Program-made: the position numbers and the translations under genes
Part shown: positions 1-64,000 of the stretch, piece after piece
Position numbering within the stretch: the stretch's first letter is position 1
Layout of the letters: each line of letters starts with the position of its first letter
The notes under the pieces: model-generated
The model's database searches: none
What the model saw: the letters and a program-made list of their open reading frames with translations, nothing else
What the model was told of the DNA's origin: nothing
Origin: an uncultured Chloroflexia bacterium
Lineage (GTDB): Bacteria > Chloroflexota > Anaerolineae > CG2-30-64-16
Direction of reading: 5' to 3'
Length of the DNA stretch: 64,000 bases
Assembly: GCA_963810095.1 (NCBI GenBank)
Contig: CAWEMM010000007.1
Coordinates: 32,001 to 96,000 of the forward strand

Positions 1-2121
1 TGCCCGCATGAAGTCGCGCCAAATGGGGCCGGCGCCCGTGATGCCGCTGACGTCCTTCATGGGTGTGTTGTCTGCATTGCCCACCCACACGCCCGCCACC
101 AGGTTGGGCGTGTAGCCCATGGTCCAGTTGTCGCGCCAGTCGCTCGTCGTGCCCGTCTTGGCCGCCGCGGGCCGGCCGATGTCGAGGCTGCTGCCTTCGC
201 CGAAGGCGGGCCGCCGCGCCAGGTCGTCGCTGAGAATGTCGGTCAGGAGGAACGCGACCCGTTCGTCGATGACACGCTGGCGTGCAGTCTTGGTGCCGGC
301 CGGGCTTCCTTCGACTGCGCTCCCTGCGGTCGCTCCGCTCAGGATGCCCGGCTCGTCGCCAGACGCACCCTGGGAGGGCAACCGTGGAGCATCCTTAGCG
401 GAGGCCGTCCCGGTGGGACGAGACGCAGTCGAAGCGCGATCCACGGCGCCCGCGTCCGCCTCCGGGTGTCCCACGTCGGCGGCGAGACCCCCATCATGCG
501 TCCATAGCGCCTTGCCATCCAGCGTCTCGATCCGCTCGATGGCATAGGGGGTCACCCGGTAGCCGCCGTTCGCCAGCGCACCATACGCGGCCGCCAGGTC
601 GATGAGGCGGACCTCGCCGCCCCCCAGAGTCAGCGACAGGCCGTATCGCGGCTTCTCGCCGCTGCCCTCGGCCGGCTGGGCGGCCCGCTGCCAGGGAATG
701 CCCAGAGCGCGCGCCAGGTCCACCAGGTTTCCCACCCCCACCGTGTCCAGCGCCCGCACCGCGGGAATGTTGTAGCTGTTTGCCAGTGCGGTGCGCAGTG
801 TGACGGGGCCGTGATAGCGGCGGTCATAGTTGTTGGGCACGTAGGGCGAGCCCTCGGCGGTGGGGAAAGCCGTGCGGATATCGGGGATGATCGTGGCGGG
901 CGTGAAGGGCGGGCGGCCCGCCTTCGCGGCAGCGAGGGGGTCCAGCGCCAGCGCATAGGTCAGCGGCTTGATGGCCGAGCCGGGCTGGCGCTCGGCCAGG
1001 GCCGCGTTGACCGCGCCACTGTGGCCGGCGTCAAAGTAATCCGGGCTGCCCACCATCGTGCGGATCGCACCGCTTGCCGGGTCGATGGCGACGAGCGCGG
1101 CGTTTTCCACTCGCCGGGACGGGTCGGCTTCCGCATCGCAGTTGACGCCGGGCAGCCCGCCTTCGACCACCGCGCAGGGCCGCAGTTGGGCAATGCGGCG
1201 GCTGACCGCGTTTTCCCCGGCTTGCTGCCAATCCAGGTCGAGCGTGGTGACCACCCGCAGCCCGCCTTGCGCAACCCGCTCGGCCGGAACAAGCGTTTCG
1301 AGCAGCCCCTGCACGTACATCACAAAGTGGGGGGCCCTAATGGGAAAGGGCGTGCTGGCGAAGCGCAGATCCTCTTCGCCAGCTTCGGCTGCCAGCTCTG
1401 CGGAGATAGCGCCGTGCTCGACCATGAGGCGCAGGACCGTGGCCTGCCGGTCGCGCGCCGCGTCCAGGTTCTCGACCGGGTTGTACCCTGCCGGCCACTG
1501 GGGCAGCCCGGCCAGCATCGCGCACTGGGCCAGGTCCAACTCGCCCGCGTGCACGCCGAAGTAGGCCTGCGCCGCCGCCTCGACACCTGTCGCATAGTGG
1601 CCGTAGTAGGTGGTGTTGAGGTAAAGCGCCAGCAGCTCATCCTTCGAGTACTTGCGCTCGAGCCGCCACGCCAGCCACGCCTCGCGCAGCTTGCGCGCCA
1701 AGGTGCGCTCCGTGCGCTCTGCCTCGGTCATCAGCAGGTTGCGCGCCAACTGCTGCGTGAGCGTGCTGGCGCCCGAAACTGTCTCCCCTGCCCGCAGGTT
1801 GAGCCACGCGGCGCGGGCGATAGCGATGGGATCAAAGCCCGGGTGGTGGTAGAAGTTGGCGTCCTCGGTCGCAACAGTCGCCGAGCGGCAAGCGGGCGGA
1901 ATGGCGTCGAGGGCCAGCGGGACGTGCTTGTTTCCCTGCGAGTCGATGGCCTCGTAGAGGACTCGACCGGACCCGTCGGTAATGAGAATGCTGGGCCGGG
2001 CCGGCTTCTGCAGCAGCGTATCGGGGTCGGGCAGGCGCGCGTAGAGCAGTGCCCCGGCCGCAGCGAGGACGGCCAGGACTGCGAGCACGATGACCAGCTT
2101 ACGCGTTGGGGGTCGACGCAC
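1..2121 (-). CDS. Class A penicillin-binding protein (transglycosylase + transpeptidase, PBP1A/1C-like), 3' end runs off the window
   Basis: Translated by hand (absent from the ORF track). N-terminal TM anchor; EDANFYHHPG and GASTLTQQLARN glycosyltransferase motifs; RQPGSAIKP (SxxK), SYN and KTGTT. GTG at 2121 follows GGAG. Confidence 0.93.
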   Translation of the reverse strand, partial: MRRPPTRKLVIVLAVLAVLAAAGALLYARLPDPDTLLQKPARPSILITDGSGRVLYEAIDSQGNKHVPLALDAIPPACRSATVATEDANFYHHPGFDPIAIARAAWLNLRAGETVSGASTLTQQLARNLLMTEAERTERTLARKLREAWLAWRLERKYSKDELLALYLNTTYYGHYATGVEAAAQAYFGVHAGELDLAQCAMLAGLPQWPAGYNPVENLDAARDRQATVLRLMVEHGAISAELAAEAGEEDLRFASTPFPIRAPHFVMYVQGLLETLVPAERVAQGGLRVVTTLDLDWQQAGENAVSRRIAQLRPCAVVEGGLPGVNCDAEADPSRRVENAALVAIDPASGAIRTMVGSPDYFDAGHSGAVNAALAERQPGSAIKPLTYALALDPLAAAKAGRPPFTPATIIPDIRTAFPTAEGSPYVPNNYDRRYHGPVTLRTALANSYNIPAVRALDTVGVGNLVDLARALGIPWQRAAQPAEGSGEKPRYGLSLTLGGGEVRLIDLAAAYGALANGGYRVTPYAIERIETLDGKALWTHDGGLAADVGHPEADAGAVDRASTASRPTGTASAKDAPRLPSQGASGDEPGILSGATAGSAVEGSPAGTKTARQRVIDERVAFLLTDILSDDLARRPAFGEGSSLDIGRPAAAKTGTTSDWRDNWTMGYTPNLVAGVWVGNADNTPMKDVSGITGAGPIWRDFMRA
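307..434. repeat. Inverted pair of CATCCT(G/T)AGCGGAG...GCAGTCGAAG elements inside the PBP gene
   Basis: One copy on - at 307-346 and one on + at 390-434. The reading frame stays open across both. Confidence 0.7.
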
Positions 2122-2253
2122 GAGATAGCTCCGCCCTTACTACGCTGAAACACACCCGACGGTTCCCTAGAATCAAGACGCCGCCAGGGGTTCCGGGCGG
2201 CGATCAGGAAGGCCACACGAGGCCGTGTGGCGTGGCACTCGATCAGCGCTGGA

Positions 2254-2493
2254 TCAAGCGCGCCCGACACGCACTTGCCAGACCTCCGGGCCGCGTTCCA
2301 GGTAGTCCCAAGAGAACTGTCCCGTGTACTCCGCCTGGAACTGGTAATAGAGCGGCTTAGGGTCGTGATCGTTCACGAGCACGAAGGTCTCGCCCGGCGC
2401 GAGGTCCTCGAATGCGCCGAAAATCATCGGATGCCGCTGCGCAGGGGCAATCGTTCGCACGTCTACCGTCTTCTCAGCTACAGATGCACACAT
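2254..2493 (-). CDS. DUF2249 domain protein
   Basis: DVRTIAPAQRHPMIF...LVNDHDPKPLYYQF...GPEVW signature; GGAGG RBS. Confidence 0.9.
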   Translation of the reverse strand: MCASVAEKTVDVRTIAPAQRHPMIFGAFEDLAPGETFVLVNDHDPKPLYYQFQAEYTGQFSWDYLERGPEVWQVRVGRA

Positions 2494-2626
2494 TGCATAA
2501 CCTCCAAGTTGTCATTCGCGCCCTTGGAGAGGCAAGGACGCCGGCCGCGTTCTGGTGTCCGATTTCTCACGGCCTGGCGCCACTATACGCGCTTGTCGCC
2601 CTCGTGTCTTTGCGCTGGCGCAACCT

Positions 2627-3946
2627 TCACACTGCGACCCTCAGGTTGGCGAATCTCACCGTCGTAGGGCCCTGATATGCGCCGTAGAACCCGGTCTCGG
2701 CGCTCCAGCGGGCGCTGGCCAGCGCATCGAGATAATTGCCGATCAGCTGCCCGCCCTTGAAGGGAGTGCGCCTGGCTCCTTCAACGATGTATCCGAGCCG
2801 GATTTCGCACGCAAAGTCGCCGGTGATCTCGTCGGGATTGAACCAGGAGAAGGCCGCCACTTCCACGTGCGGCTCGGCCAGCAAGTCCGCGGCCAATTGC
2901 TCGCCCGGCGCCACCTCGATCGCGCCGAACTCGCCCGTCACGGGGACGTCCAAGTACGCGCCGTAGCGCTGGCTCGCGCTGAACGCCTGGAGCACGCTGT
3001 CCTGGATCAGCAGGAGGCGCTGGCCCGGGATTCCCTCGGCATCGAAGCGACTGGCGCCGACCCCGTAGGGCAACTGGCGGTTCGCCCAGATCGTGAGCGG
3101 CTCGCCGCGGGGTGCGCGGTCCAGGTCCGCTGCTTCAGCCTCGGGCAGCACGCTCTTGCCGACCTCCCACGTGCTCGCGCCGCCGAATTTCTGGCCTGCG
3201 GAGGCCAGTGTCTGGATGACGCCCGAATTCATGAACTCGGCCAGGACGGCGTCGCGCAGAACGACCGCACCCTGGTAGTTGGGCGGCGGGGCTGCGTCCA
3301 GCAGATCGCGGGTCCAGGCCGCGCGCCGGGACATTTCTCCGGCGAGGGGCAGATCCTGGAGCCGGCGGCGGGTCATCTCGACGAAGGTTTCTACCTCGCG
3401 ATCGTCCCCGTGCGCCACCAGCACCCATTCGGCGGCGACCGACGTGCCGGTTTGAACCGCGTCGATCCCGCGGCTGTTGCGCAGCCGGATGGTGGTCTCC
3501 TCGGCGAACAGTTCGGCAGCCGTCATGCGCACGCCGGGTTCGGCGCTTGCGGCACCGCGCAGTTGCTCGTAGGCGTCGGCGAGCGCGGCCTCCATGTCCC
3601 TGGCCAGGGCCGGGTCGCCCAGCGGCACGTCTGGGAGCGGCGCCGGGTCGGGCAGGCCGTAGGGGCGATTGTGGACTAGGCCGGCGCGCAGGACGGCTGC
3701 GTCGAGCGCGACGCCGATATCATCGCCGGGCAAGAGCGTGACGTTGCCGGCACCCACGGTCGCCTGTTCCCCCTGGGAGGTGTCGCGGAGCACGTCGACC
3801 ACGAAGCGCGCGTCTTGCGTGCCGCGCACGCACTCCACGCCGTGGGGCACACTGTACAACTGCGCCCCGCGCGTCGTCACCTGCCGCACCGTCCAGCCGA
3901 GCAGGTCGTCGCGGGCCTGAAGGGCAGCAATAATCGCCTCGAACAT
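2627..3946 (-). CDS. TldE/PmbA family protein
   Basis: FDAEG and NPDEITGDF motifs, no HExxxH. ATG overlaps the tldD stop (TGATG); true start is MFEAII at 3946. Confidence 0.85.
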   Translation of the reverse strand: MFEAIIAALQARDDLLGWTVRQVTTRGAQLYSVPHGVECVRGTQDARFVVDVLRDTSQGEQATVGAGNVTLLPGDDIGVALDAAVLRAGLVHNRPYGLPDPAPLPDVPLGDPALARDMEAALADAYEQLRGAASAEPGVRMTAAELFAEETTIRLRNSRGIDAVQTGTSVAAEWVLVAHGDDREVETFVEMTRRRLQDLPLAGEMSRRAAWTRDLLDAAPPPNYQGAVVLRDAVLAEFMNSGVIQTLASAGQKFGGASTWEVGKSVLPEAEAADLDRAPRGEPLTIWANRQLPYGVGASRFDAEGIPGQRLLLIQDSVLQAFSASQRYGAYLDVPVTGEFGAIEVAPGEQLAADLLAEPHVEVAAFSWFNPDEITGDFACEIRLGYIVEGARRTPFKGGQLIGNYLDALASARWSAETGFYGAYQGPTTVRFANLRVAV

Positions 3947-5340
3947 CACCCCAGCCTCGCTTTCATCAACAGGTGCGGACCGCCCGCAGCCACGCTGACA
4001 TACTCCTTGTGTCCCTTGCCGCAGCCGCCTGTGTCCAGCCCCCACTCGTTCCCGACCGCAGACACGCTGGCGAGCACGTCCGGCACGTAGCCGGTGATGC
4101 CGATAGGCGCGTACATCTTCTCGGTGACGCGGCCGTGCTTGATTTCGTGGCCGTAATGGCACGTGACCTGGATGCCCCACCCCTGCGGGTCTTCCATGCC
4201 CGACGACCACATTTCGAGATAGATGCCGTCCTCCACCTGCCCAATGATATCCTGAACGCTCGCTGTCCCCTTGGCGTGCGCCGTGTTGGTCATGCGGGCG
4301 TAGGCCTTGCGTGTGTAGTCCTGCCGGCGCCCGTTGGCCGAGCGGGGGATGCCTAACATCGTGGCGGAGTAGAGGTCGGTGATGCCGCGGCGGAAGACGC
4401 CGTTTTCGACGATCTGCGTCGGCCCGGCGAGCATGCCTTCATCGTCGAAGAAGTACGAGCCGAAGCCGCCCGGATAGGACGGGTCGTCCCAGATGTCGAC
4501 GAGGGGCGAACCGACGACCTTGTCGACGTACTGCGCCGCTTTTGCGCGCTCTTTGAGGAACATGTCCGTTTCCACGCCATGGCCGAACGACTCATGAACG
4601 AGCGTGCCCGTGACCCACGGCGACGAGACGACGGTATACTCGCCCGGCTCGATGCGTTCCGCGGTGAGCAACTCGACCGCAGTGCTCACGCAGCGCTCCA
4701 ACGCTTCGTCGCCGATCTCGAGCAGCTCCCAGCCGCCGGTGCCGCCGTGAAGCTGAAAGTTGTAGCGCACCCCCGCCTCGCCGCCGACGACGACCAGCAG
4801 GGACATGCGGGTGCGCTGGACCCGCTGCGCCAGGTCGGCGCTGCGGTTGGCAAAGACCGAGAGTTCGGTTGCCTCGCCGTAGTTGACGGCCGCGTTGACG
4901 ATCCTGGGATCGAGGCCGGCCAACCGGCGCTGGATGGCCCGGCAGCGGTCCAGCTTTTCCTGCGTCGACAAGGACGCCGGCGGCACCTTCATCTCGGTCA
5001 CGAAGTCGCCCCGGCGCTCGGGGCCCGGATCGATGGCCGGGCCCGGCTTCGTCGACAGGCGCCTGCTCAGCGCACGGCCCTCGCGTTCGACCGCGGCCGC
5101 GTCGAAGCCGCCGATGGCTGCCTCGTGTAAGGTTGTCCCGTCAAACAGGGTCAGCACCGTGCCCGCGGTGCGTGGCTGTTCCTCCACCCGCTCTTCGCGG
5201 CTGTCGACCCGGATGCCGAGGCCGCTGCGCTGGCTGAGGAGCGCGGCCGCGTACGGGGCCGTGCCCTCCAGCCCGGCGACGATCGCACCCAGTTGTGGCC
5301 GCAGGCGTTCCATCCCTGGCGCTAGCTCGAGTTCCGTCAC
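3946..5340 (-). CDS. tldD: TldD family metalloprotease
   Basis: HESFGH zinc motif, FDDEG, NGRRQ..RMTNT, CGK and GGPH. Confidence 0.93.
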   Translation of the reverse strand: MTELELAPGMERLRPQLGAIVAGLEGTAPYAAALLSQRSGLGIRVDSREERVEEQPRTAGTVLTLFDGTTLHEAAIGGFDAAAVEREGRALSRRLSTKPGPAIDPGPERRGDFVTEMKVPPASLSTQEKLDRCRAIQRRLAGLDPRIVNAAVNYGEATELSVFANRSADLAQRVQRTRMSLLVVVGGEAGVRYNFQLHGGTGGWELLEIGDEALERCVSTAVELLTAERIEPGEYTVVSSPWVTGTLVHESFGHGVETDMFLKERAKAAQYVDKVVGSPLVDIWDDPSYPGGFGSYFFDDEGMLAGPTQIVENGVFRRGITDLYSATMLGIPRSANGRRQDYTRKAYARMTNTAHAKGTASVQDIIGQVEDGIYLEMWSSGMEDPQGWGIQVTCHYGHEIKHGRVTEKMYAPIGITGYVPDVLASVSAVGNEWGLDTGGCGKGHKEYVSVAAGGPHLLMKARLG

Positions 5341-5451
5341 CCTAACCTCCTCTCAGTACGAAGACGCAGTAGTGGAAGCATTGTAGCACGAGTGAGCCGC
5401 GGGTGGTGAGCCGGGTTGTGCCGAGGGAGAGAGAACGGGGCCTGGCATGGA

Positions 5452-5484
5452 GGAGCCGCGGCATTCGTGTGTTGCCGCGGCTCC
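5452..5484 (-). terminator. GC-rich hairpin downstream of the cupredoxin gene
   Basis: GGAGCCGCGGCA / TGCCGCGGCTCC 12-bp stem; no clear U-tract. Confidence 0.45.
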
Positions 5485-5492
5485 CGGGAGCG

Positions 5493-6623
5493 TTACTTTA
5501 CCGTCGCGCTCGAGATCATGCCCAGCATGTAGTGCGGCTTGCCGCCGTTCTTCGGGCTGGGGATGAAGCAGACGATCGCATAGTCGCCCGGCGTCAGGTC
5601 CGCAGTCGTGTAGGCGGAAGCCCCGGGCGAGAGAACCATGCCAAACACGGGCGTCGCGGGAATGTTCTGCTGCTCTTGCCCGTTCGACTGCATCAGAAGC
5701 TTCTGGAACTGCTCGAACGTGGTGCCCGGCTTCAATTGCACCACCTGCGCCTCGTGCATCTCCGTGCCGCTGTTGCTCAGCAGGAGCGTCTGGCTGCCCG
5801 ACTTAAGCGTTCCGGTCATCTCGAAGTGATAGTCGACCATGTTGATCGTCACGTCAGGCTTCGGCAGTTGCACCGAGCTCGCCGCCGGCGCGGTGCCACT
5901 CACCGTGATCATCTTCAGCATGCCCTTCGCCGCATCGGGCCCGCCCTGGGGGTTGTCGCCGAACGAGAGCATCACGTAGTTGCCCGGCGTCAGGTTCACG
6001 ATGTAGGAAGACTTCGCGCCCGCCGCCGCGGTCGTGCTGCCCATGGACTGGGCCCAGTCGGGCGGGCCGTTCGCCGCCAGCGCCTGCGTCACGTCTTCGA
6101 GCGTCTTGCCCGCCGCGACCTTGTACAGCATGATGTCATGCTTCTCTTTGCCCTGGTTGTCCAGGGTCAACCGCGTCCAGCCGGCCGGCAACTGGTCGGG
6201 ACCGCTGTAGCTGTACTCGACCGCGGTGTAGGTGGCGTTCGACAGGCCGTCCGAGCCGATTGTTGCGGCATTGGCGCCCGCACCCGAAGCATCCGGCGAG
6301 GTCGTCCCGCTCGCGGACGGCGTCGAGTTGCTGCCGCTTGTCGTCGTCGTTGCGCCGGATGCAGGCCCAGCGGATGTCGCGGCGGGCTGTGCGGCGGTGG
6401 CATCGAGCGCCAGGGTGGCGGTCGCGACGGGCGAACTCCCAACGCCGGACGCGACAGTCGACGTCGCCCCGGCGGTCGCCGAGGCTGCGGTGCTACCTGG
6501 CGACACGCCAGGCGTCGATGCGCTCGGCGCGGCGGCGCCATTGGCAGCGCAGGCGCTGAGCGCCAACGCGAGGACAAGCAGGAGCGCGCCCGCGATGAGC
6601 GGGCGGCGATATGACTGGTGCAT
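5493..6623 (-). CDS. Lipoprotein with a Ser/Thr/Ala linker and two cupredoxin-like domains
   Basis: Lipobox LSAC. C-terminal domain has H...PGDYAIVCFIP...PHYMLGM type-1 Cu ligands. Confidence 0.8.
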   Translation of the reverse strand: MHQSYRRPLIAGALLLVLALALSACAANGAAAPSASTPGVSPGSTAASATAGATSTVASGVGSSPVATATLALDATAAQPAATSAGPASGATTTTSGSNSTPSASGTTSPDASGAGANAATIGSDGLSNATYTAVEYSYSGPDQLPAGWTRLTLDNQGKEKHDIMLYKVAAGKTLEDVTQALAANGPPDWAQSMGSTTAAAGAKSSYIVNLTPGNYVMLSFGDNPQGGPDAAKGMLKMITVSGTAPAASSVQLPKPDVTINMVDYHFEMTGTLKSGSQTLLLSNSGTEMHEAQVVQLKPGTTFEQFQKLLMQSNGQEQQNIPATPVFGMVLSPGASAYTTADLTPGDYAIVCFIPSPKNGGKPHYMLGMISSATVK

Positions 6624-6833
6624 TCCCTTCTCTCCTTTTGATTCAGATTAGCCCGAGGACCAAAAGTGGAGCCGGTTCCGGACGCCCGAGTTTAGTCCGC
6701 GATGATGCAGAGCCATAGTGTTGACATTACAATTTGACTATTTGCGCCATGACCTCCTCGAGGTTGGGCCGGTCGACAAGCCCTCGTGTTGCGAGGGCTT
6801 GTCGTTTTCTGCGCCCGGCTGCCGGCCAGACTC

Positions 6834-8699
6834 CTACTTCTCCGCTTCGTCCCCCTCCCACAGCCTCCGCAACTCGGCGCTGGTCTGCAGGAGCTCGTCC
6901 AGCGTCCCCTGCGCCTCGATGTGGCCGTCTTGCAGGACGATGACGTGGTCGGCCCGCCGCAGCGCGGCCCGGCGGTGCGAGACGGCCAGCACCGTCGCGC
7001 CGCCGGCCTCATTCGCCAGCCGGTTCCAAAGCGCCTGCTCGGTTTCTACGTCGAGCGCGCTAGAGAGATCGTCGAAAACCAGCAGGGCCGGCCTGCGGAC
7101 GAACATGCGCGCGGCCGCCGAGCGCTGCACCTGCCCGCCCGACAGGCGGACGCCGCGCGGGCCGACGAGCGTGTCCAGCCCCTTTTCGAGCTGGGCCACG
7201 TCCGGCTCCAGCACCGCCTGGCGGACCGCGGCCGCCAGCGCATCTGGTCCCGCGTGGGCGCCTTGCATGATGTTCTCGGCCAGCGTGTCGCTGAAAAGGC
7301 GGGGCGTCTGGGGTGTATACGCGCTGACGGGCGGGCGGAAGAACCCGGCCCGGTCCACGATGCGTTCTCCGTTCCAGCACACCTCGCCCGACTGGCTCGG
7401 GAGCAGGCCGAAGATCGCGCGCAGCAGCGTGCTCTTGCCCGAACCGATCTGTCCCGTGACGACCGTGAAGCTCCCGGCCGCCATCGTGAAGCTGGCGCCG
7501 GCGATCCCCCGACCTGAGTCGCCGTGGAGCGAGGTCAGCTCGCGCACGCTCAGCTCGGCAAGCGCTTCGGCCGGCTTTGCTCTCCCTGCGGGCTCCAGGG
7601 CAACAGCTGCTGCCCGGGCCTCCAGCGCCCGCGCAAACAGCCACCCCGAGCGCTCCTGGTAGGGGAAGGCGGGGTGGTGCTCGACGATCGCGGCCGCCGG
7701 TTCACCTGGGACGAGTTCCGCGAGGCGCCCGATCGCCACTTCCTGCTGCTTGTAGTCGCCCACGAAGCTCCCGAGGTACGACGGAAGCTCGGACGTGAAC
7801 CAGAGGAAGTAGGTGAAGAGCGCGAAGTCGCCGACCGTGAAGCTGCCCGTGACCATGCCCCGGCTCGCCATCAGCAGCATGGCGCCGGTGCTAACGACTA
7901 CGGCGATGCTGTGGATCGAGTAGACGAACGTCCCCAGCATCTGCGATTGCACGGCGGTGCGCTGACGCTCGTCGTTAAGCCGTTCGAAGTGGCGCACCGC
8001 ATGTCGCTCCGCCGCGCTGCCCGCCACCTTGAGCGCCTGGACCGCGCCGAACATCTCCGACAGGAAGCCGGTGACCCGGTCGCCCGCCTCGCCTTCGAGC
8101 TTGTGATACAGCAGCATCCGGCTCCAGGCCGCCCGGCCCACCGCGTACGCGACCACGACGGGCAGGAACGCGACGAGCGTAATCTGCCAGTTGATCGTCG
8201 CCATGATCGTGATCGCAGCGACAAAAGAGACCAGGTTGCCGGCAACGTCCGGCAGCCAGGTCGGGAAGTCGCAGACTTCGCCGACGTCGTTCCGGTAGCG
8301 GTACACGGCTTCACCCGGTGCGATCGGGTGCGATAGCGCGCCGGGCCGCCGCAGCAGCGCGGCGAACAGGTTGCGCCGCACCAGCGCGCCCGCCGTTTCG
8401 CGGAAAGTCCAGCCTGCGTACGTTTCCCAGTAGGAGGAAACGACCCGTGCGAGCCCGATGCCGATGTAGGCGGCGATCAACGCCCACAGGCTGACGGTGA
8501 CCTGAGCCTGGCCCGTGATCGTGTCAAACACCGCCTTTTCCACCAGGCCCGGCAGCACGCGCGAGCCGAGGAAGAAGATCTGCAGAACGGCGTGGATGGC
8601 GAACGGCCGGGACGCATAGGCGATCAGCGCCCGGTTGAAGGCCATCACGCTCATAGTCCTGCCGGCCGGCGTCGAAACAGGCGCTGTCACATCGTTCAT
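6834..8699 (-). CDS. ABC exporter, fused permease/ATP-binding subunit
   Basis: TM domain plus Walker [14 protein letters not shown], degenerate Walker B LVFDD and SHR. Confidence 0.93.
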
Positions 8700-10502
8700 T
8701 GCAGCGCCTCCTCGAGGCCAGTGCGCAGCAGCGCGCTGAACCGCGAGCCCGGATCTGCGGCCAGCTCCGCACGCGGCCCGAATTCCACTACCCGGCCGCG
8801 CTCCAGGATCAGGATGTCGTCGGCCCGGTCGACCGTGTGCAGGCGGTGCGCGATGACGAGCGCGGTCCGCCGCGCCCCGTTGTTGCCCAGCAGTCGATCG
8901 ATGGCGCCGTCGAGCCGGCGCTCGGTGATCGGGTCAAGTCGGGACGCGGCCTCATCCAGCACCACCAGTCCCGGGTTACGCAGGAGGATACGCGCGAAGG
9001 CCAGCAGCTGAGCTTCGCCCGCCGACATTCCCGCGCCGCCCGGCGCGAGGCGGGTTGCCAGTCCATCCGGCATTGCCCGCACCCAGTCGAGGATGCCCAG
9101 GCTGGCCAGGGCCGCTTCGATGTCGGCGTCGGCAACCTCGTCGTCGAACAGCGTGATGTTGTCGCGCACGGTCGCGCCGAAAAGCTGCACGTCCTGCGTC
9201 ACCAGCCCCACCGCAGACCGGAGCGCGTCGAAGGACAGGTCGCGCAGGTCGATCCCGTCGAGCCGGATCGCGCCCGAGGCCGGGTCGTAGAGCCGGAACA
9301 GCAGCCGGGTGAGCGTGGTCTTGCCGCTGCCCGTCCGGCCTAGGATGCCCAACACCCGGCCCGGCGCCAGCGGGAAGGAGACGTCGGCCAGCACCAACTC
9401 CGCGGTCGCCGCGCCATCTTCAGCGTTGTCGGCATACCGGAAGCTCACGCGTTCGAACTCGAGGCGGAGGGGGCCGCGTCCGACTTCTAGCTTGCCTTCG
9501 TTGGGGACGGCGGGCGCCTGGGCCAGAAGGTCGCCCACGCGGTTGATGCCCGCGCTGGCCTCCTGGAACCGCTCCGCCTGCCCGCGGATTTCCTCCAGCG
9601 GCGACGACAGCATCCCGATGTACGAGACGATCAGGAAGGTTGTGCCGATGCTGACCTGGCCCTGCAGGTACAGCGCCGCGCCGATCGCCAGGCCCAGGCC
9701 ATAGCCGGCGATGAAGAGGAAGTTGGTGAGCGCGCTGCCGAGCGCGCCCGCCATCCAGCCCGCCCGCGCCTTGTGGAACACGGTCAGCGCGAGCTGGGCC
9801 AGCCGGTGCTGTGCATGGGCCTCCGCGCCGATGCCCCGGATGTCCTCCAAGCCGGAGAAACGTTCCTCGAGGAAGCCCGTTTGCGCGGCCCAAGCCACCC
9901 GCGCCACCGTCCACGCCCGCACGCCGATCCGGTTTACAAACGCCAGCGCGGCGACAACCAGCAGGACGTACACGGTGACCGCCGCTCCCGCCCGCGTTCT
10001 CGCGGTAAAGGAAGCCGAGAATGGCGACCACGAGGAGCGCGTTGCCGGCCACCCGCACAACCATCTGCCCGAAGAACTCGGCCATCGTGGTCACGTCGCC
10101 GTCGACCCGCTCGATCAGCTCGCCCGGCGTGTGCGTCTTGTGAAAGGGCATGTCTAGGCGGAGCAAGTGGCCCGCCAGGTCGCCGCGCAGCCGGTTCGTG
10201 GCGTCCCAGCCCAGATTCAGCCCGGCATACGAGCCGCCCAGGTTGACCGCGCGGCCGAGCAGGCCGACCAACAGGAACAGCAGCGCAGCGCCGGTCAGCG
10301 TGCGCATCGATTCGCCAGCGGCCCCCGGGCTGGCGGCTTGGGCCGTGTCGATGAAGATCCTAACGATCTGCGGATTGAGCAGCCGCAGGGCAATGTCGAA
10401 GCCGATCAGCGCGGCGAGCATCACGATGCGCCGGCGATGCGGTGCAAGATAACGGCCGAGCAAGCGGCGTTGAAGCGGCAAGCCGGCGAGTGGAACGTGC
10501 AT
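8696..10502 (-). CDS. ABC exporter, fused permease/ATP-binding subunit (heterodimer partner), frameshift near 9990
   Basis: N-half in ORF 9420-10502 ([13 protein letters not shown]). C-half in ORF 8696-10060 ([21 protein letters not shown]). Stop overlaps the next start. Confidence 0.88.
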
Positions 10503-10533
10503 ACGTCACTCCAGGACTCGTAAAACCAAAGTT

Positions 10534-10569
10534 AAATCAAAAGCCACGGGCAGGACGATCGCCCGTGGC
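10534..10569 (-). terminator. Intrinsic terminator upstream of the ABC exporter start (attenuator)
   Basis: On -: GCCACGGGC-N9-GCCCGTGGC followed by TTTTGATTT, about 30 nt before the start codon. Confidence 0.7.
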
Positions 10570-10679
10570 CGCGGCGCAGAACGAAGAAGCGGCTCAAGCC
10601 GTCACACGGGAGGATTCCCGCGTGTCGCCTTCAGCCGTCCCCGCCCGCGCAGGAACAGACCGCGAATTGGCGCATCCCG

Positions 10680-10742
10680 CTACGGACGCGCAAGGACCTC
10701 CGTGGAGACCTTGCGGGATTCTGTTGGACGAGATGCTGTCAT
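10680..10742 (-). CDS. Putative 20-aa leader peptide MTASRPTESRKVSTEVLARP
   Basis: AGGAG RBS 7 nt before the ATG. It overlaps a hairpin (CGCAAGG...CCTTGCG) and precedes the terminator. Confidence 0.5.
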   Translation of the reverse strand: MTASRPTESRKVSTEVLARP

Positions 10743-10823
10743 TTCTGTTCTCCTGGAGTTCGTATCGTATTTGCACGGCTATTGCCCGTGCAGTCGAAGT
10801 ATAGCGGAAAGAATTGTGAGCCG

Positions 10824-11324
10824 TCAAGTCGCTCGATCGGCGCCGGTTGGTTGGGCCAGGAAGTCCCATGCGAGCCCCGCGCCGAGAAAGACGATGACAG
10901 TGAAGAGCAGGCCCTCGATTTGGAGCGGCTTGACGGCGGGACCGAAGACCGTGCTGAAGTTGGGCACGAACGCAATCAAGACCACGACGGCATAGAGCAG
11001 CACGGACAACCAGCGTCCATAACGCGTAAACCAGCCGGCCGAGGTGTTAGCGCCGGAGGTGGCCAGGATGAGGAACACGGCTGCCACGATGCCCAACAGG
11101 CCGGCGACGATGAACACCAGCCGCCAGATGATCTTGATATCGCCGGCGGTTTGTGCGCCGAGGCTCATCACGCCGGGCACGAGGAAGGCCAGGTTGACGC
11201 TGTACGCCATGCGGCGCTTCGGCAGGTCGTTCACCCAGTCGCTGTGCCGCAGCTGCAGCACCCCCCACCAGAGGCCGAGCAGCGTGAAGGAGAAGGTGGC
11301 CACGGTCTGATAGAAGGCTTCCAT
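10824..11324 (-). CDS. Hypothetical integral membrane protein (about 5 TM)
   Basis: Hydrophobic 166-aa ORF with AGGAG RBS. Confidence 0.8.
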   Translation of the reverse strand: MEAFYQTVATFSFTLLGLWWGVLQLRHSDWVNDLPKRRMAYSVNLAFLVPGVMSLGAQTAGDIKIIWRLVFIVAGLLGIVAAVFLILATSGANTSAGWFTRYGRWLSVLLYAVVVLIAFVPNFSTVFGPAVKPLQIEGLLFTVIVFLGAGLAWDFLAQPTGADRAT

Positions 11325-11357
11325 GTCTGCTCCTGAGTACCCGCTGGCAGGGATGGT

Positions 11358-11463
11358 GAATAGAACGCAGATGACGCAGATGGAAGGGATCAGCAGGATC
11401 TGTGAAGGGCCAACGGTCTACTCTGCCAATCGGCGGAACATCTGCGTCATCTGCGCCCTATTC
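11358..11463. repeat. MITE/REP-like palindromic element (GAAT...CTATTC family)
   Basis: Perfect 17-bp IR CGCAGATGACGCAGATG (11366-11382 / 11439-11455); termini shared with the elements at 32038, 63337 and 63844. Confidence 0.75.
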
Positions 11464-11467
11464 GTTG

Positions 11468-12364
11468 TTACGCGCGGCCGAACATCCCGCGCATGACGTC
11501 TTCGACCGGGGTAGGCGGAACGCCGAACGTCTCGCTCAGGCGCTCCATCTCGATGATGCTTTCGTATTGCTCGCCGGCAATCATGATCTGATCGACGCCG
11601 GGCGGCAGGAACGGAACCGGTTCGCCGGGCTGGACCATGTTCACCTGGAGCGGCTGGCCCAGCACTTGGCCGGCCTTCGCGACGACGTCCTGCCACGACA
11701 GCGCCTCGGGCCCCGCGACGGGGATGCGCTTGTCAACGGCGGCCGGGTTGTCGACGGCGGCCACGGCGTACGCGGCGACATCGCGCATCGAGACAAAGGT
11801 GTGGCGGTGGATGGCTGGCGCGATCAAGGTGACGGGTGCGCGCTGAGAAAGCGGCCCGCCGACGACCATACCGATCCAGACTTCGGCGAAGATCTCGGCC
11901 GCAAGAATGGTGTAGTGCATGCCGCTGTTGATCAGGTATTCTTCCGTCTGGCCCTTCCCGGCGAAGAAGGGATTGGGGCTGTTGGGATCGTAGGCGAGGA
12001 TGGACACGAAGATGAGGTGATCGACGCCCGCGGCCTTCGCCGCGTCGATCAGGTTCCGGTTGCCCTGCATCTCAATTGTATAGGGGTTGTCGTCGCCTCC
12101 ACGGAGCGCGGAGTTCGCAGTGGTGATGATCGTCTGCACGCCCGCGACCGCCGCGTCCAACGACGCGCGGTCCTTCAAGTCGCCATAGACCGCTTCCGCT
12201 CCCGCATCCAACAAGGCGCGCGGGCTGACGGCCATGCCCTGTTTCGCCATCTCTTCGGCCGGCGAATTGCGCCGCAGCAGCACCCGCACCGGCTTCCCTT
12301 GCGCCCTCAGCCGCAAGGCAATGTCGCCCCCCAGCATTCCGGTCGCTCCGACGACGAGGATCAT
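11468..12364 (-). CDS. NmrA/atypical SDR NAD(P)-binding oxidoreductase
   Basis: N-terminal ILVVGATGMLG Rossmann motif, GNRNLIDAA and AGPE. Confidence 0.9.
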   Translation of the reverse strand: MILVVGATGMLGGDIALRLRAQGKPVRVLLRRNSPAEEMAKQGMAVSPRALLDAGAEAVYGDLKDRASLDAAVAGVQTIITTANSALRGGDDNPYTIEMQGNRNLIDAAKAAGVDHLIFVSILAYDPNSPNPFFAGKGQTEEYLINSGMHYTILAAEIFAEVWIGMVVGGPLSQRAPVTLIAPAIHRHTFVSMRDVAAYAVAAVDNPAAVDKRIPVAGPEALSWQDVVAKAGQVLGQPLQVNMVQPGEPVPFLPPGVDQIMIAGEQYESIIEMERLSETFGVPPTPVEDVMRGMFGRA

Positions 12365-12461
12365 GGTTCAACTCCTTTCTTTGTCTTCCATGTGACTCTG
12401 TCTGATTAACGTCCGGATTCGCCTTTTCGCGGCCTATTGTATCATGCTCGTGCAAGCCCCG

Positions 12462-13604
12462 TTACGTCCGTGTGGCTTCGCGCCTTCGCCGGTCTCGCTC
12501 GCGGCGCCGGTCCGAGATGGAAGTCGCGGGGCCGTTCCGCAGCACGTTGATCACTTCCGCCATAATGCAGACGGCAATCTCTGCCGGGGTTCGCGCACCG
12601 ATGGCAATGCCGATGGGCGCGTAGACCCGGTCCAGCTTTTCCGCGGCGATGCCCATCTCCTCCGTCAGCAGTTGGAATACGGCGTCGACCCGGCGCTGCG
12701 AGCCGATCATGCCGATATACCCGACCGGACGGTCCAGCACCTCGAGCAGGCATTCGACGTCGTGGCTGTGGCCGCGCGTCACGAGGATAATGTACGTGTC
12801 CTGGTCCATGGGGAGGCCGGCGACGGTCTCACGCAGCGGGCCGGCGATGCGTTTGGCGGCGGTGGGGAAGCGTTCCTCGCTGACAAAGCCCGGCCGGTCG
12901 TCGAGCACGCTGACTGCGAAATCGCACATGCTGGCCAGTTGTGCCAGGGGCAGGGCAATGTGGCCACCCCCGACGATCAGCAGCTCCGGCGCGCGGCGTT
13001 GCACCTCCACAAACACGCTGAAGTCGTCGTACTTGAGCAGCTTGTGCTGCCGGCCCCGCAGAACCGTGCGCGCGTCTTCGACCACCTGCGGCTCGCGCTC
13101 GCCCAGCGCCAGCACGCCGAGCGGCGCGCGGTCGAGCCAGATGACTGCCTGCTGACCGGCATGCTCGCCGCGCACGACCGTCGCGAGCGCCACCGGCACC
13201 CGGTTTTGCATGGACTCGCGCAGCGCATCCAAGAAACCGGGTCCTGCCGGCCGGTTGGGTTCCGCGGGGACGACCGGTGGGTTAAGATCCGCGGGTGCGG
13301 CTCGCTCGATGAAGACGTCCATAATGCCGCCACAAACGCCGAGCGCCTGCATGGTGATGTCTTCCGTCAGGTCGACATGCACCGTGGCAGGTTCCCCCGT
13401 CTGGAGCACGTCGAGGGCGGTGCGGATGACGTCCCCTTCGCCGCAGCCCCCACCCACCGTGCCGACGTGCTTGCCGAGCGGGTGAATGAGCATCTTCGCC
13501 CCTACCTCCCGCGGCACAGAGCCCCGGACGTCGATGATCGTGGCAACTGCGACGGTGTCGCCTGCCGCCAGCAGCCTCGCTAACTCAGCGTAAATGTTCT
13601 CCAT
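12462..13604 (-). CDS. xdhC: XdhC/CoxI family Mo-hydroxylase maturation factor
   Basis: GSVPREVGAKM, GTVGGGCGE, CGG, GGGHIA, TRGHSHD, YIGMIGS and APIG..IGARTPAEIA. Confidence 0.92.
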   Translation of the reverse strand: MENIYAELARLLAAGDTVAVATIIDVRGSVPREVGAKMLIHPLGKHVGTVGGGCGEGDVIRTALDVLQTGEPATVHVDLTEDITMQALGVCGGIMDVFIERAAPADLNPPVVPAEPNRPAGPGFLDALRESMQNRVPVALATVVRGEHAGQQAVIWLDRAPLGVLALGEREPQVVEDARTVLRGRQHKLLKYDDFSVFVEVQRRAPELLIVGGGHIALPLAQLASMCDFAVSVLDDRPGFVSEERFPTAAKRIAGPLRETVAGLPMDQDTYIILVTRGHSHDVECLLEVLDRPVGYIGMIGSQRRVDAVFQLLTEEMGIAAEKLDRVYAPIGIAIGARTPAEIAVCIMAEVINVLRNGPATSISDRRRERDRRRREATRT

Positions 13605-15258
13605 GCGGTAGTTCCTTCACCCCAGCAATTGCATTGGCTTCGACCTCGGCCAAAGCCGCAGCCGCCGCGTCGACGGCCGTGTCGAGCGGTGCGATCCATT
13701 TCTCGCCGCCCATGCCACCCCGCTCCCGGCGTTTGAACTCCGCGCCCCCGGCTTGCAGCGAACGTTTGCCCAGTGTAATGCGAAGCGGCAGCCCGATCAA
13801 GTCCGCATCCGTGAACTTGACGCCCGCACTCTCGCTCCGATCGTCCAGCAGGCAGGGCATGCCGGCCGCCCACAATCCCCGGTACAGCGCCTCCACTTCG
13901 CTTTCCGCGCCAGGCATGCTGACCAGGTGGACGGCAAACGGTGCGGCGGCGGGGGGCAGGGCCATCCCGCCCTCGTCAGACCGCCCCGCCGCAATGGCGG
14001 CTAACAACGCGCCCAGGTCGAAGCAGTGCGCCGACATCTGCACCGGCTGGGCGCGGCCCGTGGTGTCGAGGAACTGCGGGCCGCCTTTTTCGTGGCCCGC
14101 GGCGGCCGACCGGCCCAGCAGGGCCATCCGGACGGACCGCAAGGCGTCACTGCAAACCGGGCAGCCATCGCCGGGCTCGGCCGCCGCGATGTCGGCCACC
14201 AGGCTGGCCCGGTAGTCGCGGCCGACGTTGGTGTTGAGCAGGTGGTAACCCTCTTCGTTCGCGCCCGCGACGAGGTTGGGCGACCGGGCGGCCAGCTGAT
14301 CCACGACGACGAGGACGTTCCGCAGCCCGACCGGCGAGGCGTAGCCCGGCGTTGCGCCGGTGGCCCGGATCTCGGCTTCCGTCGCCGGGCGGAGCGTGCC
14401 CGCGCGTACTTCCAGCCGCCGCAGCGCGGCCCGCAGCTTGTGCTCGCTGACGCCGGTATCGCCTCGGACGACTGCGAAGACAAAGCGCTCGCCTTCCTCT
14501 GCCGCGGCCACCAGGAAGACAGCCTTTGCCGTCCGGGACTCGGGCACCCCGAGCAACCGGGCGAGGTCCGCGATCGTGCTGGTGTGGGGCGTGGCGATCT
14601 TCTCCAGCGGCAGCAGGTCTTCGGGCGGGCCGGGGAGCCGGCCGGACGCCGCCGCGGCTGCGAGCGCGACATAGCCGCAGCCGTCGCAGACCAGCGCCGT
14701 CTCGATCCCATCGTCCGAAGGGTAGAGGTAGGCGTGACTGGCCGCGGCCGCGGTTTGGTCACGAACGAGCATGACCGCGAGCCCGCACCGGACGCAGAGG
14801 TCGAGGAAGGCGCGCTGCTGTGCGGCATACGCGGCTTCGGCGGGCGCGGCGCCGGCATCCAGGTGCAGCACAAAGCACGCGGGGGCTTCCCGGGCGTTCA
14901 GCGGGCCCCCGCGGCTCTGGCTCAGCGCATGGCGCCACACGTTCCGACCCGCACCGCGCACGGGCAGGTGGCGGTACGACTGGACATCGGAGGCGGCCAG
15001 CGTGCGGGTGAGGGCCAGCAGGTCCGCCGTGTCCTCGAACGGAGGGCACTCCAAGTCGCACCGGCCGGCCTCGCCCTGCGCCGGGGCCAGCTCGGCCGCG
15101 AGCCGCGCGACGGCGCGCTGCCCCGCAGGCAGGTACGCGTACTTATTGGCTCCCAGGTCGCGCACGTAACCCGCGCGCTGCAGCAGCCGGTAGCCCGCGC
15201 CTTCCGCATCAGAGGGTGGTTCCCGGAGGGTGCGTCCGAATAGCTGTGTCATCCGCAT
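13585..15258 (-). CDS. Prolyl-tRNA synthetase paralog with degenerate catalytic core and intact INS (YbaK-like) editing and anticodon-binding domains
   Basis: ProRS N-terminus (QLFGRTLRE), SYRHLP, TAKAVF..VRGD..GYASP..GAN..YH and DDR..SAGVKFTDADLIGLP. Motifs 2 and 3 are eroded. Confidence 0.85.
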   Translation of the reverse strand: MRMTQLFGRTLREPPSDAEGAGYRLLQRAGYVRDLGANKYAYLPAGQRAVARLAAELAPAQGEAGRCDLECPPFEDTADLLALTRTLAASDVQSYRHLPVRGAGRNVWRHALSQSRGGPLNAREAPACFVLHLDAGAAPAEAAYAAQQRAFLDLCVRCGLAVMLVRDQTAAAASHAYLYPSDDGIETALVCDGCGYVALAAAAASGRLPGPPEDLLPLEKIATPHTSTIADLARLLGVPESRTAKAVFLVAAAEEGERFVFAVVRGDTGVSEHKLRAALRRLEVRAGTLRPATEAEIRATGATPGYASPVGLRNVLVVVDQLAARSPNLVAGANEEGYHLLNTNVGRDYRASLVADIAAAEPGDGCPVCSDALRSVRMALLGRSAAAGHEKGGPQFLDTTGRAQPVQMSAHCFDLGALLAAIAAGRSDEGGMALPPAAAPFAVHLVSMPGAESEVEALYRGLWAAGMPCLLDDRSESAGVKFTDADLIGLPLRITLGKRSLQAGGAEFKRRERGGMGGEKWIAPLDTAVDAAAAALAEVEANAIAGVKELPHGEHLR

Positions 15259-15296
15259 GCGTTGTTCGCTCCTGCCAGGTCTGCTGAGAACGCTGG

Positions 15297-15917
15297 CTAG
15301 GCACTCGCCCGCGCGTAATCGTCCGGCGTGTCGAGGTCTGCCAAAATTGTCGGCGTATCCAGCGTTAAGTAATCAATGGAATTCGTCGCGCTTCGTAAGG
15401 CGGTCCGTAAGCTTTCTGTTGCATTCATTATTTGCATATAGAAATAACTTGGGATTAGAATGGGGTGACCAGCGCGCATCCGGTAGCTCGGTATGATCAC
15501 TCGTTGCCAGCCGGTGCGCTCCCCCTCTCTCAGGACAGCGCTGAGCGTGGCCGCCTCCATTTGCGGCTGATCGCCCAGGCACACGAGGACCGCATCGCTG
15601 CCGGCATCCAGTGCGGCAATGCCGGTTTGGATCGAGCTCAGCATCTCGCCGGTGGCGTAGTTGGGGTTGAACACGCAGCGCACGGACTGGCCCGCGAGGG
15701 CCTGCTCCACGTCAGCAGCGCGGTGGCCCGTCACTGCGATGACTTCGCGTAGCCGGGCAGCCGCCAGTGTGTTTACGATTTGTCCGATCACCGTCGTCTC
15801 GCGCCAGGGCAGCGTCAACTTGAAGGCACCCATCCGCCGCGAAAGTCCCGCGGCAAGAACGATTGCCGACACTCGCAGATCGGTCGAGCCGGATGACCGT
15901 ATTTCGTGTGTATTCAC
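15297..15917 (-). CDS. mocA: Molybdenum cofactor cytidylyltransferase (MocA/YgfJ family); start may be the GTG near 15872
   Basis: LAAGLSRRMG..K, NPNY..GEMLSSI, LGDQP, GHP and DLDTPDDY. Confidence 0.88.
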   Translation of the reverse strand: MNTHEIRSSGSTDLRVSAIVLAAGLSRRMGAFKLTLPWRETTVIGQIVNTLAAARLREVIAVTGHRAADVEQALAGQSVRCVFNPNYATGEMLSSIQTGIAALDAGSDAVLVCLGDQPQMEAATLSAVLREGERTGWQRVIIPSYRMRAGHPILIPSYFYMQIMNATESLRTALRSATNSIDYLTLDTPTILADLDTPDDYARASA

Positions 15918-16022
15918 TTAATATGCACCATAAGCAGTGTTCGCCCACCAATGCGATTTGCATTTGTCTAGAGCGTGTGCTAAAGTCACAATCGTCGTGT
16001 CCCTGTTCTTTAAGGTGGCCCC

Positions 16023-16484
16023 ATGCGCGAGTCACAACGGCCCAGTCCCGGCTATACTCCCGCCCGCAACATCCCTGACATTAAGGATCGCTTCAGCGTG
16101 CCTGTCTCTAAGGAGCGCCTCGACGAGCTGCTCCTGGAACTGTTCCTGATTGACACGGTCGCGCTGGTCGATGCCCAACGCGCTCCCCGAGCCGAGCGCC
16201 TGATCGAGCGCGTGTTGTCGCCAAGCGAGTACACACGCGTAATCGACCGGTACGACGAGTTGTCGGACGATGACGACGACGAAGCGGGCCTGGTCGAGTT
16301 CTTCTTTCAGCGTGCGTCGGCCAAGGACACCCACTGGAAATCCAAGATGCTCCGCTGGTTCATGTATCTTGTGGGTGGAGGCCGCGGTTTGTCAAGCGAG
16401 GGCCTGACCGAAGTCGCCAGCCTCGCTGCAGCGATGGGGGCCGGCCGAGAGTGCCAGGCGCTGTTCAGCACCATTGCGGGATGA
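16023..16484 (+). CDS. Hypothetical protein (helical, acidic)
   Basis: The only plausible ORF between mocA (divergent) and the SPFH gene (convergent); protein-like composition. Confidence 0.6.
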   Translation: MRESQRPSPGYTPARNIPDIKDRFSVPVSKERLDELLLELFLIDTVALVDAQRAPRAERLIERVLSPSEYTRVIDRYDELSDDDDDEAGLVEFFFQRASAKDTHWKSKMLRWFMYLVGGGRGLSSEGLTEVASLAAAMGAGRECQALFSTIAG

Positions 16485-16565
16485 GATGACCCGCCCCCAG
16501 GCAGCGGCGCCCCCTCTCCCGTCCAGCGATAGAAGAGGGGGGCCGGCACTGCCACCGGGCAGCGG

Positions 16566-17672
16566 TTATTGTTGCGGCGCGGTATTGACGACCGGCTGCA
16601 CGCCGGGGCCGGGCACGATGATGGTCGGGACCGTTCCGATCGGGGTGAAGATCACCTTGTCGGTGGCCTTAAGGGCGCTGGCATTCGCAAGCATCGTCTG
16701 AAGCGTCAGGTAGGCCGGGCTGTTAGCGTATAGCTCGGCCTCTGCTGTTTTGGGGGCCAGGTCAGCCTTCGCCTGCTGCTCGGCCGCCTTCGCCCGGGCC
16801 TGCGCGATCTCAAAGTCTTTCTGTGCGCTGAGCAGGTCGTTCGCCTTCTGCGCCGTAATGACGGCGTTCTGCGCCTGCACCTTCTGCTTCTCCAGTTCCG
16901 CCAGCGTCGTCTGTTGGCGCGCCTCTTCCTGCGTACGGCTCTGGGCCACCCGGACCTCACCTTGCTGGCGGGCCTGTTCGGCCGCAGCCTCGGCTTCGGC
17001 CTTCAGCTTATCCTGGGCTGCCTTCTCGGTATTCAGCCGGCTCTGCGTAATGGAGTCCAGCAGCTGCTGCGCCTCCTGCGACAGGATGATGTTGGGCACC
17101 ACTACGTTGGCGATCTGCAGGCCGTAGTTGTCGGCCAGGCGGCTCAACTCGGTGTCGATGCACTCGCGCAGCACGTCGCGCGCAGTGCCAATCACGTTGT
17201 CGTTGAACGTGCGCTCGCCGATGCACACCTTCATGGCCTGCCGTGCGAGCCCCTCGACCCGGGTTTTCAGCGTGTCCTCGTCGAGGTAGAGCTGGCTGTA
17301 CTGCGCCCAGTTGACCGTGAGGATGTCCTTCTGGGCCAGGTTGGGGCGGAAGATGTCGCCGCCGACCAGCAGGCCCAGGCGCTGCTTGTCTTTCGTGATG
17401 ATCTCGTCGTCTTCTACCGAGAACGAGACGGCCGAGCTGGGAATGCGCTTCAGTTCCACGTACAGGCCCGCGTCGCTGTACAGGCCGGGGCCCACGACGT
17501 CGACAATCTTGCCGCTGCGGAAGCGCACGCCGACCTCCTGCTGCTCGACGCGCTGCATCACGTAAAACAGGTCGCTGCTTGTCAGCACGATGACGGCGAC
17601 CACGACGACGGCGGCGACAAGCACGCCGCGCACGACGTTCATGTTGATCGATTTTCCACGGGTACTGTTCAT
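16566..17672 (-). CDS. SPFH/band-7 domain membrane protein
   Basis: N-terminal TM, EVGVRFRSGK..VGPGL, ITKD and an AE-rich coiled coil. ATG at 17672 follows GAGG. Confidence 0.88.
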   Translation of the reverse strand: MNSTRGKSINMNVVRGVLVAAVVVVAVIVLTSSDLFYVMQRVEQQEVGVRFRSGKIVDVVGPGLYSDAGLYVELKRIPSSAVSFSVEDDEIITKDKQRLGLLVGGDIFRPNLAQKDILTVNWAQYSQLYLDEDTLKTRVEGLARQAMKVCIGERTFNDNVIGTARDVLRECIDTELSRLADNYGLQIANVVVPNIILSQEAQQLLDSITQSRLNTEKAAQDKLKAEAEAAAEQARQQGEVRVAQSRTQEEARQQTTLAELEKQKVQAQNAVITAQKANDLLSAQKDFEIAQARAKAAEQQAKADLAPKTAEAELYANSPAYLTLQTMLANASALKATDKVIFTPIGTVPTIIVPGPGVQPVVNTAPQQ

Positions 17673-17795
17673 AGCCTCACCTGATGGGGGAATCGGTATC
17701 GGACTTCTACACCGCTTTCTAGCGGCATTATGGCATTCTGAGGGGGGGAAGTGCAAGCGGTTCCTGCTGACACTTAGCCGACAGGATCGGAAGAT

Positions 17796-17828
17796 AGAAG
17801 CCCGGTTTCTTCAAGAAACCGGGCTTCT
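17796..17828. repeat. GAAACC(C/G)GGTTTC-family palindrome
   Basis: AGAAGCCCGGTTTCTT-C-AAGAAACCGGGCTTCT. Related copies at 21860-21897, 49430-49464, 55676-55726, 56168-56218 and 29681-29694. Confidence 0.7.
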
Positions 17829-17839
17829 GCTGCTTAGGT

Positions 17840-19012
17840 CTAGTAGAGGAACATGGGTTTCCCGAGCATGTTCGCGACTTTGGGGCGATAGTGCTCCTTG
17901 TCGTAAAGCTCGTCCACGTCCACCCGCTTGGTGCCCGAGATGACGGTGCTGAGGGGGATGTGGGTGTACTTGCCGTCGCGGAGCGCGACCATGCGGCCCG
18001 AGCGGGCCTGCGCGATCAGGTCCGTCGCCAGGTTGGCGTAGCTGAGTGCCACCATGCGATCGAGCGAGTCGGGCGCACCGGAACGCATCAGGTAGCCGAG
18101 CGTCTGGTAGATGATGTTCTCGCCGGTGTGCTTCTTGATCAGGTCGCCCGTGAGCTGCCCAATGCCGCCGAGCTTTTTGTGCCCGTACGCATCTTCTTCG
18201 CCGGACTCGATGATCGGACCGCCGGTCATCTGTGCGCCTTCCGAGATTGTCATAATCGCGTAGTTGCTCGGGTTGGCGTGCTTGTCTTCCAGCAGTAAAG
18301 CGCCCAGCTTCTCCGCGTCGAAGGGCACCTCCGAGATAACTGCACGGTCGACGCCAGCCAGGTACGCGGCGAAGAGCGACGTCTCGCCCGAGTTACGGCC
18401 GAACAACTCGACCACGGCGATGCGCTCGTGCGAGCCGGCGGGGGTGCGCAGGCCCGTAATCAGGTCGACGCTCCGGGTGACCGCAGTGCTGAAGCCGATG
18501 CAGTAGTCCGTGCCGTAGACGTCGTTGTCCATCGTCTTCGGGATGGCGACGACGGGAAAATGCTCCTGGTGTAGGCGGGCCGCATAGCTCAAGGTGTCGT
18601 CGCCGCCAATTGCGATGAGCCCGTCGATCTTCAGGTGCTGCATGACACGCAGGACGTGCGGCGTCAGGTCGATCAGGCCCGTCTGGGGGTCAGGCGTGTT
18701 GAACTGGTGCTTGAGAAACGCGGGCACGTCCTCCGGCTTGACGTGCGATGGCCGGGTGCGCGAAGTGTGCAGGAAGGTGCCGCCCGAGCGATCGATCTTG
18801 CGCACGACCGCCTTGTTCAGGCGCATTACCCAGCGCCAGTCTTCGGACGGGTCGTCTGGGTTAACGTTGACCGGGCCGGCCCAACCGCGGCGGAAGCCGA
18901 TGACCTCCATGCCATCGTCGACCGCACGGTCGACTACAGCCTTAATGCACGGGTTGAGGCCAGGGACGTCGCCGCCACCGGTCAGGATGCCGAGGGTTTT
19001 CATGGGTGCCAT
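17840..19012 (-). CDS. pfkA: 6-phosphofructokinase, probably PPi-dependent
   Basis: [31 protein letters not shown] and ELFGR. Confidence 0.93.
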
Positions 19013-19123
19013 GAAGTGTTCTCCTGGGTAACTCTAGCAGCAATGGGATATTGCCGGATAAGGCCACGGTAGAGTCTAAACGGAGTGAAAGGTTTTGGCA
19101 AATTGCCCCGTAGAAACTTCGCG

Positions 19124-19163
19124 AAAAAAGGCGCAGGCCGCCCGGTGTCGGACGGCCTGCGCC
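19124..19163 (-). terminator. Intrinsic terminator
   Basis: GGCGCAGGCCG stem followed by TTTTTT on -, downstream of the 19216-21671 genes. Confidence 0.8.
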
Positions 19164-19215
19164 GGAATAAGAACGTGCCAGGGCCAGAGAGGCGGGACGA
19201 GACGCCCGTGTCAGC

Positions 19216-19497
19216 CTACTCTTCGGGGGGCTGGAGCATGGCCCGCGTGTTCTCCTCGATGTGGACGAGGAGCGACAGGATGCTGCCAAATGCGTAGAGT
19301 TGGACGAAGGTCACCAGCGCGACGACCAGCGCGCCGACCCCGCCGCCCACCATCAACGCCTGGGGCAACTGCAGGCGGGGACCCGAGCCGAAGGAAGCAA
19401 TGAGGGCCAGGATCCCAAGCGCAAGGATGATCACCCCCGCGATCTTCAGCACCCACGCGAGAACCCGTACCAGTCCATACTTGTGCGGTACGTTCAT
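19216..19497 (-). CDS. Small two-TM membrane protein
   Basis: KY..VR start, two hydrophobic helices and a C-terminal IEENTR. Confidence 0.8.
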   Translation of the reverse strand: MNVPHKYGLVRVLAWVLKIAGVIILALGILALIASFGSGPRLQLPQALMVGGGVGALVVALVTFVQLYAFGSILSLLVHIEENTRAMLQPPEE

Positions 19498-19603
19498 GAT
19501 GCCGTTGTCCCTTTCTGAATCAGCCTCACCCCTGCGCGCCGATGCTGCGGGAGGGACGCGGCCGCCGCGCCCCTCCCGGGCTCGCTGAAGAGGTGAAGGT
19601 GCG

Positions 19604-20581
19604 TTACTGCATCTTCGCCGGAATTGGCTGCACGCCCTGCGCGACCGGGAAGTGAACCATGACCGACATGTCGGTCTGGCCGAGCATCGGCACGAACGTC
19701 TTGATCAGGTCCAGGTACTGCTTCGGCACGCCCGGGTTCATCTGCTCATAGACCTGGATCGCGTTGTTCAGCGCCTTGCTGTCCCAGGCGATCGCCGGCA
19801 GTGGGTTCCCGTTGACGTACAGATAGAGTCCGTTCGACCGGCTGCTGAGCTGGATGTGCTGCACGTTGTTCGTCTGAAGTTGGGCCATGACGTTCGGGTC
19901 GAGCGCGACATTCGCATTGATGCCCAGTGCCTGCAGGTCGCGAGCCGAGATGCCCAGAATCGAGGGCACGCCCTGGTCATCGTACTTGACCTCGAACTTG
20001 GCCACGGCCGACGGCGGCTGGCTTGCAGGTGCGAGCGAGGCGATCTTGAGGTCGGCCGGCGCGTAGTCAATCTGCTGCGCCCCGTCCTGAGTCGGGAACT
20101 TCACCGCGATCGACAGCCCAAGGCGCTGGGCAAGCGGGGCCAGCTTCTCGACGAGGCCGCCGATGGCAGGGCCGTTCTGGCCGAGCAGCGGTGCGATCTC
20201 GCCGATGCGCTGCAGCGACCCATCCTGGAATGACAGGCTCGGCATCAGCGCCCCATTGACCAACAGCGCAAGCCCATCGCCGGTCTGCCGCAGTTCGATG
20301 TGCTGGATGTTGGCCGCCTTCATCCAGGCGGGATAAAAGGGATCGATCCGGTATTGGCTGAGGTCCAGCGGAACGCCCAAACCACGGGCTATCTCCTCAA
20401 GGGCCACACCCTCGACCCCGGGGTTGCCCTGATCGTCGAACGTGATGACGATGCGCGGCAGAGCCACGACGAATGTCTCGCCCGATTCGGTCTGGGGTGC
20501 AGCCGCCGGCATGACCGCGGGTCCGCACGACGTGAGCACCAGGCCAGCAAGAACCAGGACGACCAGCACGAACCTACGCAT
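19604..20581 (-). CDS. Hypothetical lipoprotein with an internal two-fold repeat (paralog B)
   Basis: Lipobox LTSC, AGGAGG RBS, similar to 20700-21671. Confidence 0.85.
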   Translation of the reverse strand: MRRFVLVVLVLAGLVLTSCGPAVMPAAAPQTESGETFVVALPRIVITFDDQGNPGVEGVALEEIARGLGVPLDLSQYRIDPFYPAWMKAANIQHIELRQTGDGLALLVNGALMPSLSFQDGSLQRIGEIAPLLGQNGPAIGGLVEKLAPLAQRLGLSIAVKFPTQDGAQQIDYAPADLKIASLAPASQPPSAVAKFEVKYDDQGVPSILGISARDLQALGINANVALDPNVMAQLQTNNVQHIQLSSRSNGLYLYVNGNPLPAIAWDSKALNNAIQVYEQMNPGVPKQYLDLIKTFVPMLGQTDMSVMVHFPVAQGVQPIPAKMQ

Positions 20582-20699
20582 TACGCACCTCCTACAGTGA
20601 GCGTTTCGTACATCAGATCAGTTTTCCCGCCGGCGTAGATCAGAGTCCTCTGATTTACACCCGGCCAGGGACGTGATCGGCAATCAGCGGCCAGAGGGT

Positions 20700-21671
20700 C
20701 TAGTGCAGCTCGGCCGGGATATCGGCTTTGTCGGCCGCCTTCGGGAACCGCAGCAGGATTCCCAGGTCGGTCCGGTCCAGGTAGGGCGCCAGCTGTTGAA
20801 TCAGCGGCAGAAGCTGCGCATCCGGCGAGAGCTTGCCATAGAGCTCCATCGCGTTTGCGAGCAGCTGCGTATCCCAAATCAGCCTCGGCAGGGGCTCGTT
20901 GTTAACGTAGACGTAGGCGCCATCCGGTTTGGTACGGATCTCCATATTTTGGATATTGCCATTTTTGAAGTTGGCGAGGGTCTCGGGTGAGAGCTTGACG
21001 AGGCTGCCCATGCCCAGGGCGTCCAGGTCGTCCGGCGAAAGCGTCATCATGCCCGCCCGGCCCTGCTCGTCGAAGCGCACCTCGAACTTGGCCACTGCGG
21101 AAGGGGGAGCAGTCGTGACGGTCGGCTGGAAGCTGCGAACCGTGCCGGTGTCCACGAAGGGAATCTCCGCCTCGCCCGCGGCCCGGGGGAAGCGCAGGAC
21201 CACGTCGAGCCCCAGCCGGGTGATCAGGGGCAGAATGCGCTGGATCGCTTCGGCGTTCTCCACCTTGAGCGTACTGAGCAGGCCCAGCATCCGAGTCATG
21301 GAGTCTTGGCTCCAGCCGAGATGGGGCAGGGGTTTCCCATTGGCAAAGAACATCAGGCGGTCGCCCACCGAGGTGATCTCGAGGTGTTGCACACCCGCCT
21401 TAGTGAATTGGTCGACAAGCTCTTGCGGCAGCTTAAAGCCGGCAACGTCGACCCCGACCGCGCTCAGGAGGGCGGGGGAAATGCCGAGGATGCTGGGATT
21501 ACCCGCGGCATCGACGTCTACCACGAGGCGTGGCAGCGCGATCTGAAAGAGCTCGCCGCTCGACGTCGTCGGACCCGTCGTCGGCTGCGCGGCTTGCCCT
21601 CCGCAGCCGGCCAAGATCACCGCAAGGACCACCACGGAGACCCAAAGTCTTTGCCTCATCGCGCACCTCAT
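20700..21671 (-). CDS. Hypothetical lipoprotein with an internal two-fold repeat (paralog A); start may be 21659
   Basis: Lipobox LAGC; shares SGExFxxALPR, PPSAVAKFEV and YVNxxPLP with its neighbour. Confidence 0.85.
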   Translation of the reverse strand: MRCAMRQRLWVSVVVLAVILAGCGGQAAQPTTGPTTSSGELFQIALPRLVVDVDAAGNPSILGISPALLSAVGVDVAGFKLPQELVDQFTKAGVQHLEITSVGDRLMFFANGKPLPHLGWSQDSMTRMLGLLSTLKVENAEAIQRILPLITRLGLDVVLRFPRAAGEAEIPFVDTGTVRSFQPTVTTAPPSAVAKFEVRFDEQGRAGMMTLSPDDLDALGMGSLVKLSPETLANFKNGNIQNMEIRTKPDGAYVYVNNEPLPRLIWDTQLLANAMELYGKLSPDAQLLPLIQQLAPYLDRTDLGILLRFPKAADKADIPAELH

Positions 21672-21921
21672 GGCATCTGATTCGGTGTGTCAACGCTGGA
21701 GCACATGCACGTCGCCCGACGCACGGTGCACCGCCGGCCATCCTGGCCGACCATGCACGATTATAGAACAAACTCTACCAGATTTCAAGCAGCCATTTTG
21801 GTAGCCCCCGTCCCAGTTCTGCGCGGTCATCTCGAAACGTCCCCGACCGCTCAGCCCCCGGGAGAGACCGGGCCTGTCGAAGAACCGGGTCTCTCCCACA
21901 CGGCGACAGGACGACGCCCGG

Positions 21922-24279
21922 CTATGGGAGCTGCTGCAATGCTTCCCATATCTTCTGAGACGTAAGCGGCATCGAATCGATACGGATGCCGGCCGCATTG
22001 TAGACCGCATTCGCAATCGCGGGGGCGGTCGGCACCATCGGGTGCTCCCCGACGCCGCGGGCCCCGAAGGGACCGTCGTCCTGCGGCACCTCAACGATGA
22101 TGTTCTCCGTTTCCAGCGGCGCATCGACGGCAGTCGCGATGCGATAGTCGGTGAAGTTCGGGTTGCGGGGCCGGCCGTGATCCAGGACGAGGCTTTCCAG
22201 CAGTGCAGTGCTCATGCCTTGCACCGCGCCACCTTCCATCTGCGTGCGCACCATCTCCGGGTTGATCGCCTTGCCGACGTCGTATGCGGAGACGATCTTG
22301 AGCACCTGGATTTCGCCCGTCTCCGTGTCGATCTCCAGTTCCACTGCCTGGCAGCCGGTCGTGAAGTGGACCACTGCCCGCGGGCCCTGCCCCGTCTCGG
22401 AATCGAGCGGGGTGACGTAGTCGGGCATGAAGCGGCCCTGCGCGACCACCGGTCCGCCGACGAAGGTGCCGTCCTTGCGCTGCACGCCGTAGATGGCGAT
22501 GTCCTTCAGCGGCACCGACTCCTCGGACTTGTAGCTGATCACGGTGCCGTCGATGATATCCAGGTCCTGGATGTCCTCGCCCCACGCCTGCGCGACTGCC
22601 GACAGCACCTGGGTGCGGGCGGTTTCGGCGGCTTGCAGCACCGCGTTGCCCATGCTCCACGTCAGGCGCGAGGCCACCGTCTGCCATTCGTAGGGGCTGT
22701 AGTCGGTGTCGACCGTGTTGACCCGCACGTCGGTCACCTTGATACCGAGTCCCTCGGCCGCGAACTGGGCCATCGCGGTCAGTGCGCCCTGGCCGATGTC
22801 CACGCCGCCGATGCTGACCGTCGCCGTGCCGTCCTCGTTCAGCCGCACGAGCGCGCTCGAGCCGGGGTTGGGGGGCATCGCAGGCGCCTTCCACATGGCC
22901 GCCAGCCCCTTCCCGCGCACCTTGTGCGGCCCCGAGGGGGAGCACGGCTCGCCCCACTTGATCGCATCCGCCGCCTTGCGGATGCACTGGCTGAGGCCGG
23001 TCGGGTGCATCTTCATGCCGGTCAGCGTCTCGTCGCCGTCCTTCAGGCAGTTTTTGAGCCGCACCTCCACCGGGTCGAGCCCCAGCTTGTGGGCCATCTG
23101 GTCGATGTGCTGCTCGATGCCGAAGTGGATTTCCGGCATGCCGAACCCACGCATGGCGCCGCCCACGGGATGGTTGGTATAGACGCAGAAGCTGTCGACG
23201 TGGATGTTGGGGACGAAGTAGGGGCCCGTGCCCGAGTAGCCGGCCGCCCGGCTGATGTTCACCCCGTACTCGGTGCTGGCGCCGCCGTCCCAGTAGAAGG
23301 TGTTCTGCATGGCCGTGATGCGGCCGTCCTTCGTCATGCCCATCTTGATCTTCGCGATCAGGCCCTGGCGCACGAAGGTCGTGTAGAACTCCTCCTCGCG
23401 GGTCATGCGCAGCTTGACCGGCCGGCCCTTCGCGTGGATGGCCAGCGCGACGGCTGCGCCCTCCATGCTCACGCCTGCCTTCGAGCCGAATCCACCACCA
23501 ACGTGCGGCGTAATGACCCGCAGCCGCGAGTGGTTGATGTGGAGCGCCTTGGCGATCAGGTTCCGCTGGGCAAAGGGCGACTGGCTGGAGGACCAGAGCG
23601 TGATCTTGCCGTTCATGTCCTGCTGGGCCACGCACACATGCGTCTCGAGCGGTACGTGCTGGATGTGCGGCACTTTGTACGTGTGCTCGTACACCACGCC
23701 GCCGTCTGCGGCAGCTTCGGCCCAGCCCTGCTCCATGTCGCCCTTGCGCACCTTCATCCAGTTCGAGATGTTCGTGCCCGGCTGCGGGAAGACGAATGGG
23801 ACGCTCTCATACGATCCGAGATCGGGGTGGATCAGGGGCGCTTCGGGCGAGGCGCCATACTCCGGGTCGAACACGCCGGGCAGTTCCTCGTACTCGACCT
23901 CGATCAGATCCAGCGCAGCCTCGGCGATCTCCGGCGTATCTGCTGCGACTGCTGCAACGGCCTCGCCGAAGTGGCGCACTCGATCCAGCGCGAAGATGCG
24001 CCGGTCCTTAAGGTACAAGCCCGAGAAACCGGGGAAGTCCTCGCCGCACACGACGACCCGGACGCCCGGCAGCGCCCGGGCCTTGCTGACGTCGATGCGC
24101 TTGATGAGACCGTGCGGAATCGGGCTGCGCTTCAGTGCGCCCCACAGGAGGTTCGGCCCGAACTGCATATCGTCGACGTACGTGGCCGCGCCGGTCACCT
24201 TGTCGCGGCCTTCGATCCGCTGCGGGCTGGCGCCGACTGCGTGCGTTTTCTGCCTGGTTGGAGGGGGTGTCGTGGTCAT
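21922..24279 (-). CDS. Xanthine dehydrogenase family molybdopterin-binding subunit
   Basis: KVTG.A.Y.DD, SQSP, GGGFGSK, AMRGFG, GQG, DVGKAINP..QMEGG and GARGVGE. Start MTTTP overlaps the upstream stop. Confidence 0.95.
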   Translation of the reverse strand: MTTTPPPTRQKTHAVGASPQRIEGRDKVTGAATYVDDMQFGPNLLWGALKRSPIPHGLIKRIDVSKARALPGVRVVVCGEDFPGFSGLYLKDRRIFALDRVRHFGEAVAAVAADTPEIAEAALDLIEVEYEELPGVFDPEYGASPEAPLIHPDLGSYESVPFVFPQPGTNISNWMKVRKGDMEQGWAEAAADGGVVYEHTYKVPHIQHVPLETHVCVAQQDMNGKITLWSSSQSPFAQRNLIAKALHINHSRLRVITPHVGGGFGSKAGVSMEGAAVALAIHAKGRPVKLRMTREEEFYTTFVRQGLIAKIKMGMTKDGRITAMQNTFYWDGGASTEYGVNISRAAGYSGTGPYFVPNIHVDSFCVYTNHPVGGAMRGFGMPEIHFGIEQHIDQMAHKLGLDPVEVRLKNCLKDGDETLTGMKMHPTGLSQCIRKAADAIKWGEPCSPSGPHKVRGKGLAAMWKAPAMPPNPGSSALVRLNEDGTATVSIGGVDIGQGALTAMAQFAAEGLGIKVTDVRVNTVDTDYSPYEWQTVASRLTWSMGNAVLQAAETARTQVLSAVAQAWGEDIQDLDIIDGTVISYKSEESVPLKDIAIYGVQRKDGTFVGGPVVAQGRFMPDYVTPLDSETGQGPRAVVHFTTGCQAVELEIDTETGEIQVLKIVSAYDVGKAINPEMVRTQMEGGAVQGMSTALLESLVLDHGRPRNPNFTDYRIATAVDAPLETENIIVEVPQDDGPFGARGVGEHPMVPTAPAIANAVYNAAGIRIDSMPLTSQKIWEALQQLP

Positions 24280-24767
24280 GCGATCGCCTCCCGGCGGGTC
24301 TCGGCGCTGCGCCGAGCCGCCATCTTGATCGCATCGATGATGCGCATGTAGCCCGTGCAGCGGCACAGATTGCCGACCAGCGCCTCACGGATCTGTTCAT
24401 CGGTCGGGTTCGGGTTCCGGTCGAGCAGCGCGCGGGCATTTACGAGGATGCCCGGCGTGCAGAAGCCGCATTGGGTCGCGCCTGTGGCGACAAAGGCTTC
24501 CTGGAGCGGATCGAGCTGCTGGTCTGTGGCGAGACCTTCGATCGTCGTGATGGCTGCGCCGTTTGCTTCGGGTGCAAGGACCATGCACGAGTTGACCGGC
24601 TCGCCGTTCAGCAGTACGGCGCATGCGCCGCACTCGCCCGCTTCACAGCCGTTCTTGGTGCCGGTCAGGACGAGCTGCTCGCGCAGCACGCGCAGCAGTG
24701 TATAGTGGGACGGCACTTCAAGGTCGTAGGGTTCGCCGTTGACGGTGAACTGGATGCGATGTTTCAT
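24276..24767 (-). CDS. Xanthine dehydrogenase family [2Fe-2S] subunit
   Basis: GCEAGECGAC, QCGFCTPG and NLCRCTGY. Confidence 0.96.
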   Translation of the reverse strand: MKHRIQFTVNGEPYDLEVPSHYTLLRVLREQLVLTGTKNGCEAGECGACAVLLNGEPVNSCMVLAPEANGAAITTIEGLATDQQLDPLQEAFVATGATQCGFCTPGILVNARALLDRNPNPTDEQIREALVGNLCRCTGYMRIIDAIKMAARRSAETRREAIA

Positions 24768-25660
24768 GCTGCTCCTCCAGCCGCGGGAGGAGCGCTGGGA
24801 ACCGAAAGCGCCGCCAGGATGCTCTCGATGCCGCGGCGGGCCAGTACCCGGACCATGGCCTTGCGATAGGCCGCGCTGCCGCGAATGTCGTCGATCGGCC
24901 GCGCGGCCCCCGATGCCAGCTCGGCCGCCCGGGCCACGCCTGCCGGCGTGTTATCCTGCGCGAGGGCCGTTTCGGCTTCTAATGCCCGCAGGGGGGTGGG
25001 ACCGGCTGCGCCGATGGCGAGCCGCCAGGCAAGGCTGCCGTCGCGTGCCTCGCAGTTGACGGCCACGCTGACGACGGCGATATCGCCGATCTTGGTGCGG
25101 CCGAGCTTGTTGTATGAGCCGGCCGAGCGAACGCCCTCGTGTGGGGGCAAGTGGATGGCCGTCAGGAATTCGCCCTTCTGCATGGCCGTGCGGCCGGGGC
25201 CGGTGAAGAACGCGCCCATGGGGATGCGCCGAGCGCCGCCTGCACCGAAGACCTCGGCCACCGCATCCAGGCAGAGGAGCGCGGGTGCGGTGTCGGCGGC
25301 GGGGCTGGCGTTGCAGCAGTTGCCGCCGATGGTGGCCCGGTTGCGCAGTTGGTACGAGGCCACGGAATTCGCGGCTTGCGCCAGGACGTCGTACCGTTCG
25401 CAGATCACCGGGTGTGTGCCGACCTGGTTCATCGTGCAGGCCGCGCCGACGACGAGCCAGCCATCCGGGCTGAGCTTGATTTCGCGCATGCCGGGCAGGC
25501 CCTTCAGGTCGACGACGCGTTCTGGCTTGACGAATCCGCCCCGAATGCGAATCAAAAGGTCCGTGCCGCCCTGAAGCGCGCGCACGGACCCGATGCCAGC
25601 AGCAAGATATTCGCTGGCCTCCTGGTAATCCCTGGGGATGACGTAGTCAAATGGTTGCAA
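24764..25660 (-). CDS. Xanthine dehydrogenase family FAD-binding subunit
   Basis: GGTDL, RNRATIGGN..NASPAAD and PIDDIRGSAAYR. Confidence 0.95.
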   Translation of the reverse strand: MQPFDYVIPRDYQEASEYLAAGIGSVRALQGGTDLLIRIRGGFVKPERVVDLKGLPGMREIKLSPDGWLVVGAACTMNQVGTHPVICERYDVLAQAANSVASYQLRNRATIGGNCCNASPAADTAPALLCLDAVAEVFGAGGARRIPMGAFFTGPGRTAMQKGEFLTAIHLPPHEGVRSAGSYNKLGRTKIGDIAVVSVAVNCEARDGSLAWRLAIGAAGPTPLRALEAETALAQDNTPAGVARAAELASGAARPIDDIRGSAAYRKAMVRVLARRGIESILAALSVPSAPPAAGGAA

Positions 25661-25680
25661 CGTTGCTCACCTCGTGATGC

Positions 25681-25731
25681 CATGTGACAGGGTCACCCCG
25701 CCGCCGGGCGGCCGGGCGACCCTGTCACATG
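25681..25731. terminator. Strong hairpin between the permease and the XDH genes
   Basis: CATGTGACAGGGTC / GACCCTGTCACATG 14-bp perfect stem. Confidence 0.5.
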
Positions 25732-25737
25732 AAAGTA

Positions 25738-27210
25738 CTAGAAGTCCAGGTTCGCCCGCTCCTTCACGCCGAACTTCGATGGCGGCAGGATGGTGAAGAT
25801 CAGGTTCAAGAAGATGCCCACGATCGCCGAGAAAACGATGGCAGGGATGCCGTTCGGGAAGAGCACGGCGATCTTGAACGGGAACAGGCCGTTGGGCATG
25901 CCCAGGCTGCCGCCAATGCCCAGCACCAGGATCACGGCGCCGATGGCGAGGTTGCGCGGCTCGAACAGGTTCACCCGCTCGCTCTGCAGCAGCGCAACAC
26001 CCTGCATGCCGATGACGCCGAACAGGTAGATCGACAGGCCGCCGACCACTGGCACCGGAACCGTGCCGATCAGCGCCGCGAGTGTGCCGATAAAGGCCAG
26101 CAGCATGGCCATCACGCCCGCGGCCATCAGCACGGGTACGGAGTAGTTGCGGGTAATTGCCATGAGCGAGTTGTTCTCGCCGTAGTTGGTGCCCGCCGAG
26201 CCGCCGAGGAGGCCGGCCACGACATCATCCGTGCCGTCGGCCACGAGGTTGACGCCGATCAGGTTCTTGATCTCCTTCGGCTTCCGGCCCAAATCCTTCG
26301 CCAGCTGGTCGATATAGAGGCTCATCTGGTAGAGATGGGCGGTCGATTCGGGAATGGTGGCGATGCAGATCAGTGCGATGCTGAAGACGACGGCCCAGGC
26401 GTTCGGGTTCGCGAAGTCGGGTAAGGTAAAGGGCGGTACTCGGAAAAGTTGAGCCGCCGTGACGTCGGCAAAGTACTTGACGTAACCGAGTTTCTCTGCG
26501 GGCGGGGGGCCAAACTGGATCAAGCCAAAGGGGATCGCGGCGATGTAGCCGACGACCGCACCCAGCAGGATGGGCAGCATGCCGAGCAGGCCCCGGCCCT
26601 GCAGGTAGACCGAGAAGATGATGGTAGCCAGCAGCGTAATGCCCGCCACGGCCCACGCTCGCCACTGGAAGTCGGCCGGCGCGCCGACGGCGATCCCGCC
26701 CGCCTCGCTGATCGCGGTACCCGCGAGCGCGATACCGATGACGATGGCGACGCTGCCCGTGATGATGGGGGGCAGCACCTTGTCAAGCGCCGCCTTGCCG
26801 ATCCGGACGATCATCAGGCCGAGCAGGATTTCGATGACCGCGGTGCCCAGGATGCCGACCTGCGCGATACGAACGCCGTCGCGGCAGTAGGTCGTCAGCG
26901 GGTCGCTGAAACAGCCGCCGGCATAGGTTGCCATAACGGTAATAATGACCGCGATGTAGCTGAAGCTGGAGCCGTAATAGAGCGGGATGCGGCGCCGTGT
27001 CACCAGGAGGGCAATGATGGTGCCCAGGCCACTGGTGAACAGCGTCACGCCGACATCGAACTTGGTAAGGATGGCAACCAGGACGGTTGCGGGAAACATC
27101 GTCAGCACCTGCTGGAAGCCGAGGCTCAGCATGGCGCCGACCGGGGGCATGTCCTCCGGCAGGTAGCCGAGGATCTTACCCTCTTCGGTGGGGACGGACT
27201 TCACGGCCAT
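25738..27210 (-). CDS. NCS2 nucleobase:cation symporter (uracil/xanthine permease family)
   Basis: GSSFSY, LPPIITG, ESTAH and the NAT motif TNYGENN. Start MAVKS follows AAGGAG. Confidence 0.93.
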   Translation of the reverse strand: MAVKSVPTEEGKILGYLPEDMPPVGAMLSLGFQQVLTMFPATVLVAILTKFDVGVTLFTSGLGTIIALLVTRRRIPLYYGSSFSYIAVIITVMATYAGGCFSDPLTTYCRDGVRIAQVGILGTAVIEILLGLMIVRIGKAALDKVLPPIITGSVAIVIGIALAGTAISEAGGIAVGAPADFQWRAWAVAGITLLATIIFSVYLQGRGLLGMLPILLGAVVGYIAAIPFGLIQFGPPPAEKLGYVKYFADVTAAQLFRVPPFTLPDFANPNAWAVVFSIALICIATIPESTAHLYQMSLYIDQLAKDLGRKPKEIKNLIGVNLVADGTDDVVAGLLGGSAGTNYGENNSLMAITRNYSVPVLMAAGVMAMLLAFIGTLAALIGTVPVPVVGGLSIYLFGVIGMQGVALLQSERVNLFEPRNLAIGAVILVLGIGGSLGMPNGLFPFKIAVLFPNGIPAIVFSAIVGIFLNLIFTILPPSKFGVKERANLDF

Positions 27211-27423
27211 GATAACGTTCTCCTTTGAGATTAGGATGGGCTGGGCAAAAAAGGAAACGATCGACCGTCTTGATATCCGGGGCGCGTACCTCCAAAAGGC
27301 AAAGCGCACACACCTCCTTCTGGGCCGCATTTTAGCACAGCGACCACTGCGCTACACGACGCGAAACCTACGCTTACATAACGTCGAACCCACGCCGGTG
27401 CAGCATCTGGGCGAAGCGGGGTT

Positions 27424-27498
27424 ACCACAGAAGGCACAAAGACACGAAGGTTCACAAAGAGGCTCTAAAGAAGCTTTGTGTCTTGGTGTCTTTGTGGT
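27424..27498. repeat. REP-like element with tandem CACAAAG arms in inverted orientation
   Basis: ACCACAGAAGGCACAAAGACAC... / ...CTTTGTGTCTTGGTGTCTTTGTGGT; a related copy is at 33051-33136. Confidence 0.65.
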
Positions 27499-27514
27499 GA
27501 GGCGCACCTCCGCA

Positions 27515-28762
27515 TCAGCGTAACCGTAGCGCTCCGCGAAACGCGATCAGCGCCTGCTCGAATACGCCGAGCGCCGGTCGCACCAGTCCCGCGCCGACCT
27601 GGCCGACGCCGGGGTCCTTGTGCGCGACACCCGTGTTGACGCGCGGCGAGATGCCCGTCTCGACGACTTTACGGATATCGATGCCGGTCGGCGTGCCCCG
27701 AAAGTCGAGGGCCGGCATGGTGAAGTACTTGTGCTCGCCGAACGTGATTTCGTACATCTCGAGCGTGGCCGTCAACGCGTCCTTGGGCGTACCGCCGACA
27801 AACTGGACGATGGCCGGGGCCGTCGCCATGGCAAATCCGCCAATGCCCGCGGTTTCGGTGATGGTGCTGTCGCCGATGTCGGGGTTGGCGTCGGCCTCGC
27901 TGAACCCGGCGAAGTAGAGCGCCTTCACTTTCTCGGCCGGCTGGGTGAACCAACGGTCGCCCAGGCCCGACACCCGGATGCCAAAGTCCGTGCCGTTGCG
28001 CGCCATGGTCGTGACGATCGTGCTGCCCTCGATGCCGTGCGCGGCGTCGGCCATGGCCTTGCACCCCGCCATAATCGGGTTGAGCACGGACAGCGGGTGA
28101 TCGCCCAGGAACCTGGCAACCTCCGACGCGACTTGGGGACTTGGCGCGCACAGGGCGACCTGGGGCGCCAGGGCTTTCAGGAACAGCAGCGCCGCGGCCT
28201 TGTTGCGGTTGTGTCCCTCGTCGCCCATGTGCAGGGCCTCGCCCAACAGCGCGCGGATGTCGACCCCGCCGCTCGCGACGATCGCATCGTGCAGGACCGG
28301 AGCCATCACGTCGTTCATCCAGTGGAGCCGAGCGATGACGTCCGGGGCGTACGCGCCCATGCGCAACACCTTGCCATAGCCCTCGTTGAGGTTCGAGTAG
28401 CTGAGGTTGCCGTGGGTCTTGTTCTCGACCACGTACACCATCATGGAAGGCGAGATGACGCCCGCCATGGGCCCGACGGCGGCGTGGTGGTGGCAAGGAT
28501 CAAACCGCACCTTCCCGCCGGCTGCCAGGGCGACTGCTTCCTCCGCGTCCTGCGCCCGGCCTTCGAAGATCAGCGCGCCGATGACCGCACCCCGCTGGGG
28601 TCCGGACATCCGCTCCCACGTAACCGGCGGGCCCGCGTGCATCAGCAAGTCGTCGCTCATCCCGGGCACCGCGTCCCGCGCCCGGGCCAGCCCGATTACG
28701 ACCGGCCGGGCCTGCATCATCCGCTCGACGGCCGTTCTGTTCGCCGCATCAATGTCGACCAC
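27515..28762 (-). CDS. DUF1116 protein (YlbE/YahG; oxamate carbamoyltransferase subunit AllG-like)
   Basis: HAGPP, PCHHH.AVGPMAG, MGDEGHNRN, RNG..FGI, DIGDS and NTGVAHK..GQVGAG. GTG at 28762 follows GGAGG. Confidence 0.9.
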   Translation of the reverse strand: MVDIDAANRTAVERMMQARPVVIGLARARDAVPGMSDDLLMHAGPPVTWERMSGPQRGAVIGALIFEGRAQDAEEAVALAAGGKVRFDPCHHHAAVGPMAGVISPSMMVYVVENKTHGNLSYSNLNEGYGKVLRMGAYAPDVIARLHWMNDVMAPVLHDAIVASGGVDIRALLGEALHMGDEGHNRNKAAALLFLKALAPQVALCAPSPQVASEVARFLGDHPLSVLNPIMAGCKAMADAAHGIEGSTIVTTMARNGTDFGIRVSGLGDRWFTQPAEKVKALYFAGFSEADANPDIGDSTITETAGIGGFAMATAPAIVQFVGGTPKDALTATLEMYEITFGEHKYFTMPALDFRGTPTGIDIRKVVETGISPRVNTGVAHKDPGVGQVGAGLVRPALGVFEQALIAFRGALRLR

Positions 28763-28787
28763 GTGTCCTCCACCTGCGGGCAAGGCT

Positions 28788-28884
28788 GCCACGAATTTCA
28801 CGAATTGCACGAATGAGACGAATCACGCGTAGGTCGCTATCGTCTCGAAATCGCCGAATTCGTCAAATTCGTGCAATTCGTGGC
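28788..28884. repeat. REP-like element with tandem CACGAATT arms
   Basis: (CACGAATT)x3 ... (AATTCGT)x3; a related copy is at 30695-30764. Confidence 0.7.
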
Positions 28885-28891
28885 GGCCTCG

Positions 28892-30643
28892 TCATTTCTT
28901 CATCTTGGCGAGAATTGCCATCAGGCGCTCGTTGCCGCCCGCGGGCGGGCGCCAGTCGACGTGGATCACCGGCGCACCCTGGGCCTGCAGCGTCTCGGCA
29001 AACGACTCCAGCCCGACGTTGATTGCCGCGAGGGGCGCCTGCAGCGCGTCCAGCGAGACGGGCCGCAGGGCCGAGGGCACGGGCCGAGGCGCCAGGGCCC
29101 GCACGAGCTCGCCTGCCCGCCGCACAGTCGCTTCGTTACGGGTGTCGACCTGCGCACCGGCTTCGGCCAGCCGTTGGCGTTGGGCCTCCAGGTCCTGCGG
29201 GTCCTCATCAGTCCCGGTCAGCACCACGAGCACGTCCAGGCGGCGGCCCGCACTTCGTGCAACGCCGATCGCCCGTTCGATCGCGGGCGCCAGTTCTGCG
29301 GCCGGGTTCGGATGCGAGCCGTAGCCCAGCACCACGTCGAGCAGGAGCACGCCCACCTCTGGGTCTGCCGCTTCCTGGAGCAGCCGGCGGACGCGCAGCT
29401 CGTTGTCGAGCATGGGGTGCAGCCGGCCGACGGTGAACTCGTCCTCGCCCAGATCGACGATGGTGTGCTCCTGGCTGACCAGCGAGTTGGGCAGCTGCCA
29501 CGCTTTGTCGAGCGGCGCATTCGCCCACACGCCCGGTACGTAATCCCTCAGGATGGCCTGTGCCTCGTAGGCCAGGGTGCCGCCCGAGAACAGGCCGCGC
29601 AGGTAGCGTTGGCCGGGGGCGAAACCGGCAACCTGTTCCTCGACCAAGACAGCCGGGTCTCCTGCGCCGCCCCCTTGGCGGAAACCGGGTTTCTCGAGCT
29701 CGCCTGCCAACTCCACGGCCAGCGCAGCGGCATGGTCAAGGCTTGCGGCGAAGTACAGGTTGCCTCGGGTCGTACAGGTGACGGGCCGGCCGACGAACGA
29801 CACCACGACCGGCTTGCCTGCGGACTCGGCGAGCTGGAGCACTTCCTCGGCGACCGTGGCCGCGGGCGGCTTTGACACCAGCACAATTACCTTGACGTCG
29901 GGGTCGCGTGCGAGAACGTCGATTCCCTGGCGGAACGTTACCGCGCCGATCTTCTCAGACAGATCGCGGCCGCCCGTGCCAATACCGTGAGTCACCCCGC
30001 CGCCCAACTGGTGGATGCGGGCGGTTACCTGTTGCAGGCCGGTCCCGGCCGCGGCGACCACGCCAATTGGGCCGCCGCGCACCTTGTTGGCAAAGCCCAG
30101 GCCGACGCCGCCGATCATCGCGGTCCCGCAGTCTGGCCCCATGACGAGCAGACCTTTCTCGGCGGCGAGGCGCTTCAACTCGATTTCTTCTTCGACCGGC
30201 ACGTTGTCGCTGAAGAGGAAGACGTGTTTGTTCGCTGCCAGGGCCTGGCGCGCCACACCCGCAGCATAACGGCCCGCGACCGAAATCAACACAAAGTTGG
30301 CTTCCGGCAGCATCTGGGCTGCGGTGTCGAGGCTCTGCGGGCGATAGTCTTGGCGGAGGGTCGAGCGCCGCAGGGCCAGGAGTGCGTCGACTTGAGCGAG
30401 TGCCGCGAGTGCCGCCGCGTCGCTTTCTGACTGCACCGCGATGATCAGATCGTCGGGGCGGGCCGCGTCGATCTCCGGTGCGGTCAGCCCGCTCTGCGCC
30501 AGCAACGCCTTGTTGGACGGCGTGCCCATGGCTACGCCGGATTGCAGGATGCCATCCAGTCCGGCGAGTGCGGCCTGCAGATGCATGAGGACGATCGAGT
30601 CATAGTAGGCGCCGCGCCGGATTTCGACTTGGGTAGTTGTCAT
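28892..30643 (-). CDS. fdrA: FdrA family protein (AllF/YahF-like, succinyl-CoA synthetase alpha-like fold) with an extra C-terminal domain
   Basis: YYDSIVLM, MGTPSNK, FSDNV, MGPDCGT, GTGGRDL, SGGTL, GRLHPM and C-terminal DWRPPAGG. Confidence 0.92.
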   Translation of the reverse strand: MTTTQVEIRRGAYYDSIVLMHLQAALAGLDGILQSGVAMGTPSNKALLAQSGLTAPEIDAARPDDLIIAVQSESDAAALAALAQVDALLALRRSTLRQDYRPQSLDTAAQMLPEANFVLISVAGRYAAGVARQALAANKHVFLFSDNVPVEEEIELKRLAAEKGLLVMGPDCGTAMIGGVGLGFANKVRGGPIGVVAAAGTGLQQVTARIHQLGGGVTHGIGTGGRDLSEKIGAVTFRQGIDVLARDPDVKVIVLVSKPPAATVAEEVLQLAESAGKPVVVSFVGRPVTCTTRGNLYFAASLDHAAALAVELAGELEKPGFRQGGGAGDPAVLVEEQVAGFAPGQRYLRGLFSGGTLAYEAQAILRDYVPGVWANAPLDKAWQLPNSLVSQEHTIVDLGEDEFTVGRLHPMLDNELRVRRLLQEAADPEVGVLLLDVVLGYGSHPNPAAELAPAIERAIGVARSAGRRLDVLVVLTGTDEDPQDLEAQRQRLAEAGAQVDTRNEATVRRAGELVRALAPRPVPSALRPVSLDALQAPLAAINVGLESFAETLQAQGAPVIHVDWRPPAGGNERLMAILAKMKK

Positions 30644-30694
30644 TCAGGCCTCGCTCGCATTCGGCGATTTCGCTCTGACGGTTAAGTTGGGTCC

Positions 30695-30764
30695 GCCACG
30701 AATTGCACGAATTGTACGAATTGGCGTTCGAAATGTCTACGAAGCAATTCGGGAAATTCGCGGC
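30695..30764. repeat. REP-like element with tandem CACGAATT arms
   Basis: GCCACGAATTGCACGAATTGTACGAATT ... AATTCGGGAAATTCGCGGC. Confidence 0.65.
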
Positions 30765-30798
30765 AGCGCCGCGGGCGATGCCGTCGCTCCGGCGTCGC

Positions 30799-31998
30799 CT
30801 ACACCACGCCCTCTGCCCGCAGGCGGGCCACGTCTGCCTCGGACCACCCAAGCTCGGCCAACACCTCATCCGTATGCTGGCCGAGCGTGGGCGGCGGTAG
30901 CCGGAAAGTCGCCGGCGTCTCGCTCAAGTGCATCGGATTGCCGATCGAATGCACCTCGCCCACGGTCGAGTGTTCTTGCGTCACGATCATCTCGCGCGCC
31001 AGGATTTGGGGATCGCGCAGCGCCTCATCGACCTCATTGATCGGCCCGCACGGGATGTCGGCGGCTTTCAGCCGCTCGATCCACTCGCCGGCGCTGCGCT
31101 GCAAGAAGATTTCTTCGATCATCGGGATCAGGATATGGCGGTTCCGCAGCCGGTCGGGATTGACGGTGAACCGGGCGTCTTGCCCCAGCGTGTCCGCGAC
31201 TTCCAGAGCCTCACAGAAGCGCTTCCAGAGGCGATCTGAGCCCACCGCGACCATCACGTACTTGTCCGCTGCCCGGAAGGGCTGGTAGGGCACGATCGTC
31301 GCGTGCGCGTTGCCCAGCTTCTTCGGCCGCTCGCCGGTCGCAAAGTATGCGCCCGCGACGTGTGTCAGCCAGGCGAGTTGGCTGTCGAGCAGCGAAACGT
31401 CGAGGAATTGGCCCCTGCCCGTCGTCTCACGGGCGAGCAGCGCGGCCAGGATGCCCATTGCCGCGTACATGCCGCAGGTCGCATCGGCCAGGGGGATGGG
31501 GTAGCGGATCGGGCCCGAGCCCGGCTCGCCGGTCAGGGTCATCAGCCCCGCCCGGCCCTGCGCGATGATGTCGTACCCGGCCTCGCCCGCCGCCGGCCCG
31601 GTCATGCCAAATCCGCTCACAGCGCAGTAGACGAGCCGCGGGTTGAGCGCGGCGAGGGTGTCCGGGTCGGCGCGCAGCCGGCGCAGCGAGTCCAGGCTGG
31701 GCTGATTGACGATGAACACGTCGGCCGTCTCGACCAGGCGGTGCAGGATCGCCTGCGCCTCGGGGTGCTTGAGGTTGAGCGTGATGCTGCGCTTGTTCCG
31801 GTTCACGCTCAGGAAATAGGCACTTTCCGACTGCACGTAGGGGGGGGCCCAGCCGCGGGTCATGTCGCCCGTTCCGGGCCGCTCGATCTTGATCACGTCC
31901 GCGCCGAAGTCGCCCAGGTACATGGTGCAGAATGGCCCGGCCAGGGCCTCGGTCATGTCCAGGACGCGCGCGTTGTTGAGGACGGAGGTGGCATTCAC
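30799..31998 (-). CDS. CaiB/BaiF (family III) CoA-transferase
   Basis: AGPFC..LGDFGADVIKIE, NRNKRSI, YD (catalytic Asp region) and PPTLGQHT. GTG at 31998 follows GGAGG. Confidence 0.93.
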   Translation of the reverse strand: MNATSVLNNARVLDMTEALAGPFCTMYLGDFGADVIKIERPGTGDMTRGWAPPYVQSESAYFLSVNRNKRSITLNLKHPEAQAILHRLVETADVFIVNQPSLDSLRRLRADPDTLAALNPRLVYCAVSGFGMTGPAAGEAGYDIIAQGRAGLMTLTGEPGSGPIRYPIPLADATCGMYAAMGILAALLARETTGRGQFLDVSLLDSQLAWLTHVAGAYFATGERPKKLGNAHATIVPYQPFRAADKYVMVAVGSDRLWKRFCEALEVADTLGQDARFTVNPDRLRNRHILIPMIEEIFLQRSAGEWIERLKAADIPCGPINEVDEALRDPQILAREMIVTQEHSTVGEVHSIGNPMHLSETPATFRLPPPTLGQHTDEVLAELGWSEADVARLRAEGVV

Positions 31999-32037
31999 GC
32001 AGTCAGACCTCCACGGGTTTGGTCGAGGCAACGGCTG

Positions 32038-32133
32038 GAATGGGACGCAGATTGAACTGATTCAACTGATTCGTCCGATTGTTCGGCGGTCGTCCTGCGA
32101 ACCGGTCCGATCAGTCAGGTCTGCGTCCTATTC
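32038..32133. repeat. MITE/REP-like palindromic element (GAAT...CTATTC family)
   Basis: GAATGGGACGCAGATT ... TCTGCGTCCTATTC; its end supplies the stop of the C-N hydrolase gene. Confidence 0.75.
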
Positions 32134-33010
32134 ACACGGCTCCGGGAGCTTGGCCGGGCGAAACCGGCTCTTTGCCGGGGTCAGGATATTCTGGTACGCC
32201 GCCAGGTTGCGCAGCTCCAGGTGGTCGAACACCATCGGGCTTTTCGAGCCGTAAGTGATGTACTTGATCGGGTCGGGGTTAAGCTCGGCGAAGATGATCT
32301 CCTCCGTGCCGCGGCCCTGGGCCAGGGTGTGTGCGATCGGATCGACGATCATGCTGTGCCCAAAGTAGTAATTGCCGCCGGCATCCGAACCGACCGCATT
32401 GCACCCCAAGATGTACACGTGATTGTCATAGGCGCGCGCCCGGTTGGTCAGCTCCCAGATCTCGTAAGAGCGCAGCAGCGCGCTCGGGGCGGGCAATGAC
32501 CTCGGCGCCCATGATGGCCTCGGCCCGATACAACTCGGGAAAGTCGCCGTCGAAACAGATGGTCATGCCGATTGAGGCCAGGGGGGTGTGGACCACCACC
32601 GGCTCGTGGCCCGGGCTCGACCACCCGCACGCTTCGGTCGGGAAGAGGTGGGTCTTGCGATACACGCCCAGGACGTCGCCGTCCGGCCCGAACAACGCGG
32701 CGGAGTTGTAGACGACCCCCCGCTCGGCCCCCCGCTCGTACGTGCCGGCTACCAGGTAGATGCCCAGCGCCTGGCTCACCTGCTGCAGGGGCGCGGTCAG
32801 CCGCCCGGGGATCGCGTCGACCCGATCCCACAGCTCGGCTTTGTCGATGCCGGGCACGAAGCCGGTCGTCAGCGTCTCGGGCAGCACCACCAACTGCGCG
32901 CCGCTCTCGTCCACGGCGCGCTTGGTCCAGGCGACCGCCTTATCGAGATTCGCCTGCACGTCCATGGGGATGCACGCGAATTGAGCACAAGCAGCAGTGA
33001 AGCGTTGCAC
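32128..33010 (-). CDS. Carbon-nitrogen hydrolase (nitrilase superfamily amidase), frameshift near 32495
   Basis: Triad LPE / YRKTHLF / ICFD in ORF 32426-33010. It continues as PSALLRS..RARAYDN..GHSMIVDP in ORF 32128-32496. Confidence 0.88.
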
Positions 33011-33050
33011 GTTCCCCCCGATAGATGCCCATATTGTCAGGCGGGCGCCT

Positions 33051-33136
33051 ACACGAAGAACACAAAGAACCCAAGGGGCACAAAGGGATGCGCCCGGAGA
33101 ACTTCGTGGACCCTGGTGTTCTTTGGTTCTTTGTGT
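33051..33136. repeat. REP-like element with CACAAAG arms
   Basis: ACACGAAGAACACAAAGAAC ... GTTCTTTGGTTCTTTGTGT. Confidence 0.65.
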
Positions 33137-33151
33137 GAGGCAGTACTCACA

Positions 33152-34030
33152 TTACCCGCGCGAGTTGCGCTCGATGTTCTCCACGTGCGACGGATCATAC
33201 GCGTCGCCAAACTTGGTCGTCTTGAGCGCGGCCTTCTTCGCCATCAGCGCATCGTACTCCGCATCTTCGACGAACGCAACACACCGCCCAATGCTGCTCT
33301 CGCCGTCGACAAAGCGCCAGGGGAAGAAGCCGACGGTCACCCGGCGGTTCAGCAGCAGGTCAATCTCGCCGCCGATGCACTCTGCGTGGATGATGTGATC
33401 CGGGAACATCTCGATGTGCATCAGCTGATACTTCGAGTCGTCGAAGCGCTCGGCAAGCGTCGTGCCGTACTTCTTCTGGAAGTGGGCATCGGCCTCTTTC
33501 GCCTGCCGGGGCATCCAGCTGCGGACGATCGTGTTCATCGGGTGATCCGCGCTGCCGCAGTCGACGCCGATCCACTTGATCCCCTTGCGCTTGGCCCACT
33601 CGCCGAACTCGCGATCGGGCCCGGGGTGCTGTACCATGTAGCGAATTTCGTCGGCGTAGGGCTGGTCCCAGCCGAAGTGGTGGTAACCGGTGTGGATCAG
33701 GAGGATGTCGCCCGAGCGGACTTCTACGCGCTCCTCGACCATCTGAGAGGTGTAGATGTCGTAGTTGCCGCACACGTCCGAAAGGTCGACGATGGCCGCG
33801 GGGCCGACCAGGAAGTCCATGTCGAGGCTGGCGATGTCTTTACCGGCGGTGAAGAAATGGATCTCGCCGTCCAGGTGGGTGCCCAGGTGGTTTGAGTGGG
33901 TGAGCAACTGCCCGTTCGCGCCGTTGGGCGCCAGCCGCTTGAAGTACTTGACCTGCAGCGGCTCATAGGTGGGCCAGGGAGGTGTGGCGATGCCGAGCGG
34001 GATCGTGAGGTCGATGAGCTTCATTGACAA
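33152..34030 (-). CDS. Cyclase family metal-dependent amidohydrolase (kynurenine formamidase-like)
   Basis: HLGTHLD metal motif, DILLIHTG, PG and IGVD..SADHP. Confidence 0.92.
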   Translation of the reverse strand: MSMKLIDLTIPLGIATPPWPTYEPLQVKYFKRLAPNGANGQLLTHSNHLGTHLDGEIHFFTAGKDIASLDMDFLVGPAAIVDLSDVCGNYDIYTSQMVEERVEVRSGDILLIHTGYHHFGWDQPYADEIRYMVQHPGPDREFGEWAKRKGIKWIGVDCGSADHPMNTIVRSWMPRQAKEADAHFQKKYGTTLAERFDDSKYQLMHIEMFPDHIIHAECIGGEIDLLLNRRVTVGFFPWRFVDGESSIGRCVAFVEDAEYDALMAKKAALKTTKFGDAYDPSHVENIERNSRG

Positions 34031-34051
34031 ATGCCTCCTATGTGATAGAGG

Positions 34052-34090
34052 TGTGGGGGCAGCGCCGCCGAAGGCGGCGCTGCCCCCACA
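34052..34090. terminator. 18-bp perfect hairpin between the LysM-CAP and cyclase genes
   Basis: TGTGGGGGCAGCGCCGCC-GAA-GGCGGCGCTGCCCCCACA. Confidence 0.5.
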
Positions 34091-34099
34091 GACATTCTG

Positions 34100-35266
34100 T
34101 TAGCGGCTGCCAAAGTCTGCGATGAAGTAGTACCCCCAGGCGCCTTTGGCCACGCCCACGCCGATCTCCGTGGCGCGGCCGGCCATGATATTCTGCACGT
34201 GCGGGTCGTTGCCCGGCGGCTCGTTCCACCACATCTCCATAGCACGAGCGACGCTGCGGGCGTTGGCCCAGTTTTCGCCCTGCCAATTATAGGCGTAGCC
34301 GGCGCGTTGCAGCCGGGACGGCAGGCGTGCGCCGTCCGAGCCGACGTGGCTGCCGCGGTTGCGGTTCGCGCAATCCTCCGCGTGCCCCTGCGCCGCCAGG
34401 GCGAGTTGGTCGTTCCAGACCAGGGCCGGCAGACCGCCCGCCACCCGCTTCTCGTTGATGCGGTTGACCATCTCCTGGGCCCACGGCGCCAACTCGGGCG
34501 CAAGCCCTTGCGTGGCGGGGAGGGGGGCCGGCGGCGGAGCCGCTGCGGGTGGAGCGGATGCGGCTGCGGCCGGCGCGTCGAGGCGCGCCGAAAGCACCTG
34601 CTGGGTGATGCCGGGGATGGTGAGCTGTTGGCCGGCCATCAAGCGTCGGGGATCCACCCCGGGATTGGCGGCGAGCAGCTCGCCTAATGACAGGCCGTAA
34701 TTAGCGGCGATGTCCCACAAGGTGTCTCGGCTCGCACGGTGTAGGTCGGCGTGGGTGGGCTCGGTCGCGGCGGCAGTCGTAGCCTTCGCGTAGATCCCAG
34801 GGATCAGCAGGATCTGCCCCGCCATCAGCCGTTGCGGATCCACGCCGGGATTGGCTGCGAGCAGATCGTTGACGAATACTCCGTACTTGGTGGCGATGTT
34901 CCAAAGGGTGTCGTTGGGCTTGACGGTGTAAATGGCGCCGGATGCGGCGGCCGCGCCGGCCGTGCCGGCGCCGGAGACGGGGGGCGTCTTCGAGGGGATC
35001 GTTAACGTCTGTCCGGGGCGGAGGGCGTCCGGGGTGACGTCCGGGTTGGCGGCTGTCAACTGTGCTACCGTGATGTCGAACCGGGTGGCGATATCCCAGA
35101 GCGTGTCGTTCGCGCGCACGACGTACTTGCCGTTGGGCGGCGGAGGCGCGGCGAACTGACCTTCCGCATGGGCGGCCGGGGCCAGTAGTGACATGATCAG
35201 GGGAACCAGCACGAGGAACAGCCAGGAGAACCGGTTGTTTTGTATGTGCATGGAGCCACTATACAT
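34100..35266 (-). CDS. Secreted protein with three LysM domains and a C-terminal CAP/SCP domain
   Basis: Signal peptide; three DTLW.IA..AANP repeats; NRINEKR, H..D, H.GSDG, GEN and H..NI. Confidence 0.92.
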   Translation of the reverse strand: MYSGSMHIQNNRFSWLFLVLVPLIMSLLAPAAHAEGQFAAPPPPNGKYVVRANDTLWDIATRFDITVAQLTAANPDVTPDALRPGQTLTIPSKTPPVSGAGTAGAAAASGAIYTVKPNDTLWNIATKYGVFVNDLLAANPGVDPQRLMAGQILLIPGIYAKATTAAATEPTHADLHRASRDTLWDIAANYGLSLGELLAANPGVDPRRLMAGQQLTIPGITQQVLSARLDAPAAAASAPPAAAPPPAPLPATQGLAPELAPWAQEMVNRINEKRVAGGLPALVWNDQLALAAQGHAEDCANRNRGSHVGSDGARLPSRLQRAGYAYNWQGENWANARSVARAMEMWWNEPPGNDPHVQNIMAGRATEIGVGVAKGAWGYYFIADFGSR

Positions 35267-35355
35267 GGCCTGAGTGAGTTGTGCAAGTGAACGGGAACGC
35301 GTTTCTTCAATAATCGCTTGTCATAGATTTGTAATATGATTGCTCCTGTTTCGTG

Positions 35356-35384
35356 TTGACACGCCAAAAAACGTCGCTTATAAT
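35356..35384 (+). promoter_or_regulatory. Consensus sigma70 promoter for the caspase-TIR locus
   Basis: TTGACA (35356-35361), 17-bp spacer, TATAAT (35379-35384). Confidence 0.85.
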
Positions 35385-35441
35385 GTTTGCGTCGTGCCGA
35401 CCGATGTGCTCCTATGTGAAGGCAGGTGTGCTGTGCCGTCC

Positions 35442-36686
35442 ATGAGTAATGCCCACGCGCTGATTGTCGGGATTGCCGGATATCCAAACGTTGCTCCACT
35501 GCCCGACACCGTGTTGGCCGACGCCAACGACGTGGCCGACGTTCTCACCGACCCCAATCTCTGCGCCTATCCGCTCAACCAGGCCTGCCTCCTGCTCGAC
35601 GGCGAGGCGACGCTGCCGAGGCTGCGTTCCGAGTTGGCGAACCTCGCGCAGCGAGCCAATAACGATTCCACCGTCTTCATCTATATCTCGGGCCACGGCG
35701 GCCGTATCGATTCCGGGCCGGCGAAAGGGGAGTACCTGCTGCCCTACGACGTATCGCTCGACCCCGGGGTTGTGCCCCCGCAGATTCGCGCCGAGACGGC
35801 CATGTCGGGCGCCGAGTTCGCCGAAGCGATGGCCAAGATACCCGCCCGCAAGCTGCTTGTGGTCTTCGATTGCTGCCATGCGGGCGGGCTGGGCGCGACG
35901 AAGGATGCGACCGGTCCCGCGCTCAAGGCCGGCCTCTCTGAGGACTACTACGGCCGTTTGGCCGAGGGTCGGGGCCGCGTCATCCTCGCCTCGTGCCGGG
36001 GCAACGAGTTCTCTTACGTGCTGCCCGGCGCCCCCAACAGCCTGTTTACGTCGCACCTGCTGAGCGGCCTGCGGGGGAATGCGCCGTCACCGGCCGGCAT
36101 GATTCGCATCTTCGACCTCTTCGGCTACCTCCAGCCGAAGGTCGTGGGCGACCAGGCCTCGCAGCACCCCATCTTCAAGGCGGAGATCGAGGACAACTTC
36201 CCGGTCGCGCTGTCGGTGGGCGGCAAGGGCGTGCAGCTGCCGCCGCCGGCCCCGCCCGCGGGCGACGGCTTCGCCTACGATGTCTTCCTCAGCTACCGCG
36301 ACCAGGACCCGGACAAGACCTGGGCTCGCAAAACGCTGCTGCCGCGGCTGGAGCAGGACGGCCTGAAGGTGATCGAGCAACGCCGCTTCCGGCTGGGCGC
36401 GCCGATCGTCAAGGAGATGGAGCGGGCAGTGGTGCAGAGCCGTTACACGCTCTCCGTACTCTCGCCGGCCTATATTGACGGGAACTTCACCGATCTTGAC
36501 TCCGTCCTTGCCGAACATCTGGGGCTTGAGAACAGCCAGCGCCGCCTCGTGGCCGTGATGCGGGAGAACTGCAAACCGCGGCTTGGGATGCGTGCGCGCA
36601 TGTGGCTGGACATGACCGAGGATACCGAGTTCGACGACAACCTGGAGCGATTAGTCTACGAGCTGAAGCAGCCGCCAGTTATGTGA
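35442..36686 (+). CDS. Caspase-like peptidase C14 fused to a C-terminal TIR domain
   Basis: ALIVGI..Y, SGHG and FDCCHAG dyad, SLFT..L; then YDVFLSY, F.LG and LSPAY. The ATG at 35442 lies downstream of the promoter. Confidence 0.92.
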   Translation: MSNAHALIVGIAGYPNVAPLPDTVLADANDVADVLTDPNLCAYPLNQACLLLDGEATLPRLRSELANLAQRANNDSTVFIYISGHGGRIDSGPAKGEYLLPYDVSLDPGVVPPQIRAETAMSGAEFAEAMAKIPARKLLVVFDCCHAGGLGATKDATGPALKAGLSEDYYGRLAEGRGRVILASCRGNEFSYVLPGAPNSLFTSHLLSGLRGNAPSPAGMIRIFDLFGYLQPKVVGDQASQHPIFKAEIEDNFPVALSVGGKGVQLPPPAPPAGDGFAYDVFLSYRDQDPDKTWARKTLLPRLEQDGLKVIEQRRFRLGAPIVKEMERAVVQSRYTLSVLSPAYIDGNFTDLDSVLAEHLGLENSQRRLVAVMRENCKPRLGMRARMWLDMTEDTEFDDNLERLVYELKQPPVM

Positions 36687-36709
36687 AAGGTCGGGTGTGG
36701 GCCAGCAGT

Positions 36710-39700
36710 ATGCCCGACGAACCAACCTACTCGCTGTTCATCATCCATGCGCCGGAAGATGAGGCGTGGGTGCAGTCCTACCTGATCCCGGCCGTGGGAC
36801 TGCCCGCCGAACGCCTCATTCTGTCCTCTCGCTTCCGACTGGGCGCGTCGCGGGCGGAAGAGCTGCAGCGGGCCGTGGAAAACAGCCGCTTCACCCTCCT
36901 CATCCTGACCCCGGAGTTCTTCGAGGATCCCTGGGCCCGCAAGGCCGAGGAACTGGCCGACTACCTTGCCACGCTCGACCAGATGGATCGCATGATCCCT
37001 CTGAACCTCAAGCCGTCCAAGAAGTCGCTGCGGATTGCTCTGCGAGTGGGCCTCGATTGCACGAACCCTGACAACTGGGACGGCGAGGTCGAGCGGCTGC
37101 GCGACCAGTTCGAGCCGGGCGTTGCACAGCCCGCGGAAGAGCCGGACCTTCCGCCGCCCTACCCCGGAATGCGCCCGTTTGAAAAGGACGACGCCAGGTA
37201 CTTCTACGGCCGGACCGCCGAGATCAAGCTCATGCTCGAGACCCTGCGCTGGCAGAAATTCGTGCTGGTGATCGGCGCGTCTGGCTCGGGCAAATCTTCC
37301 CTGATCCGCGCCGGGCTGCTGCCCAAGCTGGCGGACGCGCCGGAGTTCCGGGAGCAGCGCTGGCTGGTGCCCGATCCCATTCGCCCGGGAACGGCGCCGC
37401 TGCAGAGCCTGGCTGCGGGGCTCGGGATCACTTTCCCGCCACCGAATGAGCCGCGCGATGCTGGGGCAGCGACCGGGCCGGCTGCGGAGCTCGGCAAGGC
37501 GGAGCTGGAGGCGATTGACCTGGGCGTCGACGCCCTGCTCAAAAGCCGGGAGCGGGCCACCTGCTGTTCACGGTCGACCAGTTTGAAGAGGTGTTCACCC
37601 AGGGCGATCGAGCCGAGCAGAAACGGTTTATCCAGGCGCTCAAGCGGCTGCGCCAGCACAGGGCGGCCGCGGTGGTCGTCGCAATGCGGGCCGACTTCTA
37701 TGACGACTTGCTGCAGAGCGACCTGTCGCCGATCGAGCCGGGCCAGCGCTTCGACCTGGGACCACTGAAGGGGGCCGGGCTGCAAGAAGCGATCGTAGAG
37801 CCGGCGAAAGCCAAGGGTGTCTTTCTCGACCAGGCGCTGCTGCAAAAGCTGATCGCCGATGCCAGCGACGCGCCCGGTGCGCTGCCCCTGCTGCAAGAGA
37901 CGATGCGAGCGCTGTGGTACCGCCGGCGCCGCAATTTCCTGCCCTACAGTGCTTACGAGGAGTTCGCCGGATCGGGCAACTCCCTGGTGGTTGCGATCGC
38001 GAACAAGGCCGAAGCGACGCTGGCCGACTTCCCCGAGCCGAAGGACGCGCACGTGGCGATCGCTCGCCGCGTGTTCCTGCGCCTCGTGCAGTTCGGCGAG
38101 GGCCGGGCCGATACCCGCCGGCAGCAACCCGAGCCCGCGTTGCAGGCGGTGGAGGACGGCGCAGGCTTCTTCAAGCCGACGCTCGCCCACCTGGTCGACA
38201 GCCGCCTGATCGCCCTGAGCCGGGATGAGGCCACGGGCGATCAGCAGAGAATCGACATCGCGGACGAGGCGCTCTTCTCGGGCTGGCCAACGCTGAAGGA
38301 ATGGATCGGGCAGTACCGCGAGCATGAGGTGCTGCGCCGCAAGCTCGACGGCCGAGCTGCCGACTGGAGCGCAAACGCGCGCTCCAGCCAGCAACTGCTG
38401 AACCGGGTCGAACTCGGCCAGTTCGACGAATGGCGAAAGAAGGACGCGGGCAAAGCAAGTGCCGTCGGCCACAGCTCCGACCTTGACGCGCTGGTTGCGG
38501 CGAGCCGGCGCCAACTGCGCCGGGCCCTCATCTTCCGCATCGCGACGACCGCGGCGCTGGTGCTGCTCATCCTGCTGGCGATCTTCATTTGGAGCGACGG
38601 GCGCCAAAGAGCGGCCGCCACCGAGGTCGCCGCACAGCGTGAGATCGTCGTGGCCAAGGAGGCCGGGTTGGCTACCGCGCAGGCCGGCGAGCGGGCTGCC
38701 GTCGACGCGCAGGCTACGGCCGAAGCCAACCGCAACCAGGCCGTGGCGGCCCGGCAGACCGCCGAGGCCAACCGGCTGCAGGCCCTCCGCAACGAGTCGG
38801 GCGCATGGGCCGAGCTCGCCAGCCAGAACCTGCAGACGGATCCGGTGGCGAGCCTGTGGTGGAGCAGCCGGGCACTGCCCTCCCCGGCCCACCCGCGGCC
38901 CGCCGTGCCGAGCGCGGAGTACCAACTGCGTCTCGCCCTGCAAGAGAGCCTGGAGCAGACGTACGCCGACCTCCACGGGCCGCGGGTCGACGCAAACGGA
39001 CCCCTCATTGCAGTAGGCGGCAGCAGCTTGAGCCTGTGGCCCCGCGATCTGAGTCCTGCAGTCAAGCGGCTGCCCGGCGCGGTCGACGACCTTGGCTGGC
39101 ACACGGACGGCTCGCTCTTCACTTACACCGGGAATGCCCTCACGGTGTGGCGTAACGACGTGGCCTACCGCCACGACCTCGCGGACACGATCGGAGGCGC
39201 AGTCTGGCGGCCCGCCCGACCCGAACTCGCCGTATTGAGCGGCCAAACCCTTTCCTTGTGGCCGTACGTGTCCGGCGAACCCCTGGCGCTCGAGGTGTTC
39301 AGCGACACGCTCGACATCCGTAAACCCTACTTACCCCTCGCCTGGTCACCGACCGGCGACGCGCTTGCCGCATGGGACCAAGGCGGCGCACTCCTCATGT
39401 ATGGCGCGAACCTGCCCGAGGGCGCGATCACGACCACGTTGACCTTGCCCGGCCCTGTCGAGGGTGCAGCCTGGTCGCCTGACGGCAAGACGCTGGTGGC
39501 CTTGCTGCGAAGCGGCGACGCCTTGGCGCTGTCGGGCAACATGAGCCTGAAGGCAGCCCGCCGTTTCTCGCCGTCCACCGCCAGCGACGCCAGCGGGGCT
39601 TTCGGCGGCGTCATCTTCGTCGACGCCGGCCATTTCCTCACCTGGGGCCGCAACACTGCACCGAAGCTCTGGGCGCTCGACGACCTTGCCGCGCCGAAGG

Positions 39701-41220
39701 CAACCTATCCCCTAAACCTCGGCGCAGTCTCGGGGATCGACCTGGCGCCCGATCGAGCGCGTTTTGCCGTTTTCGGGGAGAACGGCGACGTCGACCTCTT
39801 TAGCGTGGACGGAACACAGCAGTGGACCCTGCGGGGGCACAGCCGTTCGGTGGTGCAGGCGGCCTGGAACGGCGATCTGCTGGCGACCGGGGGTTCGGAC
39901 GGCATGGTGCGCGTGTGGGATTTGGCCGAGTCGGCCACGCCGCCGCCGGTTGCGGAACTCGCGGCCGCCGCGCCGGGCGCGAGTCTGGGCCAGTCGTACG
40001 TGAACGCGCTCGAATGGCGGCCGGGAGGGCGCCTGTTGGGCACAGCCGAGGACGGTTCCGCCCGCATCTGGCAGGTGCTCGACGGCGACGGCCGTCCGGT
40101 GTGCAGCGGCGGCTGGACGACCGGGCCCACGAAGACGGTCTGCGCGGCAGACAGCCGGGCGCTGCGCGGCCACCAGGACCGGCTCGATGTACTGCGGTGG
40201 TCGAACGAGCAGACCTTGCTCAGCACCGATGTCACCGGGGCCGCCCGCAGGTGGGACCTGCAAACGGGCGAGACATTCCTGGTTTCGGGCACGCCCGACG
40301 TCGAGCGGCGCGCGCTGTGGAGTCCAGACGGGTCGATGGCGTTCGCGTACGATGCACCGGGTGGACCGAATGGCCCCGGCGACGGCGTCATCACCGATGT
40401 GCGAACCGGCGCTCGGCAGGCAACGGTCAAAGGACCGGTGCTGTGGGCCCACTGGTCGGACCTGGGCTTGCTCGTCGCCCGTGAAGGGACGGACCTGGTT
40501 CGCATCGACCCGACCACGGGAGAAGACGGAGACAGATATACCGGAGCGCCGGCGGGCGACCAGATCACCGATGCCGCCGTCAGTGGATCGCAGTTGGCCG
40601 TTGCGGACAAGGGCGGCGCGATCCACGTGTGGACCGCCCCCGGCGCCGCGCCCTCTGTGCTACAACAAGATGAGGCCGGACCCGTCGGGCGGCTGGCATG
40701 GTCGCCGGACGGCAAGCGCCTGCTGGGCGCGGGCACGCACGTCGTTCTGTGGGACGTAGCCGGCCGGGAGGAGGTATGGAAGACGTTTGAGAGCGGGCTT
40801 GGCTCGTGCCGCCCCGCATTCAGCCCGGATGTGAAGCTCATCGCGGGCTGCATCGACGCGCAGACCTACGTCTGGCAGGCGGACAAGGGGACGACGCTCT
40901 GGTCCGCGTGGACGGGCAATGGGGACGGGAAAGGCGTGACCTGGCGCACTGCCCCGACCTTCGACGGCGCCGGGTCACGGCAGATCCTGCTCTCGTCGGC
41001 AGGCAACCTGGCCCAGTTGTGGGATTGGGACGCCCGCGCGTTGATCGGTGAGTACCGCCAGGCGCCTGAGCTTAACCTTGCTACTATCAGCCCGGATGGC
41101 AAGTGGCTGGCGACGACGAACGATGTTGGGGAGATCCGGCTCTGGAATCTCTCGTTGGGCGATCCGCAATCGCTGCTCCACTCTGCTGCGGGCCGCATTA
41201 CGCGCACCTTTGAGAAGTGA
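36710..41220 (+). CDS. TIR - nSTAND1-type NTPase - TM - WD40 repeat protein, frameshift near 37550
   Basis: N-terminal TIR-like domain (LFIIHA.ED..WV, SRFTLLILTP). PYPGMRPF, YFYGR, Walker A GASGSGKSS, Walker B VDQFEE, MRADF and PGALPLL. TM at about 38525-38593, then many WSPDG/WD repeats. Confidence 0.9.
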
Positions 41221-41307
41221 GGTCCCGGTTTTGAAATGCTGCCCTCGCCTCTGCACCGGAAACCGAGATGCGATCCTTCGAGAAGTAGTCACGGGTGGGA
41301 GGACAGT

Positions 41308-42837
41308 ATGAAGATAACTGGATTGGCAGCGAGATCAGCCTTTGGCCGGTACGTCCTCATCGCAGCACTCATCGCGGTCGCACTGACGACGGGCAGCAAC
41401 CTGACATCATCGGCATCATCTTCCGGGGCTGCTCCTGCCCCGCCTGCGGCATGTAACACCGTGATCCCGGTCTTCCAGGACGCGATCACGAATTGCCGTG
41501 AGATCAACAACGACTATGCCTGCTACGGCACCTATAACAGCAAGGGCGCGGCCGTCGCGCAGCCGAACGAGAAGCTGCGCTTTAAGATGCCACAGGACCG
41601 GGCGGCGATCGAGCGCTTCCAGAGCCTGGCGACCCTGCCATATCGAACGACGTACGGCGCGGCGCTGATGCGCCTGACGGCGCCCGGGCAGGCGGAGCCG
41701 GTGACTGCGATCCTGTTTGGCGATGCCGCGCTGACGCCAAGTCAGGCCGCGGCGGGGCGCGTCTTCACGCTCAAGACGGTGGGCAGCAATCCGGTCTGCC
41801 AGGCAACACCGCCAGGGCTTGCGGTCCGGGTGCCCTCTGGCAAGACGGGGCGCATCACGATCAACGGTGTCGAGATCAATCTGGGCAGCACCGCGTATGT
41901 CGCCGCGCTAAGCAGCACCGAGACGGTCGTTGCCAACCTGCAGGGAAACGTGGGCGTGCGCCTACCCACGCTCGACGCGACGTTGGCGCTGCCCGTGGGC
42001 CAGCAAACCCTGGTCACAACTCAAGACGGCGTCGCCACGGCATTCACCCAGCCCGCCCCATCTCCTTACGCAAAGTCTAGCCTGCTGCAGTGGTTGGTTG
42101 CCAAGGGGCTGCCCCAGGTGGGCAACCCGAACGGCCAGCCCGACGGGCGTATCGCCTGCGGCGGCCCGATTGCCTTCGGACAGACTATCAGCCAGGCGAA
42201 CGCGACGCCGGGGCAAGAGTGCATCTACCAGTTCTGCGCGAATGCGGGCGACGTGGCGACGATCACCATGGAGCGCCTCAGTGGGCGGCTTGACCCGTAC
42301 ATCGATCTGCGCGCGCCCGACAAGTCGGTCATCAAGTGGAACGACGACACTGCGCCGGGCGCCAGCAATGCGACCCTCTGCAACCAGGTGCTCCCGGTAT
42401 CGGGCTGCGATTACACGATCGTCGCACGGCCCTCGGGCAATGACACGAGCGGTAAGTTCCGCGTCACCCTGGCCGGCCAGAGCGCGTGCCAGGCCCAGGT
42501 GCCCAACTGCCAGGTCAACCCACCGGGCGTCATCTTGCGCAATGGCCCGGGCACGCAGTACGCAAAACTCGCCACCCTCGCGGGCGGCACGAAGCTCTTC
42601 CGCCTGAGCAGCGATCCCGGCACGCCGTGGGTGCAGGTGCAGGTCGCAACGTCCGGGCAGAAAGGGTGGGTGCTGGCCGACGCCGAGCAACTCTATTGTG
42701 ACGACGGCGTGGCCGTGGCCCAGCCGAGCCAGGGCAGCTCGCCATCGGCGGGCCCACCCGCCGCCACAACCGTACCGCCGCCGCCTCCACCGTCGCCGAC
42801 TACGCCGCCCAAGGCCGGCCCATTCCCCCTGCCCTGA
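41308..42837 (+). CDS. Secreted Cys-rich multidomain protein (FecR-like beta region, PPC-like domain, SH3b, Pro-rich tail)
   Basis: Signal peptide; AGD..TITM..LDPY.DL..WNDD..YTIVA (PPC); LRNGPGTQY..W.QV..GWV (SH3). GGAGG RBS. Confidence 0.82.
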   Translation: MKITGLAARSAFGRYVLIAALIAVALTTGSNLTSSASSSGAAPAPPAACNTVIPVFQDAITNCREINNDYACYGTYNSKGAAVAQPNEKLRFKMPQDRAAIERFQSLATLPYRTTYGAALMRLTAPGQAEPVTAILFGDAALTPSQAAAGRVFTLKTVGSNPVCQATPPGLAVRVPSGKTGRITINGVEINLGSTAYVAALSSTETVVANLQGNVGVRLPTLDATLALPVGQQTLVTTQDGVATAFTQPAPSPYAKSSLLQWLVAKGLPQVGNPNGQPDGRIACGGPIAFGQTISQANATPGQECIYQFCANAGDVATITMERLSGRLDPYIDLRAPDKSVIKWNDDTAPGASNATLCNQVLPVSGCDYTIVARPSGNDTSGKFRVTLAGQSACQAQVPNCQVNPPGVILRNGPGTQYAKLATLAGGTKLFRLSSDPGTPWVQVQVATSGQKGWVLADAEQLYCDDGVAVAQPSQGSSPSAGPPAATTVPPPPPPSPTTPPKAGPFPLP

Positions 42838-42867
42838 GTCGGGGCGTTCATCGGAAGGAGTTGTGAG

Positions 42868-45324
42868 ATGAGAATGGTGACGAGTCTGGGACGGCGGCGG
42901 GGCCGCATCGGGCGGTTTCTTCTCGTGCTGGTCGGGGCCGCAGCCTTGTCTGCCGGCTTCGCCACGGCCATTTCGGCGGGCACGGTCGGCCCCCGTGAAG
43001 TTGTGTTCACGGTAACCTCGACGGGCGACCAGGGTGACGGGGCGCCCGGCGACGGCGCGTGCCTTACTGCCGGCCGCGTCTGCACGCTGCCGCGCAGCAG
43101 TGGAAGAGGCGAACGCGGGCGGAGTGCCGGCGACTGTGCGCTTCGACCTGCCGCTGCCGGCGACCATCAAGCTGGGCGCGGCCCTGCAGGTCCGGGGCAG
43201 CCTGAGCATCCAGGGCCCGGCCGCGGGCCTGTTGGCCCTCGATGCCCAGGGCCTTGGCCGGCACCTCGACATCCAGCCCGCTGCCGGACCGGCCGCCGTC
43301 AACGTGTCGCACCTTCTGCTCGCCAACGGGATGTCGGCCGCGGATGGAGGCTCGGTGATCGTAGAGAGCGCCGTGCAACCGGCCGACGTGACGTTCGAGC
43401 GGGTGGTCTTCAAGGATAATACGGCGGCAGGCCGGGGCGGCGCGTTGTTCAGCAACCTCGGCAACGTGACGGTGATCGACTCGCTCTTTACGAACAACCT
43501 GGCAGCCAGCGGCGGCGCGATCGCCAATTCAGGAGGCACGCTTTCGGTCGAGCGCAGCACCCTTGCGGCGAACCGGGCCACAGCCGACGGCGGCGCACTG
43601 TACAATGTGGATCACGGCAGCGTAGGGCGCAGCGGCAACATGACGGTCACCGTCAGCACCCTGGTCGACAACCAGGCTGCCAACCATGGCGGCGCGCTCT
43701 TCAACGGGACGGTGGACGGCAGGGGCGCGGCGACATGGGTGCGCGGTTCCACCATCGTCCGCAACAGTGTCACTTCCGGCTCGGCCGAGGCTGCGGGCGG
43801 CGGCGCGTATGACAACGCCACTTGTCTTGTCCTCAACAGCACGATTCTCGCCGGGAACACCAGGGGGTCCGGCGCGGGCCGCGCCTGGGACGAGTGCGTG
43901 TCGAAGAGCGGGAGCCTCCCCGCGCGCGCCGGCGCCATCCCCGACTCATTCCTGACCGGCGGCGATAACCTGCTGGGGAACGCGGCCGGCGGTGGCTGCG
44001 CGCCAAGCGCCGGCGACGTCCAGATCGACCCTGCCCGGCTCTTCGTCGACGTGCTGCACGATCAACTGGCCTCCTACGACGGATCGCAGCCGATGTTCGC
44101 GTTGCGGCCCAACAGTCCGGCAATCGACTACACCCCCGCCAACAGCCACGTCTGCGGCACGGGCCTCACCGTCGACCAGCGCGGGGCGCCGAAGCCGCTC
44201 GGCGCCGCTTGTGATATCGGCGCGTACGAAGCCGCTCTGCCCGCGGTGACCGCGTCGCGCACCCTCAGCATGGACCCGGGCTCCTGCTCGAGCCAGTCCT
44301 CGGTCGAACTGGCGACCGGGGCGCTTGTCTATTCCTGTGCGACCGTCGTCAACACCGGTAATGTTGCCTTCACCCGGACGGAGATCTCCGTACCGGGCTG
44401 GCCGCGCCCCTACGTCCTGGCACAGCCGCTCGCGCCCGGGCAAGCGATCACGCTGACAGCCGCTCAATTCCCGGCGCTCGGGCCGATGCGTGTGCTTGGC
44501 GATGCGCCCGCCGGTGTGTTTGGCGCAGGCGACAGCCAATGGAGCGCGCCTCCGGGATTCCCTCGCAGGCGGCCGGCAAGGGTCTGTCGCTTGCACGACC
44601 GGTGGATGTGGCGATGCAGGTGACCGCGAAGCCCTTCGGTTTCGGCGCCATCCGCACCGTCACGGCCACGGTGACCTATCACGAGACAGGCGCCATCATT
44701 CCGCAGCGCCTTGTGAAGCTCTACATCAGCGGCGGAACGACCGCGCAACTACCGGCACAGTCGACTAACGGGCGGGGCCAGGCGGTCTTCAGCTACATCA
44801 GCTTTTCGCCGCTGACGCCCGCCACGGCAGGGCTTACCGGCGGGCAACCTGCCCGGGCGCTGAGTACGAGCCCGGAAGCCGTGCAGGCCACTGACTTCCT
44901 GCAGATGTGGGTCGATCTGAACGGCAACGGGCTGCGCGACCCGTTCGAGCCCTTCACGGCCGCGGGCCTGCCCACCGCGATCACGCTCGCATCGTTCGAG
45001 GCGCAGGCGGGTGCGGCAGACGCCGTCGTGCTGCGCTGGCGAACGGCCACGGAAGTCCAGGTGGCCGGCTTCAACGTGCTCCGGGCGGCGCAGCCCCAGG
45101 GACCCTACACCAAGGTCAACCCGAATTTGATCCCCAGCCAGGGCACAGGGCTGGGCAGCGACTACGAGTACACCGACCATCCGGGCGCGGCGGGCACCTA
45201 TTACTACAAGCTCGAAGAGGTCGGGTCGGACGGGAGCACGGTCGTGCACGGGCCGGTGACCGTGCAGCCAGGCGGGCCGATCGACGGCGGGCATCGCCAA
45301 TTCCTGCCGTGGATTGGCCGTTAG
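42868..45324 (+). CDS. Secreted CSLREA / beta-helix (choice-of-anchor Q-like) protein with C-terminal Ig-like domain; frameshifts near 43094 and 44570
   Basis: FTVTSTGD..GDGAC..CTLRAAVEEANA; N.A..GGA repeats; SPAID..DQRG..CDIGAYE; PTAITLASFEA..W.TATE..GFNV.R..YYYKL; tail FLPWIGR. Confidence 0.8.
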
Positions 45325-45383
45325 GGCGCGTCGGGCGGCCGGTCAGCGCAGCGCGAAATCCGGCGACACTGGAGGTGGGCGAG

Positions 45384-47690
45384 TTGGAAGGGGAAACACG
45401 AAACCCAGCGAAGAGGCGAACTGCGAAACGCGAAAAGCGCCCCGGTGATGGCGCACACCGGCGAGGCGCTTTTCCCCTTCCAACTCGCTCGCTCGCGGTC
45501 GCGCTGTGCTGCGTAGCCCTGCTCCTGCTTGCCTTGCCCGCCTCTTCGAAGGCCGAGACCGCGGCCGCTCAACCCTCGCTCCGCATCGTGACCCGTGCGG
45601 AAGGGCTCTACGCGCTCCACTATGCCGATCTACAGGCGGCCGGCTGGCACCCAGCCGGCCTCGATCCCCGCACTATCACGGTGACAAACCGCGGGACGGA
45701 AGTGGCGATCCGGGTTCTGGGCGAGGCAGACGGCCGCTTTGATCCCGGCGACGCCGTCCTTTTCTACGCCCGCGCCTATTCCGATCGCTTTACGAACGAC
45801 AACGTCTACTGGGTGAGCGCGGCCGCCGGCCCGGGTAAACGCATGACGGAGCGCGACGTCACGCCGAAAGGCGCGCCCGTGGCCGCATCGTTCCGCACGA
45901 CCGTCCATGGGGAGCAGGACACGGCCTACTGGCAGGCGATGCCCGGCTCGACGGAGGATGACCGGTGGTTCTGGGGCGGCAGGCTGGGGCCGCCGGGCCA
46001 GGCCGACGCTGCCGAGCGCGATTACGGGCTGACCCTGGGTACGGCTGCCAGCGCGGCGGAGCCTGCCCGGCTGCGGGTGCGCCTCAAGGGCTACACGACG
46101 CTGGGCCACCGGACCCGGCTGCTGCTGAACGGGGTGCAGGTGAGCGAGCAGCCCTGGCAAGGGCAAACGGTGTTCGACCAGGTCGTCGACGTCCCACAGT
46201 CGCTGGTGCGCAGCGGCGCGAACACCGTGCGCGTCCAGGCGCTTGCGAGCGGTGCGGCCGTGGATCAATTCCTGGTCAATTGGATCGAAATCACTTACAG
46301 CGCGCAGTTCAGAGCCGCGGGCGATCGACTGGCATTCGGCGGGACGGCCGCGGGCGCTCAGCAGTTCTCGGTCGCCGGCTTTGCAGGCCAGGGGGCCGAG
46401 GCATACGACATCACCGACCCCAATGGTCCCGTTCGATTGGTGGGCGGCCTGCCTGAGGGCGGATCTGGCGACTACCGGCTGCGGTTCGAGGACGGCGCCT
46501 CGGCAAGCAAGGCATACTTCGTGGCGACCGCCGTCGCCTGGCTCGCGCCGCAGAGCATCGCGGCCGACACCCCCTCGCACCTGGCCTTTGCCGACAATGC
46601 GGCCGACTACATCGTGATCACGCCCCGGGACTTCTGGCAGAGCGCCCAGCAACTGGCGGACTACCGGAGAGCCCAGGGATTCAGGACGGCTGTCATCGAC
46701 GTGCAGGATATCTACGACGAGTTCGACGGCGGCATCTTCTCGCCGATCGCGATCCGCGACTTCATCCGCTACGCTTATCTCAACTGGCAGCGGCCTGCAC
46801 CCGCTTACGTCGTCCTGCTAGGGGATGCCTACCAGGACTACAAGGACAACCTGCACACGGGCACGCGCAACTTCGTGCCGTCCTACAGCTTCGGGAGCAG
46901 CCTCTTCGGCGAGGTCTCGTCGGATAACTGGCTTGCCGCCGTCGACGGCGAAGACCCGCTTCCCGACGTAAATCTCGGCCGGCTGGCCGCGCAAACACCT
47001 CTGGAAGCGGGGCAGATCGTGGCGAAGGTGATCGCCTACGAGCAACAGCCTTCTGCTCACGCCGGTTCGCTGCTGCTAGTAGCCGACGACGACGAGCCGG
47101 ATTTCGCGCAGCTTTCCGACGACCTCGCGACCTTTGGACCCGCTCGGAAGGTCTATGTCGCGGGGTATCCTCCCGGCAATCCAACCGACGATATCTTGAG
47201 CACCATCAACGCGGGCGTTGGCTTCGTGAACTACGCGGGCCACGGCGAGCACAACGCGTGGGGGCTGTGGCAGGGGAACTCGAGGCGCATTTTCACGACA
47301 GACGATGTCGCCCGGCTGCAGAACGCGGGCCGCTTGCCCGTCGTCACCGTGGGCGACTGCCTCAATGGCTTTTTCACCGGGCCGCGTGACAACCCGTCGC
47401 TCGCCGAAGCGTTTCAGCGCCGGCCAGACGGCGGCGCGATCGCGGTCTGGGCGCCCACGGGATATGGTTACCCGCTGGGGCACCAACTCCTGCTGGAGGG
47501 CTTCTACCGGGCGATGTTCCGCCAGGGCATCACACGGCTTGGTCCCGCGACCACGGCCGCGAAGGTGGCGGCGTATGCCGATAGTCCCTTCTGGGGGGAG
47601 CTGATCATGACGTACGTGCTGTTCGGCGACCCTGCGACGCAGGTCGGGCTGCAAAGCCGCTCGGTCTTCCTGCCGTCCGTCTCACGGTAA
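45384..47690 (+). CDS. Secreted peptidase C25 (gingipain/PorU-like); start uncertain
   Basis: Signal peptide; EGLY.L..DL, DPR and DGRFDPGD.VLFYA; ADYIVIT, IYDEF, LLGD, SD, GRL, NYAGHG, GDCLNG and LFGDP; tail FLPSVSR. TTG at 45384 follows GGAGG. Confidence 0.9.
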   Translation: MEGETRNPAKRRTAKREKRPGDGAHRRGAFPLPTRSLAVALCCVALLLLALPASSKAETAAAQPSLRIVTRAEGLYALHYADLQAAGWHPAGLDPRTITVTNRGTEVAIRVLGEADGRFDPGDAVLFYARAYSDRFTNDNVYWVSAAAGPGKRMTERDVTPKGAPVAASFRTTVHGEQDTAYWQAMPGSTEDDRWFWGGRLGPPGQADAAERDYGLTLGTAASAAEPARLRVRLKGYTTLGHRTRLLLNGVQVSEQPWQGQTVFDQVVDVPQSLVRSGANTVRVQALASGAAVDQFLVNWIEITYSAQFRAAGDRLAFGGTAAGAQQFSVAGFAGQGAEAYDITDPNGPVRLVGGLPEGGSGDYRLRFEDGASASKAYFVATAVAWLAPQSIAADTPSHLAFADNAADYIVITPRDFWQSAQQLADYRRAQGFRTAVIDVQDIYDEFDGGIFSPIAIRDFIRYAYLNWQRPAPAYVVLLGDAYQDYKDNLHTGTRNFVPSYSFGSSLFGEVSSDNWLAAVDGEDPLPDVNLGRLAAQTPLEAGQIVAKVIAYEQQPSAHAGSLLLVADDDEPDFAQLSDDLATFGPARKVYVAGYPPGNPTDDILSTINAGVGFVNYAGHGEHNAWGLWQGNSRRIFTTDDVARLQNAGRLPVVTVGDCLNGFFTGPRDNPSLAEAFQRRPDGGAIAVWAPTGYGYPLGHQLLLEGFYRAMFRQGITRLGPATTAAKVAAYADSPFWGELIMTYVLFGDPATQVGLQSRSVFLPSVSR

Positions 47691-47720
47691 GGGTCGAGCT
47701 GGGGTCTGCTGTCGCCTGTT

Positions 47721-48092
47721 GCAGGCTTCATTCTTCCGGCAGGGGCCGGGCTCGCCGAGCCGGCGGCGGATTTCTTTCTTTCGTCAGGGGCCGGCCGGCC
47801 CCTGCCAACCGCCCAATGGCTACGCCCCTGGCGAGGTCCTCGCCTTGGTCAGCGAGACGCGCATGCCCCCTGGGACGCTGGTGTTGGGCAGCTTCTTAAA
47901 TGCCGGTTTCTTCAACTCGGCGGCAGGCTTCTTCCTTTCGGCAGGGGCCGGCCGGCCCCTGCCAACCCCGCCTCGGTGGCCTTGCCCCCGAGCCCCCGAT
48001 GGCTATGCTCCTGGCGCAGCCTTCGCCTTAGTCAGCGAAATGTGCATGCCCCCTGGGACGTTAGTGTTGCGCACCTCCCTAAATGCCGGTTT
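47721..48092. repeat. Degenerate tandem duplication (about 185-200 bp unit) with GC palindromes
   Basis: 94-bp blocks at 47816-47909 and 47999-48092 are alignable. CAGGGGCCGGCCGGCCCCTG palindrome at 47785 and 47942. Confidence 0.8.
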
Positions 48093-48368
48093 TGCGCGAG
48101 CCCGAACTGGCAGGCCCGCGGCGGTCCGTGGGCCACAGCCGTTGCCGGCGACAGATCTGCTCCCCGAGCAGGTTTGGGGGTCGAGGGGGCGCAGCCCCAC
48201 GGCGGGGGTGTTGGGGGCCCGCGGCCCCCAACGGGCCAGATATCGACACATCTCAGTGTTGAAGGCCGGCGGCCCCCAACGGGCCAGATATCAATACAGC
48301 GGCGCTTGCCGCCGCCTGCGGAACGTCCGCGACAGAGCGCGGGCAGCGGCCGCGGTATACTGCCGGGT

Positions 48369-49406
48369 ATGCCGGCATTACTTCTACAGACGAATGAACG
48401 GGGACTCTATTGCGCGGCGGGCGACTTCTACGTCGATCCGTGGGCGCCCGTCGAGCGCGCGATCCTGACCCATGCGCACTCGGATCACGCCCGTGCGGGA
48501 TCGGCACGCTACCTGGTGCCTTCGGCTGGCCTGCCCATCATGCGGCAGCGGCTCGGCTCCGACGCGCGCCTCGTGCCCCTCGAGTACGGCAAGCCGCTGG
48601 AAGTCAACGGCGTCACCGTGTCGTTTCACCCGGCGGGGCATGTGCTCGGGTCGGCGCAGGTGCGGGTGGAGCACCGCGGCGAGGTGTGGGTGATCTCGGG
48701 TGACTACAAGCGGGACCCTGATCCGACCTGCGCGGCGTTTGAACCTGTCCGCTGCCACACCTTCATCACGGAAGCAACCTTTGGCCTGCCGATCTACCGC
48801 TGGCCGCCGCAGGACTCCGTTTTCCGAGAGATCGACGAGTGGTGGCGGGGAAACCAGGCCGCCGGCGCCGCGTCGGTGCTTTTTGCCTATGCGCTCGGCA
48901 AGGCCCAGCGGCTGCTGGCGGGCATCGACTCCCGCATCGGCCCTGTGTACGTCCACGGCGCGGTCCATGCGGTCAACCGCCTGTATGGGGAGGCCGGGGT
49001 CGCGCTGCCCGAAGCGCACTACGCGATGGCGGCCGGGCGGGCGACGGATTGGTCGCAAGCACTGATCATCGCGCCGACCTCGGCGCGCGACACGCCTTGG
49101 CTGCGCCGCTTCGGCCGCTTCTCCGACGGGTTCGCATCCGGGTGGATGCGCGTGCGGGGGCAGCGCCGGCGCCGCTCGATTGACCGGGGCTTCGTGTTGT
49201 CCGACCATGTCGACTGGCCGGGATTGATGGCGACGGTGCGGGAGACCGGGGCCGAGCGCGTTTTCGTCACCCACGGCTACACCGCAGCGGTGGCCCGGTG
49301 GTTGAGCGAGCAGGGATTGGAGGCCTATCCGCTTGAAACCCGGTTCGCCGGGGATGAAGAAGAAACGGAATTGGCCGCAGAGGGCACAGAGGTAGCAGAG
49401 GGGTGA
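48369..49406 (+). CDS. Ligase-associated DNA damage response exonuclease (metallo-beta-lactamase/beta-CASP)
   Basis: GLYC..GDFYVDPW, THAHSDH, AGHVLGSA, SGDYK, EATFGLP, LSDHVDW and THG. Confidence 0.93.
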   Translation: MPALLLQTNERGLYCAAGDFYVDPWAPVERAILTHAHSDHARAGSARYLVPSAGLPIMRQRLGSDARLVPLEYGKPLEVNGVTVSFHPAGHVLGSAQVRVEHRGEVWVISGDYKRDPDPTCAAFEPVRCHTFITEATFGLPIYRWPPQDSVFREIDEWWRGNQAAGAASVLFAYALGKAQRLLAGIDSRIGPVYVHGAVHAVNRLYGEAGVALPEAHYAMAAGRATDWSQALIIAPTSARDTPWLRRFGRFSDGFASGWMRVRGQRRRRSIDRGFVLSDHVDWPGLMATVRETGAERVFVTHGYTAAVARWLSEQGLEAYPLETRFAGDEEETELAAEGTEVAEG

Positions 49407-49480
49407 GGACGATAGACGATGATGGACGAAGAAACCAGGTTTCTCCTCGGCAACCGGGTTTCTTTGGGGGCTGAAGCGAC

Positions 49481-51117
49481 ATGAAGCGCTTCACACAGCT
49501 TTACCTCGCGCTCGACGCGACGACCCGCACCAACGAGAAGGTTGCGGCGATGGTCGCTTACTTCCGGGAGGCCGCGCCCGAGGACGCGGCGTGGGCCGTC
49601 TTCTTTCTGAGCGGGCGGCGGCCTAAGCGCCTGCTGCCTTCGCACCTCCTGCGCACGCTGGCCGCCGAGCTTGCCGGCATCCCCGAGTGGCTGCTGGTCG
49701 AGTCTTACTCGGCCGTGGGCGACTCGGCGGAGACCGCGGCACTGCTGTTGCCCGACCCGGGTGTCACTTCAGACCTGCCGCTACATCGGTGGATGCTCGA
49801 GCACATCCTGCCCGTGCGCGAGGCGGACGAGGCGGGGCAGCGGGATATGATCCTGAACGCCTGGGCCGAGCTGGGCGAGGCCGAGCGCTACGTCTTCAAC
49901 AAGCTCATCACGGGTGCGCTCCGGGTCGGCGTGTCGCAGCTGCTGCTCGTGCGCGCGCTCAGCCAGTGCAGTGGTAGCCCGTCGAACGGGAGCCCGTCGA
50001 ACGGGAGCCCGTCTGACGGGGTGGACGAGCAGACGATCGCTCACCGGCTGATGGGCGGGTGGGACCCCACGCCCCAGTTCTACCGCTCGCTGGTCGCCAA
50101 GGGAGCAGTCGGACGCAGACGTCAGCCGGCCCTATCCCTTCTTCCTGGCGCACCCGCTGGAAGGTGAGCCCGATGCGCTGGGGCCGGTGAGCCGAATGGC
50201 AGGCCGAGTGGAAGTGGGACGGCATCCGCTCGCAGCTCATCAAGCGGCAGGGCGGCGTGTACCTGTGGTCGCGGGGCGAGGAACTCGTCACGGACCGCTA
50301 CCCCGAGGTGGTGGCTGCTGCAGCGGGCCTGCCCGACGGCACGGTGCTCGACGGCGAGCTGCTGCCCTGGCGCGACGGGCGGGTGATGCCGTTTGCCGAG
50401 ATGCAGCGGCGCATCGGGCGGAAAGACCTCGGCAAGAAGATCCTGGCCGACGTGCCGGTGGTGATCCTGACCTACGACCTGCTGGAGTGGGGCGGGGAGG
50501 ATTGGCGGCCGCGGGCGCTGACCGAGCGGCGCGCTCAATTGGAGCGGGTGATCGCAGCGGCGAACAGCCCGTGGCTGCTGATCTCAGAGATCGTGACGAG
50601 CGAGAGCTGGGCGGAACTGGCCGAACGGCGCGCCGAGAGCCGCGAGAGGGCGGTCGAAGGCTTGATGCTCAAGCGCCGTGACTCGACGTACGGTGTGGGG
50701 CGCAAGCGCGGGGACTGGTGGAAGTGGAAGATCGAGCCGTATAGCATCGACGCAGTGCTGATCTACGCGCAGCGGGGCAGCGGCAAGCGCGCCAGCCTCT
50801 ACACCGACTACACCTTCGCCGTCTGGGATCAGGGCGAGCTCGTCCCGTTCGCCAAGGCCTATTCCGGCCTGACCGACGCCGAGATCCGGGAGGTCGATCG
50901 CTTCGTGCGGGAGAACACCCGCGAGCGCTTCGGCCCGGTGCGCAGCGTGACGCCGAAGCTCGTGTTCGAGCTGGGTTTCGAGGGCATCCAGGAGAGCAGT
51001 CGACATAAGAGCGGGATCGCGGTCCGGTTCCCGCGCATCCTGAGGTGGCGGAAGGACAAGAACATCGAGGATGCGGATTCGCTGGAGACGATCCGCGAGC
51101 TGATTCAGCGCAGATGA
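49481..51117 (+). CDS. ATP-dependent DNA ligase (ligase-associated DNA damage response type); frameshifts near 50105 and 50190
   Basis: VGD.AET, PYPFFLAHPL, EWKWDGIR, DGE, EGLMLK, WWKWK and RFPRI spread across three frames. Confidence 0.9.
49976..50020 (+). repeat. In-frame 15-bp tandem repeat x3 (SPSNG)
   Basis: AGCCCGTCGAACGGG x2 plus AGCCCGTCTGACGGG. Confidence 0.85.
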
Positions 51118-51191
51118 CGTAGACTGGGAAAGCCGGTCGTCAGGTGTCCCCAGACGATCCGGCGGACCTGCCCAATCTGCGTCATCTGCGC
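51108..51191. repeat. Palindromic REP-like element overlapping the ligase stop
   Basis: GCGCAGATGACG ... CGTCATCTGCGC; same arms as 11366-11455. Confidence 0.7.
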
Positions 51192-51211
51192 GCGGTCCAT
51201 TAGCGCTGTGC

Positions 51212-53539
51212 CTACTGCCCCCTGCCGAGCAGGGGCAAGAAGGTGGGGAGTCCAAACCGTACGACCGCAAGTGCCTCTTCACCGCCCGGGTTCTTCACCC
51301 AGACCCCTCGGAGGCCCGGCTTAGCGCCCGGCGTCAGTACCGCAGTGAGCTCGGTGCTGCTTACGAAGGTGGTGGCGAGCGGCACATCCACGGTCACGGT
51401 GGCGCCCGGCTCGAAGTTCTCGCCTTTGATGGTCAGCGAGCCGGTCATCCCCACGGGCGCGGTCACGGACGTAATGCGCGGCATGTGCCAGCCGCCAACG
51501 GACACCTCGTCGACGTCGATTGTGGGAACGTTGTCGCCCCCCGGGTGTTGGAAAGCAAACGTCAGCACCGCGGTCTTTCCCGCCCAAGCGCTGAGATCGG
51601 CCCAGGCGTGCGACCAGATGGGACCTTGGGACCAGTTGAGCGCAAGGTCCGCCGCCGGGCCTCCCTCAGGCGTCAGGGTGACGCGCAGCAGGGCCAGCGA
51701 CCCGCCGGCGGGGTCAGTGCGGGCAAAGAAGGACAGCGTCGGCTTGTCAGAAGCTGCGGGAACTTGTACCTGCTGCCGTATGCCGTAGGTGCCTGCCGCG
51801 GGCGGGTAGATGATGCCCAGGCGAACGGCAGCGTATCCCGAATGCTGCGTACCGTTCCACACGCTCACTCCGGAGGAACCCAGCTGCTCCCAACCGGCAA
51901 GCCCGCTCTCGAAGCCGCCGTTCGTCACCGCGACGGTCTTGGGCGGCAGCGCGATGTCCACCCGGTCGGTCACGTTCCAGCCCGGCGCAACTACGTCGGG
52001 CAGCGGGCCGTAGGCAGGGTGCGAGGCGCGAAGGTAGTAGAATCCGTCGAACGCGTAGGCATCGTATCTGCCGTCCGGACCGCTGAGGAATGGGATGTCC
52101 GGGTTGGTGGACCCGAGGATGCGGACGCCCGGGATGCCGGTCTGCCGGTTGTCGAAGACCCGTCCAACGTACCGCTCGCGGTAGAACGTCGTCTGGCCCT
52201 CACCGTCCGGAGAGGCCACCCACCGCTCCCGGTTGCCCACGTTGTCGATGGCATGCACACGGAAGCTGACCGTCTGGCCCGACTGCCCGGTGAAGGGCGT
52301 CGAGGTGACGGTGGGATCGGGCAGGTATGCCGTCTCCCAGTTGACTCCGTCCCGCTTGTACTGGAGCTCGTACCGCGCGATGCCCGAACCCACGTCGGAC
52401 CCGCTCCACGAGAGCGTGATGCCGTTCATCGAGGACGCGAGCCGGGGGACCGGGTTCAATCCAGACACGGGTGCGACGAAATCGGTCTTTTGCCAATCGG
52501 GTGACATGTCTATGACAGACCCGGGAATCGTCACCGCCGCTCCAAGCGGCTCGACCGCGCGGCGCACGAGGTTGCTGCTGTCGATATACACGACCCCGTT
52601 CTGCTCGAAGTACGTGACCTCGGCCATGACGACGCTCGACCCGTCGGGCGCGTAGCCGCCCATCAGCATGTCGGTGTTGGGCCGGGTTGGCCCGTAGATG
52701 AACTCGGGGTCAGGATGTAGGACAGTGAGCCAGATACTGGCAACGTCGTTCCAACCGTCGTTGTTGTAGTCGAAGTCAAACCCGATGCGATAGCCGTCGG
52801 GCGACCAGGCGAGGTGTTGAAGGTAGCGCAGGTCGCCGGTAACGGCATGCGCGTTCGCGCCGCTGGCGTCGGCAACCCAGATTTGGCCGGTGTTGCCCGA
52901 GTAGCGGATCCAGGCAATGGAGAGCCCGTCGGGAGACCAGACAGGGCCGCCGTCGATCTCGGGACCTGCGGCAAAGGCAGCCAGCCCCGTGCCGTCGGCG
53001 TTCATCACCCAAACATTCCAGTTGCCCCCGCGATTGGACGAGAAGGCGATCCGGCGGCCATCAGGCGACCAGGATGGTTCCGTATCGTCCGCTGGGTCGC
53101 TGGTGAGCTGGCGGAGCCCGCTGCCGTCCGGGGCCATGCTGAAGATCTCCCAGTTGCCGGCGCGGTCCGAGACGAAGGCGATCCGGCCATCGGCCGGGCT
53201 TTGGCGGGGCATGTCGTCCGAGGCCGGCCCGCTGGTCAGCGGCCGCACGTCCGTGCCGTCCGGACGCATCGAGAAGATGTCCCAACTGCCGTTGCGAGCT
53301 GACGCAAACGCAATGCGCGACCAGTTGAAGAGGGCTCCCTGGTCTGCCGGCGCCGCGGCCGGCTGGGCCGGCCCTGCAGCGGGAGCCTGCCACGCCTGGT
53401 CGGGAAGCAAGGCGGGCGTACCGCTGCCCGGGCCGTAGAATCGCTTTGGCGGCGCCGGGCGCTCCGCGCCGGCGGCTGCCGGAGCCAAAAGGGCTAGCAG
53501 GCAGAAAAGGGCCAGGAGCACGCGCATCGACCTTGACAT
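51212..53539 (-). CDS. Secreted protein: TolB-like (PD40) beta-propeller, Fn3-like, carbohydrate-binding-like and IPT/TIG domains
   Basis: Signal peptide; RIAF.S.R.G.W.IF.M..DG / P.WSPDG repeats; WSGSDVGSG..F.V.A.D..GN; NGGFE; tail FLPLLGR. Confidence 0.88.
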   Translation of the reverse strand: MSRSMRVLLALFCLLALLAPAAAGAERPAPPKRFYGPGSGTPALLPDQAWQAPAAGPAQPAAAPADQGALFNWSRIAFASARNGSWDIFSMRPDGTDVRPLTSGPASDDMPRQSPADGRIAFVSDRAGNWEIFSMAPDGSGLRQLTSDPADDTEPSWSPDGRRIAFSSNRGGNWNVWVMNADGTGLAAFAAGPEIDGGPVWSPDGLSIAWIRYSGNTGQIWVADASGANAHAVTGDLRYLQHLAWSPDGYRIGFDFDYNNDGWNDVASIWLTVLHPDPEFIYGPTRPNTDMLMGGYAPDGSSVVMAEVTYFEQNGVVYIDSSNLVRRAVEPLGAAVTIPGSVIDMSPDWQKTDFVAPVSGLNPVPRLASSMNGITLSWSGSDVGSGIARYELQYKRDGVNWETAYLPDPTVTSTPFTGQSGQTVSFRVHAIDNVGNRERWVASPDGEGQTTFYRERYVGRVFDNRQTGIPGVRILGSTNPDIPFLSGPDGRYDAYAFDGFYYLRASHPAYGPLPDVVAPGWNVTDRVDIALPPKTVAVTNGGFESGLAGWEQLGSSGVSVWNGTQHSGYAAVRLGIIYPPAAGTYGIRQQVQVPAASDKPTLSFFARTDPAGGSLALLRVTLTPEGGPAADLALNWSQGPIWSHAWADLSAWAGKTAVLTFAFQHPGGDNVPTIDVDEVSVGGWHMPRITSVTAPVGMTGSLTIKGENFEPGATVTVDVPLATTFVSSTELTAVLTPGAKPGLRGVWVKNPGGEEALAVVRFGLPTFLPLLGRGQ

Positions 53540-53609
53540 GGAACCCCCGTGGGATAGATGATGGGGCCGCCGGTTCAGGAGCCCTGGCGGCGGCCGGCAA
53601 GCGTGATGA

Positions 53610-53638
53610 ATAGTACAGGAATGCACTTTATTTTGCAA
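53610..53638 (-). promoter_or_regulatory. Sigma70-like promoter for the PD40 protein gene
   Basis: On -: TTGCAA, 17-bp spacer, TACTAT, in an AT-rich patch. Confidence 0.65.
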
Positions 53639-53653
53639 GTCGACGAGTGATCT

Positions 53654-56167
53654 GTGGCGTCTGAAAACCTGAGCGAGCGAATTGCCGGGGGCATCGCGCG
53701 CGCCGCAGCCTGGTTTGCCGAGCGGGGCTGGTCGCCGTTCGAGTTTCAACGCGAGGCGTGGGCCGCGTACCTGCTCGGGGAGAGCGGGCTGATCCACGCC
53801 GCGACTGGCACGGGCAAAACGATGGCCGTCTGGTGGGGGCCGCTGCTCGAGTGGCTGGCCGAGCATCCCGATCGCAAGGCATGGCGTGCGCCCCAGGGCT
53901 TGCGGGTGCTGTGGGTCACGCCGATGCGGGCGCTTGCGGCGGACACGGAGCGGGCGCTGCGCGACGTCGTGGACGACCTCGGCTTGCCGTGGACCGTCGA
54001 GCGGCGAACCGGCGACACGGGCGGCTCCGTGAAGGCGCGGCAACTTAGGAAGCCGCCGGCAGCACTCGTCACCACGCCGGAGAGCCTGGCGTTGATGCTC
54101 TCACAGGAGGGGGCCAGGGGTTATTTCGGTGCGCTCGACCTGATCGTCGTCGACGAGTGGCACGAGCTGCTCGGGTCCAAGCGCGGGTCGCTGACCGAGC
54201 TTTGCCTGGCCCGGCTGCGCGGCTGGCGGCCCGACCTGCGGCTGTGGGGGCTGTCGGCCACGCTCGGCAACCTGGACGAGGCGCTGGCGGCGCTGGTGGG
54301 CGTCGATGAGCTGGGCTGCGCCGCGGCCGGGCCGCCTCATCCGGGCGGTCATTCCGAAGCAGGTCGTGGTCGACTCGCTGATTCCGCCGAGGGTCGACCG
54401 ATTTCCCTGGGCGGGACACCTGGGCCTTGTCATGCTGCCGCAGGTGGTCGGCGCCATCGAGGAGTCGCGCTCGACGCTGGTGTTTACGAATACGCGCAAC
54501 CAGGCGGAGAGGTGGTACCAGTCCATCCTGGAAGCGCGGCCCGACTGGGCGGGGGTCCTCGCGCTCCATCACGGCTCGCTGGCCGCAGAGACCCGAGCGT
54601 GGGTGGAGGACGGGCTGCGCGACGGGCGGCTGCTGGCGGTCGTCGCGACGGCCAGCCTCGACCTCGGCGTGGACTTTTCGCCGGTCGACCGGGTGCTGCA
54701 AATTGGCAGCCCGAAGGGAATCGGCCGGCTGCTCCAGCGGGCGGGGCGCAGCGGCCACCAGCCCGGCGCGCTGAGCCGGGTTTCGTGCGTGCCCACGAAC
54801 GCGCTGGAACTGGTGGAGGCCGCCGCGGCCCGGGATGCGGCGGAAGGCGGGCGGGTCGAGCCGCGCGAGCCGCTGGCGAAACCGCTGGACGTGCTCGTGC
54901 AGCATCTCGTCACAGTCGGGCTGGGCGGCGGCTTTGCGCCCGCAGCGCTCCTGGCCGAAGTACGGACCGCGTACGGGTACAAGGACCTGTCGGTCGAAGA
55001 GTGGCAGTGGGCGCTCGACTTCGTCGCCAACGGCGGGGGCGCGCTGGGCGCGTACCCGGAATACCGCCGGCTTGCGCTCGTCGACGGGCAGTACCGGGTG
55101 GTCGACAAGGACATCGCACAGCGGCACCGCCTTTCGATCGGCACAATCACGAGCGACCCGGTTATCGAGGTCAAGTACTTGCGCGGGCCGAGCCTGGGCT
55201 CCACGTCCGAGTCGTTCATCAGCCGGCTTAAGCCGGGCGACAGGTTCATTTTTGCGGGCACGCCGCTCGAGTTCGTGCGGGTGCACGATATGACGGCGTG
55301 GGTGCGCCGCTCGAACTCGCTGAAGGGTGCGATCCCCACGTGGACGGGCACCGGGCTGCCCATCTCGCAGGAGTTGAGCGACGCGGTCCTGGTCCGGCTG
55401 GGGGAGGCGCGGGAGGGGCGGCTGGAGGGGCCGGAAATGCAGGCGGTGGCGCCGGTGCTGCGGGTGCAGATGAAAGTCTCCACGCTGCCCGCGCCGGGCG
55501 AGCTGCTGATCGAGCGGGTCAAGACCGCGAGGGGCATCACCTCTTCTTCTACCCGTTCGCCGGTAAGTTGGTCAACGCGGGGCTGGCGGCGCTCTTCGCC
55601 TACCGCCTCAGCCGGCTACAGCCCATCACGTTCACCACGACGGCGAACGATTATGGGTTTGAGCTGCTCTCGGCGGAGAAACCAGGTTTCTCGACCCTCG
55701 GCTCGGCCGAGGCGAAACCCGGTTTCTTGTTCGCGACCGACACCCTGCTCGACGACATCCTGGCGAGCATGAATGCGGGCGAGATGGCCAAGCGCCAGTT
55801 CCGCGAAATCGCCCGGGTGGCCGGCCTGGTCTTCCAGGGGTTTCCCGGCCGGCATCACCCCGCCCGCCATCTGCAGGCGTCTAGCAGCTTGTTTTACGAG
55901 GTGTTTCAGAAGTACGACGAGGGGAACCTGCTGCTGGCCCAGGCGCAGCGTGAGGTGCTGGCGAGACAACTCGAGCAGAGCCGGCTGGCGCGCATCCTGC
56001 AGCGGCTGGCGGAGGGCGAGGTCGTGCTGAAGGACGTCGCCCGGCCGACGCCGCTGGCGTTCCCGCTGCTGGTGGAACGGATGGAGACGGCGCTCAGCTC
56101 GGAGTCGCTGCGCGAACGCATCGAGCGCATGACGGTGACACTCGAGAAATGGGCTGACGCTAGCTGA
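53654..56167 (+). CDS. Ligase-associated DEXH-box (Lhr-like) helicase; frameshifts near 54325 and 55530
   Basis: FQ..W, ATGTGKT, TPMRAL, TTPESL, DEWHE, SAT, HHGS, SLDLGVD, QRAGRSGH and FREIARVAGL. Confidence 0.92.
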
Positions 56168-56245
56168 CAGAAACCTGGTTTCTGAGCCAGCGACGCTGGC
56201 GGGTGAAACCTGGTTTCTCTCGGATGCTGTGGCAGAATAAGGATC

Positions 56246-56899
56246 ATGGACGAAGAAGAAGTCGTGGTTGCCGGCGAGGGGCTGGTGATGCTGCCCGAGC
56301 GGGCGGTGTACTGGCCGCGCGAAGGCACGCTGCTGATTGCGGACCCCCATTTCGGCAAGGCCGCCAGCTTTCGCGCGTTCGGCGTGCCTGTGCCCGAGCA
56401 GACCACAGAGGACAACCTCGCCCGCTTGGACGCCGCGCTTGCACGTTCGGGTGCGGACCGGCTGGTCGTGCTCGGCGACTTCCTGCACGCCCGCCACGGC
56501 CGCTCGCCCGAGCTTCTTGCCGCGCTGGCTCGCTGGCGAGCGGCGCACTCGGCCCTGCCGATCCTGCTGGTGCGGGGCAACCACGACGACCGGGCGGGCG
56601 ACCCGCCGGACGAGTGGGGCATCGAGTGCCAGGAAGAGCCGGTCGCCTGTCCGCCGTTCGTCTGGCGGCACGAGCCGGCCGCGTCCGTCGAGGGATACGT
56701 CCTTGCGGGGCACGTCCATCCCGCGGTTCACCTGTCCGGTCCGGGCGGGCTGGGCGCAACCCTGCCGTGTTTCTACTTCGGCCGGGAATACGGCTTGCTG
56801 CCCGCATTTGGGGACTTCACGGGAACCGGCCTGGTGCGCCCGCGCGCCGGCGACAGGGTGTTCGTGGTCGCGGACGGGACGGTCATGCGCAAGGCGTAG
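56246..56899 (+). CDS. pdeM: Ligase-associated DNA damage response metallophosphoesterase/endonuclease
   Basis: ADPHFGK, LGDFLH, GNHD, HEP, GHVHP and PAFG.FTG. Confidence 0.92.
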   Translation: MDEEEVVVAGEGLVMLPERAVYWPREGTLLIADPHFGKAASFRAFGVPVPEQTTEDNLARLDAALARSGADRLVVLGDFLHARHGRSPELLAALARWRAAHSALPILLVRGNHDDRAGDPPDEWGIECQEEPVACPPFVWRHEPAASVEGYVLAGHVHPAVHLSGPGGLGATLPCFYFGREYGLLPAFGDFTGTGLVRPRAGDRVFVVADGTVMRKA

Positions 56900-56909
56900 G
56901 GCCGGGCGC

Positions 56910-56962
56910 GAAGACCTGCCAGGTTGGCCCGGCCACGCGGTGCCGGCGGACCTGGCAGGTCT
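56910..56962. repeat. Short palindromic element between convergent genes
   Basis: AGACCTGCCAGGT ... ACCTGGCAGGTCT. Confidence 0.6.
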
Positions 56963-56975
56963 CACCCGCACCAAG

Positions 56976-59900
56976 CTACCCGCTGATCGCGGCGACCAGT
57001 TTTTCCGCCGTCTCCCGCGTCTTGGCGATTCCGATCAACACCCGCTTACCGTCGGAATGGATCGCCCAGCAGTCCTGCGGCCCCTGCCACACGCGCACGG
57101 GATTCTCCGCGAGCAGGTCGTCGGTTTGCTCCTCGTAGCCGAGTTTACTGCGCAGCGCGAGGCCGAGCAGCGCAGTGAACTCCTGCTGATCCTCGAGGGT
57201 GTCCCAATCAGCCACAACCGCGAGCCCGTAACCGCCGCCTTTGTCCTTCACCAGGGCGTAGCGGTCGCCGCCCCACCCGGTCGACGCCTGTGCGGCAAAC
57301 GTCGGGCCGATGTCAGGCTGGAGCAGCGCCCGCCACGCAATCTCGCCCATCACCTCTTCCTCGGCCAGCGTCCAGCCAGCCCCGAGTCTCTCGGCCACCT
57401 TGGGCAGCTTGACTGCCACCGGCTTCTCGTCGGCCCGGTAGCGCTCGGGATGCAGGATCTGCTCGGTTGAGGCCGGCGGCCGCACGTACAGGCCGTCAAC
57501 CTCCTTCCAGCCGCCGCGGTCGTATGCTGCGGTGACAAAGTCCTGGCCCGCTTCGTAGGGGAAAGAGAACAGCTGGCTGAGGAATGCCGGTGCGGATCTC
57601 ACGGCTTGCTCGTCCAGCTCGCCCGTCGCGTTGGAGAACATCTGCAAGCTGTCGACCAGCGCCACTTTCGACTCCGCGTACTGCGTTTCCGCCAGCGTCG
57701 CGTCACCCTCGAGCAGCGCGGTTACTGCCATGCTCGCGTCGCTGTCGGCTGCGCTCAGGTTTGGAAAGTTCTGGTCCTGCAGCGCGTGCACGTACTCGTG
57801 CGCCATCGTCAGCCGTTGAAAGCTGGTCGGCGTCTTGCCGTTCAGGACGCGCAGGTCATCGGTCCGGTTGTCATAATATCCAACGACCTGCTCGCTCGCC
57901 AAGTCGCCGGCGATCTCGTCCAGCTTCGCGTCGGGCCCGAGCACCCCTAGCAGGCGGTACAATGCTTCGCTCTGCTCGTTGTCTGTGCCGGTCTCGGCCG
58001 CCACTTCCTCCTTGTACTGGGCGGCGAACTCCTCGGGGGTGATCATCGTGACGCTAATCGGCTTGCGCACCTGCAGGCCGCGCACCTCGGCCGCGTCCTT
58101 GCCCACTTGCTCGATATCGGCCTTGGTCACCGCCTGCTCGCCCGGCGCGCCTGCGTCGATGTTGAAGCGGCTGAGCATGCCGGCCTCGCTTACGATCTGG
58201 AGTGCAACATCCTGGAGGTCTTCCAGTTCGGCCTTCAGGGTGAGGTACGGCTTCCCTTTGCCGTCTAGCCCGTTGATGGTGGCCCCCGCCACGGGCGGGT
58301 CCAGCCGCGCACCGAAGATCGCCGCCAGCCCGGCCGCAACCAGCGTCCGCGTCGCCATCATCTCCGGGGTGTCCTTCGCGCCAGACGACACGCTCAAGAC
58401 GAGGCGCCGGTCCTTGGCGCTCTTGCCAGTGATCTTCGCCGTCAGCCGCCCGTCGAGGAACTTCTGGCTGACCAGGTCCAACTGGTCGATCGCTTCCGCG
58501 TCTTTGAGCGGCCAGCCCGCCTTGAGCAGGGCCAGCATCTGTTCGGCCGCCTGGTCCTTCTCCTCGCTCATCTTTAAGTATGTTTCGTACTCTGAGACGG
58601 CCAGCTTGTACTGGCGGGTCTTGATGTACGCGAGCCCTAGATACATGTGAGAATCCGCGTTCTTGTCGCCGTCGCTGATTGCTTTCTTTAGCAGCGGAAT
58701 CGCGTCCTTCGCCCTGCCGCTTGCCAGCAGCGCCACCGCGTACCGCTGGCCGAGTGTCGGATAGCTGGAGTCGAGCTCGTATGCCGCGCCGCACGCATCT
58801 GCAGCCTCGGCGAACTTCTCCTGTGCGAGTTCGCTGAGGCAGAACCAGAAGCGCGTGCCCACATCGTCCGCCCCCAGATCGATCGCGAGGCCGAGCTCCG
58901 TCTCGGCTTCCGCATACTGGCCCGCGTCCAGGTAGCGCATCCCAGTCTCGCTCACGAAATAGGCCGGAAAGGCCGCGATGGATGCCGCCAGGCCATAAGA
59001 AGCAAGAGTGTCCTCGGTTCGCTCTGCCGTCCGCTGCGCGGATATCAGGGTCATCCAAATCTGCGGGTCATACGGGTCGAGCCCGATCGCTTTCTCTGCC
59101 TCCGCCAACGCCTTCTTGTTGTCCTCGAGGCAACTGTACGCGGTCGCGAGGTCTGCGTGCAGCGAGGCCTGGCGGGGCCTGGTTTCCAGTTCTTTCTCGA
59201 TCAGGGTCTTCGCCTCATTGCACTGGCCTGCATTGAGCTTGGTGATGATTCGCTCGGCTTGGATTCGGAAGTTGTCAGGCGAGACGGCGAGCGCACGCAG
59301 GTAGTGCGACTCCGCGGCGTCATATTTGCCCTCCTTCGCGGCCAGCAGGGCCTGCACCAGCCTGGTTTCCCACAGGTTCGGCGCGACTTTGACCGCCCGG
59401 TCCACCTTGCGATCCGCGATTTCGCTGTAGTTCGTGAAGATCGTAAGGTGAGCAACGGCGTTCAACGTGGCCGGATAGTCGGGCAGAATCTGCGCGGCCG
59501 CGTCGTACTGGACCTTCGCGCCGTCGAAGTCGCCGAGGTTTTTCAGCGCCCCGCCGAGTGCCAGGCGCCACTGTACCGACTTGGGCTCCAGCTTGATCAT
59601 TTCGTCGAGCGCGCGGCGGGCACGCACGACGTCACGCACCCGCGCATAGACGATGCCCATGGCATGGTAGGACCGGGCCAGCTTCGGGTCTAGCTTGACC
59701 GCCTTGATTGCGGCGGTCTTCGCCTTATCCCACTGTGCGTCGTCAGCATAGGCGAGCGCGAGTGCAGCCTGCGCGAAGGAATCGTCCGGGTTCAGGCTCA
59801 CCGCCTGCTCCGCGGTTTTGAGAGCCTCGACGTTGTATTGTCGCCGTTGGACGTCCGCGAGCAGGGCGAGCACCCGGCTGTCCTTGGGCGCCATGTTAGC

Positions 59901-60221
59901 CGCCTTCTCAGCGTTCTCAAGCGCATCCTTCTCGCGGCCAGGCTGAGCGGCGAACACCTGGCCCATCCAGGCATAGCTCAGGGGGTACGCGGGATCCGCG
60001 GCGATCGCGAGGCGCAGCTCGTTTTCGGCATTGGTGAATTCGCTCGCCGCAAGGAGAGCCTGAGCCTTCTCGACGTGGGCAGCCGCGGCGCTCGCCTGCG
60101 GAGCGGGAGCGGTCTCCTGAGAGGTAGACTCATTGGCGTAGACCGGTCCTGCGGGACAGGCCGGGACGAGGAGGATCAGGACAGCGATGACAGCGACGAT
60201 GGTGCGAGTGCGCGTCTTCAT
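56976..60221 (-). CDS. Secreted TPR-repeat protein with a C-terminal zincin-like metallopeptidase domain
   Basis: Signal peptide; many TPRs; RGL, VVGYYD, HEYVHALQDQ, EGDA, FPY..G, PPASTEQILHPE and GWGGD. Confidence 0.87.
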   Translation of the reverse strand: MKTRTRTIVAVIAVLILLVPACPAGPVYANESTSQETAPAPQASAAAAHVEKAQALLAASEFTNAENELRLAIAADPAYPLSYAWMGQVFAAQPGREKDALENAEKAANMAPKDSRVLALLADVQRRQYNVEALKTAEQAVSLNPDDSFAQAALALAYADDAQWDKAKTAAIKAVKLDPKLARSYHAMGIVYARVRDVVRARRALDEMIKLEPKSVQWRLALGGALKNLGDFDGAKVQYDAAAQILPDYPATLNAVAHLTIFTNYSEIADRKVDRAVKVAPNLWETRLVQALLAAKEGKYDAAESHYLRALAVSPDNFRIQAERIITKLNAGQCNEAKTLIEKELETRPRQASLHADLATAYSCLEDNKKALAEAEKAIGLDPYDPQIWMTLISAQRTAERTEDTLASYGLAASIAAFPAYFVSETGMRYLDAGQYAEAETELGLAIDLGADDVGTRFWFCLSELAQEKFAEAADACGAAYELDSSYPTLGQRYAVALLASGRAKDAIPLLKKAISDGDKNADSHMYLGLAYIKTRQYKLAVSEYETYLKMSEEKDQAAEQMLALLKAGWPLKDAEAIDQLDLVSQKFLDGRLTAKITGKSAKDRRLVLSVSSGAKDTPEMMATRTLVAAGLAAIFGARLDPPVAGATINGLDGKGKPYLTLKAELEDLQDVALQIVSEAGMLSRFNIDAGAPGEQAVTKADIEQVGKDAAEVRGLQVRKPISVTMITPEEFAAQYKEEVAAETGTDNEQSEALYRLLGVLGPDAKLDEIAGDLASEQVVGYYDNRTDDLRVLNGKTPTSFQRLTMAHEYVHALQDQNFPNLSAADSDASMAVTALLEGDATLAETQYAESKVALVDSLQMFSNATGELDEQAVRSAPAFLSQLFSFPYEAGQDFVTAAYDRGGWKEVDGLYVRPPASTEQILHPERYRADEKPVAVKLPKVAERLGAGWTLAEEEVMGEIAWRALLQPDIGPTFAAQASTGWGGDRYALVKDKGGGYGLAVVADWDTLEDQQEFTALLGLALRSKLGYEEQTDDLLAENPVRVWQGPQDCWAIHSDGKRVLIGIAKTRETAEKLVAAISG

Positions 60222-60343
60222 CGAGCGTCCTTTCTTTTGGGAGCGCGGCGGCCGGCCGCGCTCGCGGGGACCTATGTCGATTATAGCACCGGAAGCGGGC
60301 CTTCGCGCGCTGCTTGTGCTGCCTGCCCGGCCTCCTGGTCCGC

Positions 60344-61444
60344 CTAGGTGAACAGCCGCTTCAGGACCTCCCGCGGCGTGTTCTCCAGGACGTCCGTGTT
60401 GTCGCTTACCTGGTCGATGTTGCCGATCAGGCCCCGGGCAGCAAGGCGCCGGACCTCCGGGTCGCCGATCTGCTCCACGAGCGCCTCGGCGAAGCGCCCG
60501 CCGTGAATGACGTCGAAGGGCCGGCCCCAGAATTTCGATGCGACGGCGGGCAGTGGCGCCGTTAATCCAAGCGCATTGTGCTGTTCCGCCAGGAGTTCGT
60601 AGACCTTCGCGAGCGCCTCCACTCGTTCCTGCCAGCTGAATGCCCGTAGGACTCGCGACAGCGGCTCGGCGAGAGTCTGCGCAGCTCCTAACTGCATGAA
60701 CGCTGTTCCGAGCCATTTTGCGTACACCGAGTACTGTTTTTCCATCAGAAAACACAGATTCATCGCATCGCGCACCAGCCGCGCCGCGATCAGGCTGGAG
60801 CCCAGCTCGTCGCCGGCCTGGCCCGCCCGGCCCATCAGGTGCTCCTCCTGCCCGATGCGCGCCCAGCCGCTCGCCAGCATGTACAGCCACACGTCCCGGG
60901 GGTAGTACGCGAAACGCTCGCGCACCGCCTCCAACCCGGTTTCGTCATGGTAGACGGCGCCGGCGGTCAGGGTGCGGAGCCTCTGCTGGGAGAAAGAGAG
61001 CCAATCGGCGGGGGCCAAGTCCGCGTCCAGGTCGAAACCGAGGTAGTCGAGGACGTATCCCGGCACCGTGTACACCTCGACGCGGTGCTCCACAGGGCCG
61101 CTGTCAGTCGCCTGCAGCAGGCGGGTGCCGGGGTCCTCGGGCACGGGCTGCGCAAAGTTGGTGGGGTAGCCGAGGAAGGAGTGGGGGAGGCGCCAGCGGA
61201 AGAGTTCGTGCAGGCGGTCGCGCTCGGCCGCGTAGTCGTCCTCGACCAGAAACAGCATGGCCCGCGGGCCCCAGTGGTGGTCGGTCGAGACAGGCGTGTC
61301 AAACCCGAGCACTTCAGAGCCCGGTCCGATCAGGGCTGCGCTGTGGCGCAGCAGGGGGAACTCGGCATCCAGGACCGGCCGCACCGCCTCCCAATAGAAA
61401 CGGCGGCAGAGTTCGAGGCCGGGAACGAAAGAACTTGCTTCCAT
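60344..61444 (-). CDS. DUF4037 domain protein (nucleotidyltransferase-like)
   Basis: GPGSEVLGFD..STDHHWGPR, YYPRDVW, GQEE..GR and YAKW. Confidence 0.88.
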   Translation of the reverse strand: MEASSFVPGLELCRRFYWEAVRPVLDAEFPLLRHSAALIGPGSEVLGFDTPVSTDHHWGPRAMLFLVEDDYAAERDRLHELFRWRLPHSFLGYPTNFAQPVPEDPGTRLLQATDSGPVEHRVEVYTVPGYVLDYLGFDLDADLAPADWLSFSQQRLRTLTAGAVYHDETGLEAVRERFAYYPRDVWLYMLASGWARIGQEEHLMGRAGQAGDELGSSLIAARLVRDAMNLCFLMEKQYSVYAKWLGTAFMQLGAAQTLAEPLSRVLRAFSWQERVEALAKVYELLAEQHNALGLTAPLPAVASKFWGRPFDVIHGGRFAEALVEQIGDPEVRRLAARGLIGNIDQVSDNTDVLENTPREVLKRLFT

Positions 61445-61654
61445 GGGCGTAGACTCACAGCTGTCGAAGCTTTCGCCGTACGCAACGGTGCTTCCGACGA
61501 CTCCGAGCTCAACGTACCAGAACCAGCGTCTGAAGGGCGTTTCAGCGAGCGTCGCAAAGGCGTTTGATGAAGATGCTCGCGCGGCGACATCCAGCCCGTA
61601 GAGCGCGCGACTCGACCTAACAGGACCCGAGTGTCTTGGTGTCGTTCGGGGCTA

Positions 61655-62818
61655 TTACAGGCTCAGCATGATCGCCAGGACGATGCCACCCGCCAGGACG
61701 GACGCGACCTGGCCGGCGGTGTTCGCACCCATAGCGTGCATCAGAAGGAAGTTGTCATAATCTTCCTCGAGCCCAACCCGGTTGACCACCCGGGCGGCCA
61801 TGGGGAACGCACTGATGCCGGCCGCGCCGATCAGCGGATTAAACTTGCCGTGCGTGATGGAGTTCATGAACTTGCCGAACAGTACGCCGGCGCCGGTGTC
61901 GATCCCGAACGCCAGGATGCCCAGCAGCAGGATGATCAGCGTCTGCAGGTTGGCGAAGGACGTGCCCACCATCGTCGCGCCGATGGTCACGCCCAGGAAG
62001 ATCGTCGTAATGTTCGCCAGCTCGTTCGCGGCGGTCTTGACCAGCCGGTCGACCACGCCCGACTCGCGCATGAGGTTGCCGAACATCAGGAAGCCGATCA
62101 AGGGACTGGCTTGCGGTGCGATGAACCCGGTCACCAGCGTGACCATGACGGGGAAGATGATGCGCGCCCGCTTGCTTACCGGCCGCTCGATATAGGGCAT
62201 ACGAATCCGGCGCTCGGACTTCGTCGTGAGCGCGCGCATGATGGGCGGCTGAATGATGGGCACCAGGCTCATGTAGGTATAGGCGGCGACCGCGATGGGC
62301 GCCAGCAGGTGCGGCGCCAGCTTCGATGCGACGAAGATGCTCGTCGGCCCGTCGATCGCGCCGATGATGCCGATCGAGGCGGCCTCGTTCAGCGTAAACA
62401 TCCCGGTCGCCAGCGCGAGCAGCATCACCGCGAAGATGCCGAACTGGCCCGCCGCGCCCACCAGCACCATGCGCGGGTTGGATAGGAGAGGGCCGAAGTC
62501 GGTCATGGCGCCGATGCCAATGAACAGGATGAGGGGAAAGAGTTCTGTCTCGATGCCGGCCTTGTAGAGCGCGTAAAACACGCTGCCCTCGGGAATGTTG
62601 CCCGACATGATCGCTGCCAGGTCCAGGCCCATGCCCGCGCCGGGGATGTTGGCGAGGATCGCGCCCATGCCGATAGGGATCAGCAGGACAGGTTCATATT
62701 CCTTGGCGATGGCGAGGTAAATCAGCACCCCACCGATCACCATCATCAGCAGGTTGGCCCAGTTGAACTGCGTTAGCCCCGAGAAGATGGAGAGAAGGCC
62801 GTCCAGTACGGTCTGCAT
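61655..62818 (-). CDS. Na+-translocating decarboxylase beta subunit (OadB/MmdB/GcdB)
   Basis: EPVLL.PI, GIGAMTDF, GAAGQFG, GAIDGPT, AY.YM.LVPIIQPP and SAFPMAAR. Confidence 0.95.
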   Translation of the reverse strand: MQTVLDGLLSIFSGLTQFNWANLLMMVIGGVLIYLAIAKEYEPVLLIPIGMGAILANIPGAGMGLDLAAIMSGNIPEGSVFYALYKAGIETELFPLILFIGIGAMTDFGPLLSNPRMVLVGAAGQFGIFAVMLLALATGMFTLNEAASIGIIGAIDGPTSIFVASKLAPHLLAPIAVAAYTYMSLVPIIQPPIMRALTTKSERRIRMPYIERPVSKRARIIFPVMVTLVTGFIAPQASPLIGFLMFGNLMRESGVVDRLVKTAANELANITTIFLGVTIGATMVGTSFANLQTLIILLLGILAFGIDTGAGVLFGKFMNSITHGKFNPLIGAAGISAFPMAARVVNRVGLEEDYDNFLLMHAMGANTAGQVASVLAGGIVLAIMLSL

Positions 62819-62845
62819 CGTTGCTCCGATCTGCCTTGATCGTGC

Positions 62846-63316
62846 CTACGCCAGCCGGACCAGGACGTCGCCGTAGGCCACGTTCTGCCCCGCAGTCACA
62901 TGAACCGCGCCGACGGTGCCGCTGAAACTGACGCGAATCGGGTTCTTCATTTTCATCGCCTCGAGCACGCACACGACCTGGCCCACCTCTACCGGGTCGC
63001 CCACTTTTACCCCAACCGAGAGGATGGTGCCCGGCATCGGTGCGATCACTTCGTGGCCGCTTCCAGAGAGGGCCTCGACCGGCGCGGGCGAGGCCGGCCG
63101 GGCGACGGCCACCCGTGCCATGGGCGGCAGCGACGGGGGCTCCGGCGCGGGCCGCGGTGGTTCCGCCATCTGCGTCGGCTGGACGTTCACCCCGGTTCCC
63201 GATACCTCGACGTCAAACGTCTGCCCGTCGACGACGACTTGCAGGGGCGAGGCGCCCGGGTCCGGAATCTCGACATGGTACTTCTTGCCTTGGACGGTTA
63301 CATCAAACGTTGGCAC
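62846..63316 (-). CDS. Biotin carboxyl carrier subunit (MmdC-like)
   Basis: Pro/Ala linker, APMPG and EAMKM biotin site. Confidence 0.93.
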   Translation of the reverse strand: MPTFDVTVQGKKYHVEIPDPGASPLQVVVDGQTFDVEVSGTGVNVQPTQMAEPPRPAPEPPSLPPMARVAVARPASPAPVEALSGSGHEVIAPMPGTILSVGVKVGDPVEVGQVVCVLEAMKMKNPIRVSFSGTVGAVHVTAGQNVAYGDVLVRLA

Positions 63317-63336
63317 GGTAGTCCCTTTCTGAGAGG

Positions 63337-63432
63337 GAATGGGGCGCTGAGCGAACTGATTGAACCGAACCGCATCCTTCTGAGGGTCGGATCAGGCAGA
63401 CCGGTTCTATCTGTTGAATCTGCGTCCTATTC
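63337..63432. repeat. MITE/REP-like element (GAAT...CTATTC family)
   Basis: GAATGGGGCGCTGA ... TCTGCGTCCTATTC; supplies the stop of the OadG gene. Confidence 0.7.
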
Positions 63433-63828
63433 TTCAACCCGCGGTGGCTGCCAGGTTTGCAGCGTGCGTGCGCGGTTGCCCGTCACCCACGACGGCGCAA
63501 TGCGGCCGTGCTCGAACGCGGGCCCACCGGTGGGCGGCTGGAACAGGAGCGGCAGCGCGTTGGACAGCAGGGCCGCCGCCACCATCGCTGCCACCCGCCC
63601 GCGTTCCTCGGTCAGTTCCACAGCGGCTTCGAGCGCGGCCTGGGCTTCGGCCACGTCGGCCTCTTCGAGCACCATGCTGAGTTCACGCGCCGGCTCCTCT
63701 TTGTCCGCAAATACCTTCGTCAGAAGCCGTGTGAGGCCCCACAGCAGCGCCAGCGCGGCAAACACCAGCGTCATGCCGATCGCCGCGATCACCAGCCCTT
63801 GCTGCATGGGTGTTAAGGATGAAAGCAC
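63427..63828 (-). CDS. OadG/MmdD family decarboxylase subunit
   Basis: GL.IAAIGMTLVF..L TM, AAMVAAAL and W...R C-terminus; operon context. Confidence 0.85.
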   Translation of the reverse strand: MLSSLTPMQQGLVIAAIGMTLVFAALALLWGLTRLLTKVFADKEEPARELSMVLEEADVAEAQAALEAAVELTEERGRVAAMVAAALLSNALPLLFQPPTGGPAFEHGRIAPSWVTGNRARTLQTWQPPRVEE

Positions 63829-63843
63829 GTTTTCCCCCAGTTT

Positions 63844-63941
63844 GAATGGGACGCTGATTGGATTGATCTGACTGATTCTGATGATTTCACAGGGCGAAGA
63901 TCGTGAGAATCAGTCTCATCAGTTCGATCTGTGTCCTATTC
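63844..63941. repeat. MITE/REP-like element (GAAT...CTATTC family)
   Basis: GAATGGGACGCTGATT ... TCTGTGTCCTATTC. Confidence 0.7.
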
Positions 63942-63945
63942 CTGC

Positions 63946-64000
63946 TCACAGCGGCATGCAGCCGTGCTTCTTCGCCGGGTTGCTGGCCACCTTGGAGCGC
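63946..64000 (-). CDS. C-terminal end of an acyl-CoA carboxyltransferase subunit (MmdA/PccB-like), partial
   Basis: RSKVASNPAKKHGCMPL* matches the KKHGNxPL terminus and lies upstream of oadG/BCCP/oadB. Confidence 0.8.
   Translation of the reverse strand, partial: RSKVASNPAKKHGCMPL

Follow-up and report, generated by a model that had tools for sequence, protein, structure and literature searches.

The window (the whole 64,000-nucleotide stretch of DNA that was analysed) carries an uninterrupted open reading frame whose 557-residue product, P0001, is a homologue of bacterial-type prolyl-tRNA synthetase (ProRS). In source databases, genes like this one are labeled "proline--tRNA ligase" or "prolyl-tRNA synthetase". 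Judged from the sequence, however, the best explanation is that P0001 descends from a ProRS and is no longer able to activate proline or charge tRNA. It probably acts as an anticodon-guided trans-editing deacylase for Ala-tRNAPro. This role is favored because the editing (INS) and anticodon-binding (ABD) domains are constrained, the charging site is eroded, the genome has an editing-less ProRS, and eroded copies of this kind are phyletically coupled to that enzyme. The features of the gene and its neighbors are listed in Table 1.

Table 1. Features of the ProRS-derived gene and its two neighbors; positions are those of the window.
Feature	Position	Strand	Basis
ProRS-derived gene, "class A" eroded bacterial-type ProRS paralog	13585..15258	(-)	ORF, Pfam, NF006625, AF2/Foldseek
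N-terminal remnant of the class II catalytic domain, residues 1-205	14644..15258	(-)	Alignments, invariant-column count, dN/dS
Junction of the ~30-residue deletion, L80/L81	near 15018/15019	(-)	Alignments
Motif 2 remnant, residues 102-125, GAGRNVWRHALSQSRGGPLNAREA	14884..14955	(-)	Alignments
INS editing domain, residues 206-362	14173..14643	(-)	PF04073, E 4e-23; alignments; dN/dS
Lys245 codon (INS, which also holds G305-Y-A-S-P309 and His339)	14524-14526	(-)	
C-terminal catalytic-domain remnant, residues 363-432	13963..14172	(-)	Alignments
Motif 3 remnant, MSAHCFDLGALLA, without the Arg	13999-14037	(-)	Alignments
Anticodon-binding domain (ABD), residues 433-515	13714..13962	(-)	PF03129, E 1e-11; invariant columns; dN/dS
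C-terminal helix and tail, residues 516-557 plus stop	13585..13713	(-)	
xdhC-family molybdoenzyme maturation factor, downstream neighbor, translationally coupled	12462..13604	(-)	Pfam XdhC_CoxI + XdhC_C; NCBIfam XdhC_rel_AOR, E 2e-83
mocA-like molybdenum cofactor cytidylyltransferase, upstream neighbor, 38-nt gap	15297..15917	(-)	Pfam NTP_transf_3; NCBIfam matur_MocA_YgfJ, E 3e-43, under that model's cut-off

The stop end of the ProRS-like gene and the start of xdhC share 20 nucleotides (13585-13604). The overlap DNA, ...AAGGAACTACCGCATGGAGAACATTTACGCTGA, contains ATG GAG AAC ATT TAC GC, which begins the XdhC protein (MENIYA). Both the unbroken reading frame and this overlap, claimed in the original prediction, were seen in the ORFs and their translations. 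The xdhC Shine-Dalgarno sequence sits within the tail of the ProRS-like gene, and the tail motif ELP[YH]GE[HY]LR is conserved because it overlaps the Shine-Dalgarno sequence and start of xdhC. ELPYGEHLR was considered as a family-specific motif and rejected, since its DNA supplies the Shine-Dalgarno sequence and, in another frame, the start codon of xdhC. No tRNA gene was found in the window. The sequencing runs listed as sharing words with positions 12462-15917 were DNA runs with small shares, and no RNA run was among them.

The loss of the charging site is evident from both profile searches and alignments. The only Pfam matches in P0001 are tRNA_edit (residues 223-344, E 4e-23) and HGTP_anticodon (residues 451-514, E 1e-11); the synthetase core family tRNA-synt_2b (PF00587) gave no Pfam match, whereas it does match the canonical control, P0034. 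Against the bacterial ProRS model NF006625 the protein scores 249.9 bits, below the cut-off of 558, and against TIGR00409 182.9 bits, below the cut-off of 306.7. P0001 was aligned with the E. faecalis ProRS (2j3l) and, in a separate set of 33 sequences, with ten canonical Chloroflexota ProRS. About 30 residues, including the TxE loop, are absent between L80 and L81, where canonical ProRS have W..TGRW...G.EM.RF.D...RDMVLAMTHEE. Motif 2 reads VWRHA...NAREA instead of the canonical TKWRDD...RVREF, the EVGNIFQLGTRY block is gone, and motif 3 reads SAHCFDLGALL instead of GSYGIGxGRLL, with loss of the Arg. In class A, only 30 of the 120 columns that are invariant in canonical enzymes survive in the N-terminal catalytic part; for the C-terminal part the figure is 11 of 38. 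The missing proline-binding segment and the eroded motifs 2 and 3, first noticed in the sequence of P0001, are borne out by the E. faecalis and Chloroflexota alignments alike.

The other two domains are kept. In the INS domain, TAK245AVF, G305-Y-A-S-P309 and GAN..G-Y-H339 are invariant in all 33 aligned sequences, as are D472, D473, R474, G479, K481, F482, D484-L487, P491 and R493 in the ABD. The canonical-invariant columns survive in class A at 53 of 65 positions (INS) and 28 of 32 (ABD), and PF04073 matches P0001 with 82.3 bits, above its cut-off of 25.5. In the E. faecalis-set alignment, each of the three bacterial ProRS has a Lys at the position of K245, a residue which we take to correspond to E. 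coli K279. The AF2 model of P0001 has a full ProRS fold (pLDDT 90.3), and its top PDB match by Foldseek is the E. faecalis ProRS (2j3l/2j3m, TM 0.77-0.78). Thus Pfam and Foldseek together place an INS and a class IIa ABD in the arrangement and fold of a ProRS, and the good conservation of both domains, as originally described, is confirmed by the invariant signatures.

Selection acts on the domains unequally. Among close class A pairs (dS 0.38-0.83) the overall dN/dS is 0.14-0.22, with 0.09-0.14 for INS, 0.07-0.16 for the ABD and 0.18-0.30 for the N-terminal catalytic part. The corresponding values in the active ProRS of sister genera are 0.10-0.29, 0.04-0.26 and 0.04-0.16. The constraint on INS and ABD equals that in active ProRS, and relaxation is confined to the N-terminal catalytic part. 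This is not a gene in decay: the per-domain dN/dS proposed earlier as a check gave no neutral decay and placed both INS and the ABD under purifying selection. Such selection still acts on the eroded catalytic part too, with a dN/dS of about 0.2. A scaffold role would explain this constraint; some second function would fit as well.

An intact proS was expected elsewhere in the genome, and a working ProRS was indeed found, although of the archaeal type. It lies on another contig (G000 C10:162484-163908), scores 571 bits against TIGR00408 (cut-off 437), and consists of tRNA-synt_2b, HGTP_anticodon and ProRS-C_1 domains; a Pfam search found no tRNA_edit domain in it. No bacterial-type ProRS exceeds the cut-off anywhere in the genome. 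By these profile matches, the genome relies for charging on an archaeal-type ProRS that lacks an editing domain. P0001 matches it over the ABD only, with 35% identity. The three tRNAPro genes are all standard (C1:G72, A73, NGG anticodons). In addition, the genome has two intact free-standing YbaK-superfamily genes and an apparently frameshifted one. Of the intact pair, one shows a weak likeness to ProXp-ala (5vxb, E 2e-7) and the other is similar to T. thermophilus TTHA1699 (E 4e-17). Such genes could already handle mischarged tRNAPro, which counts against the trans-editing role of P0001. A tRNA_edit match is present in all 37 genomes of the order, in most of them also outside ProRS. Complementarity between the eroded gene and free-standing YbaK/ProX genes was looked for across these 37 genomes and none was seen.

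The distribution of eroded copies was followed in 81 genomes of the class, which are related, so that the counts overstate independence. Bacterial-type matches below the cut-off occur in 28 of the 81, and 26 of these 28 encode an archaeal-type enzyme too. The archaeal type is present in 62 genomes, comprising 25 with an intact bacterial ProRS, 26 with a sub-cut-off copy and 11 with none; the corresponding numbers for the 19 genomes without an archaeal-type match are 15, 2 and 2, and both sub-cut-off genomes in this group are fragmented assemblies. Eroded copies are thus almost confined to genomes that have an archaeal-type ProRS. Twenty further eroded genes, from the 27 other sub-cut-off genomes, were examined. 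All 20 keep the INS signatures T-x-K, G..G[YF].SP and GAN...H together with the ABD motif, and none has a complete set of catalytic signatures. In one family with forms of 400-500 residues, INS and ABD alone are detectable. The copies as a whole form a graded series, from intact through eroded full-length to 400-residue INS+ABD forms. Some relatives, such as G029 (99% complete), have no bacterial-type ProRS-like gene; together with the 11 of 62 archaeal-type genomes that lack one, this shows that the function is dispensable.

In phylogenetic trees, classes A and B grouped with P0102 as a single clade, with SH-aLRT of 99 (all columns) and 94 (INS+ABD columns), both trees being quick searches with long branches from which the fragmentary rows L038, L039 and L042 were left out. 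This grouping clashes with the genus labels. A scan of genome contigs with P0001 returned 80 loci. It was dominated by the pattern GANEEGYH, so that nearly all loci were canonical ProRS, from Anaerolineae and other phyla, and they were used solely as outgroup and for context.

These data suggest a mechanism. In the cited passages of PMC3973320, INS has no intrinsic tRNA recognition and relies on the ABD reading G35/G36, a K279A ProRS is editing-dead, and species with an INS-less ProRS rely on a trans-editing factor. The archaeal-type ProRS, having no editing domain, would occasionally let go of Ala-tRNAPro. The dead paralog would catch it through its ABD, by reading G35/G36, and INS, with Lys245 and His339, would hydrolyse the alanyl ester in trans. 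What is left of the catalytic core would act as a rigid scaffold and probably also as a dimer and acceptor-arm platform. The gene has probably been retained because its INS and ABD still cooperate. A wider and doubtful extension is that this re-partition holds across the class: an imported archaeal-type ProRS would do the charging, and the old bacterial ProRS would have been stripped to an obligatory anticodon-guided proofreading subunit, stepwise, possibly repeatedly, and would perhaps work on the charging enzyme or in complex with it. If so, the graded series would map what a synthetase scaffold needs for editing.

Other explanations of the gene were weighed against trans-editing. That it is a decaying pseudogene, open by chance, is scarcely credible. 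The gene is missing from some close relatives, and the G022 copy is spread over three frames; those breaks are probably assembly indels, because mocA is also split there. The dN/dS values given above contradict decay, the fold is predicted with confidence, reading frames are intact in homologues at 55-72% identity (30 proteins), and three complete frames were found among five metagenome loci, with L134 and L135 cut by contig ends. It is also very improbable that P0001 still transfers aminoacyl groups with unrecognisable motifs, whether as a highly divergent ProRS or as a ligase that joins amino acids to another acceptor. In favor are a confidently predicted class II core fold and the Arg that P0001 retains in the motif 2 "WRHA", but across the family this position holds R, Q, L, K or S. 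P0001 lacks the TxE loop and the EVGN/H block as well as the Arg of motif 3 and the Phe of REF, few catalytic columns survive, and most of the core is deleted in related families. Equally slim is the chance that P0001 was recruited to molybdoenzyme maturation, given its position and coupling between mocA and xdhC. Besides the 20-nt overlap with xdhC and an XDH-family molybdoenzyme cluster 6-12 kb from the gene, the order mocA, ProRS-like gene, xdhC is kept in every class A locus with flanks (its own, L015-L017, L039, L132, L133 and L136). However, a catalytically intact ProRS occupies the same slot in 10 of 15 sister-genus loci, and in G024 and G029 mocA adjoins xdhC with no gene between. Elsewhere in the class the contexts of eroded copies are unrelated: mocA or xdhC is nearby in none of 20, and class B copies lie behind a DUF5656 gene. 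The setting is inherited synteny, since active ProRS of sister genera share it. The position originally reported stands, but it does not bear on function.

The alternative with somewhat more weight, though still unlikely, is that P0001 does not deacylate on its own but acts as a partner that binds tRNAPro, or as a regulator. It might attach to the archaeal-type ProRS, in the way YbaK forms a ternary complex with ProRS, might sequester tRNAPro or sense it, or might have a regulatory role like that of HisZ. The core remnant is constrained, with the N-terminal dN/dS of 0.18-0.30, and the R116-G-G118-P-L loop of the motif 2 remnant is conserved within the family. There are precedents in the cited passages: the specificity of YbaK arises through a complex with ProRS (PMC3973320), and duplicated ThrRS subunits heterodimerise, which gives editing in trans (PMC4787780). 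On the other hand, the INS catalytic residues are kept most strictly, and a pure binder needs none of them. The two ProRS types are distant, with the 35% match confined to the ABD, and no recurring adjacent regulatory target was found across 20 contexts. Of the three readings offered in the original prediction, trans-editing is the one toward which the comparative evidence points; no evidence for a regulator was found in this analysis, and a heterodimer with the true ProRS is less natural because that enzyme is of the distantly related archaeal type.

P0001 resembles several known systems. With the bacterial-type (P-type) ProRS, which carry INS in cis, it is homologous over the full length (E. 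faecalis, E 3.6e-55), and it shares with them (PDB 2J3L/2J3M) domain order, fold, INS catalytic residues and ABD motifs. Unlike P0001, which reaches less than half the NF006625 cut-off, these enzymes have a class II active site, and unlike them P0001 co-exists with a different working ProRS. The Streptomyces ProRSx, HisZ and PoxA are, as P0001 appears to be, synthetase duplicates in new or narrower use; ProRSx, however, is catalytically active and paired with a special tRNA (cited parts of PMC9437257), whereas the tRNAPro set here is standard. The table of that review names ProRSx alone under ProRS (PMC9437257). No published catalytically dead full-length ProRS paralog was found in open-access PMC and bioRxiv. 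The gene type is common in the class (28 of 81 genomes), and counting such copies as proS would lead to wrong metabolic and completeness inferences. Their graded erosion, tied to a second ProRS, would be a natural example of subfunctionalisation after synthetase redundancy.

To our knowledge, trans-editing of mischarged tRNAPro is known solely from small free-standing INS-like domains. ProXp-ala (C. crescentus, 5VXB) has the PF04073 superfamily in common with P0001, as well as the proposed substrate and role in organisms with an INS-less ProRS, and is described as a lone domain whose recognition is of the acceptor stem, C1:G72/A73 (PMC3973320, PMC10164551). By analogy with the cis INS as portrayed in PMC3973320, P0001 should instead pick tRNAPro by its anticodon. 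ProXp-ala proteins have one domain of about 160-170 residues, and P0001 is a 557-residue multi-domain protein with an ABD. If the proposed role is true, it would be the first trans-editor in the tRNAPro system expected to choose its tRNA via the anticodon.

In the crenarchaeal ThrRS-ed, the catalytic domain is kept in degenerate form along with an anticodon-binding domain. The ThrRS-ed/ThrRS-cat pair follows the same logic as proposed here, an editing-less charging gene and a synthetase-derived trans-editor (cited parts of PMC3592468), and an editing-less synthetase for the same amino acid is likewise encoded elsewhere in the genome of P0001. The ThrRS pair belongs to another synthetase family and has another editing fold, the archaeal ThrRS editing domain as opposed to INS/YbaK. 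The P0001 system is bacterial, and its two ProRS genes stem from distinct lineages instead of being halves of a single ancestor. In sequence and in fold P0001 matches ProRS alone, with no homology to ThrRS-ed, and the likeness is in logic rather than descent. P0001 would then be the ProRS counterpart of the archaeal ThrRS-ed, a full-length synthetase fossil that keeps its INS and ABD.

The gene for P0001, the ProRS-derived protein, is a single open reading frame, as the original prediction had stated. Its N-terminus reads MRMTQLFGRTLRE, as canonical (catalytically intact bacterial-type) ProRS does, and an AGGAG precedes the start by 11 nt. Pfam detects the aminoacyl-tRNA editing domain (INS) and the class IIa anticodon-binding domain (ABD) and gives no match of P0001 to the class II core model PF00587, although that model does recognise a canonical relative run as control. 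P0001 reaches 250 bits on the NCBIfam equivalog for bacterial ProRS, whose cut-off is 558.

P0001 was aligned with the ProRSs of E. faecalis, S. aureus and P. aeruginosa and with 10 canonical Chloroflexota ProRSs. These alignments bore out every detail of the prediction, which was of an eroded aminoacylation site joined to well-conserved INS and ABD. Some 30 residues, the TxE loop among them, are absent between L80 and L81. Motif 2 has become VWRHA...NAREA and motif 3 SAHCFDLGALL, its Arg lost, and the EVGNIF.LGTRY block is gone as well. The INS signatures TAK245AVF, G305-Y-A-S-P309 and GAN..GYH339 are invariant in 33/33 aligned sequences, as is the D472, D473, R474...K481, F482...D486, L487...R493 loop of the ABD. 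Two CxxC pairs on either side of the INS insertion are invariant across the eroded and canonical Chloroflexota ProRSs of this alignment and may together make up a structural zinc site. The AlphaFold2 model built from the 33-sequence alignment is confident (pLDDT 90.3, pTM 0.88), and its best PDB matches are the full-length bacterial ProRS structures 2j3l and 2j3m (TM 0.77-0.78).

Coordinates of features in the window and at loci elsewhere (G, genome; C, contig; G000, the window's own genome)
Feature	Position	Strand	Remark
P0001 frame	13585-15258	-	uninterrupted, 557 aa
INS of P0001	residues 223-344		Pfam, E 4e-23
ABD of P0001	residues 451-514		Pfam, E 1e-11
CxxC pairs C191, C194 and C366, C369	~14152-14687
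P0001 tail	13585-13620		overlaps xdhC
ABC exporter	8696-10502	-	apparently split into two overlapping frames
Exporter, one frame	9420-10502		N-terminal part of ABC_membrane
Exporter, other frame	8696-10060		C-terminal part of ABC_membrane, ABC_tran
ORFs of 325 and 323 aa	19604-21671	-	between XDH-type cluster and phosphofructokinase gene
XDH-type molybdoenzyme cluster with permease	21922-27330
Same-genus gene L039	G022:C35:47427-49099		read in three frames
YbaK-like (Cys-tRNAPro deacylase-like) gene	G000:C7:380535-380865		outside window; matched in two frames, apparently frameshifted
Paired proS genes	G054:C814:7977-11306
Paired proS genes	G100:C87:3-3040
Paired proS genes	G062:C30:6601-10527
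Paired proS genes	G076:C427:2981-7401
Paired proS genes	G106:C36:37080-43291

P0001 belongs to a conserved family and is not a relic. Among the 120 best protein matches listed, 32 have no PF00587 in their precomputed domains: the query itself, P0004-P0033 (55-75% identity to P0001) and P0102; the remainder are canonical Chloroflexota ProRSs at 41-48% identity. Searching with a DNA pattern from the 3' end of the gene brought in five metagenome loci that carry it too. These and three same-genus genomes were used to estimate dN/dS per domain by the Nei-Gojobori method, with the active ProRSs of sister genera for comparison.

dN/dS by region, class A (eroded copies like P0001; close pairs at dS 0.38-0.83) and active ProRS
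Region	Class A	Active ProRS
N-terminal catalytic part	0.18-0.30	0.04-0.16
INS	0.09-0.14	0.10-0.29
C-terminal catalytic part	0.09-0.22	0.08-0.23
ABD	0.07-0.16	0.04-0.26
Whole gene	0.14-0.22	0.09-0.19

The neighbouring genes gave 0.08-0.20 (xdhC) and 0.14-0.42 (mocA). On these values, the class A gene is under purifying selection throughout. The check for neutral decay that had been proposed thus found none: INS and ABD are constrained as in working enzymes, and relaxation, about two- to three-fold relative to active ProRS, is limited to the N-terminal catalytic part. Of the columns invariant across the 10 canonical sequences, class A retains 53/65 in the INS and 28/32 in the ABD but only 30/120 and 11/38 in the two catalytic parts. 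At the same-genus locus L039, where the adjacent mocA is split too, the broken frames look like assembly indel errors rather than decay.

Inspection of motifs in the order (37 species genomes of one family and 17 genera) showed three states: canonical, class A and class B. Class A, marked by the deletion and eroded motifs, comprises the window gene, the copies in G019, G021 and G025, the G022 copy read in three frames, and the metagenome proteins. Class B, seen in ten genomes belonging to eight genera, lacks the deletion and retains the Arg of motif 3, having lost the TxE loop, motif 2 and the EVGN block. Its INS signatures read GAEPGYGSP and GANRPGYHT at nine loci (L030-L038, in G012, G011, G031, G014, G024, G010, G009, G013 and G006), and a DUF5656 gene lies directly upstream at 9/10 class B loci; the remaining locus is fragmentary. 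Archaeal-type ProRS is above cut-off in 32/37 genomes and the bacterial type in only 16/37, with 15 more at 480-207 bits.

In the class sample (n=81) bacterial ProRS is over the cut-off in 40 genomes, matched below it in 28 and absent from 13. Of the 19 genomes without an archaeal-type match, 15 have an intact bacterial enzyme, 2 (both fragmented assemblies) a sub-cut-off match and 2 none; among the 62 with one the numbers are 25, 26 and 11. By these counts, which come from related genomes and are descriptive rather than a statistical test, erosion is nearly restricted to genomes in which a second ProRS is available for charging. When 20 of the 27 other sub-cut-off genes were fetched, the INS Lys, the G..G[YF].SP loop, GAN...H and the ABD motif were retained in 20/20 and the full set of catalytic signatures in 0/20. 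In a phylum sample of 121 genomes (one, G139, flagged unpublished), proteins of a minimal form, 400-500 aa with Pfam matches to tRNA_edit (INS) and HGTP_anticodon (ABD) only and most of the catalytic core gone, occur in 8/8 genomes of one family of the class (f37). A protein of this minimal form is also encoded at L178 (G072:C66). Eroded forms are also present in one family outside the class in the phylum sample. The function is auxiliary, because some relatives, such as G029 (99% completeness), have no bacterial-type ProRS-like gene. In several other families of the class, intact bacterial-type and archaeal-type proS are same-strand neighbours, either adjacent or no more than a few kb apart, an arrangement that hints at frequent co-expression of the two synthetases.

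The genome of the window (6.13 Mb, 88.5% complete) has no bacterial-type ProRS above cut-off. The intact proS expected elsewhere in it was found on contig C10 and is of the archaeal/Thermus type (TIGR00408, 571 bits against a cut-off of 437), with a class II core, an ABD and the ProRS C-terminal domain and with no editing domain. Nothing is unusual about the three tRNAPro genes (CGG, GGG and UGG anticodons, C1:G72, A73). Among the 51 tRNA genes reported by ARAGORN are a tRNA-SeC and one gene whose anticodon has four letters ('taaa', type '???'); no tRNA gene lies within the 64-kb window. Free-standing YbaK-superfamily genes number two intact, one weakly ProXp-ala-like and the other resembling TTHA1699, plus the one apparently frameshifted. 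A tRNA_edit match occurs in every genome of the order (37), and in most there are matches outside ProRS too.

The gene is embedded between mocA and xdhC as predicted, a MocA-like gene lying 38 nt before it and an XdhC-family gene overlapping it by 20 nt. This order is kept at all class A loci having flanks and at 10/15 sister-genus loci holding a catalytically intact ProRS; in G024 and G029 mocA directly adjoins xdhC with nothing between. The context was found at none of ~75 ProRS loci from outside the family, and 20 eroded genes from other families sit in unrelated contexts. Since intact ProRS occupies the same slot and other contexts differ, the setting is synteny inherited within this family and does not indicate what the eroded form does. 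The C-terminal ELP[YH]GE[HY]LR was ruled out as a family-specific motif. Read in the other frame, its DNA is the ribosome-binding site and start codon of xdhC, the start ATGGAGAACATYTACGC (MENIYA) lying inside the 3' end of the gene; the apparent protein-motif conservation of the P0001 tail is caused by the overlap. Elsewhere in the window, the split ABC exporter may reflect a frameshift or an assembly indel, and the 325-aa and 323-aa ORFs have no Pfam matches.

Trees of 65 ProRS and ProRS-like sequences (quick searches) placed class A, P0102 and class B in one clade, with SH-aLRT 99 on all columns and 94 on INS and ABD columns only. Its sister group is the family's canonical ProRS found in the mocA context. 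Tentatively, this points to charging having been lost once, with divergence afterwards, although the stems are long and the grouping conflicts with genus labels.

Searches of the open-access literature turned up no account of a full-length ProRS paralog that is catalytically dead; a 2022 review of synthetase duplicates has ProRSx as the sole entry under ProRS (PMC9437257). Selection has preserved the INS and the ABD along with a folded scaffold linking them, whereas the active site has been lost. The INS is described as having no intrinsic tRNA recognition and needing the ProRS ABD, which reads G35/G36 across ~70 Å; K279A abolishes post-transfer editing, and organisms with an INS-less ProRS depend on a trans-editing factor (PMC3973320). 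A complete ProRS is reported to edit released mischarged tRNA in trans (PMC4787780). The combination kept in P0001 would fit the requirements of an anticodon-guided trans-editor of Ala-tRNAPro, and the editing-less archaeal-type ProRS could supply the need for it. In logic, the closest precedent for such an arrangement is the crenarchaeal pair ThrRS-cat and ThrRS-ed (PMC3592468).

What the first reader, a model, noticed from the sequence alone, without database searches (positions are those of the whole stretch)
35356..41220. Receptor-like NLR (TIR-STAND-TM-WD40) paired with a caspase-TIR: a candidate bacterial transmembrane apoptosome/inflammasome
Seen: two adjacent co-oriented genes 23 bp apart. 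One encodes a C14 caspase with an intact His/Cys dyad and a C-terminal TIR. The other has an N-terminal TIR, an nSTAND1-like NTPase, one TM helix, an Ala-rich coiled coil and about 750 aa of WD40 repeats. Known: STAND NTPases oligomerise on sensor binding, and homotypic adaptor pairs recruit caspases (Apaf-1/caspase-9). Adaptor-coupled conflict systems of this general kind have been described computationally in multicellular bacteria. Inference: the WD40 propellers lie outside the membrane, so an extracellular ligand could cluster the STAND and activate the caspase through TIR-TIR contact, giving a Toll/NLR hybrid for defence or kin recognition in a filamentous bacterium.
Basis: partly seen in the sequence, partly recalled or inferred. 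Interest (0 to 1): 0.85.

Follow-up and report, generated by a model that had tools for sequence, protein, structure and literature searches.

The report
Membrane-spanning STAND receptor with caspase-TIR partner
Two neighbouring genes encode a caspase-like protease carrying a TIR domain and a large membrane-spanning TIR-ATPase whose sensor repeats probably face outside the cell; the pair recurs across bacterial phyla, which suggests an uncharacterised cell-death or defence pathway that senses signals from outside the cell.

Summary
Gene A (35442-36686) is a C14 caspase with a C-terminal TIR. Gene B (36710-41220) is TIR-nSTAND1-TM-Ala-rich stalk-WD40, starts 23 bp downstream, and is broken by one frame switch near 37543-37549.

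The break is probably an assembly error. Four frame breaks lie in this window, including an Lhr helicase and an ABC transporter, and about 400-700 candidates genome-wide. The closest relative of B (60% identical) is intact. Public contigs did not cover the site.

The pair is conserved. Of 80 loci with a caspase-TIR from at least six phyla, 49 hold an nSTAND1 gene (48 co-oriented) and 65 hold a second TIR gene. The other partners (TIR-TM-propeller, TIR-TPR, TIR-FGE-sulfatase) share only the TIR, so TIR is probably the coupling module.

A hydrophobic helix follows nSTAND1 in 42 of 49 partners. Its N-flank is richer in Lys/Arg in 37 of 42, which places the WD40 or FGE-sulfatase sensors outside the cytoplasm. 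A TIR-TIR co-fold gave only weak support.

Best reading: an outside-sensing STAND receptor recruits and activates a caspase through TIR-TIR contact. This is a new variant of the adaptor-coupled conflict systems of multicellular bacteria and has not been tested experimentally.

The parts
35356..35384 (+). Promoter-like site, TTGACA-17 nt-TATAAT, 58 bp upstream of the start of gene A
   Evidence: 12 of 12 consensus positions. Two sites were found in 35200-43100, against a mean of 0.6 in 50 shuffles. This is a consensus match only, and whether this organism uses it was not tested.
35442..36686 (+). Gene A: caspase-TIR protein, 414 aa
   Evidence: An identical 414-aa protein (P0004) is in the database. 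888 relatives had E<=0.001 among the 8000 candidates scored, and the listed ones are mostly 406-432 aa with PF00656 plus PF13676.
35454..36200 (+). Peptidase_C14 (caspase-like) domain, with catalytic His at 35688-35702 (SGHGG) and Cys at 35868-35888 (DCCHAGG)
   Evidence: E 8.6e-15. H85 and C144/C145 are invariant in 20 of 20; matches to metacaspase structures. Foldseek best matches are MALT1 paracaspase (E 5.4e-08), GSU0716 and metacaspase-4. One search gives the coordinates.
36282..36656 (+). C-terminal TIR domain of gene A. It has a TLR-like BB-loop motif at 36381-36404. An Asp stands at the position that aligns with the conserved Glu of TLR TIRs (within 36486-36518).
   Evidence: TIR_2 E 5.5e-18; the family profile matches the TLR15/2, TLR1 and TLR6 TIRs at E 1e-15 to 3e-13; that position is Glu in 17 of 20 and Asp in 3 of 20. 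One search gives the coordinates.
36687..36709 (+). 23-bp spacer between genes A and B
36710..37546 (+). Gene B, 5' part (frame 2): N-terminal TIR (36737-37099) and the first part of the nSTAND1 NTPase (37157-37447), with Walker A at 37274-37300
   Evidence: TIR_2 E 4e-10; nSTAND1 model positions 1-89, 98.1 bits; 56% identity over 239 aa to the intact relative P0124. One search gives the coordinates.
37543..37549 (+). Frame switch (frame 2 to frame 1). One base appears to be missing relative to intact relatives.
   Evidence: two reading frames. (P0124 reads through). Searches show that the assembly has many such breaks, so this is probably an assembly artefact. No read evidence is available.
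37547..38388 (+). Gene B, rest of the nSTAND1 NTPase module (frame 1), with Walker B at 37561-37590
   Evidence: nSTAND1 model positions 127-378, 184.5 bits, E 6.1e-54. (model positions 110-378 when read from stop to stop)..
38527..38592 (+). Single predicted transmembrane helix. There are 4 Arg in the 15 residues before it and 2 in the 15 after.
   Evidence: the equivalent helix is present in 42 of 49 partner genes, with K+R averaging 4.9 in the N-flank and 2.0 in the C-flank. Prediction is by hydropathy only; no dedicated topology predictor was available.
38593..38910 (+). Ala/Gln/Arg-rich, probably helical stalk following the membrane helix
   Evidence: Read from the translation. Coiled-coil propensity was not computed.
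38911..41220 (+). C-terminal beta-propeller (WD40/PD40-like) region of about 770 aa, predicted to be extracytoplasmic; includes the stop codon
   Evidence: WD40 E 8.1e-20 for the post-TM part, plus several beta-propeller families. WD40 is found in 25 of 39 post-TM regions of partner proteins.

Best explanation
This is a two-gene cassette that probably works as an outside-in cell-death or defence switch.

Gene B is a single-pass membrane protein. Its TIR domain and nSTAND1 ATPase are in the cytoplasm. Its helical stalk and WD40 propellers lie outside the cytoplasmic membrane.

The proposed sequence of events is inferred, not shown:
1. A ligand outside the cell binds the propellers. Candidates are a phage or competitor component, or envelope or neighbour-cell debris.
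2. Binding allows NTP-dependent oligomerisation of the STAND module and clusters its N-terminal TIR domains.
3. The clustered TIRs recruit the TIR of the caspase-TIR protein.
4. Induced proximity switches on the caspase, as with caspase-9 on Apaf-1 or MALT1 on its scaffold. The caspase then cleaves cellular proteins.
5. The caspase protein's own TIR keeps an acidic residue at the catalytic-like position, so it may also consume NAD+ once assembled.

What is shown: the domains, the catalytic motifs, conservation of the pair, and the conserved hydrophobic helix with positive-inside flanks. What is inferred: the topology in vivo, TIR-TIR binding, activation by proximity, and the biological role.

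The frame break in gene B is most likely an assembly error, so the organism probably has an intact gene.
For: **1. Domains and motifs.** Pfam finds C14+TIR in gene A and TIR+nSTAND1+WD40 in gene B. His and Cys are invariant in 20 of 20 relatives. Walker A and B are present.

**2. The pair is conserved.** 456 stretches in species-representative genomes encode a relative of A, and I examined the best 80.
- 49 of 80 have a delimitable nSTAND1 ORF within 8 kb. Of these, 48 are on the same strand, 28 lie downstream and 20 upstream.
- Two further loci, L023 and L043, have nSTAND1 matches that are broken or cut off.

**3. TIR is the common element.**
- 65 of 80 loci encode a second TIR. 48 of these have nSTAND1 and 17 have other partners.
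- The other partners are TIR-TM-BNR/Sortilin-like propeller, TIR-TPR and TIR-FGE-sulfatase.
- In this genome, a paralogue has the caspase fused directly to nSTAND1-TM-WD40. So caspase is an output of nSTAND1.

**4. Topology.**
- 42 of 49 partners have a hydrophobic 19-mer 20-70 aa after the NTPase module.
- K+R in the 15-aa flanks averages 4.9 on the N side and 2.0 on the C side. N exceeds C in 37 cases, C exceeds N in 1, and 4 are ties.
- All 5 nSTAND1 genes of this genome show the helix.

**5. Sensor-like variability beyond the helix.** WD40 is present in 25 of 39 post-TM regions. FGE-sulfatase is present in 8 of the 10 short ones tested.

**6. TIR-TIR co-fold, B residues 1-140 with A residues 272-414.**
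- Score 0.52, best of 3 controls 0.11, verdict 'weak support'.
- The mark was reached by 58 of 80 solved complexes and 2 of 110 mismatched pairs. At 0.60 or under, it was reached by only 7 of those 80 solved complexes and by both passing mismatches.
- The runs agree in at least 97% of contacts, and partner pLDDT is at least 78.
- I used my own alignments, so these counts hold only roughly. TIR-TIR complexes have been solved, so the pass may come from memory.

**7. The partner TIR is not strictly catalytic-looking.** By my reading of alignment A2, the acidic residue at the Glu-like position is present in about 28 of 39 sequences. This fits a scaffold role.

**8. The two genes travel together.** Pairwise distances of the caspase domain and the partner NTPase correlate: rho 0.53 across 33 loci, reached by 0 of 2000 permutations. 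This shows shared history, not binding.

**9. The caspase fold is closest to MALT1 paracaspase** (Foldseek E 5.4e-08). From recalled knowledge, MALT1 is activated by scaffold-induced dimerisation.

**10. The frame break is probably an artefact.**
- Four breaks lie in this 64-kb window, all confirmed by Pfam domain order.
- The genome holds 709 candidates, 411 of them strong.
- Completeness is 88.5% in only 16 contigs.
- Relatives have intact open frames: the 1455-aa protein P0124, and open frames of 1491, 1502 and 1463 aa holding the match.
Against: - There is no experimental evidence of any kind for this family in the papers I searched.
- The co-fold result is only 'weak support'.
- 15 of 80 loci show no second TIR. 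In 7 of them the contig ends within about 1.4 kb of the gene. The caspase-TIR may therefore also work alone or with partners encoded elsewhere.
- The caspase protein's TIR keeps Glu or Asp at the catalytic-like position in 20 of 20 relatives. Gene B of the window keeps a Glu there by the TcpB alignment. Enzymatic TIR signalling is therefore not excluded.
- Topology rests on hydropathy and flank charges only.
- How a single helix would pass ligand binding on to an ATPase is unexplained.
- Gene B is frame-broken in the only sequence available, and reads could not settle this.
- PADLOC recognises no known defence system here.
- The flanking genes encode secreted-type proteins (LysM-CAP, SH3_3, C25 peptidase), not defence genes.
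- None of the 7 same-genus genomes searched has a close orthologue. The cassette is therefore accessory, and nothing ties it to the biology of this lineage.
Confidence: 0.5

Rival explanations
1. Nucleotide signalling instead of scaffolding. The TIR of gene B, once the STAND is activated, converts NAD+ into a signalling molecule that switches on the caspase-TIR protein, as in type IV Thoeris. Physical TIR-TIR contact is not needed.
For: Type IV Thoeris pairs a TIR protein with a caspase-like protease that is activated by N7-cADPR (preprint 10.1101/2024.10.24.620036, abstract and passages). The window's gene B has a Glu at the position that HMMER aligns with the Glu of the TcpB TIR. PADLOC's 'caspase' model PDLC02987 matches gene A in part (E 1.6e-16, profile positions 2-158 of 453).
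Against: - In type IV Thoeris the TIR protein is short and the protease carries no TIR. Here the protease carries its own TIR, and the partner is a protein of about 1500 aa.
- The acidic residue of the partner TIR is replaced by N, R, T, G, K or A in about 11 of 39 relatives. That is unexpected for an obligatory enzyme.
- No known nucleotide-sensing domain was found in gene A.
- In the papers I read, TIR is not described as a receptor of such signals.
Confidence: 0.15
2. The TIR domains are the killing device and the caspase is a regulator. Assembly of both TIRs on the STAND oligomer forms an active NADase that depletes NAD+. The caspase domain only processes a component, for example by cutting itself or the partner to release or limit the complex.
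For: Gene A's TIR has Glu or Asp at the catalytic-like position in 20 of 20 relatives. An invariant Lys (K154) sits in a low-confidence loop just after the catalytic Cys. This would suit self-processing by a Lys/Arg-specific caspase relative; that specificity is recalled knowledge about metacaspases. Many bacterial TIR effectors deplete NAD+ (stated in 10.64898/2025.12.03.692087, passages).
Against: The caspase domain is the most conserved part of the cassette, with a mean pairwise distance of 0.38 against 0.51 for both TIRs. The same caspase clade is fused directly to nSTAND1 without any TIR in this genome and occurs in many other architectures. This suggests the caspase is an output in its own right. 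The window's own protein has Asp, not Glu, at the catalytic-like position.
Confidence: 0.15
3. The cassette is not an anti-invader system. It is a developmental or envelope-surveillance pathway that senses cell-wall or neighbour-cell cues and controls cell fate within a filament.
For: The predicted sensor lies outside the cytoplasm. The flanks in the window encode LysM-CAP and SH3_3 proteins, which carry cell-wall-binding domains. In six related loci the caspase-TIR follows a TIR-TM-propeller gene and, in L028, a LysM gene. The family is concentrated in Cyanobacteria, Chloroflexota, Thiothrix and Actinomycetota according to the record titles.
Against: The window's flanking genes have no relatives in any of the 80 loci, so that link is not conserved. 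The distribution is patchy even within the genus. The sensor domains are variable. Both are typical of conflict systems; the literature on nSTAND1 reads them this way (PMC8195603 section 7).
Confidence: 0.12
4. Gene B is a true pseudogene and the cassette is dead in this organism.
For: The only available sequence has the frame switch. Public contigs do not cover it. Frame-break junctions are not enriched in homopolymers (31.1% against 29.1% with a run of 4 or more). The usual signature of one kind of long-read error is therefore missing.
Against: Both halves keep strong coding signal and full domain matches, with no stop codons beyond the shift. Housekeeping-type genes in the same window are broken in the same way. 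Strong candidates occur at about 0.65 per 10 kb, evenly over all contigs. Few-contig genomes of the same genus also have low completeness.
Confidence: 0.12

Closest known systems
nSTAND1 / adaptor-coupled ('EAD principle') conflict systems of multicellular bacteria (eLife 2021, PMC8195603; eLife 2020, PMC7159879)
   Same: The NTPase clade is the same (Pfam nSTAND1). N-terminal TIR, caspase or adaptor domains are present. The C-terminal sensors are variable repeats or FGE-sulfatase. A copy of the N-terminal domain recurs on a neighbouring effector gene. The systems are enriched in filamentous and multicellular lineages.
   Different: In the text I read (section 7 in full; passages for 'TIR domain', 'transmembrane', 'membrane', 'TM helices' and 'extracellular'), TIR is treated as an effector, not as the shared adaptor. 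The sensors are proposed to meet invader molecules, with no mention of a membrane helix between nSTAND1 and the sensor. The specific caspase-TIR plus TIR-nSTAND1 pair is not described there. Figures and supplements could not be seen and may show it.
Apaf-1/caspase-9 apoptosome
   Same: A STAND ATPase with WD40 propellers recruits a caspase through a homotypic adaptor pair and activates it by proximity.
   Different: The adaptor here is TIR, not CARD. The NTPase is nSTAND1, not NB-ARC/AP-ATPase. The propellers are predicted to lie outside the membrane rather than in the cytosol. The caspase is metacaspase- or paracaspase-like.
Toll-like receptor to TIR adaptor pathway
   Same: The logic is a single-pass membrane receptor with an ectodomain sensor and a cytoplasmic TIR that recruits another TIR protein. 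The caspase protein's TIR matches TLR1/2/6/10/15 TIRs best among solved structures.
   Different: The orientation is reversed: the TIR is N-terminal. An ATPase lies between the TIR and the membrane. The ectodomain is WD40 or FGE-sulfatase, not LRR. The recruited protein is itself the protease.
Type IV Thoeris (TIR plus caspase-like protease; preprint 10.1101/2024.10.24.620036)
   Same: It is a two-gene bacterial system that combines a TIR and a caspase-family protease.
   Different: In Thoeris a short TIR enzyme makes N7-cADPR, which activates a protease that lacks a TIR. Here both proteins carry a TIR, and the partner is a membrane STAND of about 1500 aa.
Bacterial NACHT (NLR-related) proteins with TM regions (preprint 10.1101/2022.07.19.500537)
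   Same: [quoted passage not shown]
   Different: The NTPase clade differs. [quoted passage not shown] No paired caspase-TIR is described in the passages I read.
MALT1 paracaspase on the CARMA-BCL10 scaffold
   Same: MALT1 is the best structural match of the protease domain (Foldseek E 5.4e-08). Activation by recruitment to an oligomeric scaffold is recalled knowledge.
   Different: Sequence identity is only 13-17%. The adaptors are a death domain and Ig domains, not a TIR.

Membership tests
Peptidase C14 (caspase/metacaspase superfamily) | Caspase fold with a catalytic His-Cys dyad | tested here: met
   Pfam PF00656 at 55.5 bits (cut-off 21.4). H85 and C145 are invariant in 20 of 20. Sequence matches to metacaspase structures. 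Foldseek matches MALT1 and metacaspase-4.
TIR domain (gene A and gene B) | Match to TIR profiles above the curated cut-off | tested here: met
   TIR_2 scores 66.1 bits in A and 40.7 bits in B, against a cut-off of 28.
Enzymatic (NADase) TIR | Conserved catalytic Glu on the helix after the third strand | tested here: inconclusive
   By HMMER alignment to TLR TIRs, the position is Asp in the window's gene A and Glu in 17 of 20 relatives. In gene B a Glu aligns with the Glu of TcpB, but about 11 of 39 relatives lack an acidic residue there. Equating this position with the catalytic Glu is recalled knowledge. No activity was tested.
nSTAND1 NTPase (Pfam PF20703) | Profile match over the whole module, with Walker A and Walker B | tested here: met
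   Model positions 1-89 score 98.1 bits and positions 127-378 score 184.5 bits. The Walker motifs were located. The module is split by a frame switch in this assembly.
nSTAND1 NTPase (Pfam PF20703) | One uninterrupted reading frame | tested here: not met
   The frame switches at 37543-37549. This is judged a probable assembly error, but reads did not cover the site.
Adaptor-coupled STAND conflict system ('EAD principle') | The same non-catalytic or adaptor domain at the N-terminus of the NTPase protein and on a neighbouring effector protein | tested here: met
   TIR is on both genes here. A second TIR gene lies beside the caspase-TIR in 65 of 80 loci. TIR is not one of the named EADs in the text I read.
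Type IV Thoeris | A short stand-alone TIR enzyme plus a caspase-like effector without a TIR, activated by N7-cADPR | tested here: not met
   The architecture differs (one search compared). PADLOC gives only a partial match to its 'caspase' model and calls no system. The signalling molecule cannot be tested here.
Avs/AVAST, bNACHT and other catalogued STAND defence proteins | Match to PADLOC models of these systems | tested here: not met
   The C-terminal 1209 aa of gene B gives 0 PADLOC families. The N-terminal part gives only PDC-S66 (TIR, E 7.6e-06) and mad3 (P-loop, E 2e-04).
Single-pass membrane receptor | One membrane helix with the sensor domain outside | tested here: inconclusive
   A hydrophobic segment is present in 42 of 49 partners, with positive-inside flanks in 37 of 42. 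No topology predictor or experiment was available.
Apoptosome (Apaf-1 type) | NB-ARC/AP-ATPase module and CARD-CARD recruitment | tested here: not met
   Pfam finds nSTAND1 and TIR, with no NB-ARC or CARD. This is a functional analogy only.

The most novel reading that the evidence does not exclude
Bacteria of several phyla have a family of receptors that work from outside to inside like Toll-like receptors. An ectodomain (WD40, FGE-sulfatase/lectin-like or BNR propeller) is joined by one membrane helix to a cytoplasmic TIR, with or without an nSTAND1 ATPase between them. The receptor signals by TIR-TIR recruitment of a dedicated caspase-TIR executioner.

This would make the nSTAND1 clade the first STAND/NLR-type sensors that monitor the extracytoplasmic space rather than the cytosol. 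It would also place 'receptor-TIR-adaptor-protease' logic in bacteria. The caspase protein's TIR is closest to animal TLR TIRs among solved structures.
Probability: 0.35. Interest if true: 0.85.

Novelty: new variant of a known kind. Interest (0 to 1): 0.68.

Why it matters
Every bacterial STAND/NLR-type defence protein described in the papers I read senses phage proteins inside the cell. A widespread STAND clade with its sensor outside the membrane would mean bacteria can trigger caspase-type cell death or dormancy from an external cue. That could happen before or at the moment of invasion, or in response to damage in neighbouring cells.

The cassette also offers a simple, testable case of TIR acting as a homotypic adaptor in bacteria, where TIRs are mostly known as enzymes. 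It bears on the origin of the Toll-like receptor and apoptosome designs too.

Intact copies exist in records titled as cultured cyanobacterial strains: Calothrix brevissima NIES-22 plasmid2, Cylindrospermum sp. NIES-4074, Scytonema sp. NUACC26 and Planktothrix sp. PCC 11201. The idea can therefore be tested directly.

Tried and rejected
**Reads.** The best public holders (X1-X4, Logan contigs) were laid on 36700-38700. Nothing covers 37102-37704, so the frame switch could not be checked.

**Homopolymer test.** Frame-break junctions are not enriched in homopolymers: 31.1% against 29.1% have a run of 4 or more, from 411 junctions and 7458 control windows. This neither supports nor excludes assembly error.

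**A shared or programmed frameshift site.** A second nSTAND1 paralogue (C7:515-517 kb) is also split. Its break lies after the Walker B motif, not before it, so there is no common site.

**Conserved flanks.** tblastn of the LysM-CAP, SH3_3, PMP-repeat and C25 peptidase proteins and the 435-aa ORF found no match at E<=1e-4 in the 80 loci. I rejected the idea that they belong to the cassette.

**Known defence systems.** PADLOC gives only domain-level matches.

**Close orthologues in kin.** The 277-aa N-terminal part of B was searched in 30 relatives. 4 had a match at E<=1e-20, and none of the 7 same-genus genomes had a close one; the best were 32% and 51% over parts.

**Literature.** Six of the seven searches bear on whether the pair is in print:
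- 'nSTAND1' (6 papers hold the term).
- A six-term search on caspase, TIR domain, STAND, bacterial, transmembrane and WD40.
- STAND NTPase, transmembrane helix, periplasmic, sensor domain and bacterial NLR.
- orthocaspase plus TIR (4 papers).
- 'caspase-TIR', 'TIR-caspase' and variants (8 papers, none about this pair judging by titles and abstract openings).
- caspase-like, Thoeris, TIR and protease.

One survey of 473 cyanobacterial orthocaspases lists TIR_2 on a single protein (PMC8283722, passages). I found no description of the pair or of the nSTAND1 membrane helix. Figures and supplementary files were not visible and may contain them.

**Structure.** The AlphaFold model of the caspase-TIR is of moderate quality (mean pLDDT 72.8). 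I used it only for the fold search.

Full report
**What is in the sequence**

The window is G000:C7:32001-96000 of a 6.13-Mb, 16-contig genome. Its estimated completeness is 88.5% and contamination 4.8%. GC content is about 63-70%.

Three long + strand ORFs cover the finding: 35340-36686, 36602-37768 and 37591-41220.

Gene A:
- The first ORF, read from its ATG at 35442, gives a 414-aa protein. An identical protein is in the protein database (P0004).
- Pfam finds Peptidase_C14 and TIR_2 in it.
- The His and Cys motifs are invariant in an alignment of 20 relatives.

Gene B:
- The second and third ORFs are one gene in two frames.
- The ATG at 36710 lies 23 bp after the stop of gene A.
- It opens a TIR domain and the first 89 model positions of nSTAND1, with the Walker A motif.
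- The other frame carries the Walker B motif, nSTAND1 positions 127-378, a 22-residue hydrophobic segment, an Ala-rich stretch and about 770 aa with WD40/PD40 matches.

A perfect TTGACA-17-TATAAT match lies at 35356-35384.

**The frame switch**

The closest relative of gene B is P0124 (1455 aa). It is 60% identical over all of the 3' ORF and 56% identical over the 5' part. It reads straight through the place where the window changes frame. The window seems to lack one base around 37543-37549.

Public contigs of the four best-holding runs do not cover 37102-37704, so no read evidence is available.

I therefore asked how common such breaks are in this assembly.
- A codon-usage scan of my own found 709 places where coding signal jumps to another frame on the same strand, among 7934 coding segments. 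411 of these are strong, and they occur at about 0.65 per 10 kb on every contig.
- The four candidates with strong coding signal inside the window were all confirmed by Pfam domain order. They are gene B itself, two breaks in an Lhr-type helicase (DEAD | Helicase_C plus WH_Lhr | DEAD_assoc in three frames), and one break in the middle of the ABC_membrane domain of an ABC transporter. A further pair on the minus strand over the helicase scored low (29 and 25), and I took it to be the helicase's opposite-strand shadow.
- A second nSTAND1 gene of the genome is also split, at a different position.
- Few-contig genomes of the same genus likewise have low completeness, while many-contig ones reach about 90%.

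The junctions are not enriched in homopolymers, so the kind of error is unclear. Even so, a break rate of this size across ordinary genes points to assembly error rather than decay of this one gene. I put a real pseudogene at about 12%.

**Is the pair conserved?**

The caspase-TIR is a tight family.
- 888 relatives had E<=0.001 among the 8000 candidates scored.
- The listed ones are mostly 406-432 aa and 55-90% identical.
- Source names include Tectomicrobia, Thermodesulfovibrionales, Chloroflexota, Acidobacteriota and others.
- A profile search found 1759 cluster representatives at E<=1e-30 among 1.84 billion.

In species-representative genomes, 456 stretches encode a relative. I examined the best 80 with up to 8 kb on each side. 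Their record titles name Cyanobacteria, Chloroflexota, Actinomycetota, Planctomycetota, Acidobacteriota, Thiothrix and other Pseudomonadota, and KSB1.
- 49 of 80 have an nSTAND1 ORF. 48 are on the same strand, 28 downstream and 20 upstream.
- Two more loci have nSTAND1 matches that are broken or cut off (L023, L043).
- With five TIR queries, 65 of 80 loci encode a second TIR outside the caspase-TIR gene.
- Of the 15 without one, 7 have a contig end within about 1.4 kb.

The 17 loci with a second TIR but no nSTAND1 are informative.
- Six loci (L028, L038, L042, L047, L070, L081) have an operon of a 554-604-aa TIR protein, a protein of about 1018-1108 aa with no Pfam match in the two tested, and a protein of about 320-380 aa, followed by the caspase-TIR.
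- That TIR protein has weak to moderate BNR/Sortilin-type propeller matches in four of the six. It has a hydrophobic helix preceded by an Arg-rich flank in four of the six.
- The other partners are TIR-TPR proteins (L005-L007) and a divergently oriented 460-aa TIR-FGE-sulfatase (L048, L051).

The only thing these partners share is the TIR. This is the strongest contextual argument that TIR is the coupling module.

Inside this genome there is only one caspase-TIR. A paralogue has the caspase fused directly to nSTAND1-TM-WD40. This shows that a caspase is a natural output of this NTPase.

Pairwise distances of the caspase domain and the partner NTPase correlate across 33 loci (rho 0.53, reached by 0 of 2000 permutations). 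For the two TIRs, rho is 0.27 (reached by 2 of 2000). This shows that the two genes share their history. It does not show that they bind.

**Topology**

- In 42 of 49 partner genes, a 19-residue window with Kyte-Doolittle mean of at least 1.8 lies 20-70 residues after the end of the nSTAND1 match.
- Of the 7 without one, 3 are cut by contig ends and 1 is a fragment.
- The 15 residues before the helix hold on average 4.9 Lys+Arg and the 15 after it hold 2.0. The N-flank is richer in 37 cases, poorer in 1 and equal in 4.
- The window's own helix has 4 Arg before it and 2 after.
- All five nSTAND1 genes of this genome have the helix.

An ATPase must be cytoplasmic, so the region after the helix should lie outside the cytoplasmic membrane.

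That region is WD40 in 25 of 39 cases. It is FGE-sulfatase, starting 14-29 residues after the helix, in 8 of the 10 short cases tested.

This is a prediction from hydropathy and charge only. No dedicated predictor was available.

**The TIR domains**

Among solved structures, the family profile of the caspase-TIR matches the TIRs of TLR15/2, TLR1 and TLR6 best (E 1e-15 to 3e-13). Foldseek agrees, with TLR1, Hydra TRR-2, TLR10, TLR15 and TLR6.

The position aligned with the conserved Glu of those TIRs is, from recalled knowledge, the catalytic Glu of enzymatic TIRs.
- In the caspase-TIR family it is Glu in 17 of 20 and Asp in 3 of 20. The Asp cases are the window's protein and its two closest relatives.
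- In the partner TIRs, an acidic residue stands there in about 28 of 39 by my reading of the alignment.

So the partner TIR looks dispensable as an enzyme, and the caspase protein's TIR may keep activity.

A co-fold of the two TIR domains gave 0.52 against a best control of 0.11, verdict 'weak support'. The tool's calibration and caveats are quoted in the For line.

**How it most likely works**

I commit to the following model at about 50% confidence.
1. Gene B is a receptor with its sensor outside.
2. Ligand binding permits nSTAND1 oligomerisation and clusters its TIRs.
3. The clustered TIRs recruit the caspase-TIR.
4. Induced proximity activates the caspase, perhaps with self-processing at the invariant Lys154. 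This residue sits in a low-confidence loop after the catalytic Cys.

The protease fold is closest to MALT1 paracaspase.

The rivals are:
- Thoeris-like nucleotide signalling by the TIR of gene B (15%).
- TIRs as an assembled NADase, with the caspase as a regulator (15%).
- A non-immune envelope or developmental role (12%).

Independently of mechanism, the copy in this organism may be a dead gene (12%).

**Context**

RecA of the genome is 85-88% identical to proteins labelled Anaerolineae or Chloroflexi bacterium. One 97% hit is labelled Nitrososphaerales archaeon, presumably a binning error. The organism is therefore probably an Anaerolineae-class Chloroflexota. Whether it is filamentous was not tested.

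The flanks encode a LysM-CAP protein, an SH3_3 protein that starts 15 bp after gene B, a PMP-repeat protein and a C25 peptidase. None has a relative in the 80 related loci. The genus does not share the cassette, so it is accessory.

**Comparison with what is known**

- The eLife 2021 paper that named nSTAND1 (PMC8195603) describes N-terminal TIR, caspase or adaptor domains and FGE-sulfatase sensors. It proposes homotypic adaptor coupling. I read section 7 in full, plus passages.
- The 2020 paper (PMC7159879, passages) describes related systems and some membrane-proximal ones.
- A PNAS 2024 paper (PMC10907252, passages) predicts periplasmic sensors for some diversified NACHT targets.
- The bacterial NACHT preprint (10.1101/2022.07.19.500537, passages) notes NACHT proteins with TM regions.
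- Type IV Thoeris links a TIR enzyme to a caspase-like protease by a small molecule.

In the text I could read, none of these describes three things: the conserved caspase-TIR plus TIR-nSTAND1 pair, TIR as the shared adaptor, or a single membrane helix as a general feature of nSTAND1 proteins.

I therefore rate this as a new variant of a known kind, not a new kind.

**Verdict**

The feature is real, widespread and uncharacterised. Its most interesting aspect is a STAND/TIR receptor family that looks outward. That aspect is a family-level property, not a peculiarity of this locus.

Interest is 0.68. Confidence in the best explanation is 0.5.

Noticed in passing
window 53651-56164 (+) and 8699-10505 (-): An Lhr-type helicase is split over three reading frames (DEAD | Helicase_C plus WH_Lhr | DEAD_assoc). 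An ABC transporter is split in the middle of its ABC_membrane domain (profile positions 12-135 | 147-274 plus ABC_tran). Together with about 400-700 candidate frame switches genome-wide, this marks the assembly as error-prone.
   Followed up: yes
L028 1963-9245; also L038, L042, L047, L070 and L081: In six Chloroflexota-type loci the caspase-TIR is the last gene of an operon. The operon starts with a 554-604-aa TIR protein, with BNR/Sortilin-like propeller matches in four of the six. This protein has no NTPase match and so resembles a minimal Toll-like receptor. Next come a protein of about 1018-1108 aa with no Pfam match in the two tested and a protein of about 320-380 aa (LysM in L028). The hydrophobic helix with an Arg-rich N-flank was seen in 4 of the 6.
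   Followed up: partly
L084 (G000:C7:509000-518500), minus strand: A paralogue has the caspase domain fused directly to nSTAND1-TM-WD40. It is split into 575-aa and 1679-aa ORFs by a frame switch just after the Walker B motif.
   Followed up: partly
L085 (G000:C6:1603500-1611500), minus strand: A CHAT-SIR2_2 protein (688 aa) lies directly upstream of, and overlaps by 244 nt, another nSTAND1-TM-WD40 gene (1329 aa). This is possibly a second effector-sensor pair or another frame break.
   Followed up: no
L083 (G000:C7:17500-24500), about 7.5 kb left of the window: An nSTAND1-TM-WD40 gene with only a short N-terminal extension (1016-aa ORF) overlaps a 383-aa WD40 ORF on the same strand by about 220 nt. 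This is probably one gene with another frame break.
   Followed up: no
window 34100-35266 (-), 41236-42837 (+), 43034-44623 (+), 44907-47690 (+): The cassette sits among genes for exported-type proteins: a LysM x3-CAP protein with a signal-like N-terminus, an SH3_3 protein that starts 15 bp after gene B, a PMP-repeat protein and a 927-aa Peptidase_C25 (gingipain family) protein. None of them has a relative in the 80 related loci.
   Followed up: partly
L063 7863-9722: One relative carries a caspase followed by two TIR stretches in a single 620-aa ORF.
   Followed up: no
L082 (G000:C6:889859-893644), RecA: A RecA 97% identical to this genome's is labelled 'Nitrososphaerales archaeon' by its source. 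The other four named hits at 85-88% are Anaerolineae or Chloroflexi. The archaeal label is probably a binning error in that record.
   Followed up: no
L048 and L051 6520-7899 (-): A 460-aa TIR-FGE-sulfatase protein with no detected membrane helix lies divergent to the caspase-TIR, next to an 1130-aa helicase-like AAA_11/AAA_12-PLDc_2 protein.
   Followed up: no
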